From Candidatus Heimdallarchaeota archaeon (lineage in GTDB: Archaea > Asgardarchaeota > Heimdallarchaeia > JABLTI01): 64,000 bases of DNA. How positions within the stretch are numbered: position 1 is the first letter of the stretch; each line of letters opens with the position of its first letter. Below, one piece after another: positions 1 to 64,000 of the stretch. The stretch is from assembly GCA_019058275.1 (NCBI GenBank), contig JAHLVW010000045.1, positions 1-64,000 of the forward strand. Reading direction: 5' to 3'. The position numbers were made by a program, and so were the translations under genes. The notes under the pieces were generated by a model, which saw nothing but the letters and a program-made list of their open reading frames with translations, searched no databases and was not told the origin of the DNA.

Positions 1-378
1 CATTTGCACTCCGGCTGTTCCAGCTTTACATGCAAATTCTAAATCAGCTGCTGTAGTGATAGGAGTTGCTCCAACTGCTTCAGAAACTATCGTGGCTGTA
101 GGTTTGACAGCATAAGGATGACTTTCAGAACCAACATATACAGCTTCAATATCCTCCGGCAAAATTCCAGCCATCTTAACTGCATTTCTTGCGGCCTCAA
201 CAGAAATTGTAATTGTATCTTCATCCATATCAGGAATGCTTTTTTCTTCCACTCCCAAACCTTTTCTAACTGCTTCGCCAGGTTGACCCCATATCCGAGC
301 TATTTCTTCTACCTTAATTCTAAAACGAGGTATGTAGACACCAAAACCTACAATACCAACTTTGTTTGTATCAGTCAA
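1..378 (-). CDS. Hydroxymethylglutaryl-CoA synthase, archaeal type (5' part; runs off window)
   Basis: Manual translation of the minus strand from TTG at 378: [22 protein letters not shown]...[15 protein letters not shown]...[12 protein letters not shown]...[10 protein letters not shown], which includes the catalytic Cys motif. Not in the ORF track because it is truncated. Confidence 0.92.
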
Positions 379-738
379 TATTAATCACTTTCTTAAATTT
401 GAAACTGGACGTGATATAGCTATCTTTGGATTTTATATCCTTTGGGAACAAAAATCTTTGGACGCAGAAGTTTAGAAAAGGGTTCTATTTTAGTTTTACT
501 TTCAAATATTATAATTAGGTTGGATATTTCTTGCTAATTTTTTTTACTTTATATATAAACTCAAAAACTGTTTGTCAGTTGCGTCATTAAAATACTTTTA
601 ATAGCTGATGTATTAATAATTCCTTTAGCAAATTATTTAGTGTGATAAGTTTCATCGCATGTTACAATAATTAAATTTGTTACACTAAAAGTCCGAACAA
701 GGAATTATTAAACAATAATACTCTATGAGGATTCTTTT

Positions 739-3030
739 ATGAGAAAAAGCAAGTTATATTCATTAATATTTTTCAGTTTCTTACTTCTTCCGCTAGTAAT
801 GAACAATTATACAGTTGCGCAAATTCCAATTACCCCTATTGAATACGATACCTTTAATCCAGTTTCAAAACCTAATCCTTCAACTGATTTGAATAAAAAC
901 AAAATTCATGATCACTTGGATAGTTTAATTGATGGAGGGTTCTTAGGAAGTTATTACACAACCATTGTTACATTCGATCAACCAATAACCAATGATTTAG
1001 TAAACCAAATCAAAGCTATTGGTGGTGAAGTTGTAGGATCTTGGTCATTAATATATGGAGCTGCAATTAGAATTGAAGGTTCTAATATTAATTCTTTAGC
1101 AGCTATTCCAGGGATTAATTTTATTACAGAAAATTATGAATCTAGAGCATTATTAAGCACAAGTGTTCCCCAAATTAATGTTCGACCTTATGTCTGGGAT
1201 ACTCTTGGATACGAGGGAGATTCAAGTATGGCAATCGCAATTATTGATACTGGAATTGATGATAGCCATCCAGATTTATCAACCAATGTTGATTTATTTG
1301 TCGATTTTGCAGGTCATGATGCATTAGTTGGTGGTGATGAATATATGTTTGCTACTGACTGGAATGGTCATGGAACTCATTGTGCCAGTATAGCTGTAGG
1401 AACTGGAGCAGAAGCTGGTACATCTTCATCCATGGAAATATCAGGAACTATTGGTTTACCAGACTTAGATGGTGGTTGGGGAATTATTGATCATGTCGAA
1501 GTTGAGTCATCTGGTACTGTAACAATATCAGTACAATGGGATGAGAAATCTGGTACAAATAACCCAAAAGATGATATGTTCATAGCATTAGATGTAAATA
1601 ATGATGGTGATCTTTCAGACGCTGAAGACATAAGTGTCACAGGTTTTTACGGTGACATTCCTATTGTTTTAACGTCATCAACACTTGCACCAGGTAAATA
1701 CTTGTATGCAATAGGTCCAGTAGATACAGGTGAACTTGACAGAGCTGCTGTTCAATATAAAATAACTCGTCCTGCATCATCAACCTCTGACGGAAATAAC
1801 AAATATCGAGGTGTAGCTCCTAATTGTAAGGTTATTAGCCTAAAAGCATTAGATGATTCAGGGGTTGGCACTCAACAAGATTTTATGGATGCTTTACAGT
1901 GGGTTTATGATAATGGTCAAGTAAATGATGTTGCTGTTGTAAGTATGTCATTAGGTTTTGATTCTGTAATTTCAGCAGTAGATAATTTAGTCAATAATTT
2001 GGTTTCACAAGGTTATGTTTGTGTTGCTGCAGCTGGTAATGGTCATACAGATGGAACTTACATTTATTCTCCAGGTATTGCATCTAAAGCTATTACAGTA
2101 GGAGCAATAGATGATGTCGATAAGGTGGCAATTTATTCATCCAATGGAGATCCACTTGACGATAAACCAGATGTTGTAGCTCCAGGTGGTGCTTATAAAC
2201 ACCCAATTGGCGCTGCAGAAAACACCCATCCAATAGTTGCAGCAGATACGAATGATAAGGATGCAGTTGCATTCAACTTAGGAACACCAGACATTTACTG
2301 GGAAAGTGAAATGAATGTTAACGATTACACAACCTATCAAGGAACAAGTATGGCAACACCACATGTTGCTGGATTAGCTGCTTTAATGATAGAAGCTATG
2401 GGTACTGATTGGACACATTCTGAAGCTGATGTTCTCAAAATTAAAAACTTGTTATGTGGAACAGCAACAGAAGTAATTAATGGTGAAACATTTGATGTCT
2501 ATTCCAATATACCTGCATTAAACCGAGGTGATCGTGATAATGTTGAAGGATTTGGAAAGGTTCATGGAGATGCAGCAATAGAAGCATTCCTATCAACCTA
2601 TATAGCAGGAGATGTTGTAGCAGATTCATTAAGCGATTCTCCAGCTGGTGTTCAATGCTGGGCTCGTAAAGTCGAATTAAAAGGATACATAGAATTCACT
2701 GCAGGGATTGAATTAGATGCAAGTGCAGATTATGACCTTTATCTATATGACCCTTCAGCAGATGTTACAACTGAAACAGGTATACTTGATAGTAGTACAA
2801 CTAGCGGTGGAGGTCTTCCTGAAAATATTCTTTATACACCAGCTGATGATATGACCGCGTATCTAGTAATTAAACGAGTTACAGGTTCAGGAAACTTTAC
2901 ATTACAAGCAGAAGCAACTAGAACAGGTAATCCTACTGGTCTTTTTAATATCCCAATAGTTGTTTGGACCATAATAGGTTTACTAGGATTCACAAGCGTT
3001 GTTTTCTTGATGAGAAAAAAGAGAACATAA
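739..3030 (+). CDS. Secreted, membrane-anchored S8 subtilisin-like serine protease
   Basis: Signal peptide; IAIIDTGID, HGTHCAS, AAAGN and GTSMATPHVAG motifs; C-terminal PPC-like domain, TM helix and basic tail. Confidence 0.93.
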   Translation: MRKSKLYSLIFFSFLLLPLVMNNYTVAQIPITPIEYDTFNPVSKPNPSTDLNKNKIHDHLDSLIDGGFLGSYYTTIVTFDQPITNDLVNQIKAIGGEVVGSWSLIYGAAIRIEGSNINSLAAIPGINFITENYESRALLSTSVPQINVRPYVWDTLGYEGDSSMAIAIIDTGIDDSHPDLSTNVDLFVDFAGHDALVGGDEYMFATDWNGHGTHCASIAVGTGAEAGTSSSMEISGTIGLPDLDGGWGIIDHVEVESSGTVTISVQWDEKSGTNNPKDDMFIALDVNNDGDLSDAEDISVTGFYGDIPIVLTSSTLAPGKYLYAIGPVDTGELDRAAVQYKITRPASSTSDGNNKYRGVAPNCKVISLKALDDSGVGTQQDFMDALQWVYDNGQVNDVAVVSMSLGFDSVISAVDNLVNNLVSQGYVCVAAAGNGHTDGTYIYSPGIASKAITVGAIDDVDKVAIYSSNGDPLDDKPDVVAPGGAYKHPIGAAENTHPIVAADTNDKDAVAFNLGTPDIYWESEMNVNDYTTYQGTSMATPHVAGLAALMIEAMGTDWTHSEADVLKIKNLLCGTATEVINGETFDVYSNIPALNRGDRDNVEGFGKVHGDAAIEAFLSTYIAGDVVADSLSDSPAGVQCWARKVELKGYIEFTAGIELDASADYDLYLYDPSADVTTETGILDSSTTSGGGLPENILYTPADDMTAYLVIKRVTGSGNFTLQAEATRTGNPTGLFNIPIVVWTIIGLLGFTSVVFLMRKKRT

Positions 3031-3341
3031 TCGAATTAAATACTCAAGTCTGTTTGAATTCATCTCACAGACTTTCTCATTTTTCTTTTCTTTCTTTCCA
3101 GAGTAAAGAAAGAGCTTTTTATCTCTGATGTTACCAACTTTAATTAGCTATTTATGACTCTATTTCGTTAACCAAAGTTAGATAATTCAATTTACTTCTT
3201 AAACAATTAAAAACTAGTAAATTTTCTTTAAAAAGCACTAAAAATACCGACAAAAGCCTTTCATTTATAAACAGCAAAAAAAATGACATTCCTTTTTGAT
3301 TAGATAATCTTATGTCCAATTTTACATTTTCAATTAAAACT

Positions 3342-3429
3342 TCAATAGTTTCTCGCTCAGATGCGTGATGAATCGCTGTAAGCGATAAGTAGCGTCGATA
3401 CGAGCACGCCCCAAAGCGTGAGCTATTGA
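3342..3429. repeat. GC-rich structured intergenic element (MITE-, REP- or ncRNA-like)
   Basis: Terminal inverted repeat TCAATAG/CTATTGA; internal stems GCTCA/TGAGC, ATCGCT/AGCGAT and CACGC/GCGTG in an otherwise AT-rich spacer. Confidence 0.4.
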
Positions 3430-3460
3430 TTTTCTTTATTATTGAATCAAAAATATTAAA

Positions 3461-5087
3461 TTAATCTTTTAAAACAAAAAATTCTCGAACGTATTTATTT
3501 AATGTTGAATTGTATATTTTGTCTGAATCAACTTTTATTGAAAAATAATCGCTTAGGTTTTCCTTATATTGCTGTAACGTTTGATTGGGTAAACCAATTA
3601 TCATAATTATCCCACTTTCCTTGAATTGTAATCCCTTCAGCAATTTTAGTTGTGAATCATTTGGTTGAGTATCCAAGAAACAAGAAGAAATACCTGAATG
3701 CAATTGCAATTTTTTATGAGAGGATAATAAGTCAATAAGAGTTAGTTTGTTATGTGTAAGAAATCGAAGAAGAATTGAAATGGGAATAGCAGTGAAATTC
3801 CTCTCATAATTTGATAGATTTTCTCGAGATGTTTTTAATATTAAAGCTAATTCTTGCTGAGTATAATTGTTTTGTTTTCTGATGGTGTAAAGATATTCAC
3901 CAAGTTGTGATGCTCTTAAGGTGTCAAGTTTGGAAAAGTCAAAATATCCTCGCTTTATTTTCTCATCCTTAAAATTAACAATTTGACCAGTCCAAGATCC
4001 TTTTTTTCTAATGGTAGAAAGTCGAGGTGAATAATTATAGGTTTTTTTTTGTAAAAGCAAATGTAATTCTTGTTGTTTTTGTGGATGATTTGAACCTATA
4101 AGAGATGCAAACTGCTTTCTTGAATGACCAGCAACAGTTAAATTAAAAGTAGTACCGCCAAAAAACCGTATACTCATAAAAGCGATGTTTTATATTATAA
4201 TCATTTAAGTAATGAGAAAAGTCAGAACGAAGCTGTTTCGATGCTGTACCAAATCCTATAACGTTTTTATAACTTCCATCAGCATCCATTAATCCAGCCC
4301 AAAAATTTCTCCGTAAAAGATCATTACTTTGAAAAATAAGTGGTTCACGTAATGCGGGATATTTTCGCTCATTAATCGGTTGTCCGGTTAAGAAATTAAA
4401 GAAACGAACAAGCCATTTCCCAAGGATATTTACATTCCATGCATTAGCATTTGATTGCTCAAAAAATTCAGTTTTGGAGTTGAATAACATTACTAACATC
4501 TGCGCTAAATTTTCTATATGTTCTTTAGAAGAATCAATGATATTAATGAAATACTCTGCAATATGACCATCACCCATAATCACTCCCGTGAGATAAGCCA
4601 ACTTTTCACTCAAATAAAGTGGTAGCTGGAAATTTTCACCTCGAGCAGATTGAAATTGTATAAACTCCTTGTCTGTAAAATAATCCAACCAATCATCAAC
4701 CAATCGAAAAAGTGGAAATGGTAACCATTGTTGATCAATTAAATAATTAATAATTTTTTTTTGCCAATCAAGAATAGATCTAATATAATTAGAATTCTGA
4801 AAATAATGTTGGATTTTTTCTGCCAAAGCAAGAGATTGCTTTCTAATTTTTGTAATATGCTCATTATCTAGAAGGATGTAGGGAAATGATTGTAAGATGC
4901 GTTCTCCGGTTAGAAAATCTATTTTACGAATCATTATAGAATATAGGAGCAGCTGCTTTCCTTGTGTTGTGTATGAATCTCTTCTACCCAACTCCAACAA
5001 TTCATTAGCAGTAAACCAAGTGTTTTGTGCAAGCGGTTCAGGATCCATTAGTAAAGGATCAGTTCGCCAGTGAAGAAACTCTTGCAT
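3461..5087 (-). pseudogene. LAGLIDADG endonuclease-like protein with XRE-type HTH, split by a frameshift (ORFs 4143..5087 and 3461..4177)
   Basis: Two LAGLIDADG motifs (LAYLTGVIMGDG, FWAGLMDADGS). HTH LYTIRKQNNYTQQELALILKTSRENLSNYERN in the downstream ORF. Removing one base from the A6 run at 4160-4165 fuses the ORFs (…YTVFGGTTFNL…). Confidence 0.75.
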
Positions 5088-5314
5088 AGCATTCTCCTAC
5101 AAAATTATAGTGTCCTCACTTTTTAAATACCTCTTGGAAAAGCTGTACGAATAACTAATTAGTCAGTTATTCTTTTAAACAAACATCGAATACTTTCGGC
5201 AATCTCCTTATAAAAACAATATAAATCTAGCTAAACATAAATAATAACGAAGAAAAAATACTCTCAAAAGGATACCGACTAACAAAGAAAGCTTACAGAA
5301 CACTCATAGCTGAT

Positions 5315-6733
5315 TTGCCAAAAAACGAATTAGAGAAAGCATTGGAACAAGTAAGACAAATAACGAAACCTCAAATAAAGAAAAGACCACTGCAACTAAC
5401 CACAAAAGTAAAGATCGTTCCCACAAAAGAACAAGAAGAAATCTTGTGGGTATTATCAGAAAACTGTCGGTTAATTCATTACTTTGCAAATAAAGAACGA
5501 AAAGAATGGTGGGACAAAAACAAACACTTGCCAAAGAAGAAAAGAGACAAAGAAAACAAATCAACCTATAACAAACAATCAGCACAATTACCAAAACTAA
5601 AAGAAAAATACTCTCGCTATAAACAAAATTACTCCAAAACACTACAAGACATTCTTAAACAATTAGAAGCTGATTACAAATCGTTTCATGCTCTCAGAAA
5701 AAGTGGCGATAATAACGCACAACCACCAAAATACAAATCGAAGGAATATTTCACAACAATGCATTATAATCAAAGCGGTTTCAAAATAGAAGGAACAAAA
5801 ATAACCTTGAGTCATTTCTATCCTACAAGAGAAACAAAAGAGGTAGACCTTACTTTTGAAATGCAAGGAAAATTCACTTTCACCGGTAAGAAAGTGAAAC
5901 AAGTAACAATCTATCGAGTACACAAAACAAAAGAATTCTACTTGTCGATCATTTACGAACAAAACACACCAGAGTATTTCGACAATGGTATTTATCAGAC
6001 AATAGACCTCGGACTAATAAATCTCGTTGCAGCAGTGAACAGTCATGAAGGTAAAACAATAACCATCAAGAACAAACGAGTAGATAAATACTGGCAACCA
6101 AAAATAGAGGAAGTGCAAAAGAAAAGAGATCATTACAAAAAATATTCTAATCGTTGGAAATGGTACAATGATAAAATGTGGAAAATGATCAGGAAACAAG
6201 CAAACCAAAGAAAAGATTTCCAACACAAAGTAAGCAAAAAAGTCGTCGAGAACACCAGAGCAAACATCATAATCATTGGTGATTTGAATGTTAAAGAAAT
6301 GAGTAAAAGCAAGAAAAATGATAAGAAGAAAGATAAAAGTCTTCACCGAAACATGCAAAGTAGTGGCTCATTAGGTCGCTTTGCTAGATTCTTAACCTAC
6401 AAAGCTCAACTTGCAGGTAAAAAAGTAATAAGGATCAGTGAACGAGGAACAAGTAAAAGATGCTGCTACTGTATGAAGAAGGAGAACAGAAAACTCTCCG
6501 AAAGAACTATTCAGTGTGATTGTGGGTTTGTAATAGATCGAGATACAAGTGGTACAGCTAATCTCATGCAAAGACTCCTCGCTCTCCTAGCACTATCACA
6601 AAAACGCCTTGTGGTCAGGCAACGACTCTTGAAAGATTTTCGAGAGAAGTTTTTTAGCGACACACAGCCAAACGTAAAACGAAAGTTCCTCCTCAACAGG
6701 AGTTGTGCGGACTCGCAGGGAATCACAAGTTAA
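5315..6733 (+). CDS. tnpB: IS200/IS605-family TnpB RNA-guided nuclease
   Basis: N-terminal KIVPTKEQEEIL HTH; RuvC-I IDLG; IIIGDLNVKEM; SERGTSKRCCYC and CDCG Zn finger; DRD RuvC-III. Confidence 0.9.
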   Translation: MPKNELEKALEQVRQITKPQIKKRPLQLTTKVKIVPTKEQEEILWVLSENCRLIHYFANKERKEWWDKNKHLPKKKRDKENKSTYNKQSAQLPKLKEKYSRYKQNYSKTLQDILKQLEADYKSFHALRKSGDNNAQPPKYKSKEYFTTMHYNQSGFKIEGTKITLSHFYPTRETKEVDLTFEMQGKFTFTGKKVKQVTIYRVHKTKEFYLSIIYEQNTPEYFDNGIYQTIDLGLINLVAAVNSHEGKTITIKNKRVDKYWQPKIEEVQKKRDHYKKYSNRWKWYNDKMWKMIRKQANQRKDFQHKVSKKVVENTRANIIIIGDLNVKEMSKSKKNDKKKDKSLHRNMQSSGSLGRFARFLTYKAQLAGKKVIRISERGTSKRCCYCMKKENRKLSERTIQCDCGFVIDRDTSGTANLMQRLLALLALSQKRLVVRQRLLKDFREKFFSDTQPNVKRKFLLNRSCADSQGITS

Positions 6734-6759
6734 CGCAAACTCTATTAGAGTCCGTTAAC
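6729..6759 (+). ncRNA. Hairpin at the tnpB 3' end (omegaRNA scaffold or right-end hairpin candidate)
   Basis: GTTAACG-CAA-ACTCT-ATT-AGAGT-C-CGTTAAC overlapping the stop codon. Confidence 0.5.
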
Positions 6760-7014
6760 CAAGATAGACCATAATCAATTATACCATTAATTATAGAGTA
6801 ATTAGTAACAAATAGCAGGTGAAAGAACGAAGAATACTTTCGACTAACTCCTTTGAAACCATTTATTTAAACAGACAAACTAGAACAAATAATTAGACTA
6901 GTGTATTGAGGTCGTGAAAAGAGGAACAGAGAGGAGAAGTCGGAAAAACAGAAGATAGGTTAAACTTCTCTACTATCTGACCTTTGCGCTTGGTCTTATG
7001 GTAGCTATCGGAGT

Positions 7015-10000
7015 TTGGATTGTATGGATGGAAAAGCAAAATTATTCCAGAAAATTACCTTAGAAAACCTAATGCTTCATGAAAATACTAAGGTAGATTT
7101 AGCAAAAGAAGCAATCACACTAATCACTGGAGCAAATGGGTCAGGTAAAACACAAGTGTTAGATGGGATTGTTATCTGTTTAGGTTACATACCAACAAGA
7201 GCAAAAGCAAAGGGGGTAGGAAGCTTAGTTGGTAAAATGGGTGAATTTGCTAAGGTAACACTAGAAGTAGCTAATCCAATAGTTAATGGAAAAAGATCTA
7301 TCTACACAATGGATCAAGATTTAAATTCAGTAATTAATTTTAATTCGTTTAATATAACAGCAAAAATATCTCAACAAGATAGTTCAATTACCTTCTACAT
7401 CAATAATTCAAGAAGAATTGTACGTGGAAGATTGGTTACAAGAAGAGATATTAGAAGAATTTTTGATACAATTGGTGTCCGTGGAGATAATAAATTAGCA
7501 TTTACAGGTGAGGGAACAGTAGATGAATTTGCTTCTAAAAGTCCAAAAAGAAAACTAGATGTTTTGTTAGAAGTAACAGGTTTGAAGCAGTACCGTGAAG
7601 AAGTCATTGCTGCACAGGAAACTCTTAAAGCTAGTATCCAAGAAATCGAACCACTAAAACGCAAGTTTGAAACAGAGAGTAAGCTTTTGAATATATGGAA
7701 CGATGCTATGAAAATCTTGAACCAAAAGAAGAAACTAATGATACTGAAGATCAAACTAGAAACAGAACTTGCTTGGTCATTTGTGAAGCGTTATGAAAAA
7801 CAATTGGAAGGGATCAATAAACAACGATTGACAATATTAAAACAAAAGAACGAAAATGAAGAAAATATAAGCAGGAAGGAAGATGAAATATCTTTAACAA
7901 AACGAAAGCTTCGAGCTCTTAATGAAGAATTACAATTAATTGAAGAACATGAACGAGTAAAAAATAGGCAGTTAATAACAGCAGAAACTCAACTAAGTTA
8001 TGAAGGAGAGAATATTAAGAATTTTAGAAAGGAAATTGATCGCTATCTCAAGCAAAAGGAAAGCATGGAGAGAATAATAGCAACTAAAGATTTGAGTGAA
8101 AAAGATAGAAAACTGCAAGACAAGCAAGAAGCTCTAGCAGTGAAAACAAAGAAACTATCAATGATGCAAGAGAAATATTCCAAAGCAGAAAAGGAACTAG
8201 AAATCTTAAGAAGGAAGATAGTAGTTGAACCAAATTTTGACTCCTTTGTATCTGATGAGGATGTATATTCAGGTAAACGTTTAACTAAATATGAAGAGGA
8301 TTTAGCAAATTCAGCAAAGATATTTTATCAAAAAATTAGAAGACAATCTTTTGATAAGGAAATTATTGGTCCAATTATATCACTTATTGATGTTAAAGAA
8401 GGAAAAGAAGGTTGGGCAAAAGCTGTAAAGAATCTTATTGGTCGTAACCTCTATGCCTTCTTAGCTAAAACAAATGAATCTTATAGGTTTGCAAAACGAT
8501 TGTATGATGAAACTTGGCCAAGATGGAAACCACCATTAACTGTTTACAGAGTATCAACAGAAGATGCGAAAACAGCAAATGAAAACAAGAAAACCCCCCC
8601 TTACAAGGAAATCCATGATTTGGTAAGTAATCTTATAACAGGAAATCCATATGCAGTTGGATTTCTAAAAAGAGTTGTTAAAGGGGGAGTTACTGAGGAT
8701 AAATATGATCCAAATATCTTAACGAACATTGCTAAAGATAGCAAGATAAACATACTAACAAAATCTGGAAAAAGCTTCTATTTATCTCAAGGTGGTTTTG
8801 GTCGACCACCAGCACCAATGAAGAATTCATTTGGGTGGAAAATTAAAATAATAGATGAAAAAGCGTTATCGACCAGTTTTGATGAAAGAAAAACCAGAGT
8901 AGCTATTGCTAGATTAGAAAGAGACACTCGTGACTTAAAAGTTGATGAAATAAAAACGCTAACAGAAATCTCTAAGTTACATCAAGAGATACAATCACTG
9001 GGAATGCCTGATGAGAAGATTATAGGGAAGATTGAAACCATAAATGAAATTATAGCAGTTATTGAAGCAAAAGCCAAAGAGTGCAAAATACATCAAAATG
9101 CGTTAAAACTTGAATTAGATGAAGTTTCAGATCGTTTCAGTGAGTATGTTATAAAGAAGGGAGACGTTAAAAACAGAATCAATGAAGTCCAAGAAACCTC
9201 TGATTTACTGAAATTAGAACTACATAGTTTACGTGAAAAATCAACAAGACTGCTAACTCTCGAGATTAATTATGATTCTGAATACGAAAACGTCTTACAA
9301 GAAATGAAGGAAAGAGAGGAAATTGCTAAGCAAAAAGGAGAGCGTCCAGAAGAAATTCGTAGCTATTCAGAAATTAGAGATGAATTAAGCAGAATTGAAG
9401 GGCATTTGGAATCTATAGGAATAAGCAATGTTGACGAAGAAAAAATCCAAGCTCAGAAAGTAAAGGTTGAATCACTACAAACATACATGGAAGAAAGAGA
9501 AGAACATATTACTAATTTAAGAGCTGATTTAGAAGCAAGATTAGCATTTTGGAATGGCGAATTACAAGAAGTAATAACAAACATTTCTAAATCAATGAAA
9601 TTGCTTCTTGGCGGAATTTTTGAAAAGACAAGGCTAAAAGTAACTAACATAAACAAACCAGATGAAGCTGGTTTGTATATTGAAGCAATCACGAAAGGAA
9701 AAGCTTATCGTGATTTCCGTGAGTTAAGTGGGGGCGAGAAAGTTCTTGCCATAGAAGGATTAATTCTAGCAATGCACACTTTAACTGATTCTCCAATACA
9801 TGCAATAGATGAATTTACACAAAGATTAGATGAGAAAAATAAAGCTCTAGCTTTTAGCATTGCTATAAGAACACAAAAACTTACAAGTGAAAATTCACGA
9901 TTTTTACCTCAATTCATACTTTTATGTCCTGATGCTTTAGATGTTGAATTATCAAATAATATCCATCATATGGTTGTTTCAGAAATGATGGTGGTGAAAG

Positions 10001-10020
10001 CAGAATATGTTAGACGATAA
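7015..10020 (+). CDS. SMC5/6-like ATPase (likely start ATG 7024)
   Basis: Walker A GANGSGKT; two coiled coils flanking a hinge (IIGPIISLIDVK..WAKAVKNLIGRNLYAF); LSGGEK signature; Walker B/D-loop AIDEFTQRLDEKN; QFILLCP in place of the His switch, as in Smc5/6. Confidence 0.85.
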   Translation: MDCMDGKAKLFQKITLENLMLHENTKVDLAKEAITLITGANGSGKTQVLDGIVICLGYIPTRAKAKGVGSLVGKMGEFAKVTLEVANPIVNGKRSIYTMDQDLNSVINFNSFNITAKISQQDSSITFYINNSRRIVRGRLVTRRDIRRIFDTIGVRGDNKLAFTGEGTVDEFASKSPKRKLDVLLEVTGLKQYREEVIAAQETLKASIQEIEPLKRKFETESKLLNIWNDAMKILNQKKKLMILKIKLETELAWSFVKRYEKQLEGINKQRLTILKQKNENEENISRKEDEISLTKRKLRALNEELQLIEEHERVKNRQLITAETQLSYEGENIKNFRKEIDRYLKQKESMERIIATKDLSEKDRKLQDKQEALAVKTKKLSMMQEKYSKAEKELEILRRKIVVEPNFDSFVSDEDVYSGKRLTKYEEDLANSAKIFYQKIRRQSFDKEIIGPIISLIDVKEGKEGWAKAVKNLIGRNLYAFLAKTNESYRFAKRLYDETWPRWKPPLTVYRVSTEDAKTANENKKTPPYKEIHDLVSNLITGNPYAVGFLKRVVKGGVTEDKYDPNILTNIAKDSKINILTKSGKSFYLSQGGFGRPPAPMKNSFGWKIKIIDEKALSTSFDERKTRVAIARLERDTRDLKVDEIKTLTEISKLHQEIQSLGMPDEKIIGKIETINEIIAVIEAKAKECKIHQNALKLELDEVSDRFSEYVIKKGDVKNRINEVQETSDLLKLELHSLREKSTRLLTLEINYDSEYENVLQEMKEREEIAKQKGERPEEIRSYSEIRDELSRIEGHLESIGISNVDEEKIQAQKVKVESLQTYMEEREEHITNLRADLEARLAFWNGELQEVITNISKSMKLLLGGIFEKTRLKVTNINKPDEAGLYIEAITKGKAYRDFRELSGGEKVLAIEGLILAMHTLTDSPIHAIDEFTQRLDEKNKALAFSIAIRTQKLTSENSRFLPQFILLCPDALDVELSNNIHHMVVSEMMVVKAEYVRR

Positions 10021-10855
10021 TAATGATATTGAAATCGAAATAACTTCAACAGATCTAATTATTGATAATAAAAAAGATGAGTCTATAGATAAGCAAAAAC
10101 CACCAAAAAAACCGGAAAAGAAGAAACAATCACAAAAAGATAGTGTTGAGAAATTATTGTGGAATGTTGCAAAGAAATACAAAACACTTTTGGATAAAGG
10201 AATTGTACCACAGATTTCTGAAAGTGAAGAAGATAGAATAGAGGTTTCGGATGCATATCAAGAAATTGAAAACAAGAGACATAGACAACTCGATGCTAGA
10301 GTCTATCAATCTCTTACGAAAATGCAAAAAACAAGAGATTCAAAAATCGCTCTAGAAGGAACAACTGAAAGAGACCGATTAAGAATGATTGCTTGGGAGG
10401 TTAAGATCAGAACGCAAGCAATTGTATTCTTTCCAGGTGATAGTACTCTTGATATGAACATGTTTAATGCTTATGATCACACTGGAATTCAGATAATTGA
10501 AGGTGATGAGAAGGAAATTCTCATTGAAGATGATATAATAGAAAATAAGGGAATTGCAATTCTAGAATCATTACCATTACGAAAACTAACAAAAGAACAG
10601 AAGGGAAAATTGAAGCAAGAATTCTTGAAGAAATTTCGTGGAAAACGATTTAAAATTACTGAATTGGAAAACAAAATTGACAGCATATCTGCTGATTTAA
10701 TTTCATTACTAGTTAGAGAAAAACAGATACTGCTTCTAAAGAGAGAACAAAATATTGTAGAAATAATGGCTTATCCAGACAAGCTAACTGAATTTAAAGA
10801 ATCAGATCTTTTAAGTCGATCTATAGTACTAACTCCTAAAAAAACAAAAAATTAG
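10007..10855 (+). CDS. Putative kleisin (Nse4/ScpA-like)
   Basis: Overlaps the SMC stop. N-terminal helical region KKYKTLL…AYQEIENKRHRQLDARVY is reminiscent of Nse4; acidic linker; C-terminal WH-like LISLLVREKQILLL. Confidence 0.5.
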   Translation: MLDDNNDIEIEITSTDLIIDNKKDESIDKQKPPKKPEKKKQSQKDSVEKLLWNVAKKYKTLLDKGIVPQISESEEDRIEVSDAYQEIENKRHRQLDARVYQSLTKMQKTRDSKIALEGTTERDRLRMIAWEVKIRTQAIVFFPGDSTLDMNMFNAYDHTGIQIIEGDEKEILIEDDIIENKGIAILESLPLRKLTKEQKGKLKQEFLKKFRGKRFKITELENKIDSISADLISLLVREKQILLLKREQNIVEIMAYPDKLTEFKESDLLSRSIVLTPKKTKN

Positions 10856-10858
10856 CAC

Positions 10859-11500
10859 ATGATTGGGGTGAAAATTGTGATAGAAAATCATATGGATAAT
10901 AAAGAGCAAAACGAGAAAAAACCAAGTGATATCGTTAAAGAACGATTAGAGGAGGATTTCGGAGATGTTGATCCTCAACTATTTATTGCATTAACATCTC
11001 GATGGCGTAGAGAAAACAGGTCACTAGCATTTGGAGTATCAAAAAGACAATTGAGAAACAAAACGGGATTGACTTTACTTGAACTTGAAATGTATTTAGA
11101 AGAGTTTGGGAAGAAAGCAAAAAGGCTAGGTTTAGAGCTAATATCTTATATCGTTGACAATGAAGTTTGGTATTGTTTAAGATCAATTTATGTTGTTCCT
11201 AATGAATTGACACTAGATGAGCAAGCAGTACTAGGAACGATTATTTTTTTGATAGAAAGGTCGAGGGATAATCGAAGAAGGGAAGAAACACCTGTTACTT
11301 CAACAATTCTTTTTGATCGTTTAGTAAAACGTGGTTATTATTCTGAATATTCATTAACAAAAATAGTGCGAACATTAGATACAGCTGGTTATATAAGAAG
11401 AAGTGGCAATAAAATTAGATATGGATCTAGAACAAAAATAGAGATTTCACCAGAGAGAAGAAAGGAGATAGCTGATAGAACTGAAGGAATGCTTCTGTGA
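10859..11500 (+). CDS. KITE protein (tandem winged helix, Nse1/Nse3-MAGE-like)
   Basis: LGLELI and LGTIIFLI helices, LDTAGYI, and IRYGSRTKIEI matching the MAGE/Nse1 G-x-R-xxx-E motif; third gene after SMC. Confidence 0.7.
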   Translation: MIGVKIVIENHMDNKEQNEKKPSDIVKERLEEDFGDVDPQLFIALTSRWRRENRSLAFGVSKRQLRNKTGLTLLELEMYLEEFGKKAKRLGLELISYIVDNEVWYCLRSIYVVPNELTLDEQAVLGTIIFLIERSRDNRRREETPVTSTILFDRLVKRGYYSEYSLTKIVRTLDTAGYIRRSGNKIRYGSRTKIEISPERRKEIADRTEGMLL

Positions 11501-11523
11501 ACAAGAACTAAGGATGGAAAGAA

Positions 11524-12009
11524 ATGGCAGTTATAACCACATCAACAGTATCAGTCCGATGCGCAGGACATAATGGTAGAGCTACTTTGAGAGAAGCTGT
11601 TGATGGTGGGTGGAGAATGTGTCGAATATGTCGAACATTCATCTGCCCCAAATGTATACAAGAATTTGATCTAAAAATGATGGGAGCTTGTCCCTCCTTT
11701 ATCTTTGGTATAGATAAACACCAATTAAGTCCTGGTCCTATTCCTGTAGAAGAGGTTATTTTGTATGTGGAATCCAACAAACCTGATGGAATAACAGGGG
11801 GATTATTGGAATCATTATTTTTTGAGGATGAACAAATGGGATTTATGCCATTTTATGCTGCAGTAGAAACGAAAGAAGAAGAAGATGATGATGAGGATGA
11901 ATTAACTCTCGAACCTCCAAAAATACAAGAAGAAATATGGTCTTCATTTGGGTTTGTAATGACCAAACGAAGACGTGGTAAATTCATTACTTGGGAGAAA
12001 ATTGGTTAG
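11524..12009 (+). CDS. RING-like Zn-finger protein, putative E3 ligase
   Basis: CxxH…CxxC-x4-CxxC…CP…H ligand pattern, acidic tract, position in a Ubl operon. Confidence 0.6.
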   Translation: MAVITTSTVSVRCAGHNGRATLREAVDGGWRMCRICRTFICPKCIQEFDLKMMGACPSFIFGIDKHQLSPGPIPVEEVILYVESNKPDGITGGLLESLFFEDEQMGFMPFYAAVETKEEEDDDEDELTLEPPKIQEEIWSSFGFVMTKRRRGKFITWEKIG

Positions 12010-12031
12010 CTTTACATTTGAGTGATGAAAG

Positions 12032-12628
12032 ATGAACAGCAAAAACAATCTTGCAGGGAAAAAGAAGCCGAAGAAAAATCTAGCTGAGATATATGGTGAA
12101 TCCAAAGAACAAACAAATGCTGAAACAGAAGATGAAATCACTAAAGAAAAAATTTATCTAGTATATATCCTTCATAGAGTCGTTTATGAGACTTTGTTAT
12201 TATGCAAAAAAGCTGACCCAAATGAAGCTATAGGTGTCCTATTAGGATACAAGTATCAATACGAAGATCAAAAATATGTTAAGGTTGTAGATTGGGTAAC
12301 AGGTAAAGCATACCAAAGTCATGCATTTGCGGAATTTACTCCAGATGGAGTAAGACAATATACAAGTATAATTGAAGAAAAGTATGGAGACAGTGAGAAT
12401 CGTCCAAAAATTGTTGGAATATTTCATTCCCATCCATTTGGTTCAAACCCACATTTTTCAGCAACAGATTACAATACCTTCCTAAATTTCCCTTATGATA
12501 CTGAAAATAATGTCTTTGTTTTAATCGATCCCCGTTCAAATTATTATAAATCGTATATTGTGGTCATTGATGAAAAAGGCATGAAGGATTTAAAGGAAGT
12601 AGATTGGGTAGAATACAATCCAAAATAG
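12032..12628 (+). CDS. JAB/MPN+ (JAMM) metalloprotease, deubiquitinase-like
   Basis: EAIGVLLG and VGIFHSHP-x7-S-xx-D-type motif (HSHPFGSNPHFSATD). Confidence 0.92.
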   Translation: MNSKNNLAGKKKPKKNLAEIYGESKEQTNAETEDEITKEKIYLVYILHRVVYETLLLCKKADPNEAIGVLLGYKYQYEDQKYVKVVDWVTGKAYQSHAFAEFTPDGVRQYTSIIEEKYGDSENRPKIVGIFHSHPFGSNPHFSATDYNTFLNFPYDTENNVFVLIDPRSNYYKSYIVVIDEKGMKDLKEVDWVEYNPK

Positions 12629-12644
12629 CTAGACGTGATCTAAA

Positions 12645-13577
12645 ATGACTGATGAGAAACCAGCAACAAAAGGAAATCCATCAATAGATGCGAAATATGG
12701 AGCAAATGCATCTGCAAAGAGCAATGAGTTGCTAAGTATTGGTTTCTTTGAGGAAGACATTGAAGATAGAACTAGAAGATATTTTGGAATAGAAAATCTA
12801 CAGAAAATAAAAGAAAGTACAATACTTTGTGTTGGAGCTGGAGCAGTAGGAAATGAAATCTGTAAGAATCTGGGTATGCTTGGTGTAGGACATATTAGAT
12901 TAGTAGATTTTGATATTGTGAGTAAATCAAACATAAACAGGTGTATCTTTTTTAGACCAGGAGATCACAAAGAAATTTCCAAAGTTAATGCATTAGCAGA
13001 AAGACTGCCAGAGGTTGCTCCAAATACGAAAATAACTCCATATGAATGTCGAATTGAAGAAGCTCCACTAGAAGTCTATCAAGCTGACCTAATTATAATG
13101 GCATTAGATAATGATTATGCAAGATATATGCTGAATTATGGAAACTTAATGCAAGAACAACCCATTCCAATAATTAATGGTGCTATGGGTAGATCATTTC
13201 TGGAAGTCCAAGTATACCATCCAGGTAAATCTGCCTGTCCGGTTTGCTTGTGGAGTGAAGATTATTATCGAGCGATAATGAACCATCAAGTTGCCTTGAA
13301 TTGTGATGAATTCTTTATTGAAACGTTACCAAAATTCCCAATGATAAGTACCCTAACCTCTATTGTAGGGGGAATAATGTCCGTCGAAGCAACTAAAGTG
13401 CTAATAAGTAGAGATGAAAAGGGTACGTACTCGGATGTTACCAAAGGTCAAGAACCTAACTTCGGTAAAATGATTAGATATGATCTAAGGAATCATGAAT
13501 TTATATTCGGAGATATATTAGCAAATCCAAAATGCGTAGATGTAACTTGCAGAGCAAGAAGAAGAAATAAAGTATAA
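12645..13577 (+). CDS. E1 ubiquitin-like activating enzyme (ThiF/UBA)
   Basis: GAGAVG, DFDIVSKSNINR, ALDN, Zn ligands CPVC and C-terminal Cys pair, candidate catalytic Cys in ALNCDEF. Confidence 0.92.
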   Translation: MTDEKPATKGNPSIDAKYGANASAKSNELLSIGFFEEDIEDRTRRYFGIENLQKIKESTILCVGAGAVGNEICKNLGMLGVGHIRLVDFDIVSKSNINRCIFFRPGDHKEISKVNALAERLPEVAPNTKITPYECRIEEAPLEVYQADLIIMALDNDYARYMLNYGNLMQEQPIPIINGAMGRSFLEVQVYHPGKSACPVCLWSEDYYRAIMNHQVALNCDEFFIETLPKFPMISTLTSIVGGIMSVEATKVLISRDEKGTYSDVTKGQEPNFGKMIRYDLRNHEFIFGDILANPKCVDVTCRARRRNKV

Positions 13578-13671
13578 TCTCACATCGGTAACCACATCAG
13601 AAGTCTGATGTAGTACTAATGATGCAGAGATAGCATCAACTATACAACTAAGCTAAAGATGTGAACAAACA

Positions 13672-13983
13672 ATGAGCGAAGAAATATGGCGTGAAATTAT
13701 AATCGACGTTGAGCCAAGACAAAAAGAGTTTAGAGTAGCAGTTGAAGAAGAATCAACAATTGACGAAGTAGTGAAAACCCTAGTACAACGATGTGTTGAT
13801 GAAGGGGTTGACATAAACAAATGGGCTAAAGAAAAGGTAGGACAACCAAATGTTAGCTTTATACTCATGCGTAAAATGACAGGAAATACAGCCTTACCAC
13901 CAGCCACAACATTTGGTTCATTGGAACCAACACTAGAATCAAATGAACGATTCAAATTAGATGCTTGTGCTCAAGTAGGATAA
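13672..13983 (+). CDS. Ubiquitin-like beta-grasp protein
   Basis: 103 aa, between E1 and E2, beta-beta-alpha pattern (STIDEVVKTL), C-terminus …LDACAQVG. Confidence 0.75.
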   Translation: MSEEIWREIIIDVEPRQKEFRVAVEEESTIDEVVKTLVQRCVDEGVDINKWAKEKVGQPNVSFILMRKMTGNTALPPATTFGSLEPTLESNERFKLDACAQVG

Positions 13984-14088
13984 GAATCTTGAATTTGAGT
14001 GGGATGGAAGAATACAAAGTAAAATTATGTATTTAACCTCATCCCCCGCTTATTATTTCCAAATAAAGAGAAGAAAAGGTGAAAAAAA

Positions 14089-14844
14089 ATTTCCAGGACA
14101 AACTTTCCTGCAACGGTAGTAAATGCAAGAATTGCTGAATCTATTTCAGTATTTTATGATTCAATGGAGGAATTCTTCAAGAAAAAAGAATGGAAATGGA
14201 CTCCAATTAGAAGAACAGGTGACAAATGGATTCAGGAAGACTATTCAGTTGAAATAAGGGGTAGATACAAAGACGGTGCATATAGAGACATATTATTCTC
14301 AATAAGAAGAACACCGGGCTTAACTGGACAATCAAACAATAGAAATCATCTAAATGTGGGATTTGAACATAAATTCTCAATATACTTACCAAGGGAATAC
14401 CCCGCAAACCTTTCTCATATCAAAATGAGAGCTGTGACTAATTTATGGCATCCTAGGATTTCTATGGGAAGACATGGTGAAGCTTGCATTACAGTTAATG
14501 GTGAAGTAGATAGAATACTAGTTGACATTTTATATCATATACTAATGGATCCTAAAAGAATACGACCACCAAAACTGTATCCTAAAGAGGATTCAGGAAT
14601 GAATACTATGGCTATGCGTTGGTTTGAAAAGGATGCAAATAACGTCCATAATATGATGCAAGCAAAATGGGATTCAGTTCATGATAAAGCTTCTATTAAA
14701 GAAAGTGGTGGAATAAAAATCATTGATGGCGAAAAGCAAGAGAAAATGAAAACAGAAGACGAAAGAAGAACAATTCGAATAATGCCTCGAGAAGAGAAGA
14801 AAGAAGACAAAAAGGAAAAGAAAGGAGGTGTTAGAATCATATGA
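14089..14844 (+). CDS. E2 ubiquitin-conjugating enzyme-like protein with low-complexity tail (track start 14164; probable ATT start 14089)
   Basis: LPREYP and LWHPRI…GEAC (catalytic Cys). Frame is open back to 14083, with RBS GGTGA at 14078-14082. Confidence 0.8.
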   Translation: MSRTNFPATVVNARIAESISVFYDSMEEFFKKKEWKWTPIRRTGDKWIQEDYSVEIRGRYKDGAYRDILFSIRRTPGLTGQSNNRNHLNVGFEHKFSIYLPREYPANLSHIKMRAVTNLWHPRISMGRHGEACITVNGEVDRILVDILYHILMDPKRIRPPKLYPKEDSGMNTMAMRWFEKDANNVHNMMQAKWDSVHDKASIKESGGIKIIDGEKQEKMKTEDERRTIRIMPREEKKEDKKEKKGGVRII

Positions 14845-15137
14845 AACAAAAGAAGACTGAGCTAAGTAAAGAGGAATCATTGGATTTTGCATATGAGGTT
14901 AGCTCCTTAAGTAATGATGAGGAAACAATTGATGAAATATTCCGAGAGAATGATTTAATGGAGGAATTTGAAGAGGAAGTTGAAAAACCAAGTACAATAA
15001 AAATCATCTCTGAACGAGCTATGGAAATAAAAAAAGTTCCTCCACCAAACTATTCACCTTATTTTAGATGTATTCTACATTTCAGAGGAAAGAATATCAC
15101 AAAAAGAAAATTGCTGAAAACTGAAGGACAACATTAG
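14841..15137 (+). CDS. Small acidic/basic hypothetical protein, last gene of the SMC-Ubl operon
   Basis: ATGA overlap with E2; GGAGGTG RBS upstream. Confidence 0.65.
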   Translation: MKQKKTELSKEESLDFAYEVSSLSNDEETIDEIFRENDLMEEFEEEVEKPSTIKIISERAMEIKKVPPPNYSPYFRCILHFRGKNITKRKLLKTEGQH

Positions 15138-15289
15138 GCATCTAATTCTTATTTTTGTTGAATTTTTATCTTATACTTTCCAAAGATTCAAAAATCAATT
15201 GTTTTCATCATTTATATCTGAGTAAAGATAAAAGAGATTTAAACCGATATAAGAACGTGAAAATCGATTATTATAGGAAGTTGATAATT

Positions 15290-17011
15290 TTGCCAAATGA
15301 AGTAATACTTGATGAAGCTGGTCTATCATTTGAAGATGTATACAATATCGTGAAAAAGAATTACCACTTGAAGTTATCTGATGCTGTGAAAAAGAAAGTA
15401 AAACTAGCAAGAAAAGCAATAGAAAAAGCAGTTGAATCAGGTCAGAAAATTTATGGTATTACTACTGGTTTTGGCGCATTAAGAAATATAATCATTCCTG
15501 AAAAGGATGCTGCAAAATTACAAACAAACCTAATACGAAGTCATTCTGTTGGAGTTGGGAATCCTGCTCGAGACGATTATGTAAAAGCAATGATGGTACT
15601 AAGAGTTACAGCTCTTGCTCGAGGGCATTCTGGATGTCAGTTAAAAACGTTAAACAATCTTATTCAAATGATTAACAAAAACACATTGCCAATTATCCCC
15701 TTAAAGGGCTCAGTTGGTGCTAGTGGTGATCTTGCACAATTGTCTCATATGGCACTTGCAATGATTGGCGAGGGTAAAGAGAATCTAAAAATTAATGGTA
15801 AGATATTTGACGCTAAAGATGGTTTGGAAAAAGCTGGTATCCCAATAACAAAACTATCATACAAGGAAGGATTAGCATTGAATAATGGTGCTCAATTCTC
15901 TGCTGGAATAGCTTGTATGGTTTTACATGACGCTCATAATTTATTTAAGAATGCCGAAGTTGCTACTGCTTTGTCTATGGAAGCTTTGAAAGCAGCTTAT
16001 CAGCAGTTTGATGATAGAATTCATCAAGCGAGAAATCATCCGGGACAAATTGATGTAGCAAAAAAAGTTCGCGAACTTACAGAAGATAGTATTTTTGTAA
16101 AGTTGCATGAGAGTCTTTTCACATGTAAAACTGAAAACTGCGGATATTATTATGATAAACAACAAGGAGATTCCACACAGAACATTCCACCAAACACTGA
16201 GTTTGTCAATATATCAACTGGTTGGACATGCCCAAACTGTGGAGGTCTCAAAAATAATTTTGAGAAACAATGGCCGAAAATACAAGATGATTATTCAATA
16301 AGATGCACTCCACAAGTATTAGGTCCTGCAAAAGAGACCTTGGAATTCGTTAAAAGTATTATTAGTCGAGAAATTAACGCTGCTACTGATAATCCATTGA
16401 TCTTCATTATTAAAGAAGACCCCTTAGAGTTTGACATTTATTCTGGAGGGAATTTCCATGGAGAACCAATAGCAATGACAATGGATTATTTGTCTATAGC
16501 AATGGCTGAAGTAGGTAACATTGCTGAGAGAAGATGTGCGAAGCTAATTGATGATAAAAGAAATGATGGTTTGAGCCTCTTTTTAATTCCAAGGAGTGAA
16601 CTGGGACTAAACAGTGGTTATATGATGCCACAATATACTGCTGCTGCTCTAGTGTCAGAGAATAAAGTAATGGCAACCCCAGCATCAGTTGACTCTATAC
16701 CAACATCAGATGAAGCAGAGGATCATGTCAGTATGAGCCCAATAGCTGCAAGAAAAACTGCCACAATACTAGAAAATCTCCAATACATCTTAGCAATTGA
16801 AATGATGCTAGCTGTTCAAGCAATTGATTTACGATGTGAAATACAGAAAATCCCTCCAGAAAAAGCTTTAGGAAAACAAACATACAAGGCATATAAAACC
16901 ATTAGGTCAGCTGTACCAAAATTGGTTCAAGATAGGATAATCTATCCAGATATCAATAAAATTGCTGAACTAATAAGATCTGGAAGTATTGTTTCAAAAC
17001 TTAAACATTGA
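15290..17011 (+). CDS. hutH: Histidine ammonia-lyase with inserted rubredoxin domain (track start 15155; likely TTG 15290)
   Basis: YGITTGFG, LIRSH, MIO motif GSVGASGDL, QDDYSIRC, GGNFHG, EDHVSM. Confidence 0.9.
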   Translation: MPNEVILDEAGLSFEDVYNIVKKNYHLKLSDAVKKKVKLARKAIEKAVESGQKIYGITTGFGALRNIIIPEKDAAKLQTNLIRSHSVGVGNPARDDYVKAMMVLRVTALARGHSGCQLKTLNNLIQMINKNTLPIIPLKGSVGASGDLAQLSHMALAMIGEGKENLKINGKIFDAKDGLEKAGIPITKLSYKEGLALNNGAQFSAGIACMVLHDAHNLFKNAEVATALSMEALKAAYQQFDDRIHQARNHPGQIDVAKKVRELTEDSIFVKLHESLFTCKTENCGYYYDKQQGDSTQNIPPNTEFVNISTGWTCPNCGGLKNNFEKQWPKIQDDYSIRCTPQVLGPAKETLEFVKSIISREINAATDNPLIFIIKEDPLEFDIYSGGNFHGEPIAMTMDYLSIAMAEVGNIAERRCAKLIDDKRNDGLSLFLIPRSELGLNSGYMMPQYTAAALVSENKVMATPASVDSIPTSDEAEDHVSMSPIAARKTATILENLQYILAIEMMLAVQAIDLRCEIQKIPPEKALGKQTYKAYKTIRSAVPKLVQDRIIYPDINKIAELIRSGSIVSKLKH

Positions 17012-17043
17012 TATAATTTTTCTCTAGCAAGAAAGTAGAATTA

Positions 17044-17397
17044 TCATCTGGCCCATAGTGTTATAGCTACTGCAGCATCTTTATCAGATACTTCCATTAA
17101 TTTGGCGGATTTAGCTTTGATTTTCCTTTCCGTTTGATATAATTTAAACAGATTAGTGAATTCTTTCTTTGTAATATTTAATTGTACAATATTCTCCTTT
17201 ACATTAAATTGAGTAGGTGAAGCAATTGGCATAGGGAAAATTCTATTTCTAAAAAATAGATGTTTAATCAAAATAACTGCAAAAGGTTTTGTTTTCTCCA
17301 AATTTTTGATCATTATATCATCTATTCTTATTATCTTACCTAGTTTTTGCCCATCTCTATCAATAACTGTCTTTGAAATCAAATTCTTATAGCTAAT
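17044..17397 (-). CDS. PRC-barrel-like protein (paralog 1)
   Basis: LISKTVIDRDGQKLGKIIRI. Alignment with the paralogs suggests an ATT start at 17397. Confidence 0.65.
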   Translation of the reverse strand: MSYKNLISKTVIDRDGQKLGKIIRIDDIMIKNLEKTKPFAVILIKHLFFRNRIFPMPIASPTQFNVKENIVQLNITKKEFTNLFKLYQTERKIKAKSAKLMEVSDKDAAVAITLWAR

Positions 17398-17537
17398 AGA
17401 AATTCCTCAAATTACTATAGGACATTATACTTTATATTTAATTACTAATACAGAGAGATTTTTATTCCCAAAGAATAACAAATAATATATCTTCAAAAAA
17501 TTTTATTAAGCTCTGTTCTGCAGAAAGAACAAGAAAA

Positions 17538-17611
17538 GCCGGGATGGTGTAACGGTAACATTTGGCACTGTGGATGCTAAGCCGAGAGTTCAACTCTCTC
17601 TCCCGGCACCA
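17538..17611 (+). tRNA. tRNA-His(GTG)
   Basis: Acceptor GCCGGGA/TCCCGGC, anticodon loop CTGTGGA, TTCAA T-loop, encoded CCA. Confidence 0.95.
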
Positions 17612-17695
17612 ATTCCAAATTTATTTCTTGAATATTAATTTCTCACTAAATTATTCAATCAATATTTTTATTATTGGATAAGAGTAATATCACTC

Positions 17696-19489
17696 ATGAA
17701 ATCTGATTCATTAATTGATAAAATCGCAGAGGTTCCTTTTTTTAGAATTCCCAAAAGAACCAAATTTATGAGCAATATTAACTTCTTTTATAATAAAACA
17801 GGTAAGATGGAACTCTATAACATAGATCCGTTAACTAAGAAATATGAACAATTATCAGATGGTGAATTTACAGGAACCTGGAGAGTAAGAGGTAGAGATG
17901 GTAGTAAAAGTTACACAAGTATCGATGAGGGTGGAAATGAACACTATGCAATCTACGAATTTAATCTAAAGACAAAAGAGTTAACTCAGCTCACAAGTCC
18001 TCCAACTTTTCATGAAGGACCTCTGGATATTAGTCCAGATGGTAAGTATTTACTTTTTAATTCGAGTAGAACAGGTCAACCAAACTTGTTCAAAATGGAT
18101 TTAACAACAAAGATAATTAAACAATTGACAGATCACAAAAATCCATTCCATGGTTACGCTCTTTGGGCTTATAGTGATTGGATCTATTATCAAGCAAATG
18201 AAACTGATAATCGAAGAAATTCTGACATCTGGGGTGTGAAAGAAGATGGGAGTGATAATAGGCTTATTTACAGTTACTCAACTAATTCAAGAGAATCGAT
18301 CATTGACATATCAAATAATGGCAAATCCTTGCTTTTGAGCATAGAGGGTAATGATGCCAGACAAGTTGCGATTTTGAATGTTGAAACAAAGCAAATCCAA
18401 TTTATTAGTGACGGAACCTATGATGAACGACCTATGGAATTCAGTAATGATAGTAAGAAAGTTCTTACAATTCGTTTTAAAGAAATTAAGCGAATTCCTG
18501 TTATATATGATTTAGAAACAAAAGAAGAAAAAGTTCTAAAAATTAGAGGAACGGTTCTTTCAGCAGTCTTTTGCTTAGATGATGACTTTGTTATATATTC
18601 CCGTAGTGACCCTAAAACTCCATGGTGTCTTGCAAAGTATAATCTAACTAATGATGAAGAAGAAATTATTATTCAACCTAAATTGGATATCCAAACGGAT
18701 TTTATTGATGGAGAGTATATCAAATATCCTTCATTTGATGGTTTAGAAATACCAGCAATCATCTATAAACCGCATTTAACAATAGGTCAAAAATCTCCAG
18801 CAGTAATTCATGTTCCAGGTGGACCAGGAGGACAATTTAGTTTACTCTTTGAACCATTCTCACAAATTTTTGCTCAAAGAGGTTTTGTGGTCTTATGTCC
18901 TACTGTTCGAGGATCTATAGGATTTGGTAAAGATTACTTTGAAAAGAATATTATGGATTTGGGGGGAGGAGATGCTCAAGATGTAGTTTTCGGAAAGAAA
19001 TTTCTAGAATCCCTTAATTTTGTTGATTGTAACCGAATTGGAGTTTTTGGTGGTTCATATGGAGGTTATATGACTTACTTATTGTTAACAAAGTATGCAG
19101 ATAGTAATTGGCAAGGGGGAGCTGCTTGGATTGGAATCACTCATTGGAAAACAATGTATGACAAATCTTCCCCAAGTTACCAGCATTTCTTGGAAGGATT
19201 GATTGGAAAGTATGAAGAAAACAAAGAATTATGGGAGGATCGAAGTCCTTTAAATCATGTAAAAAACATACAAGCACCAATTTTGATGATACAAGGAGTA
19301 AATGATCCGCGTTGTCCAATTGAAGAAAGTAGACAATTCCGTGATAAGCTTTTAGAATTAGGTAAACAAGAAGGAAATGACTATGAGTATCATGAATTAG
19401 GAGTGCAAGGTCATGGCTCAAGAGAAATAATGCAGTTTAAAGATATTGTTAAAACACATTTAGCCTTCTTTGAAAAAAGATTGATGTAA
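17696..19489 (+). CDS. S9 family acylaminoacyl/prolyl oligopeptidase
   Basis: Beta-propeller N-terminus; GGSYGG nucleophile; GVNDPRC; GHG. Confidence 0.92.
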   Translation: MKSDSLIDKIAEVPFFRIPKRTKFMSNINFFYNKTGKMELYNIDPLTKKYEQLSDGEFTGTWRVRGRDGSKSYTSIDEGGNEHYAIYEFNLKTKELTQLTSPPTFHEGPLDISPDGKYLLFNSSRTGQPNLFKMDLTTKIIKQLTDHKNPFHGYALWAYSDWIYYQANETDNRRNSDIWGVKEDGSDNRLIYSYSTNSRESIIDISNNGKSLLLSIEGNDARQVAILNVETKQIQFISDGTYDERPMEFSNDSKKVLTIRFKEIKRIPVIYDLETKEEKVLKIRGTVLSAVFCLDDDFVIYSRSDPKTPWCLAKYNLTNDEEEIIIQPKLDIQTDFIDGEYIKYPSFDGLEIPAIIYKPHLTIGQKSPAVIHVPGGPGGQFSLLFEPFSQIFAQRGFVVLCPTVRGSIGFGKDYFEKNIMDLGGGDAQDVVFGKKFLESLNFVDCNRIGVFGGSYGGYMTYLLLTKYADSNWQGGAAWIGITHWKTMYDKSSPSYQHFLEGLIGKYEENKELWEDRSPLNHVKNIQAPILMIQGVNDPRCPIEESRQFRDKLLELGKQEGNDYEYHELGVQGHGSREIMQFKDIVKTHLAFFEKRLM

Positions 19490-19810
19490 TGTGAGTAAAT
19501 TACCAAAAAAACAGTATTACTTATTCTGAATCTTATTAGATACTTTGTATAAAAATTTTAAGCTGATACGTTATTGAATAGTTACCTAAAGCAGTTCCAG
19601 TGGTGTAATAATCTCTTATCATAAAATTAAGATTATCTGATATAAAAACATAAAACAGCAATTTAGTTTTTTCTATTATTGGTAAAAAAAGTTGTTCTTT
19701 TGTTAATTCAAGGATTTCCATAAACATGATCTATAAGATTGTATTTCTCATCTCCATCAACAATAGTTTTTTGATCAAAACAATCATCAGCTAATCAAAT
19801 ATCAATACAT

Positions 19811-20455
19811 ATGAAAAATTTTTTATATGAATTTTTTTTCATATATATTGAGGTTTCAATAATGACAATAAAAGAAACTGCAAAAGGAAATTGCCCTTCA
19901 AAATTGGCAGGTATCAGTTCTAAGAATTTTTTAGCTAAACAATTAGAGGAAACAGCACAAATTCTTGATTGGGCAATGAAATTAGTACCAGAAGAACGGC
20001 TATTAGAAATCCCACCTCATAGTTCTCATTCTAAAGCGTCCGATGATGTAAAAAGATATTTCGGATCTTGGTCTGCTTATCGTATCTTTTTTCATCTGAT
20101 TCATTATGAGGAAAATGCTGCATTACCAAATATGTTATTATGGTTAGATAAATCACAACATATAGAACGAAAATGCGGTGGAGAAACTAAAGCCTATCAA
20201 GAAGCTTTAGAAAAAAGAATTGATTTGGAAACATTACTTGATAGGTTTCATAAAGTACGAAAAAAACAAATTGATGTTATAAACAATATTCCAGATAAAC
20301 TATGGATAGAAAAAAAACCAAATACAAATTGGGGAAATGTAACTGTTGAATTCATTGTTACTAAATCTATTCAACATACATTAGAACATGGTAATAAGAT
20401 CTTACGTAACGTCTTATTTTGGGATAGTCATTTAAGACAGTTAGATAGTAAGTAA
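19811..20455 (+). CDS. DinB-like family protein (start probably 19862)
   Basis: WSAYRIFFHL and HTLEH metal-binding His pattern. Confidence 0.75.
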   Translation: MKNFLYEFFFIYIEVSIMTIKETAKGNCPSKLAGISSKNFLAKQLEETAQILDWAMKLVPEERLLEIPPHSSHSKASDDVKRYFGSWSAYRIFFHLIHYEENAALPNMLLWLDKSQHIERKCGGETKAYQEALEKRIDLETLLDRFHKVRKKQIDVINNIPDKLWIEKKPNTNWGNVTVEFIVTKSIQHTLEHGNKILRNVLFWDSHLRQLDSK

Positions 20456-20660
20456 TTTCCTACTAGTTTTTTTTCTATAATTTTTCTTTATTTTCTTTAA
20501 CAAAATTAGTCACAAAGGATCAAAATGTATTCAATAGTGAAGAATTTTGTAGGTAAGAATTGTATCAAACCCACACTTTTCCCTATATTTGAAATAGCTT
20601 GGATAAAAATTTTAAACTGATATGTGATTGAAACTAGCTATTCATTTAAGGTGCTAAATT

Positions 20661-22184
20661 ATGACATATACTATAACTGGATCAGGATTAACAATTGAAA
20701 ATATTGTTAAAGTCGCTCGTCATTACGAGAAAGTCGAATTGCATCCAGATGCAATTGAACGTATGAAAAAATGTCGAGCTATGCTCGAGGAAAAAATTGA
20801 AGCAAAAGAAATTATGTATGGAGTAAATACAGGGATTGGGGAATTTTCTGAAGTTGTCCTCACTGATGAGCAAGTAGGTCAGTTTCAAAAATATTTAATT
20901 TACAATCATGCTGCTGGTATTGGTAAAGCTGCACCAATCGAACATGTCAGAGCTGCAATACTAAGCAGAATTAATGTCCTAGCACATGGAAATTCAGGTA
21001 ACAGACCAATAATCGCTGAGACTATGGTTGAAATGTTAAATAAAGGAGTAACTCCTGAGGTTTGCGAAAAAGGATCTGTTGGTGCATCAGGTGATTTATG
21101 TTCTATGTCTCAAATAGCATTGTTGCTAATGGGAGAAGGACGAGCATACTATAAAGGTAAATTACTCCCCGGAAAAGAAGTCATGGAAAAAGCAGGTATT
21201 AAACTTCCGGGATTACTAGCTAGAGATGGTTTAGCTGCTATTAATGGTTCTAATTTTCTAACAGCAATGAGTGCTCTCTGGCTTTACGATGCTATGCAAT
21301 TTATGAAGCATGCTGAGATTGCATGTGCTATGTCTATTGAAGCATTAATGGGAAATATGAAACCTTATACACCAATGCTACATGAAATACGTGGTTTTCC
21401 AGGAGCAGTTAGAGTTTCAAAATCATTATCAAAGTTATTCAAAGGCGGAGATTTATATGAAGCACGATTAAAAGTTAAAGTGCAAGATGCTTATTCAATG
21501 CGCTCCGCTCCTCAAGTGTTAGGTGCTGCTCATGACGCTTTAGCTTGGGCTCGATCACAAGTGGAAATCGAATTAAATGGTGTGGGTGATAATCCAGTTT
21601 TCTTCCCTGATAAAAACCTTCAATTAACAGGTGCTAATTTCCAAGGTACTCCCGTTTGTCTACCTATGGATATGACGGGAGCAGCAATCACCATGGTTTG
21701 TGTGATGTCTGAACGTCGTATGAACAGATTAAATCATCCAGCTCTAAGTGTTGGTTTACCACCATTCTTAACAAAAGGTGCTGGTTTGATGTCTGGTTTA
21801 ATGTTAAGCCAATATACTGCTGGCATGCAAATCGTTGAAATGCGAATTCTTTCCATGCCTGCTAGCATTCAATCAATTCCTGCTGCTGCAGATCAAGAGG
21901 ATTTTGTTTCAATGGGTATGAACACTGCTTTGAAAAACAATCAAATTCTAGACAATGCATATGGTGTTCTTGGCATTGAGTTTATGGCTGCTGCACAAGC
22001 ATTAGATTTCAGAGAATTCAAATTTGGAAAAGGTGTAACCAAAGCCAAAGAAGTAATTCGTAAATATGTTGATTTCCTTGATGAAGATCGACCATTATTC
22101 GATGATCATAATGCTATGAAAGCATTAGTCAAATCATGTGAAATTCTTGAAGAAGCCGAAAAAGAAATCGGAAGCTTAGATTAG
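20661..22184 (+). CDS. MIO-dependent aromatic amino acid (histidine) ammonia-lyase
   Basis: YGVNTGIG, GSVGASGDL, VQDAYSMR, QEDFVSMG. Confidence 0.9.
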   Translation: MTYTITGSGLTIENIVKVARHYEKVELHPDAIERMKKCRAMLEEKIEAKEIMYGVNTGIGEFSEVVLTDEQVGQFQKYLIYNHAAGIGKAAPIEHVRAAILSRINVLAHGNSGNRPIIAETMVEMLNKGVTPEVCEKGSVGASGDLCSMSQIALLLMGEGRAYYKGKLLPGKEVMEKAGIKLPGLLARDGLAAINGSNFLTAMSALWLYDAMQFMKHAEIACAMSIEALMGNMKPYTPMLHEIRGFPGAVRVSKSLSKLFKGGDLYEARLKVKVQDAYSMRSAPQVLGAAHDALAWARSQVEIELNGVGDNPVFFPDKNLQLTGANFQGTPVCLPMDMTGAAITMVCVMSERRMNRLNHPALSVGLPPFLTKGAGLMSGLMLSQYTAGMQIVEMRILSMPASIQSIPAAADQEDFVSMGMNTALKNNQILDNAYGVLGIEFMAAAQALDFREFKFGKGVTKAKEVIRKYVDFLDEDRPLFDDHNAMKALVKSCEILEEAEKEIGSLD

Positions 22185-22423
22185 GAATATATTCCTAGTC
22201 TTTATTTTTTCTTTTTATCTTGTATTTTACAGAAAATATTATATAATAATCACCTAGATTTTTTGTTGGTGAAAATTTAATGTGGGATAATGTTCACTAA
22301 AACAAAAATAGGAATACAACTATTCTATACTAAGTTTAATCCCACTTCAACAGTAATTCTTTTGGATAAGATAATTAAAGATAATCAAGTGCAAATGAAT
22401 TACATACAATCTGAAATTTTGAG

Positions 22424-23932
22424 GTGTTTCAATTGACAAATGAAGAAGGAAAAAAAGTGACTATTGGTAGAGCTGCTGGTTTTAGAGACTACTATCCAGA
22501 GGAATTCAACAAAGTGAATTTCGTTTTACAAACAATGAGACGTGTTTCTCGAGAATTTGGCTATGTTGAATATGAAACTCCAGCAGTAGAGCTGCTTAAA
22601 TTATATGAAATAAAATCTGGCGATGCACTTGTAGGTGAAACCTTCAAAATTCAAAGTAGAAGTGGTCAGAAATTAGTTCTTATACCTGAACTAACACCAA
22701 GCCTTACTCGAATACTCGCAGAGCGACAACAGAACTACACTAAACCAATTCGGTGGTTTTCAATACCAAGATGCTATCGTGACGAAACCTTACAAAGAGG
22801 TAGGGTTAAGGAGTTTTGGCAATATAATTGTGATATTCTTGGAATGGATGATATTTATGCAGATGCTGAAATAATTACTATGCTTATAAAAATCATTGTT
22901 GAATGTGGTTTAACGAAAAATCAATTTGTAGTTCGTATAAATGATCGCAGTTTCATGCAACGATATATGGAATCCATAGGAGTAACAAACTTTCAATCAG
23001 TTATTCGTGTTTTTGATAAAAAAGATAAGCTATTGCAAGAACTAATTCAAAAAGAGCTAAAAGTTAAATTTTCAGGTGAGGAAGCTATGGATATAGCCCT
23101 TAAGATTAGACAAGTGAAGAAACTTGATGATAGTATTTTTGAGATAATTCCTCAAAATCAAGCAACTAAAAAGATAATAGCAAATTATCAATCTCTACGT
23201 AAAGAATCGTTTAAGGTTGCATTACTTCCTCTAAAGGTGAAGGAAGACCAAATAGAACTTCTTTATGAGCTATCTGAGTTAAAAAACACACCAAGTAATT
23301 TCCTAAGTAGCGCTGAAAAATTGTATCAAGGCGATGAACTTGATGCCATGTTGAAGAATCTTAGAGAACTTACAAAACTAATGGAAAGTTTCGGTGTTAT
23401 TGATTATGTTCTCTATGATGGAAGCTTAGCACGTGGTTTGGATTACTATACTGGAATAATTTACGAAGCTTGGAGTCGAGAAGGTGTGCTACCAAGAGCA
23501 ATAGCTGGCGGAGGTCGATATGCAGATTTAGTTGCTATTTTTGGTGGTCAGCCATTAACAGGAACAGGTTTTGGTTTCGGGGAAACAGTTCTAATGGAAC
23601 TTATGGATGAATTTGGTGTTGAATATCCAGAAGTGAATGCATGTGATGTCTACATTGCAACAATCCAACTTGAGGACTATTCCAAGGTAATAGAAATATC
23701 AGATAAGCTACGAGAAAAAGGATTGAAAACTATACTTAATCCATTCAAATGGAAAATAAAGAGACACTTTGAAAATGCTGAGAAACAAGGTGTAAAGTGG
23801 ATGTTGCTGATAGGAAAGAAGGACTTAGCAAATGAAGCAGTAACTCTAAGAAATATAATTACTGGAGAACAAGAAGCGATTCCAATCAAAAAAGTAGTTT
23901 CCACCCTTCTAAAACGTATGAGCAAGAAATAA
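22424..23932 (+). CDS. hisS: Histidyl-tRNA synthetase
   Basis: GFRDYYP, PELTPS, RGLDYYTG, AGGGRY, C-terminal anticodon-binding domain. Confidence 0.95.
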   Translation: MFQLTNEEGKKVTIGRAAGFRDYYPEEFNKVNFVLQTMRRVSREFGYVEYETPAVELLKLYEIKSGDALVGETFKIQSRSGQKLVLIPELTPSLTRILAERQQNYTKPIRWFSIPRCYRDETLQRGRVKEFWQYNCDILGMDDIYADAEIITMLIKIIVECGLTKNQFVVRINDRSFMQRYMESIGVTNFQSVIRVFDKKDKLLQELIQKELKVKFSGEEAMDIALKIRQVKKLDDSIFEIIPQNQATKKIIANYQSLRKESFKVALLPLKVKEDQIELLYELSELKNTPSNFLSSAEKLYQGDELDAMLKNLRELTKLMESFGVIDYVLYDGSLARGLDYYTGIIYEAWSREGVLPRAIAGGGRYADLVAIFGGQPLTGTGFGFGETVLMELMDEFGVEYPEVNACDVYIATIQLEDYSKVIEISDKLREKGLKTILNPFKWKIKRHFENAEKQGVKWMLLIGKKDLANEAVTLRNIITGEQEAIPIKKVVSTLLKRMSKK

Positions 23933-24001
23933 TAGTTTAGGGTAACTCTCTAATCTATCACCTTTTATTTAAAAGATTAATTAGAGAGATAATACGATTT
24001 A

Positions 24002-24400
24002 ATGTTACCAAGATTATTAAACAAAGTTGTAGATGCTTCTTACTACAAACTATGCGGTGAAAAAATGGTTAATTTACGAACTGAAAATATCCGATGTATA
24101 CTTTGCAATAAACAGCTAAGCTTATTCTTGAATAGTAATAATGAACTATTCATCTGCTCAGTATGTCAAGCCTATTTTTGCCCTGAATGTTTGGATGCAA
24201 TTAAGAACTACCAGCTTTGTCCAGCTGCAAGATTATTAGGAGCCAATGAACACGAGCTAAAATTCCTAAAAATGCTTCCATCAAGACCTTTGGAAACGAG
24301 AAGACAAATTGTTCAAAATAATCAGAGTGAAACTGTAAAGATTCTACCTAAGAAAACAGTTAGGATTTTGGACACGAAAAAGAAAACAGACAAAAAGTAA
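24002..24400 (+). CDS. RING-like Zn-finger protein, paralog of 11524..12009 (start probably 24065)
   Basis: CILC…CSVC-x4-CPEC…CP…G…HEL. Confidence 0.65.
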   Translation: MLPRLLNKVVDASYYKLCGEKMVNLRTENIRCILCNKQLSLFLNSNNELFICSVCQAYFCPECLDAIKNYQLCPAARLLGANEHELKFLKMLPSRPLETRRQIVQNNQSETVKILPKKTVRILDTKKKTDKK

Positions 24401-24426
24401 AGGAATGGTAACAGAGGAACAGGAAA

Positions 24427-26154
24427 GTGCGGATAAATCCTTTTATTTCTACAGAAGTCGGAGATATTCCATTAAAGAATCATAATGCAATAAAAACAAA
24501 AGAAAAATTACGTTTGGTTATTACACCTCAAGATCTAGACGATGAAAAATCAAGCGTAGCCTCTGTAGAAGTTCTTAATCCTTTACAGAGAAGAGTTGTT
24601 ATTAGTAAATTACCAGAAATGGATCTTTCTAAGCTAGTATATTTTGATGTAGTTATTCCTGATAATTGGATAAATGGTAACTACACTGCGAATGTTTTAG
24701 ATATAAGTAATCGAGTGGTTTGCAAATGCTACTTCACTCTTTTTGTTAATGATTCTTTACAGACATATATTACTGAAAGAACACTAACTCCTAAATGGAG
24801 AATACACTATCGACTGAAAGTTAAGAATCCAACTACGAAACCAATTGGGAATTTCTCTGCTTTTGTAGCACTACCAATTACAATTGCCCCACAACAGATA
24901 ACAAAAGAGTTAGTTATACAACCCGAAAACCAGAAAATATCTACAGATGTAGAAGGAAACAAATGGACCCACTTTGAGTTTAAAGCAATCAATCCACTAG
25001 TAGAAAAAGAAATGGGATTCTCAGCTCTTGTCGAATGTCGACCACTTGTATTCTCAAAAGAAAGTACTAAGAATTATAAAACAAATCCTTACAGTAAGAA
25101 ATTTCTGAAAAAATACTTGGATCCTGAACCACACATAGAAAGTGATCATCCAAAAATAAGAGAGCTTGCAGCAAAAATCTCGAACAAAGATCCAATAGCT
25201 TTTGCGAAGAAAGCAGCAAACATTGTTAATAGAACTATAAAATACCAAATACAACCAGGAGAATATGGAGCGGCTTTTGCTGTAGAAAAAGGAGTTGGGG
25301 ATTGCACAGAGTTTGCTGCACTGTTTGTAGCCCTTTGCAGAGCAGAAGGAATTCCAGCGCGAACGAATGGAGGATTCACATTAGCACAGCAATGGGAAAG
25401 GCATGCTACAGCTGAATTTCTTGTCAGTGGTAGATGGATACCTATAGATGTTACAGGGCATAGTGGAAGTGACTTATTCATAGGTATTTTGCCAACAAAT
25501 ATTATTATTACAAGAGGTAATTGGATGGGTGGCACATTAGCTAAGGAAGTCTCATATAGATATCAGATTATTGAGCAAACACAAAAACTGGATGTAAACA
25601 TAGAATGGAAAATTAATTTCGAATATGGTACTGCGGTTAAGAGAACACACAAAAAATCAACACCAGATGTTAAAACAATTAAAATTCTTGAACCAAAAAT
25701 TTCTGAAACTTCGAAAATAAAAATCCTAAATGAAGAATCAATTGAGAAGAGATTAACGAGTGATAAACAAGACAGAATATCCCTACAAAAAGAAACTATT
25801 AGGTTAAAGAAGTCTGACATTATAAAAATACAAAACAAGGGAACAAGCAAAGCAATAACTATCGATATAACATTTCCAGATGTAGTTAAAGCTGGTCACA
25901 TACAAAATCAGCCTGTTACAATTCGGAATAAGACTGAATCAGTTCAAACAGGGAGTTTCGAGATTAGGTTATTGGAAAATGGTATAGTCAAATTACTATC
26001 CATTAAAGGTGTAAAAATACCTTCTAATAGTTCTCTCAAGTTTAAACCAAATATCATTATTGATAAAACTGGTTCACACATACTGGAATTTGTACTATTG
26101 AATAGAATAGGTAGAACTTTGGTAAAAGTAGAGAAAACTGTCAGTGTATACTAA
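24427..26154 (+). CDS. Transglutaminase-like protein with flanking Ig-like domains
   Basis: GDCTEFAALFVALCRAEGIPAR, HATAEF and WIPID give a Cys-His-Asp triad. Confidence 0.88.
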   Translation: MRINPFISTEVGDIPLKNHNAIKTKEKLRLVITPQDLDDEKSSVASVEVLNPLQRRVVISKLPEMDLSKLVYFDVVIPDNWINGNYTANVLDISNRVVCKCYFTLFVNDSLQTYITERTLTPKWRIHYRLKVKNPTTKPIGNFSAFVALPITIAPQQITKELVIQPENQKISTDVEGNKWTHFEFKAINPLVEKEMGFSALVECRPLVFSKESTKNYKTNPYSKKFLKKYLDPEPHIESDHPKIRELAAKISNKDPIAFAKKAANIVNRTIKYQIQPGEYGAAFAVEKGVGDCTEFAALFVALCRAEGIPARTNGGFTLAQQWERHATAEFLVSGRWIPIDVTGHSGSDLFIGILPTNIIITRGNWMGGTLAKEVSYRYQIIEQTQKLDVNIEWKINFEYGTAVKRTHKKSTPDVKTIKILEPKISETSKIKILNEESIEKRLTSDKQDRISLQKETIRLKKSDIIKIQNKGTSKAITIDITFPDVVKAGHIQNQPVTIRNKTESVQTGSFEIRLLENGIVKLLSIKGVKIPSNSSLKFKPNIIIDKTGSHILEFVLLNRIGRTLVKVEKTVSVY

Positions 26155-26297
26155 AGAAGCATTTATTTTAGTAGGTAGCACAATTATTTTAATGAAAGTT
26201 ATTAACAAAACTGTCAATCAATACATATCAAAAAAGTATTTGAATTTAATAGAATTAATTCATTTAGTTAAAATAAAAAGATGTTAAATGTGGATGA

Positions 26298-26483
26298 ATG
26301 ATACATATGCTTTTCGTAGTTAGCGCACCCATAATAGGGATAATCTTTGGGGTTCTTGCAACGTTAGTAGTTTGGGTTGCTAAGTGGGAATTAAGCCCTG
26401 TCATGGGTATCGTTGGTGGTGCTGGATTTCTAGCTGGTTTTCTCATATCATTAATTCAATTTTGGTATTTTATTCCAACGTAG
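26298..26483 (+). CDS. Hydrophobic N-terminal fragment, probably part of the downstream gene
   Basis: Two TM helices; the hydrophobic reading continues past the TAG. Confidence 0.4.
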   Translation: MIHMLFVVSAPIIGIIFGVLATLVVWVAKWELSPVMGIVGGAGFLAGFLISLIQFWYFIPT

Positions 26484-26508
26484 GGAACGATAGTACTAGT
26501 TAGGACTA

Positions 26509-28161
26509 TTGCTTCCTAGTATTCGTGTCATAGCAATTTTACGATTATTTTCCAGTAACTTTGGTCGCTTAGGACGTTCTCCCGAGAAGATAGTTGTTCT
26601 TATTTTAGGTGCTCTCTTACTCTGCGGACCTATTTACTTTAGTCTAAGTTCAATGATTTGGAGAGGATATGATCAAGCTAAATATTTCGATTCGATCATT
26701 GAGTTTCCAGATGACAAAATGCCTTTTAACACTATAATTGATGGTGAAAACTTACGAGTAGTTGATAGTGATTTAGCAGAAAAGTTGATCTTACAATCAT
26801 CGCCTTTTGGTAGTAATACTTTGATTCAAGAGCTCCATGTTGGCAAAGTAAATGGTACATTAATGTGGATAGGAGTGATAGGAACGGATTCTATAATGAT
26901 TGGCAGTGATAATCTTGACCGGAAGCGGAATTCCATTTTCGGATTTGCAGGTGTAGATTTAACTGATCCTTCACAACCAGTTGTTGAAATACGTCAATCT
27001 TTCAAAATAGGTCATTATCTTACAAGGCAAAAAATGCTTAATCGAATAATTTGGAAACTTAATCCTAACTATCGAGCTGGAATGAACAGCTACTTCTCCA
27101 TGAATGACGAAGGACAAATGCGCTTACTTGTTCCTTATTCAATTTCCAATAGCTGGCGAATAGAGAAAACAAGCAATTTAGCAATGATGACATATTTAGA
27201 AAGATTAGGTGGCGTTCTTGAGTTTGATTCTGAAGGCAATTTGATAAAGGATTATACTGAACTTACAACCTTGCCTGATTATGCTCGAATACAATGCTAT
27301 TCTGAGGATTGGTTAGAGTATAATATAAACAAATGGGGAAGACATAGAAAAGGTGATCATGAATTTGCTTACTGGTTTACAACGACAGAACAACTTGGTA
27401 TCTCTTCGTATGATGATGTGCGAGTAATCTATGATGCTAATACTGGAGAAACATCTCAGTATGTTATGCTTACTCAACCAGAATCTGAGAGTGAATTATT
27501 ACGAGGAGCTATTAAAGCAAATGCTACAGGAATTTACTTCTTTGATTGGGCAGATCTAACACCAAAACCTAAAGACACACTAAATGCTATTAACCACTGT
27601 GGTTCTGCTCTTGATAAATTACTGACTACTGCTCATGAGTACATACCAATTTTACCACTATTATTCCCTATTATGGACGCTTATGGAAGTATGAGAGATT
27701 ACGCATACATAGTTCCTATCCAATATGAACGACAAAGTTTTGGTGGAATAGCAATAACGAATCCGTATGATCCAACGAATACCTATACCTGGGTTGAGCT
27801 AGCTGAGACGTATGATACTGTAGATTCAGTGTTAGAACGGGCTATTGAGAACTATTTAGTGATGTTAGGAGAAGAAGATCCTACGATAGTCGATTACACA
27901 GAAACATTAGTTATTAATGAAGTTACATCATTCGAAAAAGATGGAAATACAATATTTGTAGCAAATGGGAACTTAACATACATACCGGATAATGAAACAG
28001 ATCCAATAAGCGAAAATAACACAGTTTGGTTTACTCAAGACTTCCTGAATTTAACTCAATGGCAGCAAGTAATTTTCTTAGAACCAGGTGATGTAGTACT
28101 GCTAGATGTGGTTTACATTAACGAACTATTCTACTGTAAAGTAATCTATTCAGTAAACTAG
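26509..28161 (+). CDS. Membrane-anchored extracellular hypothetical protein
   Basis: 550 aa ORF with an N-terminal TM helix and an acidic, beta-rich body. Confidence 0.7.
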   Translation: MLPSIRVIAILRLFSSNFGRLGRSPEKIVVLILGALLLCGPIYFSLSSMIWRGYDQAKYFDSIIEFPDDKMPFNTIIDGENLRVVDSDLAEKLILQSSPFGSNTLIQELHVGKVNGTLMWIGVIGTDSIMIGSDNLDRKRNSIFGFAGVDLTDPSQPVVEIRQSFKIGHYLTRQKMLNRIIWKLNPNYRAGMNSYFSMNDEGQMRLLVPYSISNSWRIEKTSNLAMMTYLERLGGVLEFDSEGNLIKDYTELTTLPDYARIQCYSEDWLEYNINKWGRHRKGDHEFAYWFTTTEQLGISSYDDVRVIYDANTGETSQYVMLTQPESESELLRGAIKANATGIYFFDWADLTPKPKDTLNAINHCGSALDKLLTTAHEYIPILPLLFPIMDAYGSMRDYAYIVPIQYERQSFGGIAITNPYDPTNTYTWVELAETYDTVDSVLERAIENYLVMLGEEDPTIVDYTETLVINEVTSFEKDGNTIFVANGNLTYIPDNETDPISENNTVWFTQDFLNLTQWQQVIFLEPGDVVLLDVVYINELFYCKVIYSVN

Positions 28162-28218
28162 AAAAGAACAGCTTTCCTAATTGGAAAGCTCATTTTCTCA
28201 TTTTTTTGAGTATAGCAA

Positions 28219-29616
28219 TCATTTCTGAGCTTTTGCTTTCTTTCTCTCAATTTTACGGATGATTGAATCCGCCACTTTTACCAAAGGATAAATTGTCTCA
28301 GAAACAGCTGGAGCATAACAAAAATCAATATCCATGAGATCGTAAGCTGTTAATCCAGTATGAATAGCCATTGCAATATAGTTTACATTTACATCTACTT
28401 TCTCTTCGCCTATTGCTTCTAATCCCAGAATTTTGCCATCATCAGCTTTTGCGATTAATTTCAAGGTAATATCCTTGGAAGTAGGCATGTAATGTGGTCT
28501 AATAGGTGCAGATAGTTTTGCAGTTACTGTTTCAATTTCAAGCTCTTTTGCATGTTCCTCGTTAATTCCTGCTAAACCAATGTAAAATGTTCTCGAAGAA
28601 ACAATAAAAGAATTAACATTCCCTGGATAAGATGCATTACCACCTGCAGCATTTATTCCTGCAACACGTCCTTGTCTTGTAGCAGGTCCTGCAAGTTGAG
28701 CAAGATTAGCAGAATTAGTAATTAAGTTATTTGTAACAATACAGTCACCAGCAGCATAAACACCATTGATACTTGTTTCCATTTTGTCATTGACTTCAAT
28801 TGCTCTATATTTTTCTGAAATCTTTAAATCTATTTTACTCGCTAATTCAATATTAGCTCTAACACCAGTTGCTAAAACAACTAGTTCAGTATCAATTGCT
28901 TCATCTAATGAATCATTTCCAAATTTAACAGATTGAACAGCATCTTTACCGATTATTTCTTTAACTAACACACCGGTTTCTACAATAATTCCAGTTCCTT
29001 CAAGATTCTTCTTTACAGTAACAGCAAATCCCTTAGAAATCTTGAAAGGCATTAATTGTGGTTGCATTTCTATAATGGTGACTTTTTTACCCAAGTGTGC
29101 TAATTCGGAAGCTACTTCAATACCAATAGCACTACCACCTACAACAACGGTATTTTTAACATCCTTGTTATCAGCTGCTTTCTTAATTGCATCAGCGTCT
29201 TCAGCAAATTTTAGTCGAAAAACATTACCAAGATTACGACCTGGAATTGGTGGAACAAAAACACTAGATCCTGTACAAAGTATCAATTTATCATATTCTA
29301 AAGTGAATTCTTCACCAGTTTCTGGTTTAACTTTAACAATCTTCTCTTTCAGATCTACATCTTCAACTACGGAGCTTTTATGAAGCTTAATTTTCATCAT
29401 TTCGTATCTAATATTCTCAATTATGGAATCAACTGAAGGTAAATAACCTCCAATAACGAATGGCATTGCACAAGGATGAAAAGTGTCATAAGCTTTTGTA
29501 TCTATAACTGTAATATCTGCTACTCGATTTTTAATACGAGCTGCACCAGCTGCACTTAATCCAGCAGGACCATTGCCTATGATTACAATTTTTTCTGTCA
29601 TTTTAGTCCTAACCAA
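28219..29616 (-). CDS. CoA-disulfide reductase / NADH oxidase family flavoprotein
   Basis: GNGPAG, redox Cys in HPCAMP, GGSAIG, YAAGDC, YAP. Confidence 0.9.
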   Translation of the reverse strand: MVRTKMTEKIVIIGNGPAGLSAAGAARIKNRVADITVIDTKAYDTFHPCAMPFVIGGYLPSVDSIIENIRYEMMKIKLHKSSVVEDVDLKEKIVKVKPETGEEFTLEYDKLILCTGSSVFVPPIPGRNLGNVFRLKFAEDADAIKKAADNKDVKNTVVVGGSAIGIEVASELAHLGKKVTIIEMQPQLMPFKISKGFAVTVKKNLEGTGIIVETGVLVKEIIGKDAVQSVKFGNDSLDEAIDTELVVLATGVRANIELASKIDLKISEKYRAIEVNDKMETSINGVYAAGDCIVTNNLITNSANLAQLAGPATRQGRVAGINAAGGNASYPGNVNSFIVSSRTFYIGLAGINEEHAKELEIETVTAKLSAPIRPHYMPTSKDITLKLIAKADDGKILGLEAIGEEKVDVNVNYIAMAIHTGLTAYDLMDIDFCYAPAVSETIYPLVKVADSIIRKIERKKAKAQK

Positions 29617-29624
29617 AAATTCTC

Positions 29625-30167
29625 TTAAATTTCTAATTGAAATGCCATATCTGCAGAATTTTTAACAGCGACACTAAAACCAGGTTGAAATCCAACAATA
29701 GCAGTATCCAAACCATTTGCTTTAGCAGCACGAAGAATTGGTGCACATCTTGCATGTCTACTTGCAACTATCACCATGCTGACATTCTTTTGGAAAACAC
29801 AATCCATAATTTCTATTGCCATCCGAATGTAAATATCCGAGGTAGCAACAATTGGTTCATAACCACTATTTTCAATAGCTCTCAACAAGGTTTTTGGAGC
29901 ATGACGATTTAAGATAACTTTGGCAATCTTAATCTGACCAAGTTTATTAGCAATTTTCTCAATATCTTCAAGTCGGATTTGTCTATTGTTTATCCTTCGC
30001 AAAATATTAGGAGCGTCAATGATTAAAGCTATTTTTTTTTGTTTTGCGAAAATATTCTTCACTGTTTTGAAGCCAATTCCCTTTTGCTCACTTAATGAGC
30101 TACTTAAAGCATCTTGAGCAACTAAATCCTCATCTGATGTCATATTCTGATCACAAGTGTTTGTCAC
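29625..30167 (-). CDS. NYN/PIN-like domain protein (TIGR00288-like)
   Basis: IALIIDAPNIL…FSVAVKNSAD; several acidic residues appear degenerate. Confidence 0.75.
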   Translation of the reverse strand: MTNTCDQNMTSDEDLVAQDALSSSLSEQKGIGFKTVKNIFAKQKKIALIIDAPNILRRINNRQIRLEDIEKIANKLGQIKIAKVILNRHAPKTLLRAIENSGYEPIVATSDIYIRMAIEIMDCVFQKNVSMVIVASRHARCAPILRAAKANGLDTAIVGFQPGFSVAVKNSADMAFQLEI

Positions 30168-30297
30168 TGGAATGTCAACCCCATTAATTAAAGAAGCTTT
30201 TTATGTTCTTTTTAATGTATTCTTTATTTTAAGAATACAAAAAAACCATTTAATAAAAATTATTAGCAAAAATAAAGATAAAACCAGGGTAAAAGGA

Positions 30298-31929
30298 TTA
30301 GACCCTGGAAACAAAGGTTTTGTTCTCTTTCTTAGAGACTTTAATTAAACCATCATCTTTTAAATCAGATACGATATGTTTAACAACATCTGGAGTTTGA
30401 CCAACAATCTTAGCTAAATCTCCAATAGCAATGTCTCCTCCAATATCTTGAATTGCTAGGAAAACACGGAACTTAGGAACTCCTTGTAGGGATTTAGTCA
30501 AATTTTTTACAAGAACATCTTTCTGTTCAACAGATCCTTCAAGTTCTGTTATTTGTGCTTTCATGTTCTCAAATTGAACCAAAATCTTATCGCGTTCTTC
30601 TTGTAATGCATCTCGGTCTTTCTCTATAACATCTTGAGTTTTGCTTACTTCTGAAACAGTTTTCTCCTTTTCATCTATAGCACTCTTTAAGTCTCGAATC
30701 TCTTTCTTCAAGTCATTGATTTCAGCTTCGTTTTTAGTTTTCTCTTTAAGTAATTCTTGTAGCTTACTTTCTTGGCCAGCTTTTTCAGATGAAATGCTTT
30801 CTTTAGCATCAGTAAGTTGACTCTTCAATTCTCTAATTTCATCGTCACGTTCATCAATGGTTTTTTCTTTGCTATCCAAATTTTGAGTTGTTGTCTCAAT
30901 TTTCTTTTCAACACGATCAAGAGAATCTTTTGTATCTGTTAATTGGTGTTCAGTTGCTTTCAAATCGTCTTGTAACTTCTTGATTTGAGCATCCTTTTCA
31001 GATTCAGCAGAAGCAACCGTTGCTTTAGAATCAGTAACTGTCTTTCTAAGTCTGTCAATTTCATCATTTTTTTGTTCTACTGCAGTTTTATAATTAGTAA
31101 TGGCAGTCATAGTCTCTTTCAGACGAATTTCGAGATCATCTGCTCTTTCTCGCTCTCGGTTAAGAGTATCTTCTAAACGACTTGTTTCAGACTCGAATTT
31201 TTCAGTACTTACAGACTTCATTTGTTCAATACGTTTATCCATTGAAGCCATTTGCTCTTTCATAGCCTTAATGTTTCTTTCCTGTTCCTGGATTACATCA
31301 TCCTTTTCTTGTAATTGTTTTTCAAAATGATCTTTTTCTTGGGATGAATCACCAACTTGACTTTGTAATTCTTCAATCTCAATACGTTGTTGAGCAAGTG
31401 TTTCACCATGTTCCATTACTTGCTTTTCGTACATTTCAATTGTTCGTTTTTGTTCATCCACTTTTCCTTGAAGTCTATTTAGCTCATCAATTTGACCTTC
31501 TCCTCTTTCAGCAATTCGGACTTTTTCATCCTCAAATATTTTTTCCTTTTCAAGGAGATTAGCTTTTAATCTGTTGTTTTCTTGTTCCAATTCAGCAATC
31601 CTTTGAGTAGCTTCACCACTAAAACTCAAATTACCGGACAAGGCACTACTTAAAGTATTTCCTAGGATTTTACTACCATTCCCTGAAGTTGAAGTCAGAA
31701 CTTGCTTAATATATTCCATTTCAAGACTTTTTATCGTATCAAAAATCGTACCAATCTCAGTTGGTGAGTAACTGGCTTTCGATGTTGCTAGAAAATTATT
31801 TTTTTGTTCGTTAAATCTTGAGGAAAACTCCAATTCAATTGTTTGCTTCATATCTTGCATTTCAGCAAGAAAACGTACGACTGACTGTCTCTTTATTTCA
31901 TCGACATTTGGTGGTTGCATTTCCGACAT
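30298..31929 (-). CDS. Long coiled-coil protein with C-terminal winged HTH
   Basis: About 380 aa of heptad repeats; C-terminal IGDLAKIVGQ…LKDDGLIKV. Confidence 0.75.
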   Translation of the reverse strand: MSEMQPPNVDEIKRQSVVRFLAEMQDMKQTIELEFSSRFNEQKNNFLATSKASYSPTEIGTIFDTIKSLEMEYIKQVLTSTSGNGSKILGNTLSSALSGNLSFSGEATQRIAELEQENNRLKANLLEKEKIFEDEKVRIAERGEGQIDELNRLQGKVDEQKRTIEMYEKQVMEHGETLAQQRIEIEELQSQVGDSSQEKDHFEKQLQEKDDVIQEQERNIKAMKEQMASMDKRIEQMKSVSTEKFESETSRLEDTLNRERERADDLEIRLKETMTAITNYKTAVEQKNDEIDRLRKTVTDSKATVASAESEKDAQIKKLQDDLKATEHQLTDTKDSLDRVEKKIETTTQNLDSKEKTIDERDDEIRELKSQLTDAKESISSEKAGQESKLQELLKEKTKNEAEINDLKKEIRDLKSAIDEKEKTVSEVSKTQDVIEKDRDALQEERDKILVQFENMKAQITELEGSVEQKDVLVKNLTKSLQGVPKFRVFLAIQDIGGDIAIGDLAKIVGQTPDVVKHIVSDLKDDGLIKVSKKENKTFVSRV

Positions 31930-32113
31930 TTTTGAGCCTCTTTTATCTAAATTATTAATACGAAATTACTTTTTAGCTCACTATTTGGTATAGGCAATAG
32001 TGATAATATTCTTTGTCCTTTATTAATCATTTAGGTGTGTCTATAGTAAGACAAATATTCTTAATAAAAGTTAAAAACATTTACAGAATATTATTTTTTT
32101 CCTTTAAGCAATC

Positions 32114-32809
32114 TCATTTATCAATTTTGATTTGGAGAATGTCCTCAAAATAGAGATAAAAGTTCTGGAAGAAGGATCGGAGTTTTGTAAAGGGTATTAC
32201 AGGAACTCTTTCATGAAAGAAAATCTCATCATCTAGCCAAGTAACTACCATAGGAATTAAATTAACTTTTTTCCACCCCTTAATGTTCATCTTCTCTTTT
32301 AGATTATCAAATGAATTACTTACTGCTTCTACCCTCATAATTTGCTCTTCAGCTGCTTTTTTCAATGCTGCTTTCTTCCCTATTCCACCATAGTGTTTGC
32401 AATCAATAAGAATTACATAAGGACTGTTTTTCAAAATGACATCAATTTGGTATTTTCGATCATTTGTCGAAAAATTTAATCCTGTTTTCGCTTCGTAACC
32501 AAACTCATCACCTACAATGGTTGTTAGTAATTCGAATTCTTGCCAAGATAGCTCCTTAATGATTTTTTCAAAATCAATTCCATCCATAGCTCCAAATATA
32601 GCTATCTTTGCTCTCTGTTCTTGAGTGATTTGATAGTTCTCGTCAATTGTTTTTTGAAAAATAATTCCTTTCTGGTTAAGATCCTTCAGAAAAGCAATGA
32701 CTCGACCTTTACTTGTACTTTCTATAAGTTCTGTGGTAATGAGAAAAGATTCTTCCTTTGATTGTTTTAGAGCTAATAGGAGCAATTCTTTGTCCATGTC
32801 GCAAATCAC
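32114..32809 (-). CDS. PD-(D/E)xK restriction endonuclease-like protein (Mrr/NERD-like)
   Basis: SWQEFE, QIDV, IDCK. Confidence 0.78.
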   Translation of the reverse strand: MICDMDKELLLLALKQSKEESFLITTELIESTSKGRVIAFLKDLNQKGIIFQKTIDENYQITQEQRAKIAIFGAMDGIDFEKIIKELSWQEFELLTTIVGDEFGYEAKTGLNFSTNDRKYQIDVILKNSPYVILIDCKHYGGIGKKAALKKAAEEQIMRVEAVSNSFDNLKEKMNIKGWKKVNLIPMVVTWLDDEIFFHERVPVIPFTKLRSFFQNFYLYFEDILQIKIDK

Positions 32810-32940
32810 CGAATAATGAAAAAGTGTTAATTGTAATTAAAAACCCTTTTGGTCAAACTGCGAAGTTTTTAATAGAAATATTAGGAAAAGACTTTTACTA
32901 TCAAATAAATTAGTACTAATTAGAAAATCTGCAAGAATTC

Positions 32941-33906
32941 ATGGTGATCAAACTGAGCGATAGGATATTGGTAACAGGTGGATGCGGTTTTATAGGTAGT
33001 AATATTGTTCAAAGATTAGTAAACGAAGGTTACAAAATAATTGTTCTAGATGATTTATCATCAGGGAAAAAGGAGTACATTAACGATTGTTTGGTTGAGA
33101 AGAAATGCGAATTCATTGAAGGTAGTATAACTGATGCCACTTTATTAGCAAAAATCATGCCTAAAATAGATTTAGTTATTCATGAAGCAGCAAAACCTGA
33201 TGTACGAGCAAGTAAAAAAAATCTCTTCAGAGATTTTAACACAAATGTTACCGGAACTTTGCATATCCTACAAGCTATGGCTCAAAACCAAGTACAGAAG
33301 ATAGTTTTTGCTTCATCGGGAGGAACAGTTTATGGAGAAACAGAAAAAACCCCTACTCCTGAAAATGAGCCTTTTGCACCAATAAGCCATTATGGTGCAT
33401 CCAAAGCAGCTTGTGAGCAATATCTGTCTAGCTTTTCTAGTCTTTATAATATTGAAGTAATCTCATTGAGATTAGGCAATATTTATGGACTTCCTTCAAA
33501 TCATGGAGTAATGTATGATTTCTTCTGGAAATTAGAAAAGAACCCGTCAACTATGGAGATATTAGGGGATGGAAACCAAATCAAATCCTATCTCTATGTA
33601 GATGATTGCGTTGATGCTCACATGTGTGCATTACAAAAAACACTAAAGGGACATACTGCATTCAACATTGCTTCCATAGAGGGAGCTTCAGTTAATGAAG
33701 TTGCAAGAGAAGTAGTTGAAGCTATGAACTTATCAAATGTTGAATTCACTTATACTGGAGGAAAAAGAGGTTGGGCTGGAGATGTCAGAAAAGCTGTTGT
33801 AGACATTTCAAAAGCAAATAAGCTCTTATCTTGGAAACCAAAGGTATCATTAAAGGAAGGTGTAAAGAGCTATATTTCCTGGTTGGAAACTGAACAAAAT
33901 AAGTAA
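32941..33906 (+). CDS. NAD-dependent epimerase/dehydratase (UDP-glucose 4-epimerase-like)
   Basis: TGGCGFIG and YGASK. Confidence 0.92.
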   Translation: MVIKLSDRILVTGGCGFIGSNIVQRLVNEGYKIIVLDDLSSGKKEYINDCLVEKKCEFIEGSITDATLLAKIMPKIDLVIHEAAKPDVRASKKNLFRDFNTNVTGTLHILQAMAQNQVQKIVFASSGGTVYGETEKTPTPENEPFAPISHYGASKAACEQYLSSFSSLYNIEVISLRLGNIYGLPSNHGVMYDFFWKLEKNPSTMEILGDGNQIKSYLYVDDCVDAHMCALQKTLKGHTAFNIASIEGASVNEVAREVVEAMNLSNVEFTYTGGKRGWAGDVRKAVVDISKANKLLSWKPKVSLKEGVKSYISWLETEQNK

Positions 33907-33912
33907 AGTGTT

Positions 33913-34581
33913 TCAGCAGCTTTTTCTTAGTAACTCAGTTAGCTCTTTTATCGATTTAACATGCTTCCAGATTTTAATGTTATATTTATCTGGGTCAAGA
34001 GCGTTTTTACGAATAAGAACAAATCTTAAGTTTGCATTTGTTGCTGTAACTCCATCAACCCATGAGTCGCCAATAAATAAGACATCATCAGGATTTAGTG
34101 AAAGTTTATTTATAATTGTAATTAATCCTTCTTTATCAGGTTTCATTTTTTCAATATCTTCTCTAGCTAAAACAATATCAAAATAATTAGTGATATTATA
34201 TCGTTCTAAAACCTCAATAGTAGGTTTTTTTGAGTTATTAGTTAAAATTGATGTAGAAATTCCTTTCTCTTTAAGGAATTCCAACATTGGATAAATATCT
34301 TGATCTATTGTGATACTTTCCATACCCAATCTTTCAAATTTCTCAACCATTTTCCAAAGCTCTTCTGCAAGATTGGTATTGTTTTTCTTATCATATTTCT
34401 TTACTTCATCAATAATATTCCCAGCAGTATATTTACGAGGTACTTCCTCATCTTTACCAAAATCAATACCATATTTCTTGGCATGTCGTGCCATACTAAT
34501 TTTCATAGCAGGAAAATTAATGCTGGATTTTACAAGTGTGTTATCAAAATCAAAGATTATTGCTAATTTACTCTTTTTCAT
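33913..34581 (-). CDS. HAD-family phosphatase
   Basis: FDFDNTL, KP, IGDSWVD. Confidence 0.9.
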   Translation of the reverse strand: MKKSKLAIIFDFDNTLVKSSINFPAMKISMARHAKKYGIDFGKDEEVPRKYTAGNIIDEVKKYDKKNNTNLAEELWKMVEKFERLGMESITIDQDIYPMLEFLKEKGISTSILTNNSKKPTIEVLERYNITNYFDIVLAREDIEKMKPDKEGLITIINKLSLNPDDVLFIGDSWVDGVTATNANLRFVLIRKNALDPDKYNIKIWKHVKSIKELTELLRKSC

Positions 34582-34621
34582 GAGGTTACCTCAGATTTAA
34601 ACTTCATAGATCAGACCTAAT

Positions 34622-35812
34622 TCAATCATCTTTCCTAACTTCTGAATGAGCTTTTATTTTAATTCCCTCATTAATACTAACGTTAGATGTAATAATTGTT
34701 TTTCCACCTACAATTACAAAATCCATTGGATTCTGTTCATCAGATGTAGAGACTCTTTTTGGTTTTACTCGAGTATTTTGCCCAATAACTATTTCTTCAG
34801 CAGCTATAAGATAGCTTAATTCACAATTATTGCCAACTTTACAATTGTCCATAAGTAAAATATTATCTAATACAGCTTCAGAACCTATTTCACAATCTCT
34901 TCCAATATAAACATCTGGTCCTATTTTAGATCCTGTTTCAATTAGTGTACCTTTTCCAACAAGAACTGGACCTTTAAAGTAAACACTTGAGAATTCTATC
35001 TCTGATTCTTCATCAAAGAAAATTTCTTCAGCAGCTTTAAATCCTATCTCTCCTCCAGAATGAAATTGCATGCTAATTTCATTATTACTTGGTGGAAAGA
35101 ATCGCTGAGCAGTGAATAAATCAGCAGGATTCTCAATACTCATCCATGAATCAGTTATTAGTGCTCCAAGTAAACCCCTTTTACCTAGTAAAGCAATGGC
35201 TTCGGTTAATTCGTACTCTCCTCTTTTAGATAAAGGTGTTTCACGAATTGCATCGAATATCTCTCTTTGGAATAAATAAATTCCTGCATTAATATAACCA
35301 ATATTATCCTTAATCTCTTCAGTTAGGATTTTTTCTTTAATATCCAAAACTCTTCCATCAGGTGTTACTTGTAACAATCCATACCTTTCACTCTTACCAG
35401 GATAAACTACTATCGTACATTGAGCTTCTAATTTTTCATGATGAGCAATGAGCTCTGGTAAAATGTCTTCAATATGAGCTATAATATCACCGTTAAGAAC
35501 AAGACATCTATCATAATTACCTATAAATTGCTCAGCTTGAGCAAGTGCATCACCGGTACCTTTTGGTGGATCTTGAATTGCAAACTTAATTTTATTAACA
35601 TATGGTTCTTTTGAGAAAAGTTCCTCCATTGCTCGTTTCTGCCAAGGTGAGATGACTAGAATTAACTCATCCATTAAACCAGAGTTTTCAATCATTTCAG
35701 CAAGTTTGATCAAAAGTGATTTGTTCCTAATGGGTAGGGATCCCTTTAGTCTCGTTTCAGTTAAAGGTTGCATTCGTTTACCTTTACCTGCTGCTAAGAT
35801 TATTACAATCAT
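34622..35812 (-). CDS. Sugar-phosphate nucleotidyltransferase (GlmU-like)
   Basis: ILAAGKGKRM, GTGDA, RGEYELT, C-terminal hexapeptide repeats. Confidence 0.9.
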   Translation of the reverse strand: MIVIILAAGKGKRMQPLTETRLKGSLPIRNKSLLIKLAEMIENSGLMDELILVISPWQKRAMEELFSKEPYVNKIKFAIQDPPKGTGDALAQAEQFIGNYDRCLVLNGDIIAHIEDILPELIAHHEKLEAQCTIVVYPGKSERYGLLQVTPDGRVLDIKEKILTEEIKDNIGYINAGIYLFQREIFDAIRETPLSKRGEYELTEAIALLGKRGLLGALITDSWMSIENPADLFTAQRFFPPSNNEISMQFHSGGEIGFKAAEEIFFDEESEIEFSSVYFKGPVLVGKGTLIETGSKIGPDVYIGRDCEIGSEAVLDNILLMDNCKVGNNCELSYLIAAEEIVIGQNTRVKPKRVSTSDEQNPMDFVIVGGKTIITSNVSINEGIKIKAHSEVRKDD

Positions 35813-35964
35813 TAAGGATGCTCCAAAACTCTCTATGGATAATCAATAATTGAATAGTGTTATTGTTTTTTAATTCTGTTATCGAATATAGATAAAAAGC
35901 TGAAAGGAATCAAAATTTCTCGCTAAAAATAAAAGAAATTATCAGCAAAATTGCTGAATACATC

Positions 35965-36657
35965 TTAATCTACAAGAGCAATAAGCTGTAGTTGAGTTCG
36001 AACTCTGAGATAGTCCTTAGCAAAATCAATAGATGACATATCTGCCCAATGGAATCGTTCTTCGATATCAAATATCTCTTCTTCAAGTTCTAATTTATGT
36101 CTCTCAGTATATTTCTCTCTTTCAGATCCACGATCTATTTTTGAACGACCAGCCAAAGCTCCTTTAATTCGAGCAATTTCATCTATTTTTTGATTGAGGA
36201 CTGCTTCCAACTGTTCCTTTTGTCGATTGTAAATAGCAATTGCATTTTCGGGTTTTGTTTTTGGTTTTACACCTTTTTCTAACAAGTGTCTTGCTGGTCT
36301 TAGAGGTTCACGAGCAAATAATCCTTTAATGGAATTAGCTATTTGAAAGAGGTGGTATTCAGGATTCCAACGTTTAATAATCCATAAATCAATAATTTTA
36401 CCTTTGCCAACTCGTGGGTGCTCAACTTCTGAAATCATTTTAACTAAAGGTGGAGTAGCTGGAAAACCTCCGAGCATCTCAAGTTCCACAGTAAAGAAAC
36501 GATTCTTAAATTCACCTCTACCAGGAACTAAACCACGCCAACGAGTCATATCACCCTTTATAGGCTCAAAACCGCGACCTTTTTCATACATCCAATTAGC
36601 TTCGCGTGCTAAGACAATATCAGGAATGTTTTTTATCATCTTAAAAATTCCAACCAT
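35965..36657 (-). CDS. UEV-domain ESCRT-I subunit (Vps23/Vps37-like)
   Basis: UBC fold FPATPP…HPRV…IDLWIIKRW lacking the catalytic Cys; coiled coil; C-terminal IDFAKDYLRVR steadiness-box/Mod(r)-like helix. Confidence 0.72.
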   Translation of the reverse strand: MVGIFKMIKNIPDIVLAREANWMYEKGRGFEPIKGDMTRWRGLVPGRGEFKNRFFTVELEMLGGFPATPPLVKMISEVEHPRVGKGKIIDLWIIKRWNPEYHLFQIANSIKGLFAREPLRPARHLLEKGVKPKTKPENAIAIYNRQKEQLEAVLNQKIDEIARIKGALAGRSKIDRGSEREKYTERHKLELEEEIFDIEERFHWADMSSIDFAKDYLRVRTQLQLIALVD

Positions 36658-36742
36658 TACTTTCTTCTAAGAGTTAATGGTAGCTTTTACATTATTAAAC
36701 GTTTTATTTTGACTAAGAAAAAAATAGGGTGAAATGGAGTCG

Positions 36743-37396
36743 TTATAATTCCATATCAACACCTTGTTTTGGGATACGAACGGTAACTCCAGAGTGAGTT
36801 TTCTCAACATTTTCCTTAAAATCTTCAGGACTTTGATCACGCCAATGCATAGGGACAACATTTTTCGGTTTTATAGCTCCAACAGCATCTAATGCTTCTT
36901 TAGGATCCATAGTATATTTGCCATCTATAGGTAGAAGAGCATAGTCAATATTTTCCAAATCGTTCATTTCTTTAATGAAGTCAGTATCTCCTGCAAAGTA
37001 AATTCTCTTACCTTTAGCTTCAATAACAAAAGCTGTTTGAATCTCCTTAGGGTGGAAAGGTTCACCAGGATTTCTAAAACGATGTACATTATAACCTGGT
37101 ACTCCATGTATGATAATTCCCTCAAAATCATGCTTTTGACCAGGATCTAAAGCAATAACATTTCCTTCTATGTTCCCAGAATTATCAGTGGAAGTTATTA
37201 TTACAGTCGAATCCTTCCTTGCTAGCTTGATTTTATTTGAATCTGAATGATCCATGTGCTTATGAGTGGAGAGGATTAAATCTGCTTTATCAGAATATTC
37301 AGATTCATCACCGCCATAGGGATCAATATAGATCACTTTATCATCGACTTTTAGCTTAAAAGATGCATGTCCGAGTAAACGTAAAACTAATGCCAT
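36743..37396 (-). CDS. MBL-fold metallo-hydrolase
   Basis: LGHAS, THKHMDH, FAGDT, PMHW. Confidence 0.9.
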   Translation of the reverse strand: MALVLRLLGHASFKLKVDDKVIYIDPYGGDESEYSDKADLILSTHKHMDHSDSNKIKLARKDSTVIITSTDNSGNIEGNVIALDPGQKHDFEGIIIHGVPGYNVHRFRNPGEPFHPKEIQTAFVIEAKGKRIYFAGDTDFIKEMNDLENIDYALLPIDGKYTMDPKEALDAVGAIKPKNVVPMHWRDQSPEDFKENVEKTHSGVTVRIPKQGVDMEL

Positions 37397-37480
37397 GTTT
37401 TTACCTCCTACAGAAAATTACACTAATGAAGATAAATTTGTTGTGCTTCGATTTAGTCAATTTCAAGATAAACCTATTAA

Positions 37481-38872
37481 TTGGAGGAAGGTATGAAATA
37501 TGGATTTAACCAAAAAAAAGAGAAATTTGTGATAAAGATGAATGGTATTTCTAGAGATGAACTTATTGAGTTACTTGGAAAATTAGTGAGTTTTAATACT
37601 GTAAACATCCCAACTGAAGATATTAAATCTCCAAAAGATTGTCCTGAATATATTGTAAAATACTTAATAGAGAGTGGTATAGATGCCAAATTATTCGAAG
37701 ATAATGGATACTATTCAGTATATGGGAAGGTGGGGAAAGGAGACTTTCACTTATTATTAATGGCTCATTTCGATGTTGTTCCAGTAAGTGATGGCTGGGA
37801 TACAAATCCATTTGAAATGGTAATTAAAGAAAATATTGCTTATGGAAGAGGTGTGATTGATAATAAGAATAATGTAGCTTCCATCATGACAATTCTTCAA
37901 GAAATAAAGAAACTAGATTTAGGAAATAAGATGACTGTCTGTTTTGAACTCTCAGGAGATGAGGAAATTGGAGGAGTTCATAGTGCTGGAAATTATCTAA
38001 AGAAATTCGATCGAATGCCTGATGCTGTTATGAATTTTGATGGAGCTGGAGAAGTTATAATCTCAAGACGTAGAAATGCTATGGGTGCAACACTAAAAAT
38101 ACCCAAGAAGAAAGCTAAAGCAACTGGTATCTTGGCAGAGAAGAAATTCACTTCAGAACAGAACGGAAGGCATACAGCCTATCAACATCGAGGAGCAGAT
38201 GTTCATTCCATGATAAAGGCATCAGTAGTTTCATCATGGGAATACTACAAAGTAATAGACTGTCAAGGCAAATTCATTAAGGGTAATGTTGTGCCGGATG
38301 AATGCACTCTAAATGTAATAGTTCCATCAGAGGAAAAGAAAGCAGAAGAGTATGAATATGATGCAGGATTGACTTCCTTATTCGAGAATTTACGGTATTT
38401 GGTTAATGTACAATTCCCAACCGAATTTTCTACTTATGGTATAACAATTGGACCCAATATGCTATTTGATAGAGGTGATCATTGGGAACTTGGTTTGGAC
38501 ATAAGAGCAATGACACAGAATTACACAGAAGTTGAGAGTGCTTTAAGAGAAATCTGTACTGAGCTTTTTGGTGAAAACCAATATGAGCTTGCATTTAAAC
38601 CAGGGCAAGGTATGGTTAACACCTCTAAAGACTCCATGCTAATATCCATAGTTCTTGAAGTGTCAAAGGAGCTTGAATTACCATCCAAAATTGTTGAGAT
38701 GGGTGGAGCATCAGATGCTAGGTATTTCTCTAGAGAAGGCATTCCAACATTTGATTTTGGTCCTGATGGTGGAGGTATCCACGCAAATAATGAATGGCTA
38801 AATCTTGATTCATTTTACAAGATAACTGGTTTCTATCTAGAGGTTGTAAAAAGGATACTCGAGAAAGTTTAG
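37481..38872 (+). CDS. M20 family peptidase/deacylase
   Basis: AHFDVVP, GRGVIDNK, GDEEIG, GGASDAR, IHANNE. Confidence 0.9.
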   Translation: MEEGMKYGFNQKKEKFVIKMNGISRDELIELLGKLVSFNTVNIPTEDIKSPKDCPEYIVKYLIESGIDAKLFEDNGYYSVYGKVGKGDFHLLLMAHFDVVPVSDGWDTNPFEMVIKENIAYGRGVIDNKNNVASIMTILQEIKKLDLGNKMTVCFELSGDEEIGGVHSAGNYLKKFDRMPDAVMNFDGAGEVIISRRRNAMGATLKIPKKKAKATGILAEKKFTSEQNGRHTAYQHRGADVHSMIKASVVSSWEYYKVIDCQGKFIKGNVVPDECTLNVIVPSEEKKAEEYEYDAGLTSLFENLRYLVNVQFPTEFSTYGITIGPNMLFDRGDHWELGLDIRAMTQNYTEVESALREICTELFGENQYELAFKPGQGMVNTSKDSMLISIVLEVSKELELPSKIVEMGGASDARYFSREGIPTFDFGPDGGGIHANNEWLNLDSFYKITGFYLEVVKRILEKV

Positions 38873-38881
38873 ATAAGTACA

Positions 38882-39643
38882 TTAAATGCTAAAAATAGGT
38901 AATTTGAAATAAACTCCCTTTGTCAATAATGCTTCGATCAGAGGTTTGAAAATAGCTTCAATGCCAGGATAGTCATGTAATAGGATAATATCATTTGATC
39001 TACTATAGTTTAGACCACGACATCCTTCTGGTTCATCTTCATCCATTCTTGCTAAAATAGATCTCAGATTATTATACCCTAAAGGGTGTTCTGTTCCAGT
39101 AGAACGGTATTCAGCAACAGCACAATCAAAGGTATAGTAAGTCCAGTAAATATCAAGATCAAGATGCAATCCTGCATTCTTATACCATTTATAGGAAATG
39201 TTCTCAAATATTGGCTGCTCATAGCCATGTTTTTTAAGATAGTTTTGAATTCCCCGCATGAATAATTTCTTCTCTTTATCATCTGGCCAACCTAATTCAG
39301 CATCTGTTCCTGACCCCTTATCTCCATAAGGAAAACGGAATAATTTAGCTGGTCTAGTTACTTCTGCATCCCGATAGATTTTATCGATGATTTCATCTGT
39401 CTGCTTAATCTCTTGAAAACATTCATTAAGGGACAATTCTGAAAAACGAGGGTGACTATAGGAATGATTGCCAAGAACAAATCCTTTCTTTATTGCATAA
39501 ATTCCATCATCTGGTCTTTCTTCAAGATACTGTCCTCTACAGAAGAATAGTGCTGGAATTTCTTTAGATGTAAGTAATTTCACCTTATTAAGAAAATCTG
39601 CAGAAGGAGCATCATCTATAGTCAGATAACCAACTTGTTTCAT
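38882..39643 (-). CDS. Polysaccharide deacetylase (NodB/CE4)
   Basis: LTIDDAP, NHSYSH, FRFPYG, ILLHD. Confidence 0.9.
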   Translation of the reverse strand: MKQVGYLTIDDAPSADFLNKVKLLTSKEIPALFFCRGQYLEERPDDGIYAIKKGFVLGNHSYSHPRFSELSLNECFQEIKQTDEIIDKIYRDAEVTRPAKLFRFPYGDKGSGTDAELGWPDDKEKKLFMRGIQNYLKKHGYEQPIFENISYKWYKNAGLHLDLDIYWTYYTFDCAVAEYRSTGTEHPLGYNNLRSILARMDEDEPEGCRGLNYSRSNDIILLHDYPGIEAIFKPLIEALLTKGVYFKLPIFSI

Positions 39644-39789
39644 GATTTGGTTTATAATTTGGTTTAATTTAATTCTTTCGTGAAAAATCCAGAAAAAAAG
39701 TAATTAGTCTTTTTATATTTTCAAATGATATAATAAGGAAATCTTTAAAACAATAACTTGAAACGACCTAATTATTAACACTTAAATTT

Positions 39790-39877
39790 GCGGGGGTTGC
39801 CCAGTCTGGTCAAAGGTGCAAGACTCAGACTCTTGTCTCGTAGGAGTTCGCGCGTTCAAATCGCGCCCCCCGCACCA
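39790..39877 (+). tRNA. tRNA-Leu(CAG)
   Basis: GCGGGGG/CCCCCGC acceptor, CAAGA-CTCAGAC-TCTTG anticodon arm, long variable arm, CCA. Confidence 0.95.
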
Positions 39878-40013
39878 GTTCTTTCTTTTGTTGAGAATGT
39901 TAAATTACCAGATTGAATTATATTAGTTATGTTTTTTCAAAAAGGAGTGGTAGATATATTTAGATAAACTAAAAAAAATAACATATTAGATTTCACAAAA
40001 GGGGTTTATTGTA

Positions 40014-40499
40014 TTGAATAAGAGAAAAATCTTCATTCTTGTATCGATATTGGTTTTTGTTATAGTAACACCAATTTTTTACTCTCAAGCACATCGCATT
40101 TTTAAAAGAAATTCTCTACAATTGCGATACTATACTATAGAATCAGTAAATTGTACAGATAAATTTGGAGATTCAATAACACTTATGGTTAAACCTTCAC
40201 TTAATATTCGATATGAAATATTTCCAGAAGTGATAAATCCTTGGGATAATATCACTTACTATGATAATATAACACATTATAGCTGCTTTGGAAAAAGAGA
40301 AAATGAAGATTCATTTTCTACATTCATATTTAGTTTAGATATAAAGGTAAAGCAAAATAGGGAATCACAAAAAATTAGCTATACAGCAATAGCAATATTG
40401 GGTGCTGACAGATGGTGTGAGAGTTTCTGGTTTGGTAAACTCGGTGGAGAATTACTTATCACTTTCCGTTTCTTATTGATACAACCCCGTACCAGTTAA
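40014..40499 (+). CDS. Exported hypothetical protein
   Basis: N-terminal signal or TM segment. Confidence 0.55.
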   Translation: MNKRKIFILVSILVFVIVTPIFYSQAHRIFKRNSLQLRYYTIESVNCTDKFGDSITLMVKPSLNIRYEIFPEVINPWDNITYYDNITHYSCFGKRENEDSFSTFIFSLDIKVKQNRESQKISYTAIAILGADRWCESFWFGKLGGELLITFRFLLIQPRTS

Positions 40500-40522
40500 T
40501 TTATTATCTTTTTATGCTTATT

Positions 40523-41416
40523 TTATTTATATTCTTGAATGAGTTTTTGTGAATCCACTTTTCCCATTTTTTTTGCAAACTCCAATGATGGTTGCTTAGC
40601 ATTTGGATATACGACATTGTTCCAGTAAAGTTCATCGCAAAAATCACCATGATGTAGTGTTTGTGTTCTTCTCATATGAATTGTATATCCCTCATTATTA
40701 CTTGGATGGTCTCTACTATAACAAGAGCTAAGATAAGCGATGTCAGGATCATTAAGATCTTTAAGAACTTCATGAACGACACATCTATCAAATTTGTAGA
40801 ATTCTTTGTAATCATCAAAAATAACAATTGTAAAGTCTCCTACTCCTAACTCTCGATATTGCTTCATAATACGTTCTCTTGAATTAATTCTCGTAACTTT
40901 TCTGGGATCTTCGGGCATTTCCGGGGGATTTTGTTCTTTCCGTTCTTTAATTAAATATTTGACAATTTTTTTGTATAAATTGGTAGCTTCTTCTTTTCCC
41001 AAGATATCTTCAATTGCTTTGACTCTATAATAAGAGAGATGACTTGATGCTTTACGGATATTAAAATATCGAAGATCTATTTCTTCCTCTGTAGTATTCA
41101 GACCTTTTGGAAGTTCAAGTAACTTGCATAAAAAATTACTAATTACTTTTTCAAGTTCAGGATATTTATTCAGTATTGATTGATTTTGTTCTATTTTTTC
41201 AATATCAAATTGATCAAAATCGATTTGGAATTCTTTTATCTCATCATTTAGTCTTTTTTCAAAAGCAAGTAAGTATTTTCCTAATTTGTTTGGTTTAAGT
41301 TTGTAGAAATACTTAATTACTGAATCAGTTTGTTCAAAATTACTTTTCATAAAATTAAAAAGGTTAATTTTGCTTTTTGCTTCTGTATTAAAAAACTGGC
41401 ATGGTTTTATTTTCAT
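40523..41416 (-). CDS. L-2-amino-thiazoline-4-carboxylic acid hydrolase-like protein
   Basis: DRC…CYSRD…RRTQTL…GDFCD Cys pattern. Confidence 0.75.
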   Translation of the reverse strand: MKIKPCQFFNTEAKSKINLFNFMKSNFEQTDSVIKYFYKLKPNKLGKYLLAFEKRLNDEIKEFQIDFDQFDIEKIEQNQSILNKYPELEKVISNFLCKLLELPKGLNTTEEEIDLRYFNIRKASSHLSYYRVKAIEDILGKEEATNLYKKIVKYLIKERKEQNPPEMPEDPRKVTRINSRERIMKQYRELGVGDFTIVIFDDYKEFYKFDRCVVHEVLKDLNDPDIAYLSSCYSRDHPSNNEGYTIHMRRTQTLHHGDFCDELYWNNVVYPNAKQPSLEFAKKMGKVDSQKLIQEYK

Positions 41417-41565
41417 TCTTTACCCTCATTTTTTTCTAATCAATCTAGAGACATGCTCTATTTTGATTGATTTACATAAATATATAAGACTTATTACCTT
41501 TTATTAAGAATACTCTCTCTCTTATTTAAGAAAAACAGTCTTTAATTTTACTCACTCTATATGAC

Positions 41566-41588
41566 TTCAAATCGCGCCCCCCGCACCA
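41566..41588 (+). repeat. Exact copy of tRNA-Leu 3' end (att-like)
   Basis: TTCAAATCGCGCCCCCCGCACCA, identical to 39855-39877. Confidence 0.92.
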
Positions 41589-41618
41589 ATTCTTCTGTTT
41601 TTGTTCTGAATGCTAAAC

Positions 41619-42008
41619 TTACCTTTTCCTTTCTTTTCCCTTTCGGGATAAACGATATGGTTCATAAGCAAAACCCAGATTGCCTTTTACTTTATGAAAG
41701 CCAGTATCGCCAGTATAGGTTTCTCGTACAGTTTGTACCAATACAGCAGTTTTAACTTCAGCATCAAATTCTTCTTTTAGAATGTCAAACCAAACATACT
41801 GTCCTCCCACTTTGACTATCTTTTCAACGTCTATCGGAACGACAACAGTTTTTTTGAAACGTTTTCTCACCAAAATCATTGCATGTGGTTTATATTTCTT
41901 GATTGTTTTTCCAAGAAGTTTTTCAATCTTGACAATTTTTCCTAATTTATTGCTGTTTTCATCAACTGCAATTTTGCTAATTAATCGTGAAAAATCCATT
42001 ATTCTCAT
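41619..42008 (-). CDS. PRC-barrel-like protein (paralog 2)
   Basis: LISKIAVDENSNKLGKIVKI; highly similar to 47909..48286. Confidence 0.7.
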   Translation of the reverse strand: MRIMDFSRLISKIAVDENSNKLGKIVKIEKLLGKTIKKYKPHAMILVRKRFKKTVVVPIDVEKIVKVGGQYVWFDILKEEFDAEVKTAVLVQTVRETYTGDTGFHKVKGNLGFAYEPYRLSRKGKERKR

Positions 42009-42160
42009 AATAATATGTACGAAGACACTAATAATACTACTGTAATCTCAACACTTCTTAGCAGGAACCATGTCGGAAAATAACTGAATTTATCGATGAC
42101 AAAATAGAATAACTATAAATGAAGTATTCCTTCCAAGTCTCTCTAAGTGTATGTGAGACA

Positions 42161-42207
42161 TCTTGTCTTGTAGGTGTTCGCGCGTTCAATTCGCGTCCCC
42201 TGCACTA
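42161..42207 (+). repeat. Degenerate copy of tRNA-Leu 3' half (att-like)
   Basis: 41/47 identity to 39831-39877. Confidence 0.88.
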
Positions 42208-42217
42208 CTCTTCTTTT

Positions 42218-42697
42218 TTATCCTTCATTGATTTCTTTACCAAATTTAGAGGATTTTTTCACTCCTAGATAGAATAATCTTCTGAACTTGGCTTTGTTGA
42301 CAACTTGTGCTCCTACTTCTTCAATCTTTGTTTTCATGTACTCAAGTGCTTTTCCACCACTGAAGCGAGCCGTAGTAAAAACAATAGCCCTTTTTCCACT
42401 AAGATTTTTCATTCTGCTTATAATTTCATTAAAAGCATTAGGTGGTTTTGAACCATAAGTTGGCATACCAATTATGATTAAATCATAGTCTTTAACATCA
42501 AGAGCATTCAACTCAGTTTCTATCGCTGAGAAATCTCCATTCTCGTATTTATCAAGCATTTTTATCTTTTCAATAAATTTTCCAGTTAATTCAATTAGAA
42601 AGAAGGTCACTTCATAGTTGGTCAGAGAATTTGCGATAGCTTTCGCGGTTTTCTTCGTTCGTCCTCCCATCGTAAAATATGCAATTAGAGTTTTCAT
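42218..42697 (-). CDS. Flavodoxin-like protein
   Basis: AYFTMGGRTKKTA; YDLIIIGMPTY. Confidence 0.88.
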   Translation of the reverse strand: MKTLIAYFTMGGRTKKTAKAIANSLTNYEVTFFLIELTGKFIEKIKMLDKYENGDFSAIETELNALDVKDYDLIIIGMPTYGSKPPNAFNEIISRMKNLSGKRAIVFTTARFSGGKALEYMKTKIEEVGAQVVNKAKFRRLFYLGVKKSSKFGKEINEG

Positions 42698-42776
42698 AGA
42701 CGATTAGTAGTATTCCTCATTAATGAACTTTTATTTTTAAAAATCTCTCCAAGCAGTTTTACTTGTTAAACTTAAT

Positions 42777-42818
42777 CTGAGCGGGAAAAGTAATGAGAGT
42801 CGGATTAGCCCCGCTCAG
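42777..42818. other. GC-rich stem-loop in an intergenic region
   Basis: Perfect 9-bp stem CTGAGCGGG/CCCGCTCAG. Confidence 0.6.
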
Positions 42819-43037
42819 GTCGAAAAGGGGTTCAATTGTCTTTATGGGGATAAGCTTCTTTTCTGGTCTCCGTCGCTTAACCAATCAACCAATTGTATGA
42901 AATTTAGTATTTAAAAGAGTTTCAAAGGAAAGATGTTGCCAGAAAATGACTCTTTAGTATCTTAATTTATAATTGATGAAAGGAACAGTAACTCATCATT
43001 AGAAGACCTGTTAAATCAAAAAAAAAAAAAAATAAAT

Positions 43038-45658
43038 ATGCTCTATTACTATTATTTGTACAAATATTGTATAATTCTGAAAATGTGTTTTGTAGAGAAG
43101 CAAGTGGTTATAATCTTGAACGGGAAAGAAAAAGCCAAATGGAAGCAATCATGCTTAATTTCTATTCTATTGTTAGTTGCATCTTTAAGCTTAGGGTACA
43201 TTATATTAAAACCAACTCATGTTAATGGTAGTGAACCTACAATAGATTCTACTTTGAGTAGCAATTTTGTACTTGCTAATGCAAACTTTTCCAAGGTCAG
43301 CGAGTATGATAATAATTTTGACAACTTTGATACAAATGATTTATTTATTTCAAATAATTGAGCTTTTCTTGCAGCTGGATATGCAGGGTTAATTATTTTT
43401 GATGTAAGTGAAATAACCTCTCCCAAGATAATTGGGCAGTATGCGGATGGAAATTCTATAGTTAGTGCTTATGCTGTAGATGATTAGTTTATTTAGCAGC
43501 AAAAAATAATGGTCTAATTGTTGTTAATTGTTCAAATATAAATAATATAATAAAAGTAGGTCGATATGATCATTATAACATTCATGCTGTCTTTTTGACG
43601 GTAACTGTTCAAAATAATCTAGCATTTTGTGGTGCTACTTTTGAATCAGGTGAATCTGGTCTTCTTATTCTTGATTGTAGTAATTTGTATGATATAAAAT
43701 TGATATACGAAAATATTGATTATTTTCGCAATTATGTTGGGTAGCTTCACATTCGAGGAAATCAGCTCTTTTTTGTTGCTGTACAAGGAATATTAATTTT
43801 TGATATAACAAACCCACAAGAAACAACTCTGATTGATACAATTAGAGGTTATACACAAATCGAGAGCATTTCCCTCGTTGAAAACATCATGTATACCTGT
43901 TCAAACTTCTATGGATTTCTTATTTATGATATAACCAATATCTCTGATCCAATTTTACTTGGCAGATACCAAGAGGGAATAAGACCTTATGATGTCACAG
44001 TTGAAGATGATATCGCTTATATTGCCTGTAGAACTTATGGACTGATTTTGTTAGATGTTACTGATAACATGAACCCTACAAGATTATCCTACAATGATAG
44101 AGGTGGTTCTAAAAGCAGTCTGTGGTATCTGAATGATCATGTAATAATAAATGATGGTGAAAATCTACTCCAAGTATTTGATGTCACCAATTCTTTAAAC
44201 CCAATCAATATCTATAATCAAAGTCAAAGTGGTTATTCAACAGCTGTTGCATACTCAAATGATGAAATTTACATTGCAGATGGATTTGAAGGTTTGGAAA
44301 TAATAGATACTACTAATGTTCTTCATCCAACAAAGATTGCTACTTTTAACGAGGTTGGGTACAATACTACAGATGTTTGCATTGTGAATGACGTTGCTTT
44401 TCTTGCTGATGTGGTGTTTGGGTTAGTATCCATTGATATTTCTGTTAGTTCAAACCCTATAAAAATTGCCAATTGGACCGATGGGGGGCTACCCATTAGG
44501 GTTGCTGAGCAAAATGATGTTGTCCTTTTAGTTGATTATTCAGATGGGTTAGAAATCTTCAATGTTAGTGACCTAGCAAATCCTGTGAAAACTTTTACGT
44601 ATAGTATTGTTGGTGCAAAAGATGTGTTAATTGATAGTACTACTGCTTACTTAGCTGTTGAGAATTCAGGTATCGTAGTCCTTAACATTACAGACATTTA
44701 TGCCCCAACTGTTATAGATACAGTCTTAGATAGTGGACCAGCTAATGAATTAGAAAAGGAAGGTAATTTCCTCTACTTGGCAGATGGAACTAATGGCATT
44801 GAGATTTATAATGTAACAGATGTTTTCAGTATCTCAAAAATTACTCCTACAGGGAATGTGAACTTTGCAAAAGGAGTAACATATAGTGACAGTATGCTTT
44901 ATGTAGCAAATGGTTTTGATGGGGTAACAATCCTTGAAGTCTCACAATACACAGATTTGGTAATTGTTGGGCAATTCGATGATGGTGAAAAGACTCACTC
45001 TATTGCTATTTATCAAGAGTTCATATTTATAGCAGATGGTTATGATAATTTAGATGTTATAAGTAAATACAACGATAATGATGGTCTTGTAGATTATGTT
45101 GAAAACAACATCTATAATACTGATCCTAATGATCCCGATTCTGATCAAGATGGTTTGTCGGATTTTGAAGAACTGCTGATGTATAATACTAATCCTAACA
45201 ATTCAGATACAGATTCTGATCAACTACCTGATTTATTTGAATTAGAGAATTCATTGAATCCTTTTGAAGATGATGCTACAGAAGACCCCGATGAGGATGG
45301 TCTAACGAATTTAGAAGAGTATGGGTACTTGACTGACCCTCAAGATGAAGATACAGATGATGATTTTCTTACAGATTATGAAGAGGTAATTGACTACAAT
45401 AGTGATCCAAACAACCCGGACACAGACGGAGATGGTTGGTCAGATAGTTGGGAAGTATATTACGAAACTGATCCACTTGACCCTACTGATTATCCAGATT
45501 TAGAAACAACCCCACCATTTACTGAACCCCCTCCTGATTCGCTGTTCAGAGGACCTTTCAGCTACTATTACCTTCTTGTGATTATAGGAGGACCATTATT
45601 AATAGCAGGTATTGTATATTTAGCAATTAAATTGTTTAAGAAACCAGATATTGTCTAA
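43038..45658 (+). pseudogene. LVIVD-repeat surface protein with DxDxDG Ca-binding repeats and C-terminal TM; 5' part disrupted (intact ORF 43889..45658)
   Basis: LVIVD repeats continue through in-frame TGA 43359-43361, a frameshift near 43485 and in-frame TAG 43742-43744. Confidence 0.8.
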
Positions 45659-45709
45659 TCTCACAATAAAAATTATATTATCTTTTTCCATTTTCTCTTA
45701 GAAAGTTCT

Positions 45710-46495
45710 GTGGACAGGAATCATATGGTTGACATGGAGAGGATTACTTCAGTAATAACAGCATTTGAAGAATGCATTCAAGAATTACAGGTTGAAGGAT
45801 TAAAATCACACTTAGACTTGCAAAACGACAATATTTTTTGTGAGCTTGCTTCGTATTTGGTACAGCAATGCAATACCTCAAAGCAATGTTTAGATATTCT
45901 TATGCGAATTGCAGAACTTTACTCCAATATAATGGTAAAGGATATTTCACTCATCGATAAAGTCGTTCAAATTTGCAAACAAGAAGAATTAACCATTACT
46001 CCTTATGTGATAGGAATTTGGGAGCACGTGAATCTAATAGATAGTATAAACTTGATTGTTGAGCAAATTAACGAATTACATCCATTTGCTAATGATTTTT
46101 CATTAGTTCAATCTTTTGAGGAGAAAAGTTGTTGGTCTATTGAAAGAATAAAAGAAACAATTCAAGCTTTTGCTCATTGGGTAGATGAGGAGTTAGTACC
46201 TTTAGCACAAACAGAAAATTATTACTTGGAACTAGCTGAATTACTCTCTCCTTTAATACACAATCCTTCTCGAAAAGTAGCTAATGAACCTTTCTCTAAT
46301 CAAGTCAAGTGGTTCTGGGATTTAACTCAGCACAAGTATGATGAATCACCTACTAGTTGTTACAAAAAAATCTGCTATACTTTAGCTGAACTTAATATTG
46401 AACTTGCAGCTTCCAAAGAATGGATTCCATATCCTAACAAAGAATTTCACACTATGTTTTTGATTACAACATACCTTGAAGGAATAGATGTATAA
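45710..46495 (+). CDS. Hypothetical helical protein
   Basis: 261 aa ORF with no recognised motif. Confidence 0.6.
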   Translation: MDRNHMVDMERITSVITAFEECIQELQVEGLKSHLDLQNDNIFCELASYLVQQCNTSKQCLDILMRIAELYSNIMVKDISLIDKVVQICKQEELTITPYVIGIWEHVNLIDSINLIVEQINELHPFANDFSLVQSFEEKSCWSIERIKETIQAFAHWVDEELVPLAQTENYYLELAELLSPLIHNPSRKVANEPFSNQVKWFWDLTQHKYDESPTSCYKKICYTLAELNIELAASKEWIPYPNKEFHTMFLITTYLEGIDV

Positions 46496-46715
46496 TTCAT
46501 CCATTTAGGGTATTAATCACTCATAATTATCAGTAATTTTTTTATAGATGTATTTTAAGTAACAACTAAGGTTGCAATCATGTTTACCTTGAAAATTCAT
46601 CTAGATATCACTTGGCGTGATTGGTTTTAATCCCTCTAGATGATGTTAGGTAAAGCAAGCAGCTGTTTTTAACATTCTTTGGAGGTTTTTTAAATTACAA
46701 AAGAGTTGATAATAG

Positions 46716-47804
46716 ATGGCATTTGATGGGAAAATTACTGATACACAGAAAGCAATATCTGAATTTGGAATACAAGACATTGGTGAGATAGTTGACTCTC
46801 TCAAGGGGGATTTGTTACATCCTTACCTTGAAAGAGGATTGATGTTCGGGCATACAGATGCTACAAAGATTTTTGATGCTATTAAAAAGAAAATCAGTTT
46901 TGCAGTTATGACCGGTATAAAACCAACAGGGCAGTATCATATCGGTTCGCTTATTACATGCAATGAGGTTTTGTACTTTCAATCATTAGGAGGAAAAGTC
47001 TACTTCTGTGTAGCAGACATGGAATCTTATTTGCATAGCGGTACTTCACTAGAAGAAGGACACAACACTGCAATAGACAATGTTGCTGATATTCTAGCGT
47101 TAGGGTTGGATTACAAGAATTCCTATATCTATAAGCAATCTGAGCAAAAGGACGTACTAAAACTTGCTGTGCTATTTACAAAAAACATTACTTACAACAT
47201 GATAAAAGCAATCTATGGAGAGCAAGCATTTGGAGCATATCAAAGTGCTTTGATTCAAGCAGGCGATATCCTTTTACCACAGCTAAAGCAGTATGAAGGT
47301 CCTTGCTTAACAGTCACTCCTGTCGGATTAGAGCAAGCACCACATGCAAGATTAACAAGAGATCTAGCAAGGAAACAGCTATTTCGTGAACATTATGGTT
47401 TCAAGATGCCTTCATTTACATTTCATCAAATATTGGGTTCTCTTGATGGTGGAGATAAAATGTCTAAGAGTGCTGGACATAGTTTTATGTTAACTCTTTC
47501 TGAAACGTCAAAATCACTGAAGAAAAAGATTGCTCTTGTCTTTACAGGTGGAAGAGAAACTAAACAGGAACAATTAGAGCTTGGTGGTAGACCAGATATT
47601 TGCCGAGTGTTTGACCTTTACAGATTCTTCTTCATGAATAGGGAAGATGAACTCAAGAAACGACAAAAGGAATGCAAAACTGGTAAAATTCTCTGTGGTG
47701 AATGTAAACAGGATTTATTCTCAAGAGCATGTAAATTTATTGAGAAGCATCAAACGAAGAAAGAATCCAAATTCGACTTAGCTAAACAAATTCTAGAGGA
47801 ATAA
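46716..47804 (+). CDS. trpS: Tryptophanyl-tRNA synthetase, archaeal type
   Basis: TGIKPTGQYHIG, QAGDIL, KMSKS, FTGGR, CGECK. Confidence 0.93.
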   Translation: MAFDGKITDTQKAISEFGIQDIGEIVDSLKGDLLHPYLERGLMFGHTDATKIFDAIKKKISFAVMTGIKPTGQYHIGSLITCNEVLYFQSLGGKVYFCVADMESYLHSGTSLEEGHNTAIDNVADILALGLDYKNSYIYKQSEQKDVLKLAVLFTKNITYNMIKAIYGEQAFGAYQSALIQAGDILLPQLKQYEGPCLTVTPVGLEQAPHARLTRDLARKQLFREHYGFKMPSFTFHQILGSLDGGDKMSKSAGHSFMLTLSETSKSLKKKIALVFTGGRETKQEQLELGGRPDICRVFDLYRFFFMNREDELKKRQKECKTGKILCGECKQDLFSRACKFIEKHQTKKESKFDLAKQILEE

Positions 47805-47908
47805 TTTATGCATAAAGAAAATCTATCTGTGAAATATTATCTAAAAAACAAAATACTAAATTGTTTTATGAACCATGCTAAACTTGGTATTTGGCATAGC
47901 TGAAAATT

Positions 47909-48286
47909 CTATCTCTTTCTTTCTTTACGTGTATGACCTAGATTATAAGGATCGAAACTTCTTACAGCTCCTTTTGAAGGTTCTGTAGAAAGCTGTCCAT
48001 GATAGATTTCTCGTTCAATTTTTGTCTCCTTAATTCGTTTTAATTCTGCATCAAAATCCTCTTTTAAAATATCAAACCATGCATATGTACCTTCGATTTT
48101 GATAACTTTATCAGCTTCAATAGGTACGATGATACTCTTTCTAAATCTCTTATTAACAAGTATCATTGCATATGGTTTGTATCTTTTAATGGTCTTGCCA
48201 GGTAATTTATCGATTCTAATAATTTTTCCCAGTTTATTGTTTTCTTTATCAGCTGCTATTTTTGCTATTAATCTTTTATAGTTCAC
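47909..48286 (-). CDS. PRC-barrel-like protein (paralog 3)
   Basis: LIAKIAADKENNKLGKIIRI. Confidence 0.7.
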   Translation of the reverse strand: MNYKRLIAKIAADKENNKLGKIIRIDKLPGKTIKRYKPYAMILVNKRFRKSIIVPIEADKVIKIEGTYAWFDILKEDFDAELKRIKETKIEREIYHGQLSTEPSKGAVRSFDPYNLGHTRKERKR

Positions 48287-48358
48287 ATCCTCTCACCAGA
48301 ATTCTACCTAGCATAAAAACGGATTATCTGTTATTTAAAGATTAATGTTCTTAATTCC

Positions 48359-49417
48359 CTAAGAACCATTTATATGTTGTCCATTTGATGAACCATTCTT
48401 AATCTGCTCTTTAATAGCCTTATTTTCAAAAATTACAGTTATTATTATTCCAATTGCAACAAGAGTCATGCCAAGAAAGGTTGTCCAAAATGGCACTTCT
48501 CTGAAAAATCCGTATGCTAGCAGTGTTGCTCCAAACATTTCTCCTAGTGCTGTAACAGTAATAACTGGTGCTTTGATGTACCCTAAGCTATAATTATAAA
48601 GTGAATGCCCAAGACAAGAAGGTCCAAGCGCAAGCAACCCAAAAAACATGAAGTGTTGCCATTTTAGGCCACTAATTATACTACCACGAGTTATTGGATT
48701 TGCTAAAACATAAATTAACAAAAATAGTGTACAGAAAGCATAAACTATTGTTGCATAAGAAAAAACATCTAATTTTTCTCTCTTCTTTCTACCAATAACA
48801 AAATAACCTGCACCAGTAATTGCTCCAGCAAGAGCTAATAAGTCTCCATAAAAATAGCCGGTTTCGTCACTTACAATGAAATCTGACACACCAACCATAA
48901 TAGCTCCAACCAAAGCTAAAATAATAGCTATAAATTGAGACCACGAAACTCTCTCCTTAAGAAAAATGAGTGATAAAATGAGAGCAAAAAAAGGCATCAA
49001 ATAGATAATAGTAATTGAATTTGCTACACTCGTCATTTGTAAAGACATATTCCATGTGGTAAAATGAATTGCAAGTAATAGACCTGATAGAGAAAGTAAT
49101 GGTATATCATCTTTAAGACTAACTTTCTTGAATTCTTTCAGATTCCTTGTTAGTAAAGTACCAATAAACATTCCAATAGTTGCAAAGAATAACCGCCAAA
49201 AAGCAATCACTGAAGCATCTGCTGGTTCTAAACCCAAATCTACTGCATCCTTGCCTGCATAACGAATTAGGATAGATGCAAAAGAAGTCATTATCATAGC
49301 AACAACTATGAGAATGTAAACATGCTTAGGTATTCCTTGTTTTTTTTCTTTCTGTATAGGAACCTCTTCAGGTATTTCTTTCTTCTCAGAAGGTCCTTGG
49401 TTATTATTCACAGTCAA
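48359..49417 (-). CDS. DMT/EamA transporter
   Basis: About 10 TM helices; AFWR, FLKE, GDLLAL. Confidence 0.9.
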   Translation of the reverse strand: MTVNNNQGPSEKKEIPEEVPIQKEKKQGIPKHVYILIVVAMIMTSFASILIRYAGKDAVDLGLEPADASVIAFWRLFFATIGMFIGTLLTRNLKEFKKVSLKDDIPLLSLSGLLLAIHFTTWNMSLQMTSVANSITIIYLMPFFALILSLIFLKERVSWSQFIAIILALVGAIMVGVSDFIVSDETGYFYGDLLALAGAITGAGYFVIGRKKREKLDVFSYATIVYAFCTLFLLIYVLANPITRGSIISGLKWQHFMFFGLLALGPSCLGHSLYNYSLGYIKAPVITVTALGEMFGATLLAYGFFREVPFWTTFLGMTLVAIGIIITVIFENKAIKEQIKNGSSNGQHINGS

Positions 49418-49542
49418 TGGAATCTAAAGAATATGGTCTGCTTGTTTATTAAATAAATTCCCTTTATGTTTAATAATAAAATAAAACCCAGTAAAAACTA
49501 GAATGAAAAAAGAAAAAAATGAAAGCTAATTGCCTACAATTA

Positions 49543-52500
49543 TTATTCATTTATTTCTTTGAAGCTATCTGTCATTTCTTTAATGTGATCATTTATGACA
49601 ACAGATAGGTTATTATTTCTATCAATGGATGAAATAGTCCTTTTTGTAAAGCTTTCAATCTGCTTCAGCATAACCTCTTCCAAATCATCTACTGATTTAA
49701 GGAAAACCTCAGCAATTTCCTCATTGCTTCTATTTGAAAGTACAAATTGTTTTCTTGCGAATAAAGCTACTTCTCTCTTTACCTTCTGTAGCACTCGATT
49801 AAAGCCATCTAGTAGTTCTTTCGTTAGTCTTTCAGTGCTCAAACCAACTCTATCCCCCATAGCATTGACTTCAACATCTAATTCTTTCAAAAATCTACAA
49901 GAAAAACTTTCACAAGTAGAAATGGTCTTCAATGCAGCCTTTTCTGCTTCTTTCAAATCCTGTTTCAAGGATTCATTCAGATTACTAATCGCTTGACCAT
50001 AGGTTCTCAAGTGATTTCTGCCAATGTCTCTAAAACCAATCTTGTATTCCTCAATTCGCCTTGATTCATTTTCAATACGAGTAATAACTTCATCTGTAAG
50101 GTTTTGTCTAATGCTCTCAAGGCTTTCAGTGTATCTTTCTTCTATTCCAAGAACAGCTTGTTCACCAATTACGACTACTCCTTCGGTTTTTCGAGCTGCT
50201 TCAGCAGTAATATTTCCAACTGTACTGAAGATTGCTCCTTCTATACCAGAAGTTTTCGTTTCAAGTTCTTGAACTGATCTGTTAATATCAGTCTCTATAA
50301 TGTTCATTAGTTCAGTAGCAACATTCTCATTAAATTGCTTCAATTCATTATTTGATTGTGATAGAGTTGCTAGTTTATTCTCGAGATTTTCCTGAATTGC
50401 TAGTGTAAATTTATTCTTAAATTCGTAAACATTCCCGATTTGACTTTCTTGTAAAACACTTAATTTTTGCTCAAAAGTCCTAATTTGGTTACTAATTAAT
50501 CTTGCTAATTCGTTGTTGTTAGCTATTAAATCGTTTTTAAGTTTTTCATCTAAAGCATTTAACTCAATTTCCTGCTTGTTAATCTCAGCAGCAGCTTGTC
50601 CAAAAATCTTTTCAGATCCTTCCCATAAATTAGTTCGAAGAACTTCAGCTGTGGAATTCACACCATTAGCTAAATCTGAAACGACCTTTTCTGTAAGATT
50701 AGTAATTGTCGTTCTAGTGTTTTTCTCTTGATTAAGTAGAGATGCGACGTCTCTTGCAATAGTCTTCTCAATATCCTCAAAACTATCTTTTGTTTTTTTG
50801 ACATAATTCTCTCGAGCTTTTTCAAAAACTTCTTTCAAAGATTCAATTTCTTTAGAAGTTCGACTTCCCCTTCTATTGACTGCATTTTCAAGCGATTTGC
50901 CAACTTCCCTTCTATTTCTATTGAAGGATTCAAGCTCTTCGGAGAAGAAACGCTCAATTCTTCTAATGAGCTTTTCATACAAGTCTTTATAGTCATCAGA
51001 GATTTCATCTATGAGTTTTATTGATGGACGTTTGGTTTCATCGATCAGTTTATCTTGAACTTTCTTAAATTGTACCAATCGATTATTAATTGTCAAACTA
51101 TCTTTTTTCAAAGTGTTTCCAATTTCATCAAGTGATTTTCTCAATAAATTATTAATATTATCTCCAAAACCCTTGAAGCTCTTCGAAATATCATTGTAAG
51201 ATTGTTGGACTACATTAACAATTTCTCTCTCCGATACTTGCTCACTGCTTTGTATTTTATCAATAATCTCATCAATTTCGTTTGAAAGAACCTCCATACT
51301 CTCATCTACTTTATTATTAACTTGTTGTGTCAATAAGTTAACACTTTCACCTCTCCATCGTTCCAGCTTTCGAGTTAAATTTGCTACCTCTTTGCTTGTA
51401 TTTTTAAGCTCCTTGTCATGTGTATTAGAGAAATCTTTGAAGATTGCTTGGAGTCTCTTTTGACTTGAATTAAGTCTATTTTTTAGCAAATCATGATTGC
51501 TATCAATTTCCTTATCAAATTTATCTATTAATCGGTCAATATCTTTCTCAAAATTTTCCTCTTTCTTTATAGTTTCATTATCAAATCCTTTGCTAATACG
51601 CATAAGATCTCCTGTTAGTACCTTGTCGAATTTCTCCAAAAATGCTGATTCATCATTCTCAATTCTATCTTGTAGTTGTTCTAGGTTTGCCATCAAAGTG
51701 TTAATGGGTTCTGTCAAGGACATATTTATGAAACTGACAAGGTTTTGTACACCAGCTCCATGATTTTCAACTGCATAAAGGAAGTCAGTTTCTAATCGAG
51801 CAACAAGATCACTAAGATCCATTTGGTATTGAGCAACAGAATGGTTTAGAATAATGATGAATAGCTCCATCATTTCGTTTAAAACTTCTCGAGTCTTGTT
51901 AGCAGTTCTATGTGTTAAATTGGTTTTCTCTTCCTGGTTATTTTCAGCTGATTGTTCATATTTTGAGCTTAAACCTTCTAGTTCTACCTTTGCTCCAGCA
52001 ATATTCCCTTTGGTTTGTTCAAGTAATGTATTTACTTTACCATTAAATTCCAATGTGAGTTGTTCAATAGCATCACCAAAGATTGAAGTATGGGTTTCCA
52101 TTAACCTTGCTAATTCTTGGAATTGAGTATCTAAACTTTCATTGAGCTTTTGGGTTGATTCATTAGCAATTTTGGCTGTTTTAGGTCGTAATCCTTCAAT
52201 ACAGGAAATCATAGGACGTTTTTGTTCGGTTAAAACTCGTAAAATCTCTGTTTGGAAATTGTTAGAAGCTTCTTGTATTGCTTCTTTAAGAGAATTAATT
52301 GCCTGTTCAATTTGGTCATTAATGGGTCTTGTAACCTTCTCTAAATCCTCAATACCTGAATCTAATACAGTGAAAATAATATCCTCAAAGGCATCTTGGG
52401 ATTTACTAAATGCATCTTGAACTTCATCAAAGGCTTTGTTTGCATTTGTTTCAAAATCAATAACATTACTTACTCGAGCATCAACGGTTGTTTCCATCTT

Positions 52501-53136
52501 ATTTCTTACACTTTCTTGTGCTTCTGACAATAATCTAGAGAATTTCTTTGACAATGGTTCTAGACTTCTAATAATATTAGCACAAGTTTCATCTGAACGA
52601 ACAGATGATTCTGCTAAGAATTCATTGGATGTTTGAGCAATTCTACCTAAATCTTTCAAATCCATTTCAACAGAAGCTAAAATACCACTAAAGGAAGCAT
52701 CCATGGCCATCTCTAAATCCTTAATATCCTCTTCAGAATGATCTGTTCGTTTTTGTCGTTCGCCTGCACTTGCTTCACGAACGTTTTTGATAGCATTTTC
52801 AGTGAAATTATTAACGACTTGAGTTGTTGCCTTGAGTTCGCTTTTACGAGCTTCTAAAGAATTGATTAGTCTATCAATAATACTCACAAACCGTGTTACA
52901 GGAAAGATTGCAACATAGCGTAGATCTTCTTCCCTATCACTTTGAAGAGGGCTAACTAACCCTCTCTCAATGAGGCGATCTAACATTGCAGGAACTCTTC
53001 CTTTTGATAAGTTACCTCGTTCAGCAATTTCTAAAACAGTGCTGGCACCGTAATTAGACAAAGCTGAGAAAATTCTTTTCTCATTTGCTGTTAAACGAGG
53101 TAATAATTCTAGTTTTTTCGCTTCCTTTACAGCCAT
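49543..53136 (-). CDS. TrmB-like HTH fused to a very long alpha-helical/coiled-coil region
   Basis: LTANEKRIFSAL…LEIAERGNLSKGRVPAMLDRLIERGLV followed by about 1100 helical residues. Confidence 0.75.
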   Translation of the reverse strand: MAVKEAKKLELLPRLTANEKRIFSALSNYGASTVLEIAERGNLSKGRVPAMLDRLIERGLVSPLQSDREEDLRYVAIFPVTRFVSIIDRLINSLEARKSELKATTQVVNNFTENAIKNVREASAGERQKRTDHSEEDIKDLEMAMDASFSGILASVEMDLKDLGRIAQTSNEFLAESSVRSDETCANIIRSLEPLSKKFSRLLSEAQESVRNKMETTVDARVSNVIDFETNANKAFDEVQDAFSKSQDAFEDIIFTVLDSGIEDLEKVTRPINDQIEQAINSLKEAIQEASNNFQTEILRVLTEQKRPMISCIEGLRPKTAKIANESTQKLNESLDTQFQELARLMETHTSIFGDAIEQLTLEFNGKVNTLLEQTKGNIAGAKVELEGLSSKYEQSAENNQEEKTNLTHRTANKTREVLNEMMELFIIILNHSVAQYQMDLSDLVARLETDFLYAVENHGAGVQNLVSFINMSLTEPINTLMANLEQLQDRIENDESAFLEKFDKVLTGDLMRISKGFDNETIKKEENFEKDIDRLIDKFDKEIDSNHDLLKNRLNSSQKRLQAIFKDFSNTHDKELKNTSKEVANLTRKLERWRGESVNLLTQQVNNKVDESMEVLSNEIDEIIDKIQSSEQVSEREIVNVVQQSYNDISKSFKGFGDNINNLLRKSLDEIGNTLKKDSLTINNRLVQFKKVQDKLIDETKRPSIKLIDEISDDYKDLYEKLIRRIERFFSEELESFNRNRREVGKSLENAVNRRGSRTSKEIESLKEVFEKARENYVKKTKDSFEDIEKTIARDVASLLNQEKNTRTTITNLTEKVVSDLANGVNSTAEVLRTNLWEGSEKIFGQAAAEINKQEIELNALDEKLKNDLIANNNELARLISNQIRTFEQKLSVLQESQIGNVYEFKNKFTLAIQENLENKLATLSQSNNELKQFNENVATELMNIIETDINRSVQELETKTSGIEGAIFSTVGNITAEAARKTEGVVVIGEQAVLGIEERYTESLESIRQNLTDEVITRIENESRRIEEYKIGFRDIGRNHLRTYGQAISNLNESLKQDLKEAEKAALKTISTCESFSCRFLKELDVEVNAMGDRVGLSTERLTKELLDGFNRVLQKVKREVALFARKQFVLSNRSNEEIAEVFLKSVDDLEEVMLKQIESFTKRTISSIDRNNNLSVVINDHIKEMTDSFKEINE

Positions 53137-53339
53137 AATTTACATCCTCTCGAATGTTATTTTTGATATAGATTCATCGTATTTTTTTAGGTAGAATAGC
53201 TAATTTATACATTATTTGTTACTAGGATATTGCTTTTATGATTTTGGTTCTAGAACAACTCTTTAAAGCATTTTATTGCTGAAATCATCAAAAATCATTA
53301 AAAGTAAGTATTTTTGACATAGAAATAAGGTTGTAATCT

Positions 53340-53416
53340 GGGCCGGTAGATCAGCCTGGCAGATCGTCTGTTTCGCATACAGGAGGCCGTGGATTCAAAT
53401 TCCGCCCGGTCCACCA
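53340..53416 (+). tRNA. tRNA-Ala(CGC)
   Basis: GGGCCGG/CCGGTCC acceptor with G3-U70, loop TTCGCAT, CCA. Confidence 0.93.
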
Positions 53417-53471
53417 TTTAATTCCATTAATTTAACAAAATTTATTTTCAAAATTCCTAATTACTAGTATT

Positions 53472-53921
53472 ATGTCTAATGAAAACCTATTAATAAATAA
53501 AGCAAATCTCACTGATTTAGATGGAATTTTAGCATTACTGACAACTGTAAATTTACCAATAGAAGGAGTAAAAGAGCATTTAGATAATTTTCTAGTAGTG
53601 AAGGATTCAGGAGCTACTATGAAAGGTTGTATAGGATTGGAATTATACAAAGAACATGCTTTATTACGCTCAGCTGCAGTTCATCCTGAAAATCAAGGAC
53701 AAGGCATTGGAAAGAAACTCACAAAAGCAATTATTTCATTAGTTAAACAATTCGGGGTACAAAAGCTATACCTTATTACTGATACAGCAGAGCGATTTTT
53801 CCGTAAAGAAGGATTTGCTGTTGTTTCAAGAGATAAGATACCAGCCAGTGTGAAGGAATCGGTCGAATTCACTTTTAGTTGTGCCAAAACTGGAGTCTCT
53901 ATGATCAAGGAGCTAAAATAG
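53472..53921 (+). CDS. GNAT N-acetyltransferase (ArsN2-like)
   Basis: ALLRSAAV…QGQGIG…AERFF…GF. Confidence 0.88.
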   Translation: MSNENLLINKANLTDLDGILALLTTVNLPIEGVKEHLDNFLVVKDSGATMKGCIGLELYKEHALLRSAAVHPENQGQGIGKKLTKAIISLVKQFGVQKLYLITDTAERFFRKEGFAVVSRDKIPASVKESVEFTFSCAKTGVSMIKELK

Positions 53922-53943
53922 CAAAAAATAGATTCCAAATTTA

Positions 53944-54909
53944 TTAACCCAGTTGTTCTAATTGAAATGATCTAGCACCCAATTTGCTAATTGTTGTACT
54001 TGCAGTTCTTACACCTAATTGTGCTGCTTTTTTGATATCCTCGCTCTTCAAGAATTCATGTAAGAATCCAGCAGAAAAGGAATCACCTGCACCTGTTGTA
54101 TCCGCTACCTGTGTATTTATGGCAGACTCAAAATATTGTTTGCCTGAGGATGTTTTAATTAGTACTCCTTCTTCACCAAGTGTTAAAACAGCAATCTCAG
54201 AAAAATCTAACATATAGTCGAGTATCTCATTTCTTTCATTTTTTTGAGTAAAGACTTTTCCTTCATGTAGATTTGAAAAAAGTATTTGTGGTGGGTGTTT
54301 CTTCATCATTTTCTGCAAAATGGGTCTATCATTTTCAATTACTGCATAAGCTGCTAAATCAAAAGTTGTCTTTTTTGATTCTTCAAAGATTTTCCATAAT
54401 GCTTCTACAGACTTTGTAATCAGATACCCCTCAATATGAACAGTATCAGCACTTTGAACTATTTTTTCATCAACCATCTCAGCAGGAAGAATATCTGATG
54501 CTCCTCTATAAACAATAAAAGCTCTATCTTTATTGGGGGTGATTAACGAAAGTAATTGTCCAGTAGAGTTTTCTTTGTCAATAATGCTATGTGTTTTTAC
54601 ATCCTCATTTCTAAGTATTTCCATATATTCTCTACCATCATCATCATCTCCGTGTTTCCCGTAAAAACTTGTGTTAGAACCTAATTTGGCCATGTTTGAC
54701 ATGACATTTGCACAACTACCACCTGAATTCTTTATAATGTCCTTATCTAATTCTGATAGCTTTTTAGCTATGAAATCAATAGTAGTTTTATCTACGACTC
54801 GATGCCCACCAACTTCCATGTCTATTTCCTTAAGAAAAGAAAAATCAACGTAAACAGATAAATCCCAAAGTACTTGACCAAAACCCAACACTTGTTTCAT
54901 TGAAATCAA
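53944..54909 (-). CDS. PfkB family carbohydrate/adenosine kinase
   Basis: GGSCAN and DTTGAGDSF. Confidence 0.92.
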   Translation of the reverse strand: MISMKQVLGFGQVLWDLSVYVDFSFLKEIDMEVGGHRVVDKTTIDFIAKKLSELDKDIIKNSGGSCANVMSNMAKLGSNTSFYGKHGDDDDGREYMEILRNEDVKTHSIIDKENSTGQLLSLITPNKDRAFIVYRGASDILPAEMVDEKIVQSADTVHIEGYLITKSVEALWKIFEESKKTTFDLAAYAVIENDRPILQKMMKKHPPQILFSNLHEGKVFTQKNERNEILDYMLDFSEIAVLTLGEEGVLIKTSSGKQYFESAINTQVADTTGAGDSFSAGFLHEFLKSEDIKKAAQLGVRTASTTISKLGARSFQLEQLG

Positions 54910-54933
54910 AACTAGTTAAAGATAGTATTTAAT

Positions 54934-55158
54934 TTACTTTTCCTTCTTTAGTAAATAATCCGCAACTTCTCGAGCCCAATTTCCTATAGGAATTTCTTGA
55001 TTATTAACCATTCTCGTGAGATATTCTTTCCAGCTTAATTTCCCATAAGCTTTTTGCCAATCTTTGAACCGATTCTCGAGGTTCTTCTTAGCAATACTAT
55101 GCGCATCACAATAACTTCCTTTTTCAATAGTTGATTTACAGACAACACATTGTTTCAT
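54934..55158 (-). CDS. Small Zn-binding hypothetical protein downstream of topA
   Basis: CxxC…CxxH; 3 bp from the topA stop. Confidence 0.7.
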   Translation of the reverse strand: MKQCVVCKSTIEKGSYCDAHSIAKKNLENRFKDWQKAYGKLSWKEYLTRMVNNQEIPIGNWAREVADYLLKKEK

Positions 55159-55161
55159 AGT

Positions 55162-57309
55162 TTATTCCTCTGTGTCTTCGATAATAGTCTCCAGTGCTTC
55201 AGCCTTATTACTCTCATAGTTTTCTAGAACCTCTAATGGAGTTCCTGAACAATTTAACCAATTTGGGCATATCGTGTATGGTCTCTTACCTTTCTTTCGT
55301 ATGGTTATCATCGGAAAACCACAATGTTTGCAATTCTTTTTAGCAGGAATAGCATAGCCAGACTGTGGAATTGGTGCGCTCCAATCACATAATTTCTTGT
55401 AATAACCAGTACATCCTACAAATCTTTTCTTAGTTCTAATCGATCTTGTAACTATTAATTCTCCTTGCTTGCAAACAGGACAAAGACCTAACATACGCTG
55501 TCTTTGTTTCAAATTCTGAACTTGCTCTTGTAGTGCTACACCAATTATCTTCTCTTTCTTGTAGAAGCTCTCAAGGATGTTCTTTAACTGCTTAATCGAT
55601 TCCATTAGCACAATTTCTCTATCTTTCTCTCCAGTAGCGATGCTTTCCATATCCTTTTCTAAGTCTCTTGTTAATTCAATAGAAATAATATCTGGACTAT
55701 TTTTCTCGAGAGTATCAATTACAGCAAACCCTAAATCAGTAGCATTTATGCTTTCATCTTCAATATATCCTCTGGAATATAAAATATCAATAATTGATGC
55801 TCGAGTCGCTTTTGTACCAAGCTCTTCCTCCTCCATTTTCTTTAGCAAGGAATTCGGATTATAACGAGCTGGTGGTTGTGTGTAGCTTTGTTTGTGAATA
55901 ATGCTTGCAAATTTTACTTTCTCTCTCTCAGCAAGATCAGGCAATTCAACTTCATCTACTTTCCCAAAAGGAGCATAGAATTCCAACCATCCCTTTTTGA
56001 GAACCTTCATACCACGTAGATGGAAAATATGACCATTGAAATCAATATCCAATCGAAGACTTTTCTTAACGGCTGGAGGTCCAAAAATTGCTAGGTATCT
56101 GCACACTATTAACTTGTAAACATTTTGTGCATCAGAGCTCAAACTTGCAGCTGGTCGTTTACCAGTTGGATGTATTGGTGGGTGCGCAAGATCCTTCTTC
56201 TTACCAAAAGTAGGTTTCAATTTGGATAAACTCAGAAGCTTATTCGCTCGATCGCTATAGAGACCAATTTTTGCAAGATTTTTCAATATTGGTTTATGAT
56301 TTATCGAAGCAGCAAATTGCTGACTTCCAGTTCGTGGGTAAGAAATAAGTGCATTAAGATACAAGGATTCAGCAGCTCGTAGAGTTCTGCTAGGAGAATA
56401 ACCAAAGTAACGATATGCTTCTGATTGTAATGAGCCTAAATTAAATGGTAAAGGAGGATTCTGTGTCAGCTGTCTACTAGAGATTTTGCTAACAATACCT
56501 TCAGAACCTTTAGTATCATTAACTATTTTATCAGCTTCAGTAAGGGTTGGAACAAATTTCTTATTATATTCAAGTTGAACATCTTCACCTTCAAGGACAA
56601 TTCTTGCATCAATTGCCCAACGTGGTATAGGTACAAAGGTCTGAATGTTTCTTTCTCTGTCTGCTACAAATTTCAAAGTAGGACCTTGAACTCGTCCAGT
56701 TGAGATTAGCTTATACCTCCCAGTGGAGTGTTTAATTGAAAGTGTAAGAGCTCGTGTCAAATTAATACCAAATAGCCAATCAATTTCATGACGAGTAAAA
56801 CCTGCATGAGCAAGATTGATGTCAATAGTTGGATTAAGATTTTCAAAAGAACTAACAATGTCCTCCTTAGTCAAAGTAGAAAATTTCATTCGTTTGACTT
56901 CAGTTAATTCCTTATTACATGCATATTTTGCTATTGCTGCTCCAATAACTTCTCCCTCTAAATCATAATCAGTAGCTATAATTACCCCATCAATATCCCT
57001 ACTGTATTTCTTGAAAGCAGCAATAAATGGTCTAGTTTTATTCTTGGGATTGTTCAAGTAAGAAGGAACCCATTTGTAACTGAAAGCTGGATAATGCCAA
57101 CCACCAATGGAATCCTCAACAGTAGAGTAAAGATGTCCAAGAGCAGGAATGACAAAAATAGTATCACCATTTCTCCTGCACTCATAAACAGGAACTTTTG
57201 CTAAGTTTCTAGGATTTGGTAGTTTCCTTGGTTTGCCTGCTTGATCAAGTGCCACAGCTATTCTTTTGGCAGCAGTTGGCTTTTCAGAAATACAAAGGTA
57301 ATTGGACAA
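55162..57309 (-). CDS. topA: DNA topoisomerase IA
   Basis: SEKP, ATDYDLEGE, GRVQGPTL, ISYPRT, GTKATR, C-terminal Zn ribbons. Confidence 0.96.
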   Translation of the reverse strand: MSNYLCISEKPTAAKRIAVALDQAGKPRKLPNPRNLAKVPVYECRRNGDTIFVIPALGHLYSTVEDSIGGWHYPAFSYKWVPSYLNNPKNKTRPFIAAFKKYSRDIDGVIIATDYDLEGEVIGAAIAKYACNKELTEVKRMKFSTLTKEDIVSSFENLNPTIDINLAHAGFTRHEIDWLFGINLTRALTLSIKHSTGRYKLISTGRVQGPTLKFVADRERNIQTFVPIPRWAIDARIVLEGEDVQLEYNKKFVPTLTEADKIVNDTKGSEGIVSKISSRQLTQNPPLPFNLGSLQSEAYRYFGYSPSRTLRAAESLYLNALISYPRTGSQQFAASINHKPILKNLAKIGLYSDRANKLLSLSKLKPTFGKKKDLAHPPIHPTGKRPAASLSSDAQNVYKLIVCRYLAIFGPPAVKKSLRLDIDFNGHIFHLRGMKVLKKGWLEFYAPFGKVDEVELPDLAEREKVKFASIIHKQSYTQPPARYNPNSLLKKMEEEELGTKATRASIIDILYSRGYIEDESINATDLGFAVIDTLEKNSPDIISIELTRDLEKDMESIATGEKDREIVLMESIKQLKNILESFYKKEKIIGVALQEQVQNLKQRQRMLGLCPVCKQGELIVTRSIRTKKRFVGCTGYYKKLCDWSAPIPQSGYAIPAKKNCKHCGFPMITIRKKGKRPYTICPNWLNCSGTPLEVLENYESNKAEALETIIEDTEE

Positions 57310-57505
57310 GTTCTTTCCTTCTTTCGCTCACATTAATGCATGAATAATTAATTGCTTTCAATTAAAAAATCATTCACTCATATTTTTAAAATGAAGTACT
57401 ATCACTTCAAAAAAATAATAAAATAGATAGTATTAAACCCCTTCTAAAGCAATTTTAAAAGCAAAGAGAGTTATATCATACAAGAGATTTTGACTAAAAA
57501 TTAAG

Positions 57506-58606
57506 GTGTTCCAAAAAATGGGTGATGATGTAGTTCACTTAAAAGTAGAAATACTTCAAGATTTTATGCGAGATGTATTTATTGGTCTAGGTGCGCCAGA
57601 AGAAGATGCGAAAATTTGTGCTGATGTGCTTATAGCTTCTGATCTTAGAGGGATAACTTCACATGGCGTTCAACGACTGAAAATGTATTATGACCGTATT
57701 AAACTGGGATTAATAAATCCTGAAACAAACATAACAATAGTTAAAGAAAGTCCTACAACTGCAACCTTTGATGCAGGTCATGGATTGGGTCATGTTGTAT
57801 CTTACAGAGCAATGGAATTAGCTATTAAAAAAGCTGAGGAGTATGGAACTGGCGCTGTAGCTGTAGGAAATTCCACACATTATGGTATAGCCGGCTATTA
57901 TCTAATTATGGCTTGTAAAAAAGGAATGATTGGATTATCAATAACAAATGCAAGACCATCAATTGCTCCTACGTTTGGAATTGAACCAATGATGGGAACA
58001 AATCCATTAACATTCGGAATGCCAACAGATGAAGAATTTGATTTCATACTAGATTGTGCAACATCAATAACCCAAAGAGGAAAAATAGAAGTTTTTTCAA
58101 GAACTGAAACTCCCATACCAGAAGGTTGGGTAATAGATAAAGATGGTAAATTGGCAACTGATCCAGTGGAAATTTTAAAACAACTAAAAGATGGTACAGC
58201 TGCTTTACTCCCTTTGGGAGGAGCAGGTGAAATAACTGGTGGGCATAAAGGATATGGTTACTCAGTAATCGTAGAGATGCTATCATCAGCATTATCTGGA
58301 GGACCATTTTTGAAAGACTTGACATTAGATAAGGGTTGGAAGATTGGTCATTTCTTCCTTGCAATAGATGTCTCCAAGTTTATCTCAGTTGATATTTTCA
58401 AGAAGATAACAGGTGATATTTGTAGAACGCTAAGGAATTCAAAGAAAGCACCAGACCAAGAGAGAATATATACAGCTGGAGAAAAGGAATATGAAATGGA
58501 ACAGAAGATAGCAAAAACTGGAGTACCGTTAAATAAAAGTCTACAAAACGATCTATTGACAATGAAGAAAGAACTTGGTTTAGAACAATACAAATTTCCT
58601 TTCTGA
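57506..58606 (+). CDS. Ldh_2 family malate/L-lactate/sulfolactate dehydrogenase
   Basis: DLRGITSHG, THYG, GTNP, GHKGYG. Confidence 0.92.
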   Translation: MFQKMGDDVVHLKVEILQDFMRDVFIGLGAPEEDAKICADVLIASDLRGITSHGVQRLKMYYDRIKLGLINPETNITIVKESPTTATFDAGHGLGHVVSYRAMELAIKKAEEYGTGAVAVGNSTHYGIAGYYLIMACKKGMIGLSITNARPSIAPTFGIEPMMGTNPLTFGMPTDEEFDFILDCATSITQRGKIEVFSRTETPIPEGWVIDKDGKLATDPVEILKQLKDGTAALLPLGGAGEITGGHKGYGYSVIVEMLSSALSGGPFLKDLTLDKGWKIGHFFLAIDVSKFISVDIFKKITGDICRTLRNSKKAPDQERIYTAGEKEYEMEQKIAKTGVPLNKSLQNDLLTMKKELGLEQYKFPF

Positions 58607-58659
58607 TGCTTGCCCATTTCCAAATTATAACAAGATCCAAACAATTGATGTGATGAAAA

Positions 58660-58917
58660 ATGTCTGAATGCTACATTTGTGGTAGAGAAGGAATAGCTAA
58701 ATGCTCAGTTTGCCATAAATCAATATGCAAAGTACATACAGAAGATGAGAAAGGAAAAATAATCGAAGAAAGTCTGATAAGCAAATTAATTTGCACTAGC
58801 TGTTTGAAAAAAAAGCGGTTAAATAGAATTCAAATCTATCTCTTTGTATGCTTTATTGTAATAGTTGTGGGAATAACTATAGGAATAATAGTAGTAGGTC
58901 GACAATTGTGGTGGTAA
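58660..58917 (+). CDS. Small Zn-finger protein with C-terminal TM anchor
   Basis: CxxC…CxxC…CxxH…CxxC followed by a hydrophobic tail. Confidence 0.7.
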   Translation: MSECYICGREGIAKCSVCHKSICKVHTEDEKGKIIEESLISKLICTSCLKKKRLNRIQIYLFVCFIVIVVGITIGIIVVGRQLWW

Positions 58918-58933
58918 GGAAGAGGAATTTTTT

Positions 58934-59425
58934 TTATAGACTAATTACCGCTTTCTTAGCTTCCTTTCCAGACATAGCTTCAATGTCAATTCGACCTATA
59001 GTTACTCGAGAAACTGATTTTTCAGTAAGCTGCTTTTTAGCTACCTCATCAGGATTTTCTTCCAGTTTTTTAATCATATTCAGAAGCGCTTCCTTCTTTT
59101 CATCGAAACTATCAATAAACGAAACTGTTCCAACAAACTGAGTTGTAGCATAAAGATGATCACATTTACCTTGCACGTAACCTTTGTCAATCAATGCTTG
59201 TCCCCAAACAACATTATTAGCATTTAAGATGTCAATTTTCTTTCCTTCTCTAGCACAATGAAAATAAATACAGTTTTTATCAGGATCATAACCATGACTA
59301 AGAGTAACAAGATAAGGTTCATTATCTTTACACATAGCAATAGTTATGTGGTCTGCTAGTTGAATGATTTTCTTCATTTCTTCAGTACTTTCAATTGCTT
59401 TTTCCTTTCTTCTAATACCTTTCAT
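58934..59425 (-). CDS. Pyridoxamine 5'-phosphate oxidase-like (NimA family) protein
   Basis: PYLVTL, IYFHCAREGKK, MSGK. Confidence 0.88.
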   Translation of the reverse strand: MKGIRRKEKAIESTEEMKKIIQLADHITIAMCKDNEPYLVTLSHGYDPDKNCIYFHCAREGKKIDILNANNVVWGQALIDKGYVQGKCDHLYATTQFVGTVSFIDSFDEKKEALLNMIKKLEENPDEVAKKQLTEKSVSRVTIGRIDIEAMSGKEAKKAVISL

Positions 59426-59466
59426 GAATTTTAACCTCTTCTAGATTAGAAAACCTGATAATTATT

Positions 59467-60792
59467 TCAGGATTCTAATATTCTCTTTATAACATTTTCA
59501 GAAATTTGTATTATTCTATCTTTATCATGTTTAGATTCCATATAATGAAAATGAAAAAACATCTTCTTTCTCAAAGTGAAAACAATAACTGTCATAGCAT
59601 CAAGTGTGTTTGAAATTGCGGCATTAAATGAATCAACAGAATATTTCTCTGATTCTAAAGCTATCCCCAATTTATCTAAAGATCTAAGATTAGTAATTGC
59701 AAAAGGATCCTGTCTGCTAACAATGTCAGTATATAATAATCCAAGTGTTTCTAAAGTTGTTAGAGAAATTGTTTTGTTTAATATTCTGTTAATGCTAAAG
59801 ACCTTCCTATCACGTAAATTCCAAATCAATTTTCTTTGGTAACGTTTTGCGTTTTCCCAAAACCCATTTCTCTTATGATATTTTGTTGTAAATACAGTAC
59901 CACCAGCATATAGGCCAAATGATTCTCCAATAGGATAGTTCAATCGATTTCTTAGATCGACAGGATTGTTAATTGTCGAAATATCGGGAAGAAATGCAGT
60001 GCAAATTGCACTATGAACAGAAATTCTTCTATCCTTACATTTCTTTAAGAATTCTTTAGTTTGACTTTCAGAAAGATTCCAAGAATGAATTTGTAAATCA
60101 TCATGCTTTGAATTCTTATTTTCTTCTAATTCTTTTCTTCGTCTTCCAAATCCAAAAATAAAGAAATGATAAACTTTCAATAATGCAAGCATAATTTTAG
60201 ACCGAGTAGAAGTTTTAGGAATTGTCCTTCTAACTTTAGGAGGAAAAATATCTTCCTTTTTTGTGGGTGTATCAAGAACAACTACTTTCTCTGTGGGATT
60301 ATTTAGATATTTAATAATATCTCGAATGAGAAATGCCATAGACATTCCATCTGTTACTGTATGCTGACAGCACAAAACTAGATCAGTATTTTGATTAGCA
60401 AACAATAAGGAAACACGGAATAGTGGTAATACCTTACTTTCTAAATTAAAAGGTGTTACTAACTGCTTATGGAATTCCTTTAAGGTATCACCTTCATTTT
60501 TACGTTCAATAATAGAAATAGGTATTGACACAACACCTTCTGAAGTAAAACAGGGAATCTCTTGGATATTAAATTCAATTCTGGCTTTTAGTAAAGGATG
60601 TCGATGTTGAACTTTCGATAGAACTTTTTCAAGAAGATCAATTGTTAATTTACCTTGTATACGAAGGATAACAACTAAATTGTAAGGCTGTCCTATTGCA
60701 AAATTAAGATATTCTAATTCATTTAGTTCTCGCTTCATTTGTATAACACTAACGATATTCATAGAATAAATCTTTTCTCTATTGATAAACAT
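59467..60792 (-). CDS. Condensation-domain acyltransferase (PapA5/alcohol acetyltransferase-like)
   Basis: RHPLL and HTVTDG (HxxxDG). Confidence 0.85.
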   Translation of the reverse strand: MFINREKIYSMNIVSVIQMKRELNELEYLNFAIGQPYNLVVILRIQGKLTIDLLEKVLSKVQHRHPLLKARIEFNIQEIPCFTSEGVVSIPISIIERKNEGDTLKEFHKQLVTPFNLESKVLPLFRVSLLFANQNTDLVLCCQHTVTDGMSMAFLIRDIIKYLNNPTEKVVVLDTPTKKEDIFPPKVRRTIPKTSTRSKIMLALLKVYHFFIFGFGRRRKELEENKNSKHDDLQIHSWNLSESQTKEFLKKCKDRRISVHSAICTAFLPDISTINNPVDLRNRLNYPIGESFGLYAGGTVFTTKYHKRNGFWENAKRYQRKLIWNLRDRKVFSINRILNKTISLTTLETLGLLYTDIVSRQDPFAITNLRSLDKLGIALESEKYSVDSFNAAISNTLDAMTVIVFTLRKKMFFHFHYMESKHDKDRIIQISENVIKRILES

Positions 60793-60823
60793 TATATGAA
60801 AGAATAAAAAAAAGAAATCTGAA

Positions 60824-61438
60824 TTATAGTTTATAACTCAGACCTTTCTCGAAAGCCTTAAGGTTGACTTCAACGTATTTTGGTGGAAGAATAGCCTTCA
60901 TACCATCAATGATTTGCTCTTTTGAGATAGGAAGAATATCTGTGTTAGCTACAAGAGCACCTATAAGAATCATGTTCATAGTTCGGTTAACACCAAGCTC
61001 TTGAGCATCACTTTGAGCAGGAACCATGAGTACATTAGGGGTCACTCGCTTAAGATCAGCTTCGATCTCTTCTAAAGAGGGATACTTGATTTCACCCTTT
61101 GAATGCCTAACTGCAAGAGGTTGGTAGGTAGTAGTGTTTATAACAACAATACCATTTTCTCTTAGTTTTGGAAGTGATCTAACAGATTCAAGGGCTTCTA
61201 GAGCTATAAGGACATCTGCTTCTCCAATAGTACATTGAGGTGACTCAGTAGGATCATAACCAATAGCAAGGTCAGAAACAACAATTCCTCCTCTTTGAGC
61301 TAAACCATGAGTTTCCATGGTCATAACTGATAAACCAGCAAGCTTAGCAGCAGTGGCTAATACTCGACTAGTGGAACCAATGCCTTGTCCACCCATTCCG
61401 GTTACATGAACTTTCAGTGTTTTTCTAGTCATTTTCAT
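60824..61438 (-). CDS. iorB: Indolepyruvate:ferredoxin oxidoreductase beta subunit
   Basis: GMGGQG and ETHGLAQRGG. Confidence 0.92.
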   Translation of the reverse strand: MKMTRKTLKVHVTGMGGQGIGSTSRVLATAAKLAGLSVMTMETHGLAQRGGIVVSDLAIGYDPTESPQCTIGEADVLIALEALESVRSLPKLRENGIVVINTTTYQPLAVRHSKGEIKYPSLEEIEADLKRVTPNVLMVPAQSDAQELGVNRTMNMILIGALVANTDILPISKEQIIDGMKAILPPKYVEVNLKAFEKGLSYKL

Positions 61439-61445
61439 AGCACCT

Positions 61446-63419
61446 CTAGATACGAATAAATTTCTCCATTTGTTTAATAGGCTTCACTTTAAGTGGGCAG
61501 GTTTGTACACAGCAACCGCAGCCTATACAAAGATCAGTGTTTATCTGCGGTTTCTCACCCTTCTTCTCAATAGCTGGGCAAGCAAAATCAGCAAGACAAT
61601 TCTGAATGTTACGGCAAATGTCATGGTCAATCTGGTATGGTTTCGCTAAAGTACCAGCTCTGAGTTCAGCTCGAGAACGCATTAAAGCACATTCTTCTTC
61701 TTGGATAACAACAGCAAATTCGTCCTGAGCAAAAGCTTCTTCCAAAGCTTCAACTAAGGCAGCTACATTATAAGCAGGTACTCTTTTAACGAATTTAACA
61801 CCCCAAGCTTTCAAAGTTTCATCAATACTAACTTGTTTTGGATCTTGATATTTTGGAGGAAATCTACCACCTTTCAGTTTTGAACTTGTATTGGGATTCG
61901 GTTGATGTCCAGTCATTGAGCTATAGCCATTATCCATCACCATAAGTACATGTTTATGTTTGTTGAATACCGCATTTACTATTCCTGGCATTGCTGCATG
62001 GAAGAATGTTGAATCTCCTACGAATGACATTATTGGTGTATCTGGTAATGCTAGCTTCATACCTGATGATGCTGGTACTCCAGAACCCATGCTGTATAGC
62101 AATGTTCCTTGATTATGTGGGTCCAAATATCCTAGTGAGTAGCATCCTATATCTGCCATTGAATGTCCTTTCAATTTATCCATAACGATTTTTGCTGCGT
62201 GAAATGCTGTTCTATGGCCACATCCTGGACAGAGGACTGGAGACCTTCTAGGAATATCTAGTTTGGATGAATTTGACTTAATTGGATTAGGAATTTTCAG
62301 TAGTTTTGAAAACATACCAACTAACCGAGCTGTATCATACTCAGAAATCATTAAATCTTCATAGTCTTCTTCTTTGCTCTTTCCGATTATTTTTGTACCA
62401 GTTATTCCTTGTTCAAATAGCTCAACTTTCACTAGTTCCTCTATGAATGGATCCAATTCCTCTAGAATCTTGACTGTTTTGTTCTTCTTTATGAATTCCA
62501 CGATTTTCTTCATTGGTAATGGATAGATTATACCAAGTTTGAGGATGTTTGCTGAAGTTTCTAGTTTTCTTAGGGCTGCTTTTGTTGCAGCATAAGCATG
62601 TCCAGCAGTAATTATACCAATTTGTGGTTCTCCATCTCCCACTTTCTCTTCCTTCAATAAAGCACCACTATTTGCTAGATCCTCCCATTTTTTCAAATTT
62701 CTAAGGGATTTTTCTTTCAGTGGTTTAAGGGTCGCTGGTAGAGGTACGTATCCTCCATCAAGCCAAGGATCATATCCACGTTCGATATTTACTTCCTTCT
62801 TTGGGCCATATTCCACAAGACCAGTTTGATGACAGATTCTTGTGGTTGATCGAATAACCACAGGCATTTTCCATTTTTGTGCTTGTTCCATAGCAAAAAC
62901 AACATAGTCTTTTGCTTCTTGTGCATTTGCTGGTTCAAGCATTGGAATGTGCCCAATTTTCGCATAATACCTATTATCCTGTTCATTTTGTGAGGAATGC
63001 GGTCCTGGATCATCACCTAAAATAACTACTAAACCACCTGGTATTGTAAACAAACTTAGTTGTACAAACGAATCAGCAGCAACGTTTAATCCAACACTTT
63101 TCATAAAGCAAACTGCTGAAGCACCACCAATTGCTGCGGATGCTGCAACTTCAGTCGCTACCTTTTCATTAGTAGAAAATTCGAAGTATATCCCACTTTT
63201 ATCAGCGATTTCAGCTAATCTCATACCAATTTCACTTGTGGGTGAACCTGGATAAGCAGCAGAGACTTTTACTCCTGCTTCAATCATTCCTCGAACAAAC
63301 GCATCGTTCCCAAGGAGAATTTCCTTGTACGGTGCATCCATTAACAGAGGATGAGTTTTAGATGCCATAACATCAATTTCCTTCTTTTCACTAAATAATA
63401 GTAATATTTCTTTAATCAA
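61446..63419 (-). CDS. iorA: Indolepyruvate:ferredoxin oxidoreductase alpha subunit
   Basis: YPGSP, SSQNEQD, LCPGCGH, GDSTFFH, C-terminal 4Fe-4S motifs. Confidence 0.94.
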   Translation of the reverse strand: MIKEILLLFSEKKEIDVMASKTHPLLMDAPYKEILLGNDAFVRGMIEAGVKVSAAYPGSPTSEIGMRLAEIADKSGIYFEFSTNEKVATEVAASAAIGGASAVCFMKSVGLNVAADSFVQLSLFTIPGGLVVILGDDPGPHSSQNEQDNRYYAKIGHIPMLEPANAQEAKDYVVFAMEQAQKWKMPVVIRSTTRICHQTGLVEYGPKKEVNIERGYDPWLDGGYVPLPATLKPLKEKSLRNLKKWEDLANSGALLKEEKVGDGEPQIGIITAGHAYAATKAALRKLETSANILKLGIIYPLPMKKIVEFIKKNKTVKILEELDPFIEELVKVELFEQGITGTKIIGKSKEEDYEDLMISEYDTARLVGMFSKLLKIPNPIKSNSSKLDIPRRSPVLCPGCGHRTAFHAAKIVMDKLKGHSMADIGCYSLGYLDPHNQGTLLYSMGSGVPASSGMKLALPDTPIMSFVGDSTFFHAAMPGIVNAVFNKHKHVLMVMDNGYSSMTGHQPNPNTSSKLKGGRFPPKYQDPKQVSIDETLKAWGVKFVKRVPAYNVAALVEALEEAFAQDEFAVVIQEEECALMRSRAELRAGTLAKPYQIDHDICRNIQNCLADFACPAIEKKGEKPQINTDLCIGCGCCVQTCPLKVKPIKQMEKFIRI

Positions 63420-63487
63420 TAGAATTTAGAAGAGCTCTTAATGTTTTCCGTTTAAAAAAACAAAGCAGATTATTTTAAAGGTAATTT

Positions 63488-64000
63488 TTAGATTTCTTTA
63501 CACTCAAATAACCCATAAGGTAATTCGACCATCAAGATTTCATCTCCATCTTGATGATTTTCAAATATCATGTTAATATCAATGTCAATTGTTTCATATG
63601 AAGCTGTATTCATAATAGAAACATTTGGAGCTTGAATTGCTACTACAATGTATTTTTGGAATTGATCTTTTTTCTTGAGAACTTTAACATGATCGGGATG
63701 ACTATCTTTTATTGAAAGGGTTTTACTTTCTCTAGTTTTTAGATTTTGAATTTCCACTCTTCCTTGTTTTATACCTATGATTTGAAAAGCATTATTTAGA
63801 TAGTTCACAACATCTCCTAACTCAAAGTATGGCATTCTTATACAATAAGTGGATTGATAGATAGGTTTCCCATCTTTCATTGACTTTAATTTAGTGCTGT
63901 ATTCAATGGATGCTGCCAAATTTTCTGAGAGAAAACTAGTAATAGTTTTAGCGAATTTATCGCTACCAACGTAGAGATCAATTCCCCCTTTGGCTTGATC
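63488..64000 (-). CDS. nmd3: NMD3 ribosome maturation factor (3' part; continues off window)
   Basis: Frame is open to the window end (…GGIDLYVGSDKFAK…STKL…STYCIRMP); C-terminal SH3/OB-like domains. Confidence 0.8.
   Translation of the reverse strand, partial: DQAKGGIDLYVGSDKFAKTITSFLSENLAASIEYSTKLKSMKDGKPIYQSTYCIRMPYFELGDVVNYLNNAFQIIGIKQGRVEIQNLKTRESKTLSIKDSHPDHVKVLKKKDQFQKYIVVAIQAPNVSIMNTASYETIDIDINMIFENHQDGDEILMVELPYGLFECKEI

What the first reader, a model, noticed from the sequence alone, without database searches (positions are those of the whole stretch)
7015..10020. SMC has Smc5/6-specific signatures rather than canonical SMC or Rad50 ones
Seen: N-terminal LENLMLH…GANGSGKT…ICLG…RAK; hinge GPI…WAKAV…GRNLYAF; DEFTQRLDEKN; QFILLCP. 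Known: Smc5/6 have LENF-x2-H, DEINQGMD or DEFDVFMD, and QxxxxTP in place of the H-loop His; Rad50 has a central CxxC hook, which is absent here. At about 1000 aa it is shorter than canonical Smc. Inference: a homodimeric pre-duplication Smc5/6 relative.
Basis: partly seen in the sequence, partly recalled or inferred. Interest (0 to 1): 0.75.

Follow-up and report, generated by a model that had tools for sequence, protein, structure and literature searches.

The report
Asgard SMC5/6-type SMC protein
This gene encodes a third, short SMC chromosome-organising ATPase of a Heimdall-type Asgard archaeon that belongs to the already described archaeal "SMC5/6-related" group, and its conserved neighbours (a kleisin-sized protein, an Nse1-like kite, a RING-like zinc protein and a ubiquitin-like conjugation set) are the more interesting part.

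Summary
ORF 7015-10020 (+; likely start ATG 7024, 998 aa) carries every quoted motif and has no CxxC hook.

The genome also holds a canonical SMC-ScpA pair, one ScpB and Mre11-Rad50, so this is a separate third SMC-superfamily ATPase.

- **Profile search:** a family profile matches yeast Smc6 end to end at 160 bits. The next non-Smc6 chains reach 102 bits or less.
- **Trees:** head-plus-hinge ML trees (LG+C20) put the family in an Smc5/6-type superclade, apart from canonical SMC and Rad50 (UFBoot/SH-aLRT 92-95/80-85). An AU test does not reject the alternative (p 0.33).
- **Position inside that clade:** the family is its deepest branch. Two other archaeal lineages sit closer to eukaryotic Smc5/Smc6 (97/94).
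- **Prior work:** archaeal "SMC5/6-related" SMCs and their operons are published (Yoshinaga & Inagaki 2021; van Hooff et al. 2024/25). The finding is therefore a new member of a known kind.

What may be new:
- A conserved four-gene operon: SMC, kleisin-sized protein, Nse1-like kite, RING-like zinc protein.
- Linkage to JAB, E1, Ubl and E2-like genes in three layouts, also on Planctomycetota-labelled contigs.
- A Q-loop that lacks the usual glutamine.

The parts
7015..10020 (+). SMC5/6-type SMC ATPase, 1001 codons from TTG 7015; likely start ATG 7024 (998 aa)
   Evidence: ORF and translation. Pfam SMC_N and AAA_23. Identical 998-aa database proteins. Profile match to Smc6. Trees.
7060..7206 (+). 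N-terminal head motifs: LENLMLH (Smc6-like NFMxH), Walker A GANGSGKT, ICLG, conserved Arg in RAK
   Evidence: N18, H22, G39, N41, G42, G44, K45 and G57 are invariant; R62 is conserved in at least 90% of the family.
7498..7518 (+). Q-loop position AFTGEGT: the usual glutamine is Glu166; Thr164 is invariant in the family
   Evidence: Alignment with Smc5, Smc6, canonical SMC and Rad50. HMMER alignment to yeast Smc6.
8350..8874 (+). Hinge region (about residues 446-620) with IIGPI...W-AKAV...GRNLYAF, no CxxC; boundaries approximate
   Evidence: Aligns with the yeast Smc6 hinge (AIGPLG...EKW...LNAFV). Alignment. No PF06470 hit. No CxxC.
9724..9741 (+). ABC signature motif LSGGEK
   Evidence: S905, G907 and E908 are invariant.
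9796..9840 (+). Walker B and D-loop IHAIDEFTQRLDEKN; DEF as in Smc6, Gln936 at the position of the Gln in Smc5 DEINQGMD
   Evidence: D932, E933, Q936 and D939 are invariant.
9907..9930 (+). H-loop position PQFILLCP: no His, Pro972 as in Smc5/6 Q-x4-TP, followed by a stretch 6-7 residues shorter than in canonical SMC and Rad50
   Evidence: Q966 and P972 are invariant.
10007..10855 (+). Kleisin candidate, 282 aa; its start overlaps the SMC stop by 14 nt
   Evidence: Conserved directly after the SMC gene in 69 loci. No Pfam or PDB sequence match. The assignment is by position, size and published operon structure, so it is inferred.
10859..11500 (+). Kite protein (tandem winged helix), Nse1-like, without a RING
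   Evidence: AF2 model, pLDDT 89. VIA-align best full-length matches: Nse1 7dg2_A (Z 11.1, rmsd 4.2, 161 aligned) and 5hvq_C (Z 10.7), against ScpB 3w6j_C (Z 8.8, 140 aligned) and JetB 8as8_C (Z 8.3). Foldseek agrees.
11524..12009 (+). Fourth operon gene: 161-aa protein with an N-terminal RING-like two-zinc domain (C13, H/C16, C33, C36, C/D41, C44, C56, H66) and a conserved C-terminal beta domain
   Evidence: Present directly after the kite gene in 61 loci. AF2 residues 1-87 at pLDDT about 90. Fold hits are almost all RING, U-box, SP-RING or ZZ, but weak (Z 3.4-4.7; Foldseek E at least 0.3).
12032..12628 (+). JAB/MPN metalloprotease
   Evidence: Pfam Prok-JAB, E 5e-9. PADLOC JAB models.
12645..13577 (+). 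E1-like adenylating enzyme (ThiF family)
   Evidence: Pfam ThiF, E 1e-39.
13672..13983 (+). Candidate ubiquitin-like modifier, 103 aa, ending ...AQVG
   Evidence: Orthologues end in VG, or in VG plus 1-3 residues. No Pfam hit. Inferred.
14164..14844 (+). E2-like protein
   Evidence: Weak UQ_con hit, E 6e-4, below the cut-off. Conserved next to the Ubl candidate in 26 loci.
14841..15137 (+). Small conserved protein with the ...RDIPFEE.RPPNFSP... motif; function unknown
24002..26154 (+). Paralogue of the RING-like protein (24002-24400) plus a transglutaminase-core protein (24427-26154)
   Evidence: The ZNF HMM matches its positions 3-86. Pfam Transglut_core, E 9e-21. The same pair lies beside the Ubl genes in L012.

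Best explanation
The gene encodes the ATPase subunit of a second SMC complex of a Heimdall-type Asgard archaeon. It belongs to the published archaeal 'SMC5/6-related' class.

**Inferred mechanism**
- Two copies pair through the central hinge. No second gene of this family was found in the genome.
- The arms are about 240 residues long, shorter than in canonical SMC.
- The heads engage on ATP using an intact Walker A, Walker B glutamate, signature motif and D-loop.
- The downstream 282-aa protein closes the ring as a kleisin, and the Nse1-like kite binds it.
- The ring then holds or extrudes DNA, as other SMC complexes do.
- The family has a fourth conserved subunit gene encoding a RING-like zinc protein. 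The operon is repeatedly linked to JAB, E1, Ubl and E2-like genes. The complex is therefore probably coupled to Ubl conjugation, either as an E3-like scaffold or as a target.

**Shown here:** sequence motifs, family membership, gene order, the kite fold, and the distribution.

**Inferred:** homodimer, kleisin role, DNA activity, E3 role.
For: - All motifs are present and conserved.
- The genome separately holds a canonical SMC with SMC_hinge plus ScpA (C105), one ScpB (C22) and Mre11-Rad50 (C69).
- The family profile against the PDB gives yeast Smc6 160 bits in one alignment over positions 8-957, and human SMC6 131. Next come Smc4 102, Pyrococcus Smc 95 and Smc5 86.
- In the 5.8-billion-protein search, the first non-family hits are plant SMC6A (158 bits) and fungal Rad18/Smc6.
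- Traits shared with Smc5/6:
  - NF[MK]xH as in Smc6
  - DEF plus the Gln of the Smc5 D-loop
  - Q-x4-[TCA]P in place of the H-loop
  - a 6-7 residue shorter segment after it, compared with canonical SMC and Rad50
  - an Smc6-like hinge start, IGP...W...AF
- Careful ML trees (LG+C20+F+G4 PMSF, 483-492 columns) separate {family + Smc5 + Smc6 + two archaeal lineages} from {canonical SMC + Rad50}. Support is 95/83, 92/80 and 92/85. The family itself is 100/100 and canonical SMC 98-100/99.
- The kite model matches Nse1 best (Z 11.1 and 10.7 over about 160 residues).
- The SMC, kleisin-sized, kite and zinc-protein order recurs in about 60 loci.
- Published work describes SMC5/6-related SMC, kleisin and kite operons in TACK and Asgard archaea (PMC8665677; 10.1101/2024.01.07.573240).
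Against: - The AU test does not reject a tree that holds the family with canonical SMC (delta lnL 2.8, p 0.331).
- The grouping depends on the very long Rad50 root, and both the family and Smc5/6 are long branches.
- Region-wise hhalign scores are close:
  - N-head: Smc6 167, archaeal SMC 145
  - hinge: Smc6 56, bacterial SMC 50
  - C-head: archaeal SMC 104, Smc5 95, Smc6 89
- The Q-loop glutamine present in Smc5, Smc6, canonical SMC and Rad50 is replaced (E166; E, A or Q in relatives).
- The kleisin candidate has no detectable sequence match to Nse4 or ScpA.
- The zinc-protein proxy was found in 36 of 151 Asgard genomes, and relatives carry Planctomycetota labels. This fits an accessory module as well as it fits an ancestral housekeeping complex.
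Confidence: 0.7

Rival explanations
1. It is a fast-evolving, independently derived offshoot of canonical archaeal SMC, or a separate deep SMC lineage. On this reading the Smc5/6-like motifs are convergent or ancestral, and the position in the tree is long-branch attraction.
For: - The AU test does not reject the family held with canonical SMC (p 0.331).
- The C-head profile is nearest archaeal canonical SMC.
- The family stem (1.15-1.33) and the Smc5 and Smc6 stems (0.95-1.5) are long.
- Loss of the H-loop His also occurs in archaeal and eukaryotic canonical SMC, which read SL in place of SH.
Against: - Canonical SMC is monophyletic without the family at 98-100/99.
- The superclade with Smc5/6 recurs in three data sets under a mixture model.
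- Several independent characters agree: the TP motif, the D-loop Gln, the post-H-loop deletion against the Rad50 outgroup, the Smc6-like hinge start, and an Nse1-like kite next door.
- The canonical GSGKSN is absent.
Confidence: 0.15
2. Whatever its ancestry, the unit works as a horizontally mobile accessory or defence-like module. An SMC ring would recognise foreign or aberrant DNA, as Wadjet and eukaryotic Smc5/6 do, and would be coupled to a Bil/CBASS-like Ubl conjugation set. It would not be a housekeeping chromosome organiser.
For: - The distribution in Asgard is patchy: f2 11/13 and f16 19/19, but f10 0/26 and f13 0/25.
- Two separate clades labelled Planctomycetota sit inside the family. 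Some of them carry the whole colinear eight-gene cluster.
- The E1 and JAB proteins match PADLOC CBASS-type E1-E2 and JAB models. The SMC matches one LmuB model at 69.7 bits.
- The genome already has canonical SMC-ScpAB.
Against: - No nuclease or other effector gene was seen in the conserved set.
- No PADLOC hit for the kleisin candidate, the kite, the zinc protein, the Ubl or the E2-like protein.
- Closely related Heimdall genomes keep the cluster in the same chromosomal synteny, S8 peptidase upstream and lyase downstream.
- JetC hits are negligible.
- The bacterial origin of the Planctomycetota-labelled contigs rests on record titles only.
Confidence: 0.2
3. It is a Rad50/SbcC-type or ClsN/Sph-type (ASRP) SMC-related repair or compartment protein.
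For: Its length, about 1000 aa, is close to the genome's Rad50 (957 aa). There are weak N-terminal P-loop matches to Rad50 models.
Against: - No CxxC zinc hook, which both Rad50 and ASRPs carry (PMC9389158).
- The genome has its own Mre11-Rad50 pair.
- The neighbours are a kleisin-sized protein and a kite, not a nuclease.
- Rad50 lies outside all SMCs in the trees at 99-100.
- hhalign scores to Rad50 are the lowest in all three regions.
Confidence: 0.02

Closest known systems
Archaeal 'SMC5/6-related' SMC and its SMC, kleisin and Nse1/3-like kite operons (Yoshinaga & Inagaki 2021, PMC8665677; van Hooff et al., bioRxiv 10.1101/2024.01.07.573240)
   Same: - A second SMC beside the canonical one in an Asgard genome.
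- It groups with Smc5/6 in ML trees.
- It is followed by a kleisin-sized gene and a kite whose fold is nearest Nse1.
- It is presumed to be a homodimer.
   Different: - This family is the deepest branch of that clade in my trees. It is distinct from a 630-698 aa archaeal family and from an 832-835 aa Asgard family, both of which sit closer to Smc5/6.
- It has a conserved fourth gene for a RING-like protein and a recurrent link to Ubl-system genes. Neither paper mentions either, as far as I read them.
- Relatives occur on contigs labelled Planctomycetota.
Eukaryotic Smc6 and Smc5 (for example yeast 7qcd, 8i4x; human 9lwi)
   Same: - Best profile match, end to end with Smc6.
- NFMxH, the DEF and Gln D-loop, Q-x4-TP, and the hinge start IGP...W.
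- Total length about 1000-1100 aa with short arms.
- The partner kite resembles Nse1.
   Different: - One gene rather than a heterodimeric pair.
- The Q-loop Gln is replaced by Glu.
- No Nse2, Nse5 or Nse6 counterparts were identified.
- The RING-like domain is a separate protein, not the C-terminus of the kite.
- Sequence identity is only about 21-27%.
Canonical SMC-ScpAB (TIGR02168/TIGR02169)
   Same: Same overall architecture (head, coiled coil, hinge, coiled coil, head) and the same ABC motifs. C-head profile similarity is comparable.
   Different: - Scores 88-90 bits against cut-offs of 567-729.
- No PF06470 hinge hit.
- GSGKT[QL] instead of GSGKSN.
- About 200 residues shorter.
- The genome has its own canonical set.
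Archaeal ubiquitin-like operons with a small RING finger protein (Caldiarchaeum subterraneum; PMC3082918, PMC5654768)
   Same: - The neighbouring genes are of the same kinds: E1-like, E2-like, Ubl, JAB/Rpn11-like and a small zinc protein.
- The inner ligand spacing of that zinc protein, C-x2-C-x4-[C/H]-x2-C, matches the published srfp motif.
   Different: - Here the zinc protein sits in the SMC operon.
- Its last ligand pair is C-x9-H rather than C-x2-C.
- The Ubl candidate is about 103 aa and ends in a single Gly.
- No SMC link is described in that paper.
SMC-like defence ATPases (Wadjet JetC, Lamassu LmuB)
   Same: An SMC-family ATPase with a kleisin-and-kite type partner set (Wadjet), and possible horizontal mobility.
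   Different: JetC models score 23 bits or less. One LmuB model scores 69.7 bits over the N-head and coil only. There is no JetD or LmuA effector, and JetB is a weaker fold match than Nse1.

Membership tests
Archaeal SMC5/6-related SMC | Groups with eukaryotic Smc5/Smc6, apart from canonical SMC, in ML phylogeny | tested here: met
   The bipartition has 95/83, 92/80 and 92/85 (UFBoot/SH-aLRT) in three careful LG+C20 PMSF trees.
Archaeal SMC5/6-related SMC | Alternative placement with canonical SMC statistically rejected | tested here: inconclusive
   AU test p 0.331, delta lnL 2.8. The published analysis likewise reports p-AU 0.317 for monophyly of the two eukaryotic clusters.
Archaeal SMC5/6-related SMC | Coexists with a canonical SMC in the same genome | tested here: met
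   C105 carries a 1204-aa SMC with SMC_hinge plus ScpA, and C22 carries ScpB.
Archaeal SMC5/6-related SMC | Operon with a kleisin and an Nse1/3-like kite | tested here: met
   Kite: Nse1 is the best full-length structural match (Z 11.1 and 10.7, against ScpB 8.8). Kleisin: assigned by conserved position and size only, with no sequence match, so that half remains inferred.
Eukaryotic Smc5/Smc6 | Two paralogous subunits forming a heterodimer | tested here: not met
   Only one gene of the family was found in the 93%-complete genome. It branches outside the Smc5+Smc6 clade (97/94).
Eukaryotic Smc5/Smc6 | Q-x4-TP in place of the H-loop His, and an Smc5/6-type D-loop | tested here: met
   PQFILLCP, with P972 invariant. 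DEFTQRLD compares with Smc6 DEFDVFMD and Smc5 DEINQGMD.
Eukaryotic Smc5/Smc6 | Conserved Q-loop glutamine | tested here: not met
   E166 aligns with the Gln of Smc5, Smc6, canonical SMC and Rad50. Family members have E, A or Q at that position.
Eukaryotic Smc5/Smc6 | Arm-bound Nse2 SUMO ligase and the Nse5/6 loader | not testable with these tools
   No counterpart was recognised among the conserved neighbours. Binding cannot be tested here.
Canonical SMC (TIGR02168/TIGR02169, PF06470 hinge) | Reaches the curated family score and has the SMC_hinge domain | tested here: not met
   89.6 and 88.0 bits against cut-offs of 567 and 729. No PF06470 hit at E up to 0.1. Lies outside the canonical clade at 98-100/99.
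Rad50/SbcC and ASRP (ClsN/Sph) | Central CxxC zinc hook; for Rad50, an Mre11/SbcD nuclease neighbour | tested here: not met
   No CxxC among the four cysteines. The neighbours are a kleisin-sized gene and a kite gene. Mre11-Rad50 is elsewhere, on C69.
JetC/MksB/MukB | Match to JetC/MukB-type models, with JetA/B/D or MukE/F partners | tested here: not met
   PADLOC JetC models score 23 bits or less, in coiled coil only. No MukB or JetC chain appears among the 60 best PDB profile hits. No JetD-like gene is present.
RING-type E3 (for the fourth operon protein) | Cross-brace two-zinc fold with eight ligands; E2 binding | tested here: inconclusive
   Eight conserved ligand positions. Fold hits are almost all RING, U-box or SP-RING but weak (Z 3.4-4.7; Foldseek E at least 0.3; profile against RNF4 E 0.3). 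E2 binding was not tested.

The most novel reading that the evidence does not exclude
The link between an SMC5/6-type complex and ubiquitin-type ligation may predate eukaryotes.

- In this prokaryotic family the Nse1-like kite gene is always followed by a gene for a RING-like protein. Together they look like a 'split Nse1'.
- The operon is repeatedly wired to a JAB, E1, Ubl and E2-like set in three different gene layouts.
- The whole cassette appears to have moved between Asgard archaea and Planctomycetota.

If this holds, the RING of Nse1 would not be a eukaryotic innovation, contrary to what is currently proposed. This family would then be a tractable prokaryotic model of SMC-coupled protein modification.
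Probability: 0.4. Interest if true: 0.8.

Novelty: new member of a known kind. Interest (0 to 1): 0.5.

Why it matters
**The SMC alone.** It adds one more, deep-branching, member to the published archaeal SMC5/6-related class. It confirms that a Heimdall-type genome carries two full SMC sets plus Rad50. That supports, and does not change, the current view that eukaryotes inherited two SMC lineages from archaea.

**The context.** The value lies here:
- a conserved RING-like fourth subunit gene directly after an Nse1-like kite;
- a recurrent Ubl-conjugation neighbourhood;
- the same cassette on contigs labelled Planctomycetota.

If real, this makes the origin of the E3 activities of Smc5/6 experimentally testable with small prokaryotic proteins. 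It also raises the question of whether such complexes guard genomes against foreign DNA.

**The Q-loop.** The missing glutamine is a further testable oddity for SMC enzymology.

Tried and rejected
- **Second family member on contig C27.** A 608-aa ORF there had given SMC_N hits. It has no BLAST similarity to this SMC or to the short family and was dropped.
- **Kleisin and kite by sequence.** Pfam scans of 43 kleisin-candidate and 35 kite sequences gave no Nse4 or ScpA hits. The kite gave only isolated weak MksE, MAGE and Nse1 hits. PDB profile searches for the kite, the kleisin candidate and the zinc protein gave nothing significant.
- **Kite-RING fusions.** An exhaustive profile search with the zinc protein found its N-terminal domain at the C-terminus of 250-400 aa proteins. 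These are not Nse1-like by Pfam, and some are Ras-like GTPase fusions. No fused 'archaeal Nse1' was found this way.
- **Complex prediction (kite + kleisin candidate + zinc protein as partner).** Verdict: weak support. The score was 0.37, the best of 3 controls 0.01. In calibration the mark was reached by 58 of 80 solved complexes and 2 of 110 mismatched pairs. At 0.60 or under, however, it was reached by only 7 of those 80 and by both mismatches that passed. Runs agreed in at least 30% of contacts, and the partner's pLDDT was at least 56. The score fell to 0.01 when the kleisin candidate was replaced. I do not count this as evidence.
- **Foldseek on the zinc-protein model.** No match at E up to 0.001.
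- **AU test.** It did not discriminate between the topologies.


Full report
**What is there**

ORF 7015-10020 (+) translates to 1001 residues from a TTG. Identical proteins on record are 998 aa and start at the ATG at 7024. The protein has four cysteines and no CxxC.

Pfam sees only SMC_N, AAA_23 and P-loop families, and no SMC_hinge. NCBIfam's two SMC equivalogs score 88-90 bits against cut-offs of 567 and 729. Rad50 models match only the P-loop end.

**Organism and paralogues**

Close homologues are labelled Heimdallarchaeota or Asgard. The genome is 4.1 Mb in 118 contigs and 92.8% complete. It also carries:
- a canonical 1204-aa SMC with SMC_hinge followed by ScpA, on contig C105;
- one ScpB, on C22;
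- a metallophosphoesterase (Mre11-like) gene followed by a 957-aa Rad50-type ATPase, on C69.

The window protein is therefore a separate third SMC-superfamily ATPase. It is the only member of its family found in this genome. A 608-aa ORF on C27 that gave SMC_N hits is unrelated.

**Profile searches**

- A single-sequence search of PDB sequences puts yeast Smc6 first (E 9e-15, residues 10-519).
- A profile of 14 diverse family members matches yeast Smc6 at 160 bits in one alignment over positions 8-957. That alignment includes the hinge: family IIGPI...W..AV...GR.L..F against Smc6 AIGPLG...EKW...LNAFV.
- Human SMC6 scores 131 bits. Next come Smc4 102, Pyrococcus Smc 95 and Smc5 86. No MukB or JetC chain is among the 60 best.
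- In the large protein collection the profile first recovers the family (Heimdall, Hod, Promethearchaeota, Thor, Kari and Asgardarchaeia labels). After that come plant SMC6A (158 bits), fungal Rad18/Smc6 and Thermococcus SMC (142).
- One hit, P0186, proved to be an Smc5 (491 bits to human SMC5). It was used to fetch Smc5 orthologues.

**Motifs in alignment**

| Site | This family | Smc6 | Smc5 | Canonical SMC |
|---|---|---|---|---|
| N-terminal strand | NF[MK]xH | NFMCH | NFxTY | FKS[FY] |
| Walker A | GSGKT[QL] | GSGKSA | G[ST]GKS[ST] | GSGKSN |
| Signature | LSGGE[KR] | LSGGE[KR] | QSGGE[RK]S | LSGGE/MSGGE |
| D-loop | DEFTQRLD | DEFDVFMD | DEINQGMD | DE[IV]DAxLD |
| H-loop position | PQF[IL]L[LIM][CTA]P | QxxxxTP | QxxxxTP | S[LH] or T[LH] |

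After the H-loop position, the family, Smc5 and Smc6 are 6-7 residues shorter than canonical SMC and Rad50. Because Rad50 has the long form, this looks like a shared derived deletion. It does depend on the alignment.

One difference from all the others is the Q-loop. The glutamine there is Glu166 in the window protein and E, A or Q in relatives, while Thr164 is invariant.

**Trees**

I aligned 55 to 61 sequences and kept the head and hinge columns that were at least 50% filled (483-492 columns). Three rows were left out:
- L081, frameshifted at the C-terminus;
- P0072, truncated;
- P0139, identical to L070 in the displayed blocks.

Trees were built with IQ-TREE under LG+C20+F+G4 PMSF, careful mode.

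| Clade | Support (UFBoot/SH-aLRT) |
|---|---|
| Window family | 100/100 |
| Canonical SMC (bacterial, archaeal, eukaryotic SMC1-4 types) | 98-100/99 |
| {family, Smc5, Smc6, archaeal 'short' family, long-branched Hodarchaeota SMC} against {canonical, Rad50} | 95/83 with one Rad50; 92/80 with four; 92/85 after adding three Asgard f22 sequences |
| Smc5 + Smc6 + 'short' + f22, excluding the window family | 97-99/94-97 |

The window family is thus the deepest branch of the Smc5/6-type clade.

Three cautions apply:
- An AU test did not reject holding the family with canonical SMC (p 0.331).
- With three main clades, the grouping depends on where the long Rad50 branch attaches.
- Region-wise profile-profile scores are close.

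I read the phylogeny as supportive but not decisive. It agrees with the published trees and with their own inconclusive topology test.

**Neighbours**

In about 60 of 80 related loci the SMC gene is followed, often with overlapping stop and start codons, by three genes:
- a 230-290 aa protein;
- a kite of about 200 aa;
- a 150-165 aa cysteine-rich protein.

The kite model (pLDDT 89) matches Nse1 best over both winged helices. Scores are 7dg2_A Z 11.1 (rmsd 4.2, 161 aligned) and 5hvq_C Z 10.7. They lie ahead of ScpB at 8.8 and JetB at 8.3.

The kleisin role of the 282-aa protein rests on position, size and the published operon pattern only.

The fourth protein has eight conserved zinc-ligand positions. 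The inner spacing, C-x2-C-x4-[C/H]-x2-C, matches the Caldiarchaeum small RING finger protein. Its N-terminal 87 residues fold with pLDDT about 90. Nearly all structural neighbours are RING, U-box, SP-RING (including Nse2) or ZZ domains. The scores are low, however: Z 3.4-4.7 and Foldseek E at least 0.3. RING-like is therefore a reasonable reading, not a demonstrated one.

**Link to a ubiquitin-like system**

Downstream in the window lie:
- JAB;
- a ThiF-type E1;
- a 103-aa protein ending ...QVG;
- an E2-like protein with a weak UQ_con hit;
- a small conserved protein.

The same genes accompany the SMC operon in three layouts:
- colinear, in the window clade of Heimdall genomes;
- colinear again in four loci labelled Planctomycetota (L029, L030, L088, L089; JAB and ThiF confirmed by Pfam in L029);
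- split into JAB-E1 plus a divergently transcribed Ubl, E2-like, small-protein and RING-paralogue operon head-to-head with the SMC gene, in loci labelled Hermod, Promethearchaeota, Odin and Thor.

Many Heimdall loci have only the four core genes within 10 kb. Linkage that survives rearrangement and distant transfer argues for functional coupling.

The window also holds a paralogue of the zinc protein next to a transglutaminase-core protein at 24002-26154.

I reached it from the homologue contexts before opening those notes.

**Distribution**

Using the zinc protein as a proxy, 36 of 151 sampled Asgard genomes have the system. Family f2 has it in 11 of 13 and f16 in 19 of 19. It was not found in 26 genomes of f10 or in 25 of f13.

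Two groups labelled Planctomycetota sit at separate places inside the family tree. One relative lies on a 5.97-Mb scaffold. I did not verify the bacterial origin beyond the record titles.

**What it most likely does**

By analogy with all characterised SMC-kleisin-kite complexes, the likely model is:
- a hinge-joined homodimer with arms of about 240 residues;
- heads bridged by the kleisin candidate and decorated by a kite dimer;
- binding and reshaping of DNA, driven by ATP.

The ATPase site is complete except for the Q-loop glutamine. The RING-like subunit and the Ubl set suggest the complex directs, or is controlled by, Ubl conjugation. This parallels Nse1 (RING) and Nse2 (SP-RING) in eukaryotic Smc5/6. 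All of this is inference. Whether the module is housekeeping or an accessory, defence-like system is open.

**Novelty**

The class is published: 'SMC5/6-related aSMC' (PMC8665677) and SMC5/6-related operons with Nse4-like kleisins and Nse1/3-like kites in TACK and Asgard (10.1101/2024.01.07.573240). That preprint states that the Nse1 RING is absent from archaeal kites and calls it a eukaryotic innovation.

In the held library only these two papers mention both Nse1 and Asgard. I found none describing an SMC linked to RING and Ubl genes. The library is incomplete, so this is not proof of novelty.

**Verdict**

The conserved RING-like fourth gene, the Ubl linkage, the Planctomycetota-labelled copies and the altered Q-loop are the parts worth following up.

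Noticed in passing
L028-L032, L063, L067, L068, L070, L073, L081, L085, L088, L089, L091, L092: Relatives of the window SMC (28-47% identity in the best segment) lie on contigs labelled Planctomycetota or Brocadiia, one on a 5.97-Mb scaffold. L029, L030, L088 and L089 carry the colinear cluster: SMC, kleisin-sized gene, kite, zinc protein, JAB, E1, Ubl, E2-like. They form two separate groups inside the family tree.
   Followed up: partly
window 7498-7518: The Q-loop glutamine, conserved in Smc5, Smc6, canonical SMC and Rad50, is Glu166 here and E, A or Q in relatives. Thr164 is invariant.
   Followed up: partly
window 24002-26154: A paralogue of the RING-like protein sits 26 nt upstream of a transglutaminase-core protein. 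The same pair lies beside the Ubl genes in L012, and a transglutaminase gene is near the SMC operon in L011 and L013.
   Followed up: partly
P0358-P0375 (representative proteins): The N-terminal RING-like domain of the fourth operon protein recurs at the C-terminus of 250-400 aa proteins. Two of them (P0370, P0374) have Ras-like GTPase domains. None matches Nse1 by Pfam.
   Followed up: partly
window 3461-6733: An HTH protein, a LAGLIDADG protein and a TnpB/IS605-type gene lie between the S8 peptidase gene and the SMC gene. In the syntenic loci L009 and L010 the peptidase gene lies about 320-420 nt upstream of the SMC gene, with nothing between them, so this looks like an insertion.
   Followed up: no
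window 15155-17011: An aromatic amino acid lyase (HAL/PAL type) with a rubredoxin domain inserted at residues 323-369. The same combination is annotated in L009 and L010.
   Followed up: no
L093 5962-9357; L110-L112: Two further archaeal SMC5/6-type lineages have three-gene operons: a 630-698 aa SMC, and an 832-835 aa SMC found in 5 of 6 genomes of Asgard family f22. Both branch closer to eukaryotic Smc5/6 than the window family does. In my tree they sit next to Smc5 (83/84).
   Followed up: partly
P0146: A 1151-aa Hodarchaeota-labelled SMC with an SMC_hinge domain sits on a very long branch beside the window family (55/30). It may be a further paralogue.
   Followed up: no
window 13672-13983 and orthologues: The Ubl candidate ends in a single Gly (...QVG) in the Heimdall copies. 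Most Planctomycetota-labelled copies also end in Gly (...IVG), but the L088 ORF as called runs on after VVG. The Hermod and Promethearchaeota copies carry 1-3 extra residues after VG, which suggests JAB-dependent processing there.
   Followed up: no

Follow-up and report, generated by a model that had tools for sequence, protein, structure and literature searches.

A conserved aliphatic linear motif in an Asgard archaeal ubiquitin-like cascade, a possible counterpart of SUMO-interacting motifs

A recurrent short linear motif with the core [IV]-[KRQ]-I-[ILM], that is, hydrophobic, polar, hydrophobic, hydrophobic, accompanies a ubiquitin-like (Ubl) conjugation cascade in an Asgard archaeon (4.1-Mb assembly, 34% G+C, with near relatives labelled Heimdallarchaeota) and is very probably a real and functional element of that cascade, conserved as a short linear motif. 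Within the window, the whole stretch of 64,000 nucleotides analysed here, conserved copies occur in the tail of an E2-like protein, in a 98-aa small protein (p98), in a zinc-finger protein (p132) and in a transglutaminase-like protein. These four proteins probably dock on one partner via the motif, most likely the Ubl encoded in the same operon as E2 and p98; the Ubl is thus the leading candidate receptor, which we infer only tentatively. An earlier note on this DNA had taken the recurring strings for multivalent Ubl-docking motifs resembling SUMO-interacting motifs (SIMs). That observation is confirmed, every quoted string being present in the window where the note had placed it, save that one copy, in an SMC-like protein, is a chance instance and another, in a kleisin-like protein, is ambiguous; the SUMO-like interpretation is partly supported.

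Gene organization of the locus

A single operon of co-directional genes on the + strand encodes an SMC-like ATPase (7015-10020), a kleisin-like protein (10007-10855), a winged-helix (kite) protein of 213 aa (p213), a zinc-finger protein (p161), a JAB peptidase, a ThiF-type E1, the 103-aa Ubl with Gly as its last residue (13672-13983), the E2-like protein (14164-14844) and p98 (14841-15137). This gene order is shared with nine other genomes of the genus. The motif-bearing p132 (24002-24400, + strand) and transglutaminase-like protein (24427-26154, + strand) had been counted among the operon proteins in the earlier note, where p132 was called a RING paralog, but both lie outside the operon, in a separate two-gene cassette 9 kb downstream. 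Several genes on both strands intervene, including two histidine ammonia-lyase genes, a tRNA gene and the HisRS gene. p132 has a Lys-rich tail and a weak zinc-ribbon match in Pfam, and is a paralog of p161 by a reciprocal blastp match (E 1e-3). The transglutaminase-like protein consists of a core (Pfam Transglut_core, E 9e-21), a linker and a C-terminal beta-rich domain.

The E2-like protein scored below the cut-off against the Pfam family UQ_con (E 5.9e-4, score 19.9 against a cut-off of 27). A Foldseek search with its structure model nevertheless returned E2 enzymes for all of the best 50 PDB matches, consistent with a UBC-like core, the closest of them being E2s of the Cdc34/Ube2G type. With an HPN-type motif and a downstream Cys (H96, P97, R98 and C108 are invariant in its homologs), the protein is a divergent member of the UBC-fold E2 family. 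Its stop codon overlaps the start codon of p98, the overlap reading ATGA or TTGA, and in 9 of 10 genus genomes the p98 start is preceded, at a distance of 12 nt, by GGAGG or GGGGG. As read from this arrangement and from its recurrence, p98 is translationally coupled to E2 and is a conserved fourth component of the E1-Ubl-E2 module. Its homologs were found beside E1-Ubl-E2 genes in three unrelated contigs, in one of which (L067) E2 was not seen.

Conservation of the motif copies

The three copies that had been noticed in the E2 tail are indeed there. Residues 176-226 of E2 are predicted to be disordered (pLDDT ~29) and contain IKII after GG (motif 1, 14713-14724, + strand), IRIM (motif 2, 14773-14784, + strand) and VRII at the extreme C-terminus (motif 3, 14830-14841, + strand). 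All 24 archaeal E2 homologs, at 47-75% identity, have exactly three copies in register with the last at the C-terminus: motif 1 reads G-G-I-[KRQ]-I-I, motif 2 reads [TAS]-[IV]-[KRQT]-[IV]-[IM], and every one of the 24 proteins ends in G-[IV]-[KR]-I-[ILV]. The linkers on either side of motif 2, by contrast, vary among homologs in length as well as in sequence, and the hydrophobic motif columns have an entropy of 0.61 bits versus 2.11 bits for linker columns (Mann-Whitney P = 8e-6, a post hoc comparison). The codons of motif 3 vary synonymously among relatives, indicating that selection acts on the peptide. The Gly-Gly pair that precedes motif 3 is a different matter, because its codons contain the GGAGG (14824-14828, + strand) that is probably the ribosome-binding site of p98, so that conservation of these two residues is confounded. 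The usual context of the motif is Gly or Thr plus Lys before the core and Asp/Glu, Pro or a free C-terminus after it.

p98, which has orthologs in nine genus genomes, contains a single copy, IKII followed by S-E (14997-15008, + strand), and its orthologs retain this copy in the form T-[IV]-[KR]-I-[IL]; its distant homologs have a hydrophobic strand with acidic residues at the equivalent place. In p132 the motif forms a tandem, VKIL (24335-24346) and VRIL (24359-24370) on the + strand with P-K-K-T between them, and in 33 of 33 database homologs the pair is kept, separated by Pro-Lys-Lys-x, while the flanking tail is variable. A second tandem, IKIL (25678-25689) and IKIL (25717-25728), both on the + strand, occupies the linker of the transglutaminase-like protein and is retained in 9 of the 10 other genus genomes; the match in the tenth ends before the linker. 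Sequence variability around the motif suggests that the p132 tail and the transglutaminase linker are likewise disordered. The multivalency proposed earlier is thus borne out, with three copies in E2 and two each in p132 and the transglutaminase-like protein, all in disordered or variable segments.

The two remaining copies behave differently. The IKII of the SMC-like protein (8842-8853, + strand) is present as had been reported, but four orthologs have KIKGI, KIKAS, QLKPQ or RVKTP at this place, and the copy is best taken as a chance instance. In the kleisin-like protein, IQII within G-I-Q-I-I-E-G (10487-10498, + strand) does not vary among 65 homologs; since conservation extends over the entire segment around it, the copy is not an isolated conserved island, may be part of ordinary kleisin structure and is only an uncertain member of the motif set. 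Kleisin homologs were sought in operons lacking the Ubl cascade, and all 65 matches belong to one clade. The kleisin string also recalls the GIQVD-type LC8 motif, and LC8 (dynein light chain) was therefore considered as a receptor; a genome search with PF01221 gave no match, with the controls likewise silent. In both p98 and the kleisin-like protein, the motif abuts conserved sequence and may belong to a folded interface.

The alignments also bear on the idea that the Lys of the motif is an acceptor for the Ubl, comparable to the hydrophobic-Lys-x-Glu SUMOylation site recognised by Ubc9. Many copies do read hydrophobic-Lys-Ile-Ile/Leu followed by Asp/Glu, and because some copies are on the E2 itself, automodification is conceivable. 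However, at every copy position 2 may be Lys, Arg, Gln or Thr (entropy 1.2 bits), and 17 of the 24 copies at the C-terminus have Arg there. With this free interchange and no invariant Lys, the acceptor-lysine reading is ruled out, and we reject a SUMO-type acceptor consensus as having next to no probability.

Frequency and clustering of the motif in the genome

The caveat of the earlier note that Ile and Lys are common in AT-rich proteomes was apt, because the counts by themselves are unremarkable. With the motif defined post hoc, a crude proteome of ~1.17 million residues contained 436 occurrences (0.37 per 1000 aa), whereas 0.48 per 1000 aa is expected from composition and ~552 occurrences from local shuffles; the motif is therefore not enriched genome-wide, its frequency being below both expectations. 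Two copies within 25 residues occur in 7 proteins of the genome versus 6.5 expected, and three copies within 50 residues in 1 protein, E2, versus 0.13 expected. Since overall enrichment is absent and cluster counts are about those of shuffled proteins, we dropped the frequency argument and used co-location and conservation instead. Three of the seven two-copy proteins (E2, p132 and the transglutaminase-like protein) are encoded within 12 genes, or 12 kb (simulated P = 9e-4, again post hoc), and these same three proteins account for 7 of the 62 copies with polar flanks. Frequency thus does not exceed background, but local clustering and conservation in orthologs stand out.

Chance occurrence of Ile/Lys-rich tetrapeptides would agree with a frequency at or below expectation, with the cluster counts and with the SMC copy, which is indeed a chance instance. 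It is nonetheless a very improbable account of the other copies, which are strictly conserved in 24, 33 and 9 homologs amid variable linkers, show synonymous codon variation, belong to tandem-motif proteins that are co-located, and are retained in bacterial relatives. The conservation data already disfavour it, and the high entropy of the linkers contradicts the objection that the homolog sets are too close.

A wider network of motif-bearing proteins in this genome was considered and rejected: the other copies of low hydrophobicity are in DUF460, AlaX-like, aconitase and NUDIX proteins and are attributable to chance or structure. The motif might nonetheless serve a partner encoded outside the locus, such as a chaperone or unfoldase, the proteasome, a sliding clamp or nucleic acid, or the tails might form a mutual beta-zipper. 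The tails are Lys-rich, that of p132 most of all, and short amphipathic strands could self-associate. On the other side, the distribution of the motif is bound to one genus-specific gene set, the enzymes that carry the other copies of low hydrophobicity are unrelated and give no hint of a broader network, and the E2 tail, a mixed Lys/Glu sequence of nearly balanced charge, is unsuited to DNA binding. Taken together, a partner outside the locus appears rather unlikely.

Phyletic distribution of the motif and the Ubl cascade

Searches with a profile of the Ubl and with the E2 protein detected both in 9 of 10 other genus genomes, and neither was detected in the other 31 relatives searched, whereas canonical ubiquitin (PF00240) was present in 40 of 41 genomes. 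A sister family likewise gave no match to this Ubl or E2, and nine transglutaminase homologs of the same architecture from that family had no motif, even with a relaxed pattern, and no adjacent p132 gene. The motif thus appears together with the Ubl/E2 gene set. Its distribution is that of this Ubl/E2 system, not that of the canonical ubiquitin present in the same genomes, a pattern that amounts to essentially one gain in one genus, the relatives not being independent.

The Ubl family is rare, with 31 representatives among 1.8 billion. On distant contigs, two of them from Planctomycetota MAGs and one from a metagenome (L020), the Ubl gene overlaps that of E2, and one database protein (P0042) is a fusion of Ubl and E2. 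These distant and bacterial E2s end in KKVQ[IF][LMR][DE], one of them in KKVQIRE, and the E2 tail in another distant contig has KK-x-KITFL. Two further contigs (L062 and L065) encode a tail-less E2, and here the strand is carried, with acidic residues, by the p98 homolog beside E1-Ubl-E2. Across the roughly six lineages in which both genes are readable, each module has at least one copy, carried by E2 or by its small partner. None of the distant Ubl-E2 modules had SMC, kleisin or kite genes in its vicinity, and no E1 or JAB gene adjoins the Ubl-E2 loci of Planctomycetota.

These loci weigh on the possibility that the motif docks on the SMC-kleisin-kite complex, with the E2 tail mimicking a kleisin segment and tethering E2, p132 and the transglutaminase-like protein to the kite or the SMC. 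Kite subunits bind the central part of kleisins. E2 motif 1, G-G-I-K-I-I-D-G-E, is strikingly like the kleisin G-I-Q-I-I-E-G-D-E, the kleisin segment is invariant across its 65 homologs, and the SMC-type and Ubl genes share one conserved operon. Yet the motif persists, at the E2 C-terminus or in p98, in distant modules that have no neighbouring SMC, kleisin or kite gene, which links it to the E1-Ubl-E2 core and speaks against the SMC complex being the primary receptor. Moreover, the kleisin copy is in a broadly conserved segment and not in a variable linker, and the residue that follows motif 1 in E2 orthologs is Gly where the kleisin has acidic residues. Docking on the SMC complex is therefore improbable.

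Because the shared distribution covers the whole operon and not the Ubl alone, it fits E1, the E2 core, the JAB peptidase, p161 or the SMC complex equally well. Among the components other than the Ubl, the enzymes of the cascade are the strongest contenders: the motif could dock on the minimal E1, on the core or backside of E2, on the JAB peptidase or on p161. At 310 aa, the E1 is short, consists of ThiF only and has no ubiquitin-fold domain, so that recruitment of E2 needs another handle. The minimal E1 UBA5 likewise depends on linear motifs in its tail. Across lineages, the motif follows modules of E1, Ubl and E2, any of which could be the receptor. However, tandem handles for E1 or E2 on a zinc-finger protein and a transglutaminase-like protein are hard to explain, the Planctomycetota loci lack an adjoining E1 or JAB gene, and in the structure model the E2 tail is not docked on its own core; intramolecular docking was discarded for that reason. 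Overall, we consider another cascade enzyme an unlikely receptor, although the likeliest of the alternatives to the Ubl.

The Ubl as candidate receptor

The structure model of the Ubl is a confident beta-grasp fold, and, with its C-terminal Gly and its gene beside those of E1 and E2, the protein has the features of a beta-grasp modifier. No specific relationship to SUMO was detected: there is no detectable sequence similarity to SUMO, and the fold is a generic beta-grasp. The Ubl is the most economical receptor because it is the sole component that E2, p98, the putative zinc-finger ligase and the transglutaminase-fold enzyme would all touch, and because beta-grasp modifiers, among them SUMO, ATG8 and UFM1, bind such linear motifs. 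The fit of the motif core to the published SIM definition points the same way (PMC12751080). Complex prediction with the Ubl and E2 residues 168-226 gave a score of 0.01, which is no answer either way.

We propose that each copy would turn into a beta-strand on binding and extend a beta-sheet at an exposed edge, the sheet being that of the same Ubl-cascade protein in every case. The most parsimonious partner would be the operon Ubl, through the groove between strand 2 and helix 1 that SUMO, ATG8 and UFM1 use. The copies on E2 may keep a Ubl, whether donor, backside or acceptor, near the active site, as if the SIMs of a SUMO E3 were built into the E2, and three copies on the E2 itself could play Nse2-like donor and backside roles without an E3. 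Those on p132 and the transglutaminase-like protein, putatively a ligase and an isopeptide-active enzyme, respectively, may bring these two to Ubl-carrying proteins.

A broader proposal, possible but more doubtful than the assignment of the receptor, is that the SUMO logic of reading a tag through aliphatic strand motifs already existed in a prokaryotic Ubl system that, in an Asgard archaeon, is co-operonic with SMC, kleisin and kite genes. The E2 would have three tag-docking motifs, the zinc-finger and transglutaminase-like proteins would be recruited by the same code, and the core of the Ubl and an E2 with a C-terminal motif would be shared with Planctomycetota. If this is true, motifs of the same shape on archaeal and bacterial Ubl enzymes would mean that this mode of recognition predates eukaryotes. 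The motif is also a small handle, in peptides of ~10 residues, on the wiring of an uncharacterised Ubl cascade, and even with a receptor other than the Ubl it marks E2, p98, p132 and the transglutaminase-like protein as one interaction network.

Comparison with known systems

SIMs are defined by a four-residue core with at least three Val, Leu or Ile residues, are disordered when free and are added as a beta-strand when bound, and the adjacent element, an acidic or phosphorylatable stretch facing a basic sub-site of the Ubl, is contributory but not essential (PMC12751080). Linear-motif docking on the groove of the Ubl is held to be a hallmark that separates SUMO from ubiquitin, and the SIMs of ZNF451 (PDB 5D2M) have been described in the same work (PMC12751080). 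The conserved copies reported here all read [IV]-[KRQ]-I-[ILM] or a close variant, and the E2 tail is predicted to be disordered with no docking back on the protein. The likeness to SIMs claimed in the earlier note thus stands for the hydrophobic four-residue core, which matches that definition (PMC12751080). In the flanks, the N-terminal side is mostly basic, with KK before the core, and a single Asp/Glu or a free carboxylate often follows, with no acidic run.

As in the SIMs of Nse2, ZNF451, the PIAS ligases, RanBP2 and SAE2, the motif has an aliphatic four-residue core with one tolerant polar position, is predicted to be disordered when free, is often multivalent and occurs on putative ligase, E2-associated and processing enzymes. 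It differs from them in that the candidate receptor is not a relative of SUMO, the flanks are mainly basic and not acidic or phosphorylatable, copies are found on the E2 itself, at its extreme C-terminus, and the hosts are archaea and bacteria. Because the candidate receptor is not of the SUMO family, the element is at most SIM-like in its working and not a member of the strict SIM class.

The arrangement of genes has a parallel in Nse2 of Smc5/6, in that here, too, a Ubl pathway is linked with SMC-like, kleisin-like and winged-helix genes, within one operon. In function, Nse2 is also the nearest precedent: during discharge, its two SIM-like motifs keep the donor SUMO and the backside SUMO in place, and multivalent SIMs give SUMO ligases, Nse2 on Smc5/6 among them, their organization (PMC8636563). 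SMC-kleisin-kite operons related to SMC5/6 have been described in Asgard archaea in a preprint that reports archaeal kites to lack the RING domain of Nse1 and makes no mention of linked Ubl genes or motifs (10.1101/2024.01.07.573240). In the literature searched, we found no paper containing both 'Asgard archaea' and 'SUMO-interacting motif'.

Two other enzyme tails are comparable. Like the Cdc34/Ube2G-type E2s, which use their tail for docking, the E2 has a charged and disordered C-terminal tail behind its UBC core. The Cdc34 tail is acidic and binds cullin through charge, whereas here three discrete aliphatic strand motifs are set in a mixed Lys/Glu tail. UBA5 offers the second parallel: it is a minimal ThiF-type E1 without a ubiquitin-fold domain, and its disordered tail has a strand similar to Gly-Ile-x-Leu-Val that binds the Ubl in trans, the C-terminal motif, of the LIR/UFIM type, binding UFM1 and GABARAP. 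The UBA5 motif, however, has an aromatic residue and belongs to the E1, whereas that of the Asgard system is found on E2, on a small partner and on two accessory proteins.

Genomic neighbourhood of p98

E1-Ubl-E2 modules of several unrelated lineages are accompanied by a gene of the p98 family of small proteins, which is located either after the E2 gene or between the E1 and Ubl genes. Members outside the genus were identified on three other contigs (L062:6945-7133, L065:684-926 and L067:235-444). The hallmarks of the family are a hydrophobic strand and a Pro-Pro-Asn/Ser motif, with Phe-x-Cys-x-Leu/Ile-His present in most members.

Directly downstream of p98, the window encodes a histidine ammonia-lyase (15155-17011) that is interrupted by a rubredoxin domain, an insert for which Pfam confirmation was obtained in the window gene only. 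An ammonia-lyase gene comes after p98 at each of the nine genus loci, and one does so again on contig L021 (4270-4908), where the gene is incomplete, ending at the contig end, and the E2 of the locus is only ~50% identical. The linkage of the ammonia-lyase to the Ubl operon is conserved. The opposite flank, just upstream of the operon, carries a TnpB-like ORF (5315-6733) with a zinc-ribbon pattern at its C-terminal end.

Start of the E2 gene and overlapping or fused Ubl and E2 genes

The orthologs of E2 start 27 codons upstream of the window's E2 start, at a GTG codon followed by AAA AAA ATT. The corresponding stretch of the window (14079-14092) also begins with GTG, at 14079, but eight consecutive A come next, versus seven in the orthologs. 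As a result, this GTG falls out of the E2 frame, and a TGA (14080-14082) lies in frame upstream of E2. Either the assembly is in error at this homopolymer, or the E2 start has genuinely moved to the ATG at 14164.

The Ubl ORF does not stop after V-V-G on two contigs of Planctomycetota MAGs (L031:9570-10504 and L032:4999-5924) and on a metagenome contig (L020:2-888), but reads on into a stretch with homology to the archaeal E2's N-terminal helix. On L031 and L032, the two of the three that were read completely, the Ubl and E2 ORFs overlap by 60-67 nt in different frames; the overlap in L020 is 4 nt. One database protein, P0042 (301 aa), is an uninterrupted Ubl-E2 fusion. Together with P0042, the overlapping ORFs suggest fusion proteins that would be produced by frameshifting, or recent splits. 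These loci also suggest that an Asgard genus and Planctomycetota share this rare module. A distant E1 adjoining a Ubl homolog (L066:5325-6422) contains, near its C-terminus, an insert of ~7 tandem copies of the 7-residue unit S-K-M-D-A-V-T-L/H.

Coexistence with a canonical system

Elsewhere in the window's genome than the operon, we found a canonical UBC-type E2 with the HPN motif (G000:C30:28161-28619) and a canonical ubiquitin-family gene (G000:C115:48900-49094). Therefore, at least two Ubl systems coexist in this genome.
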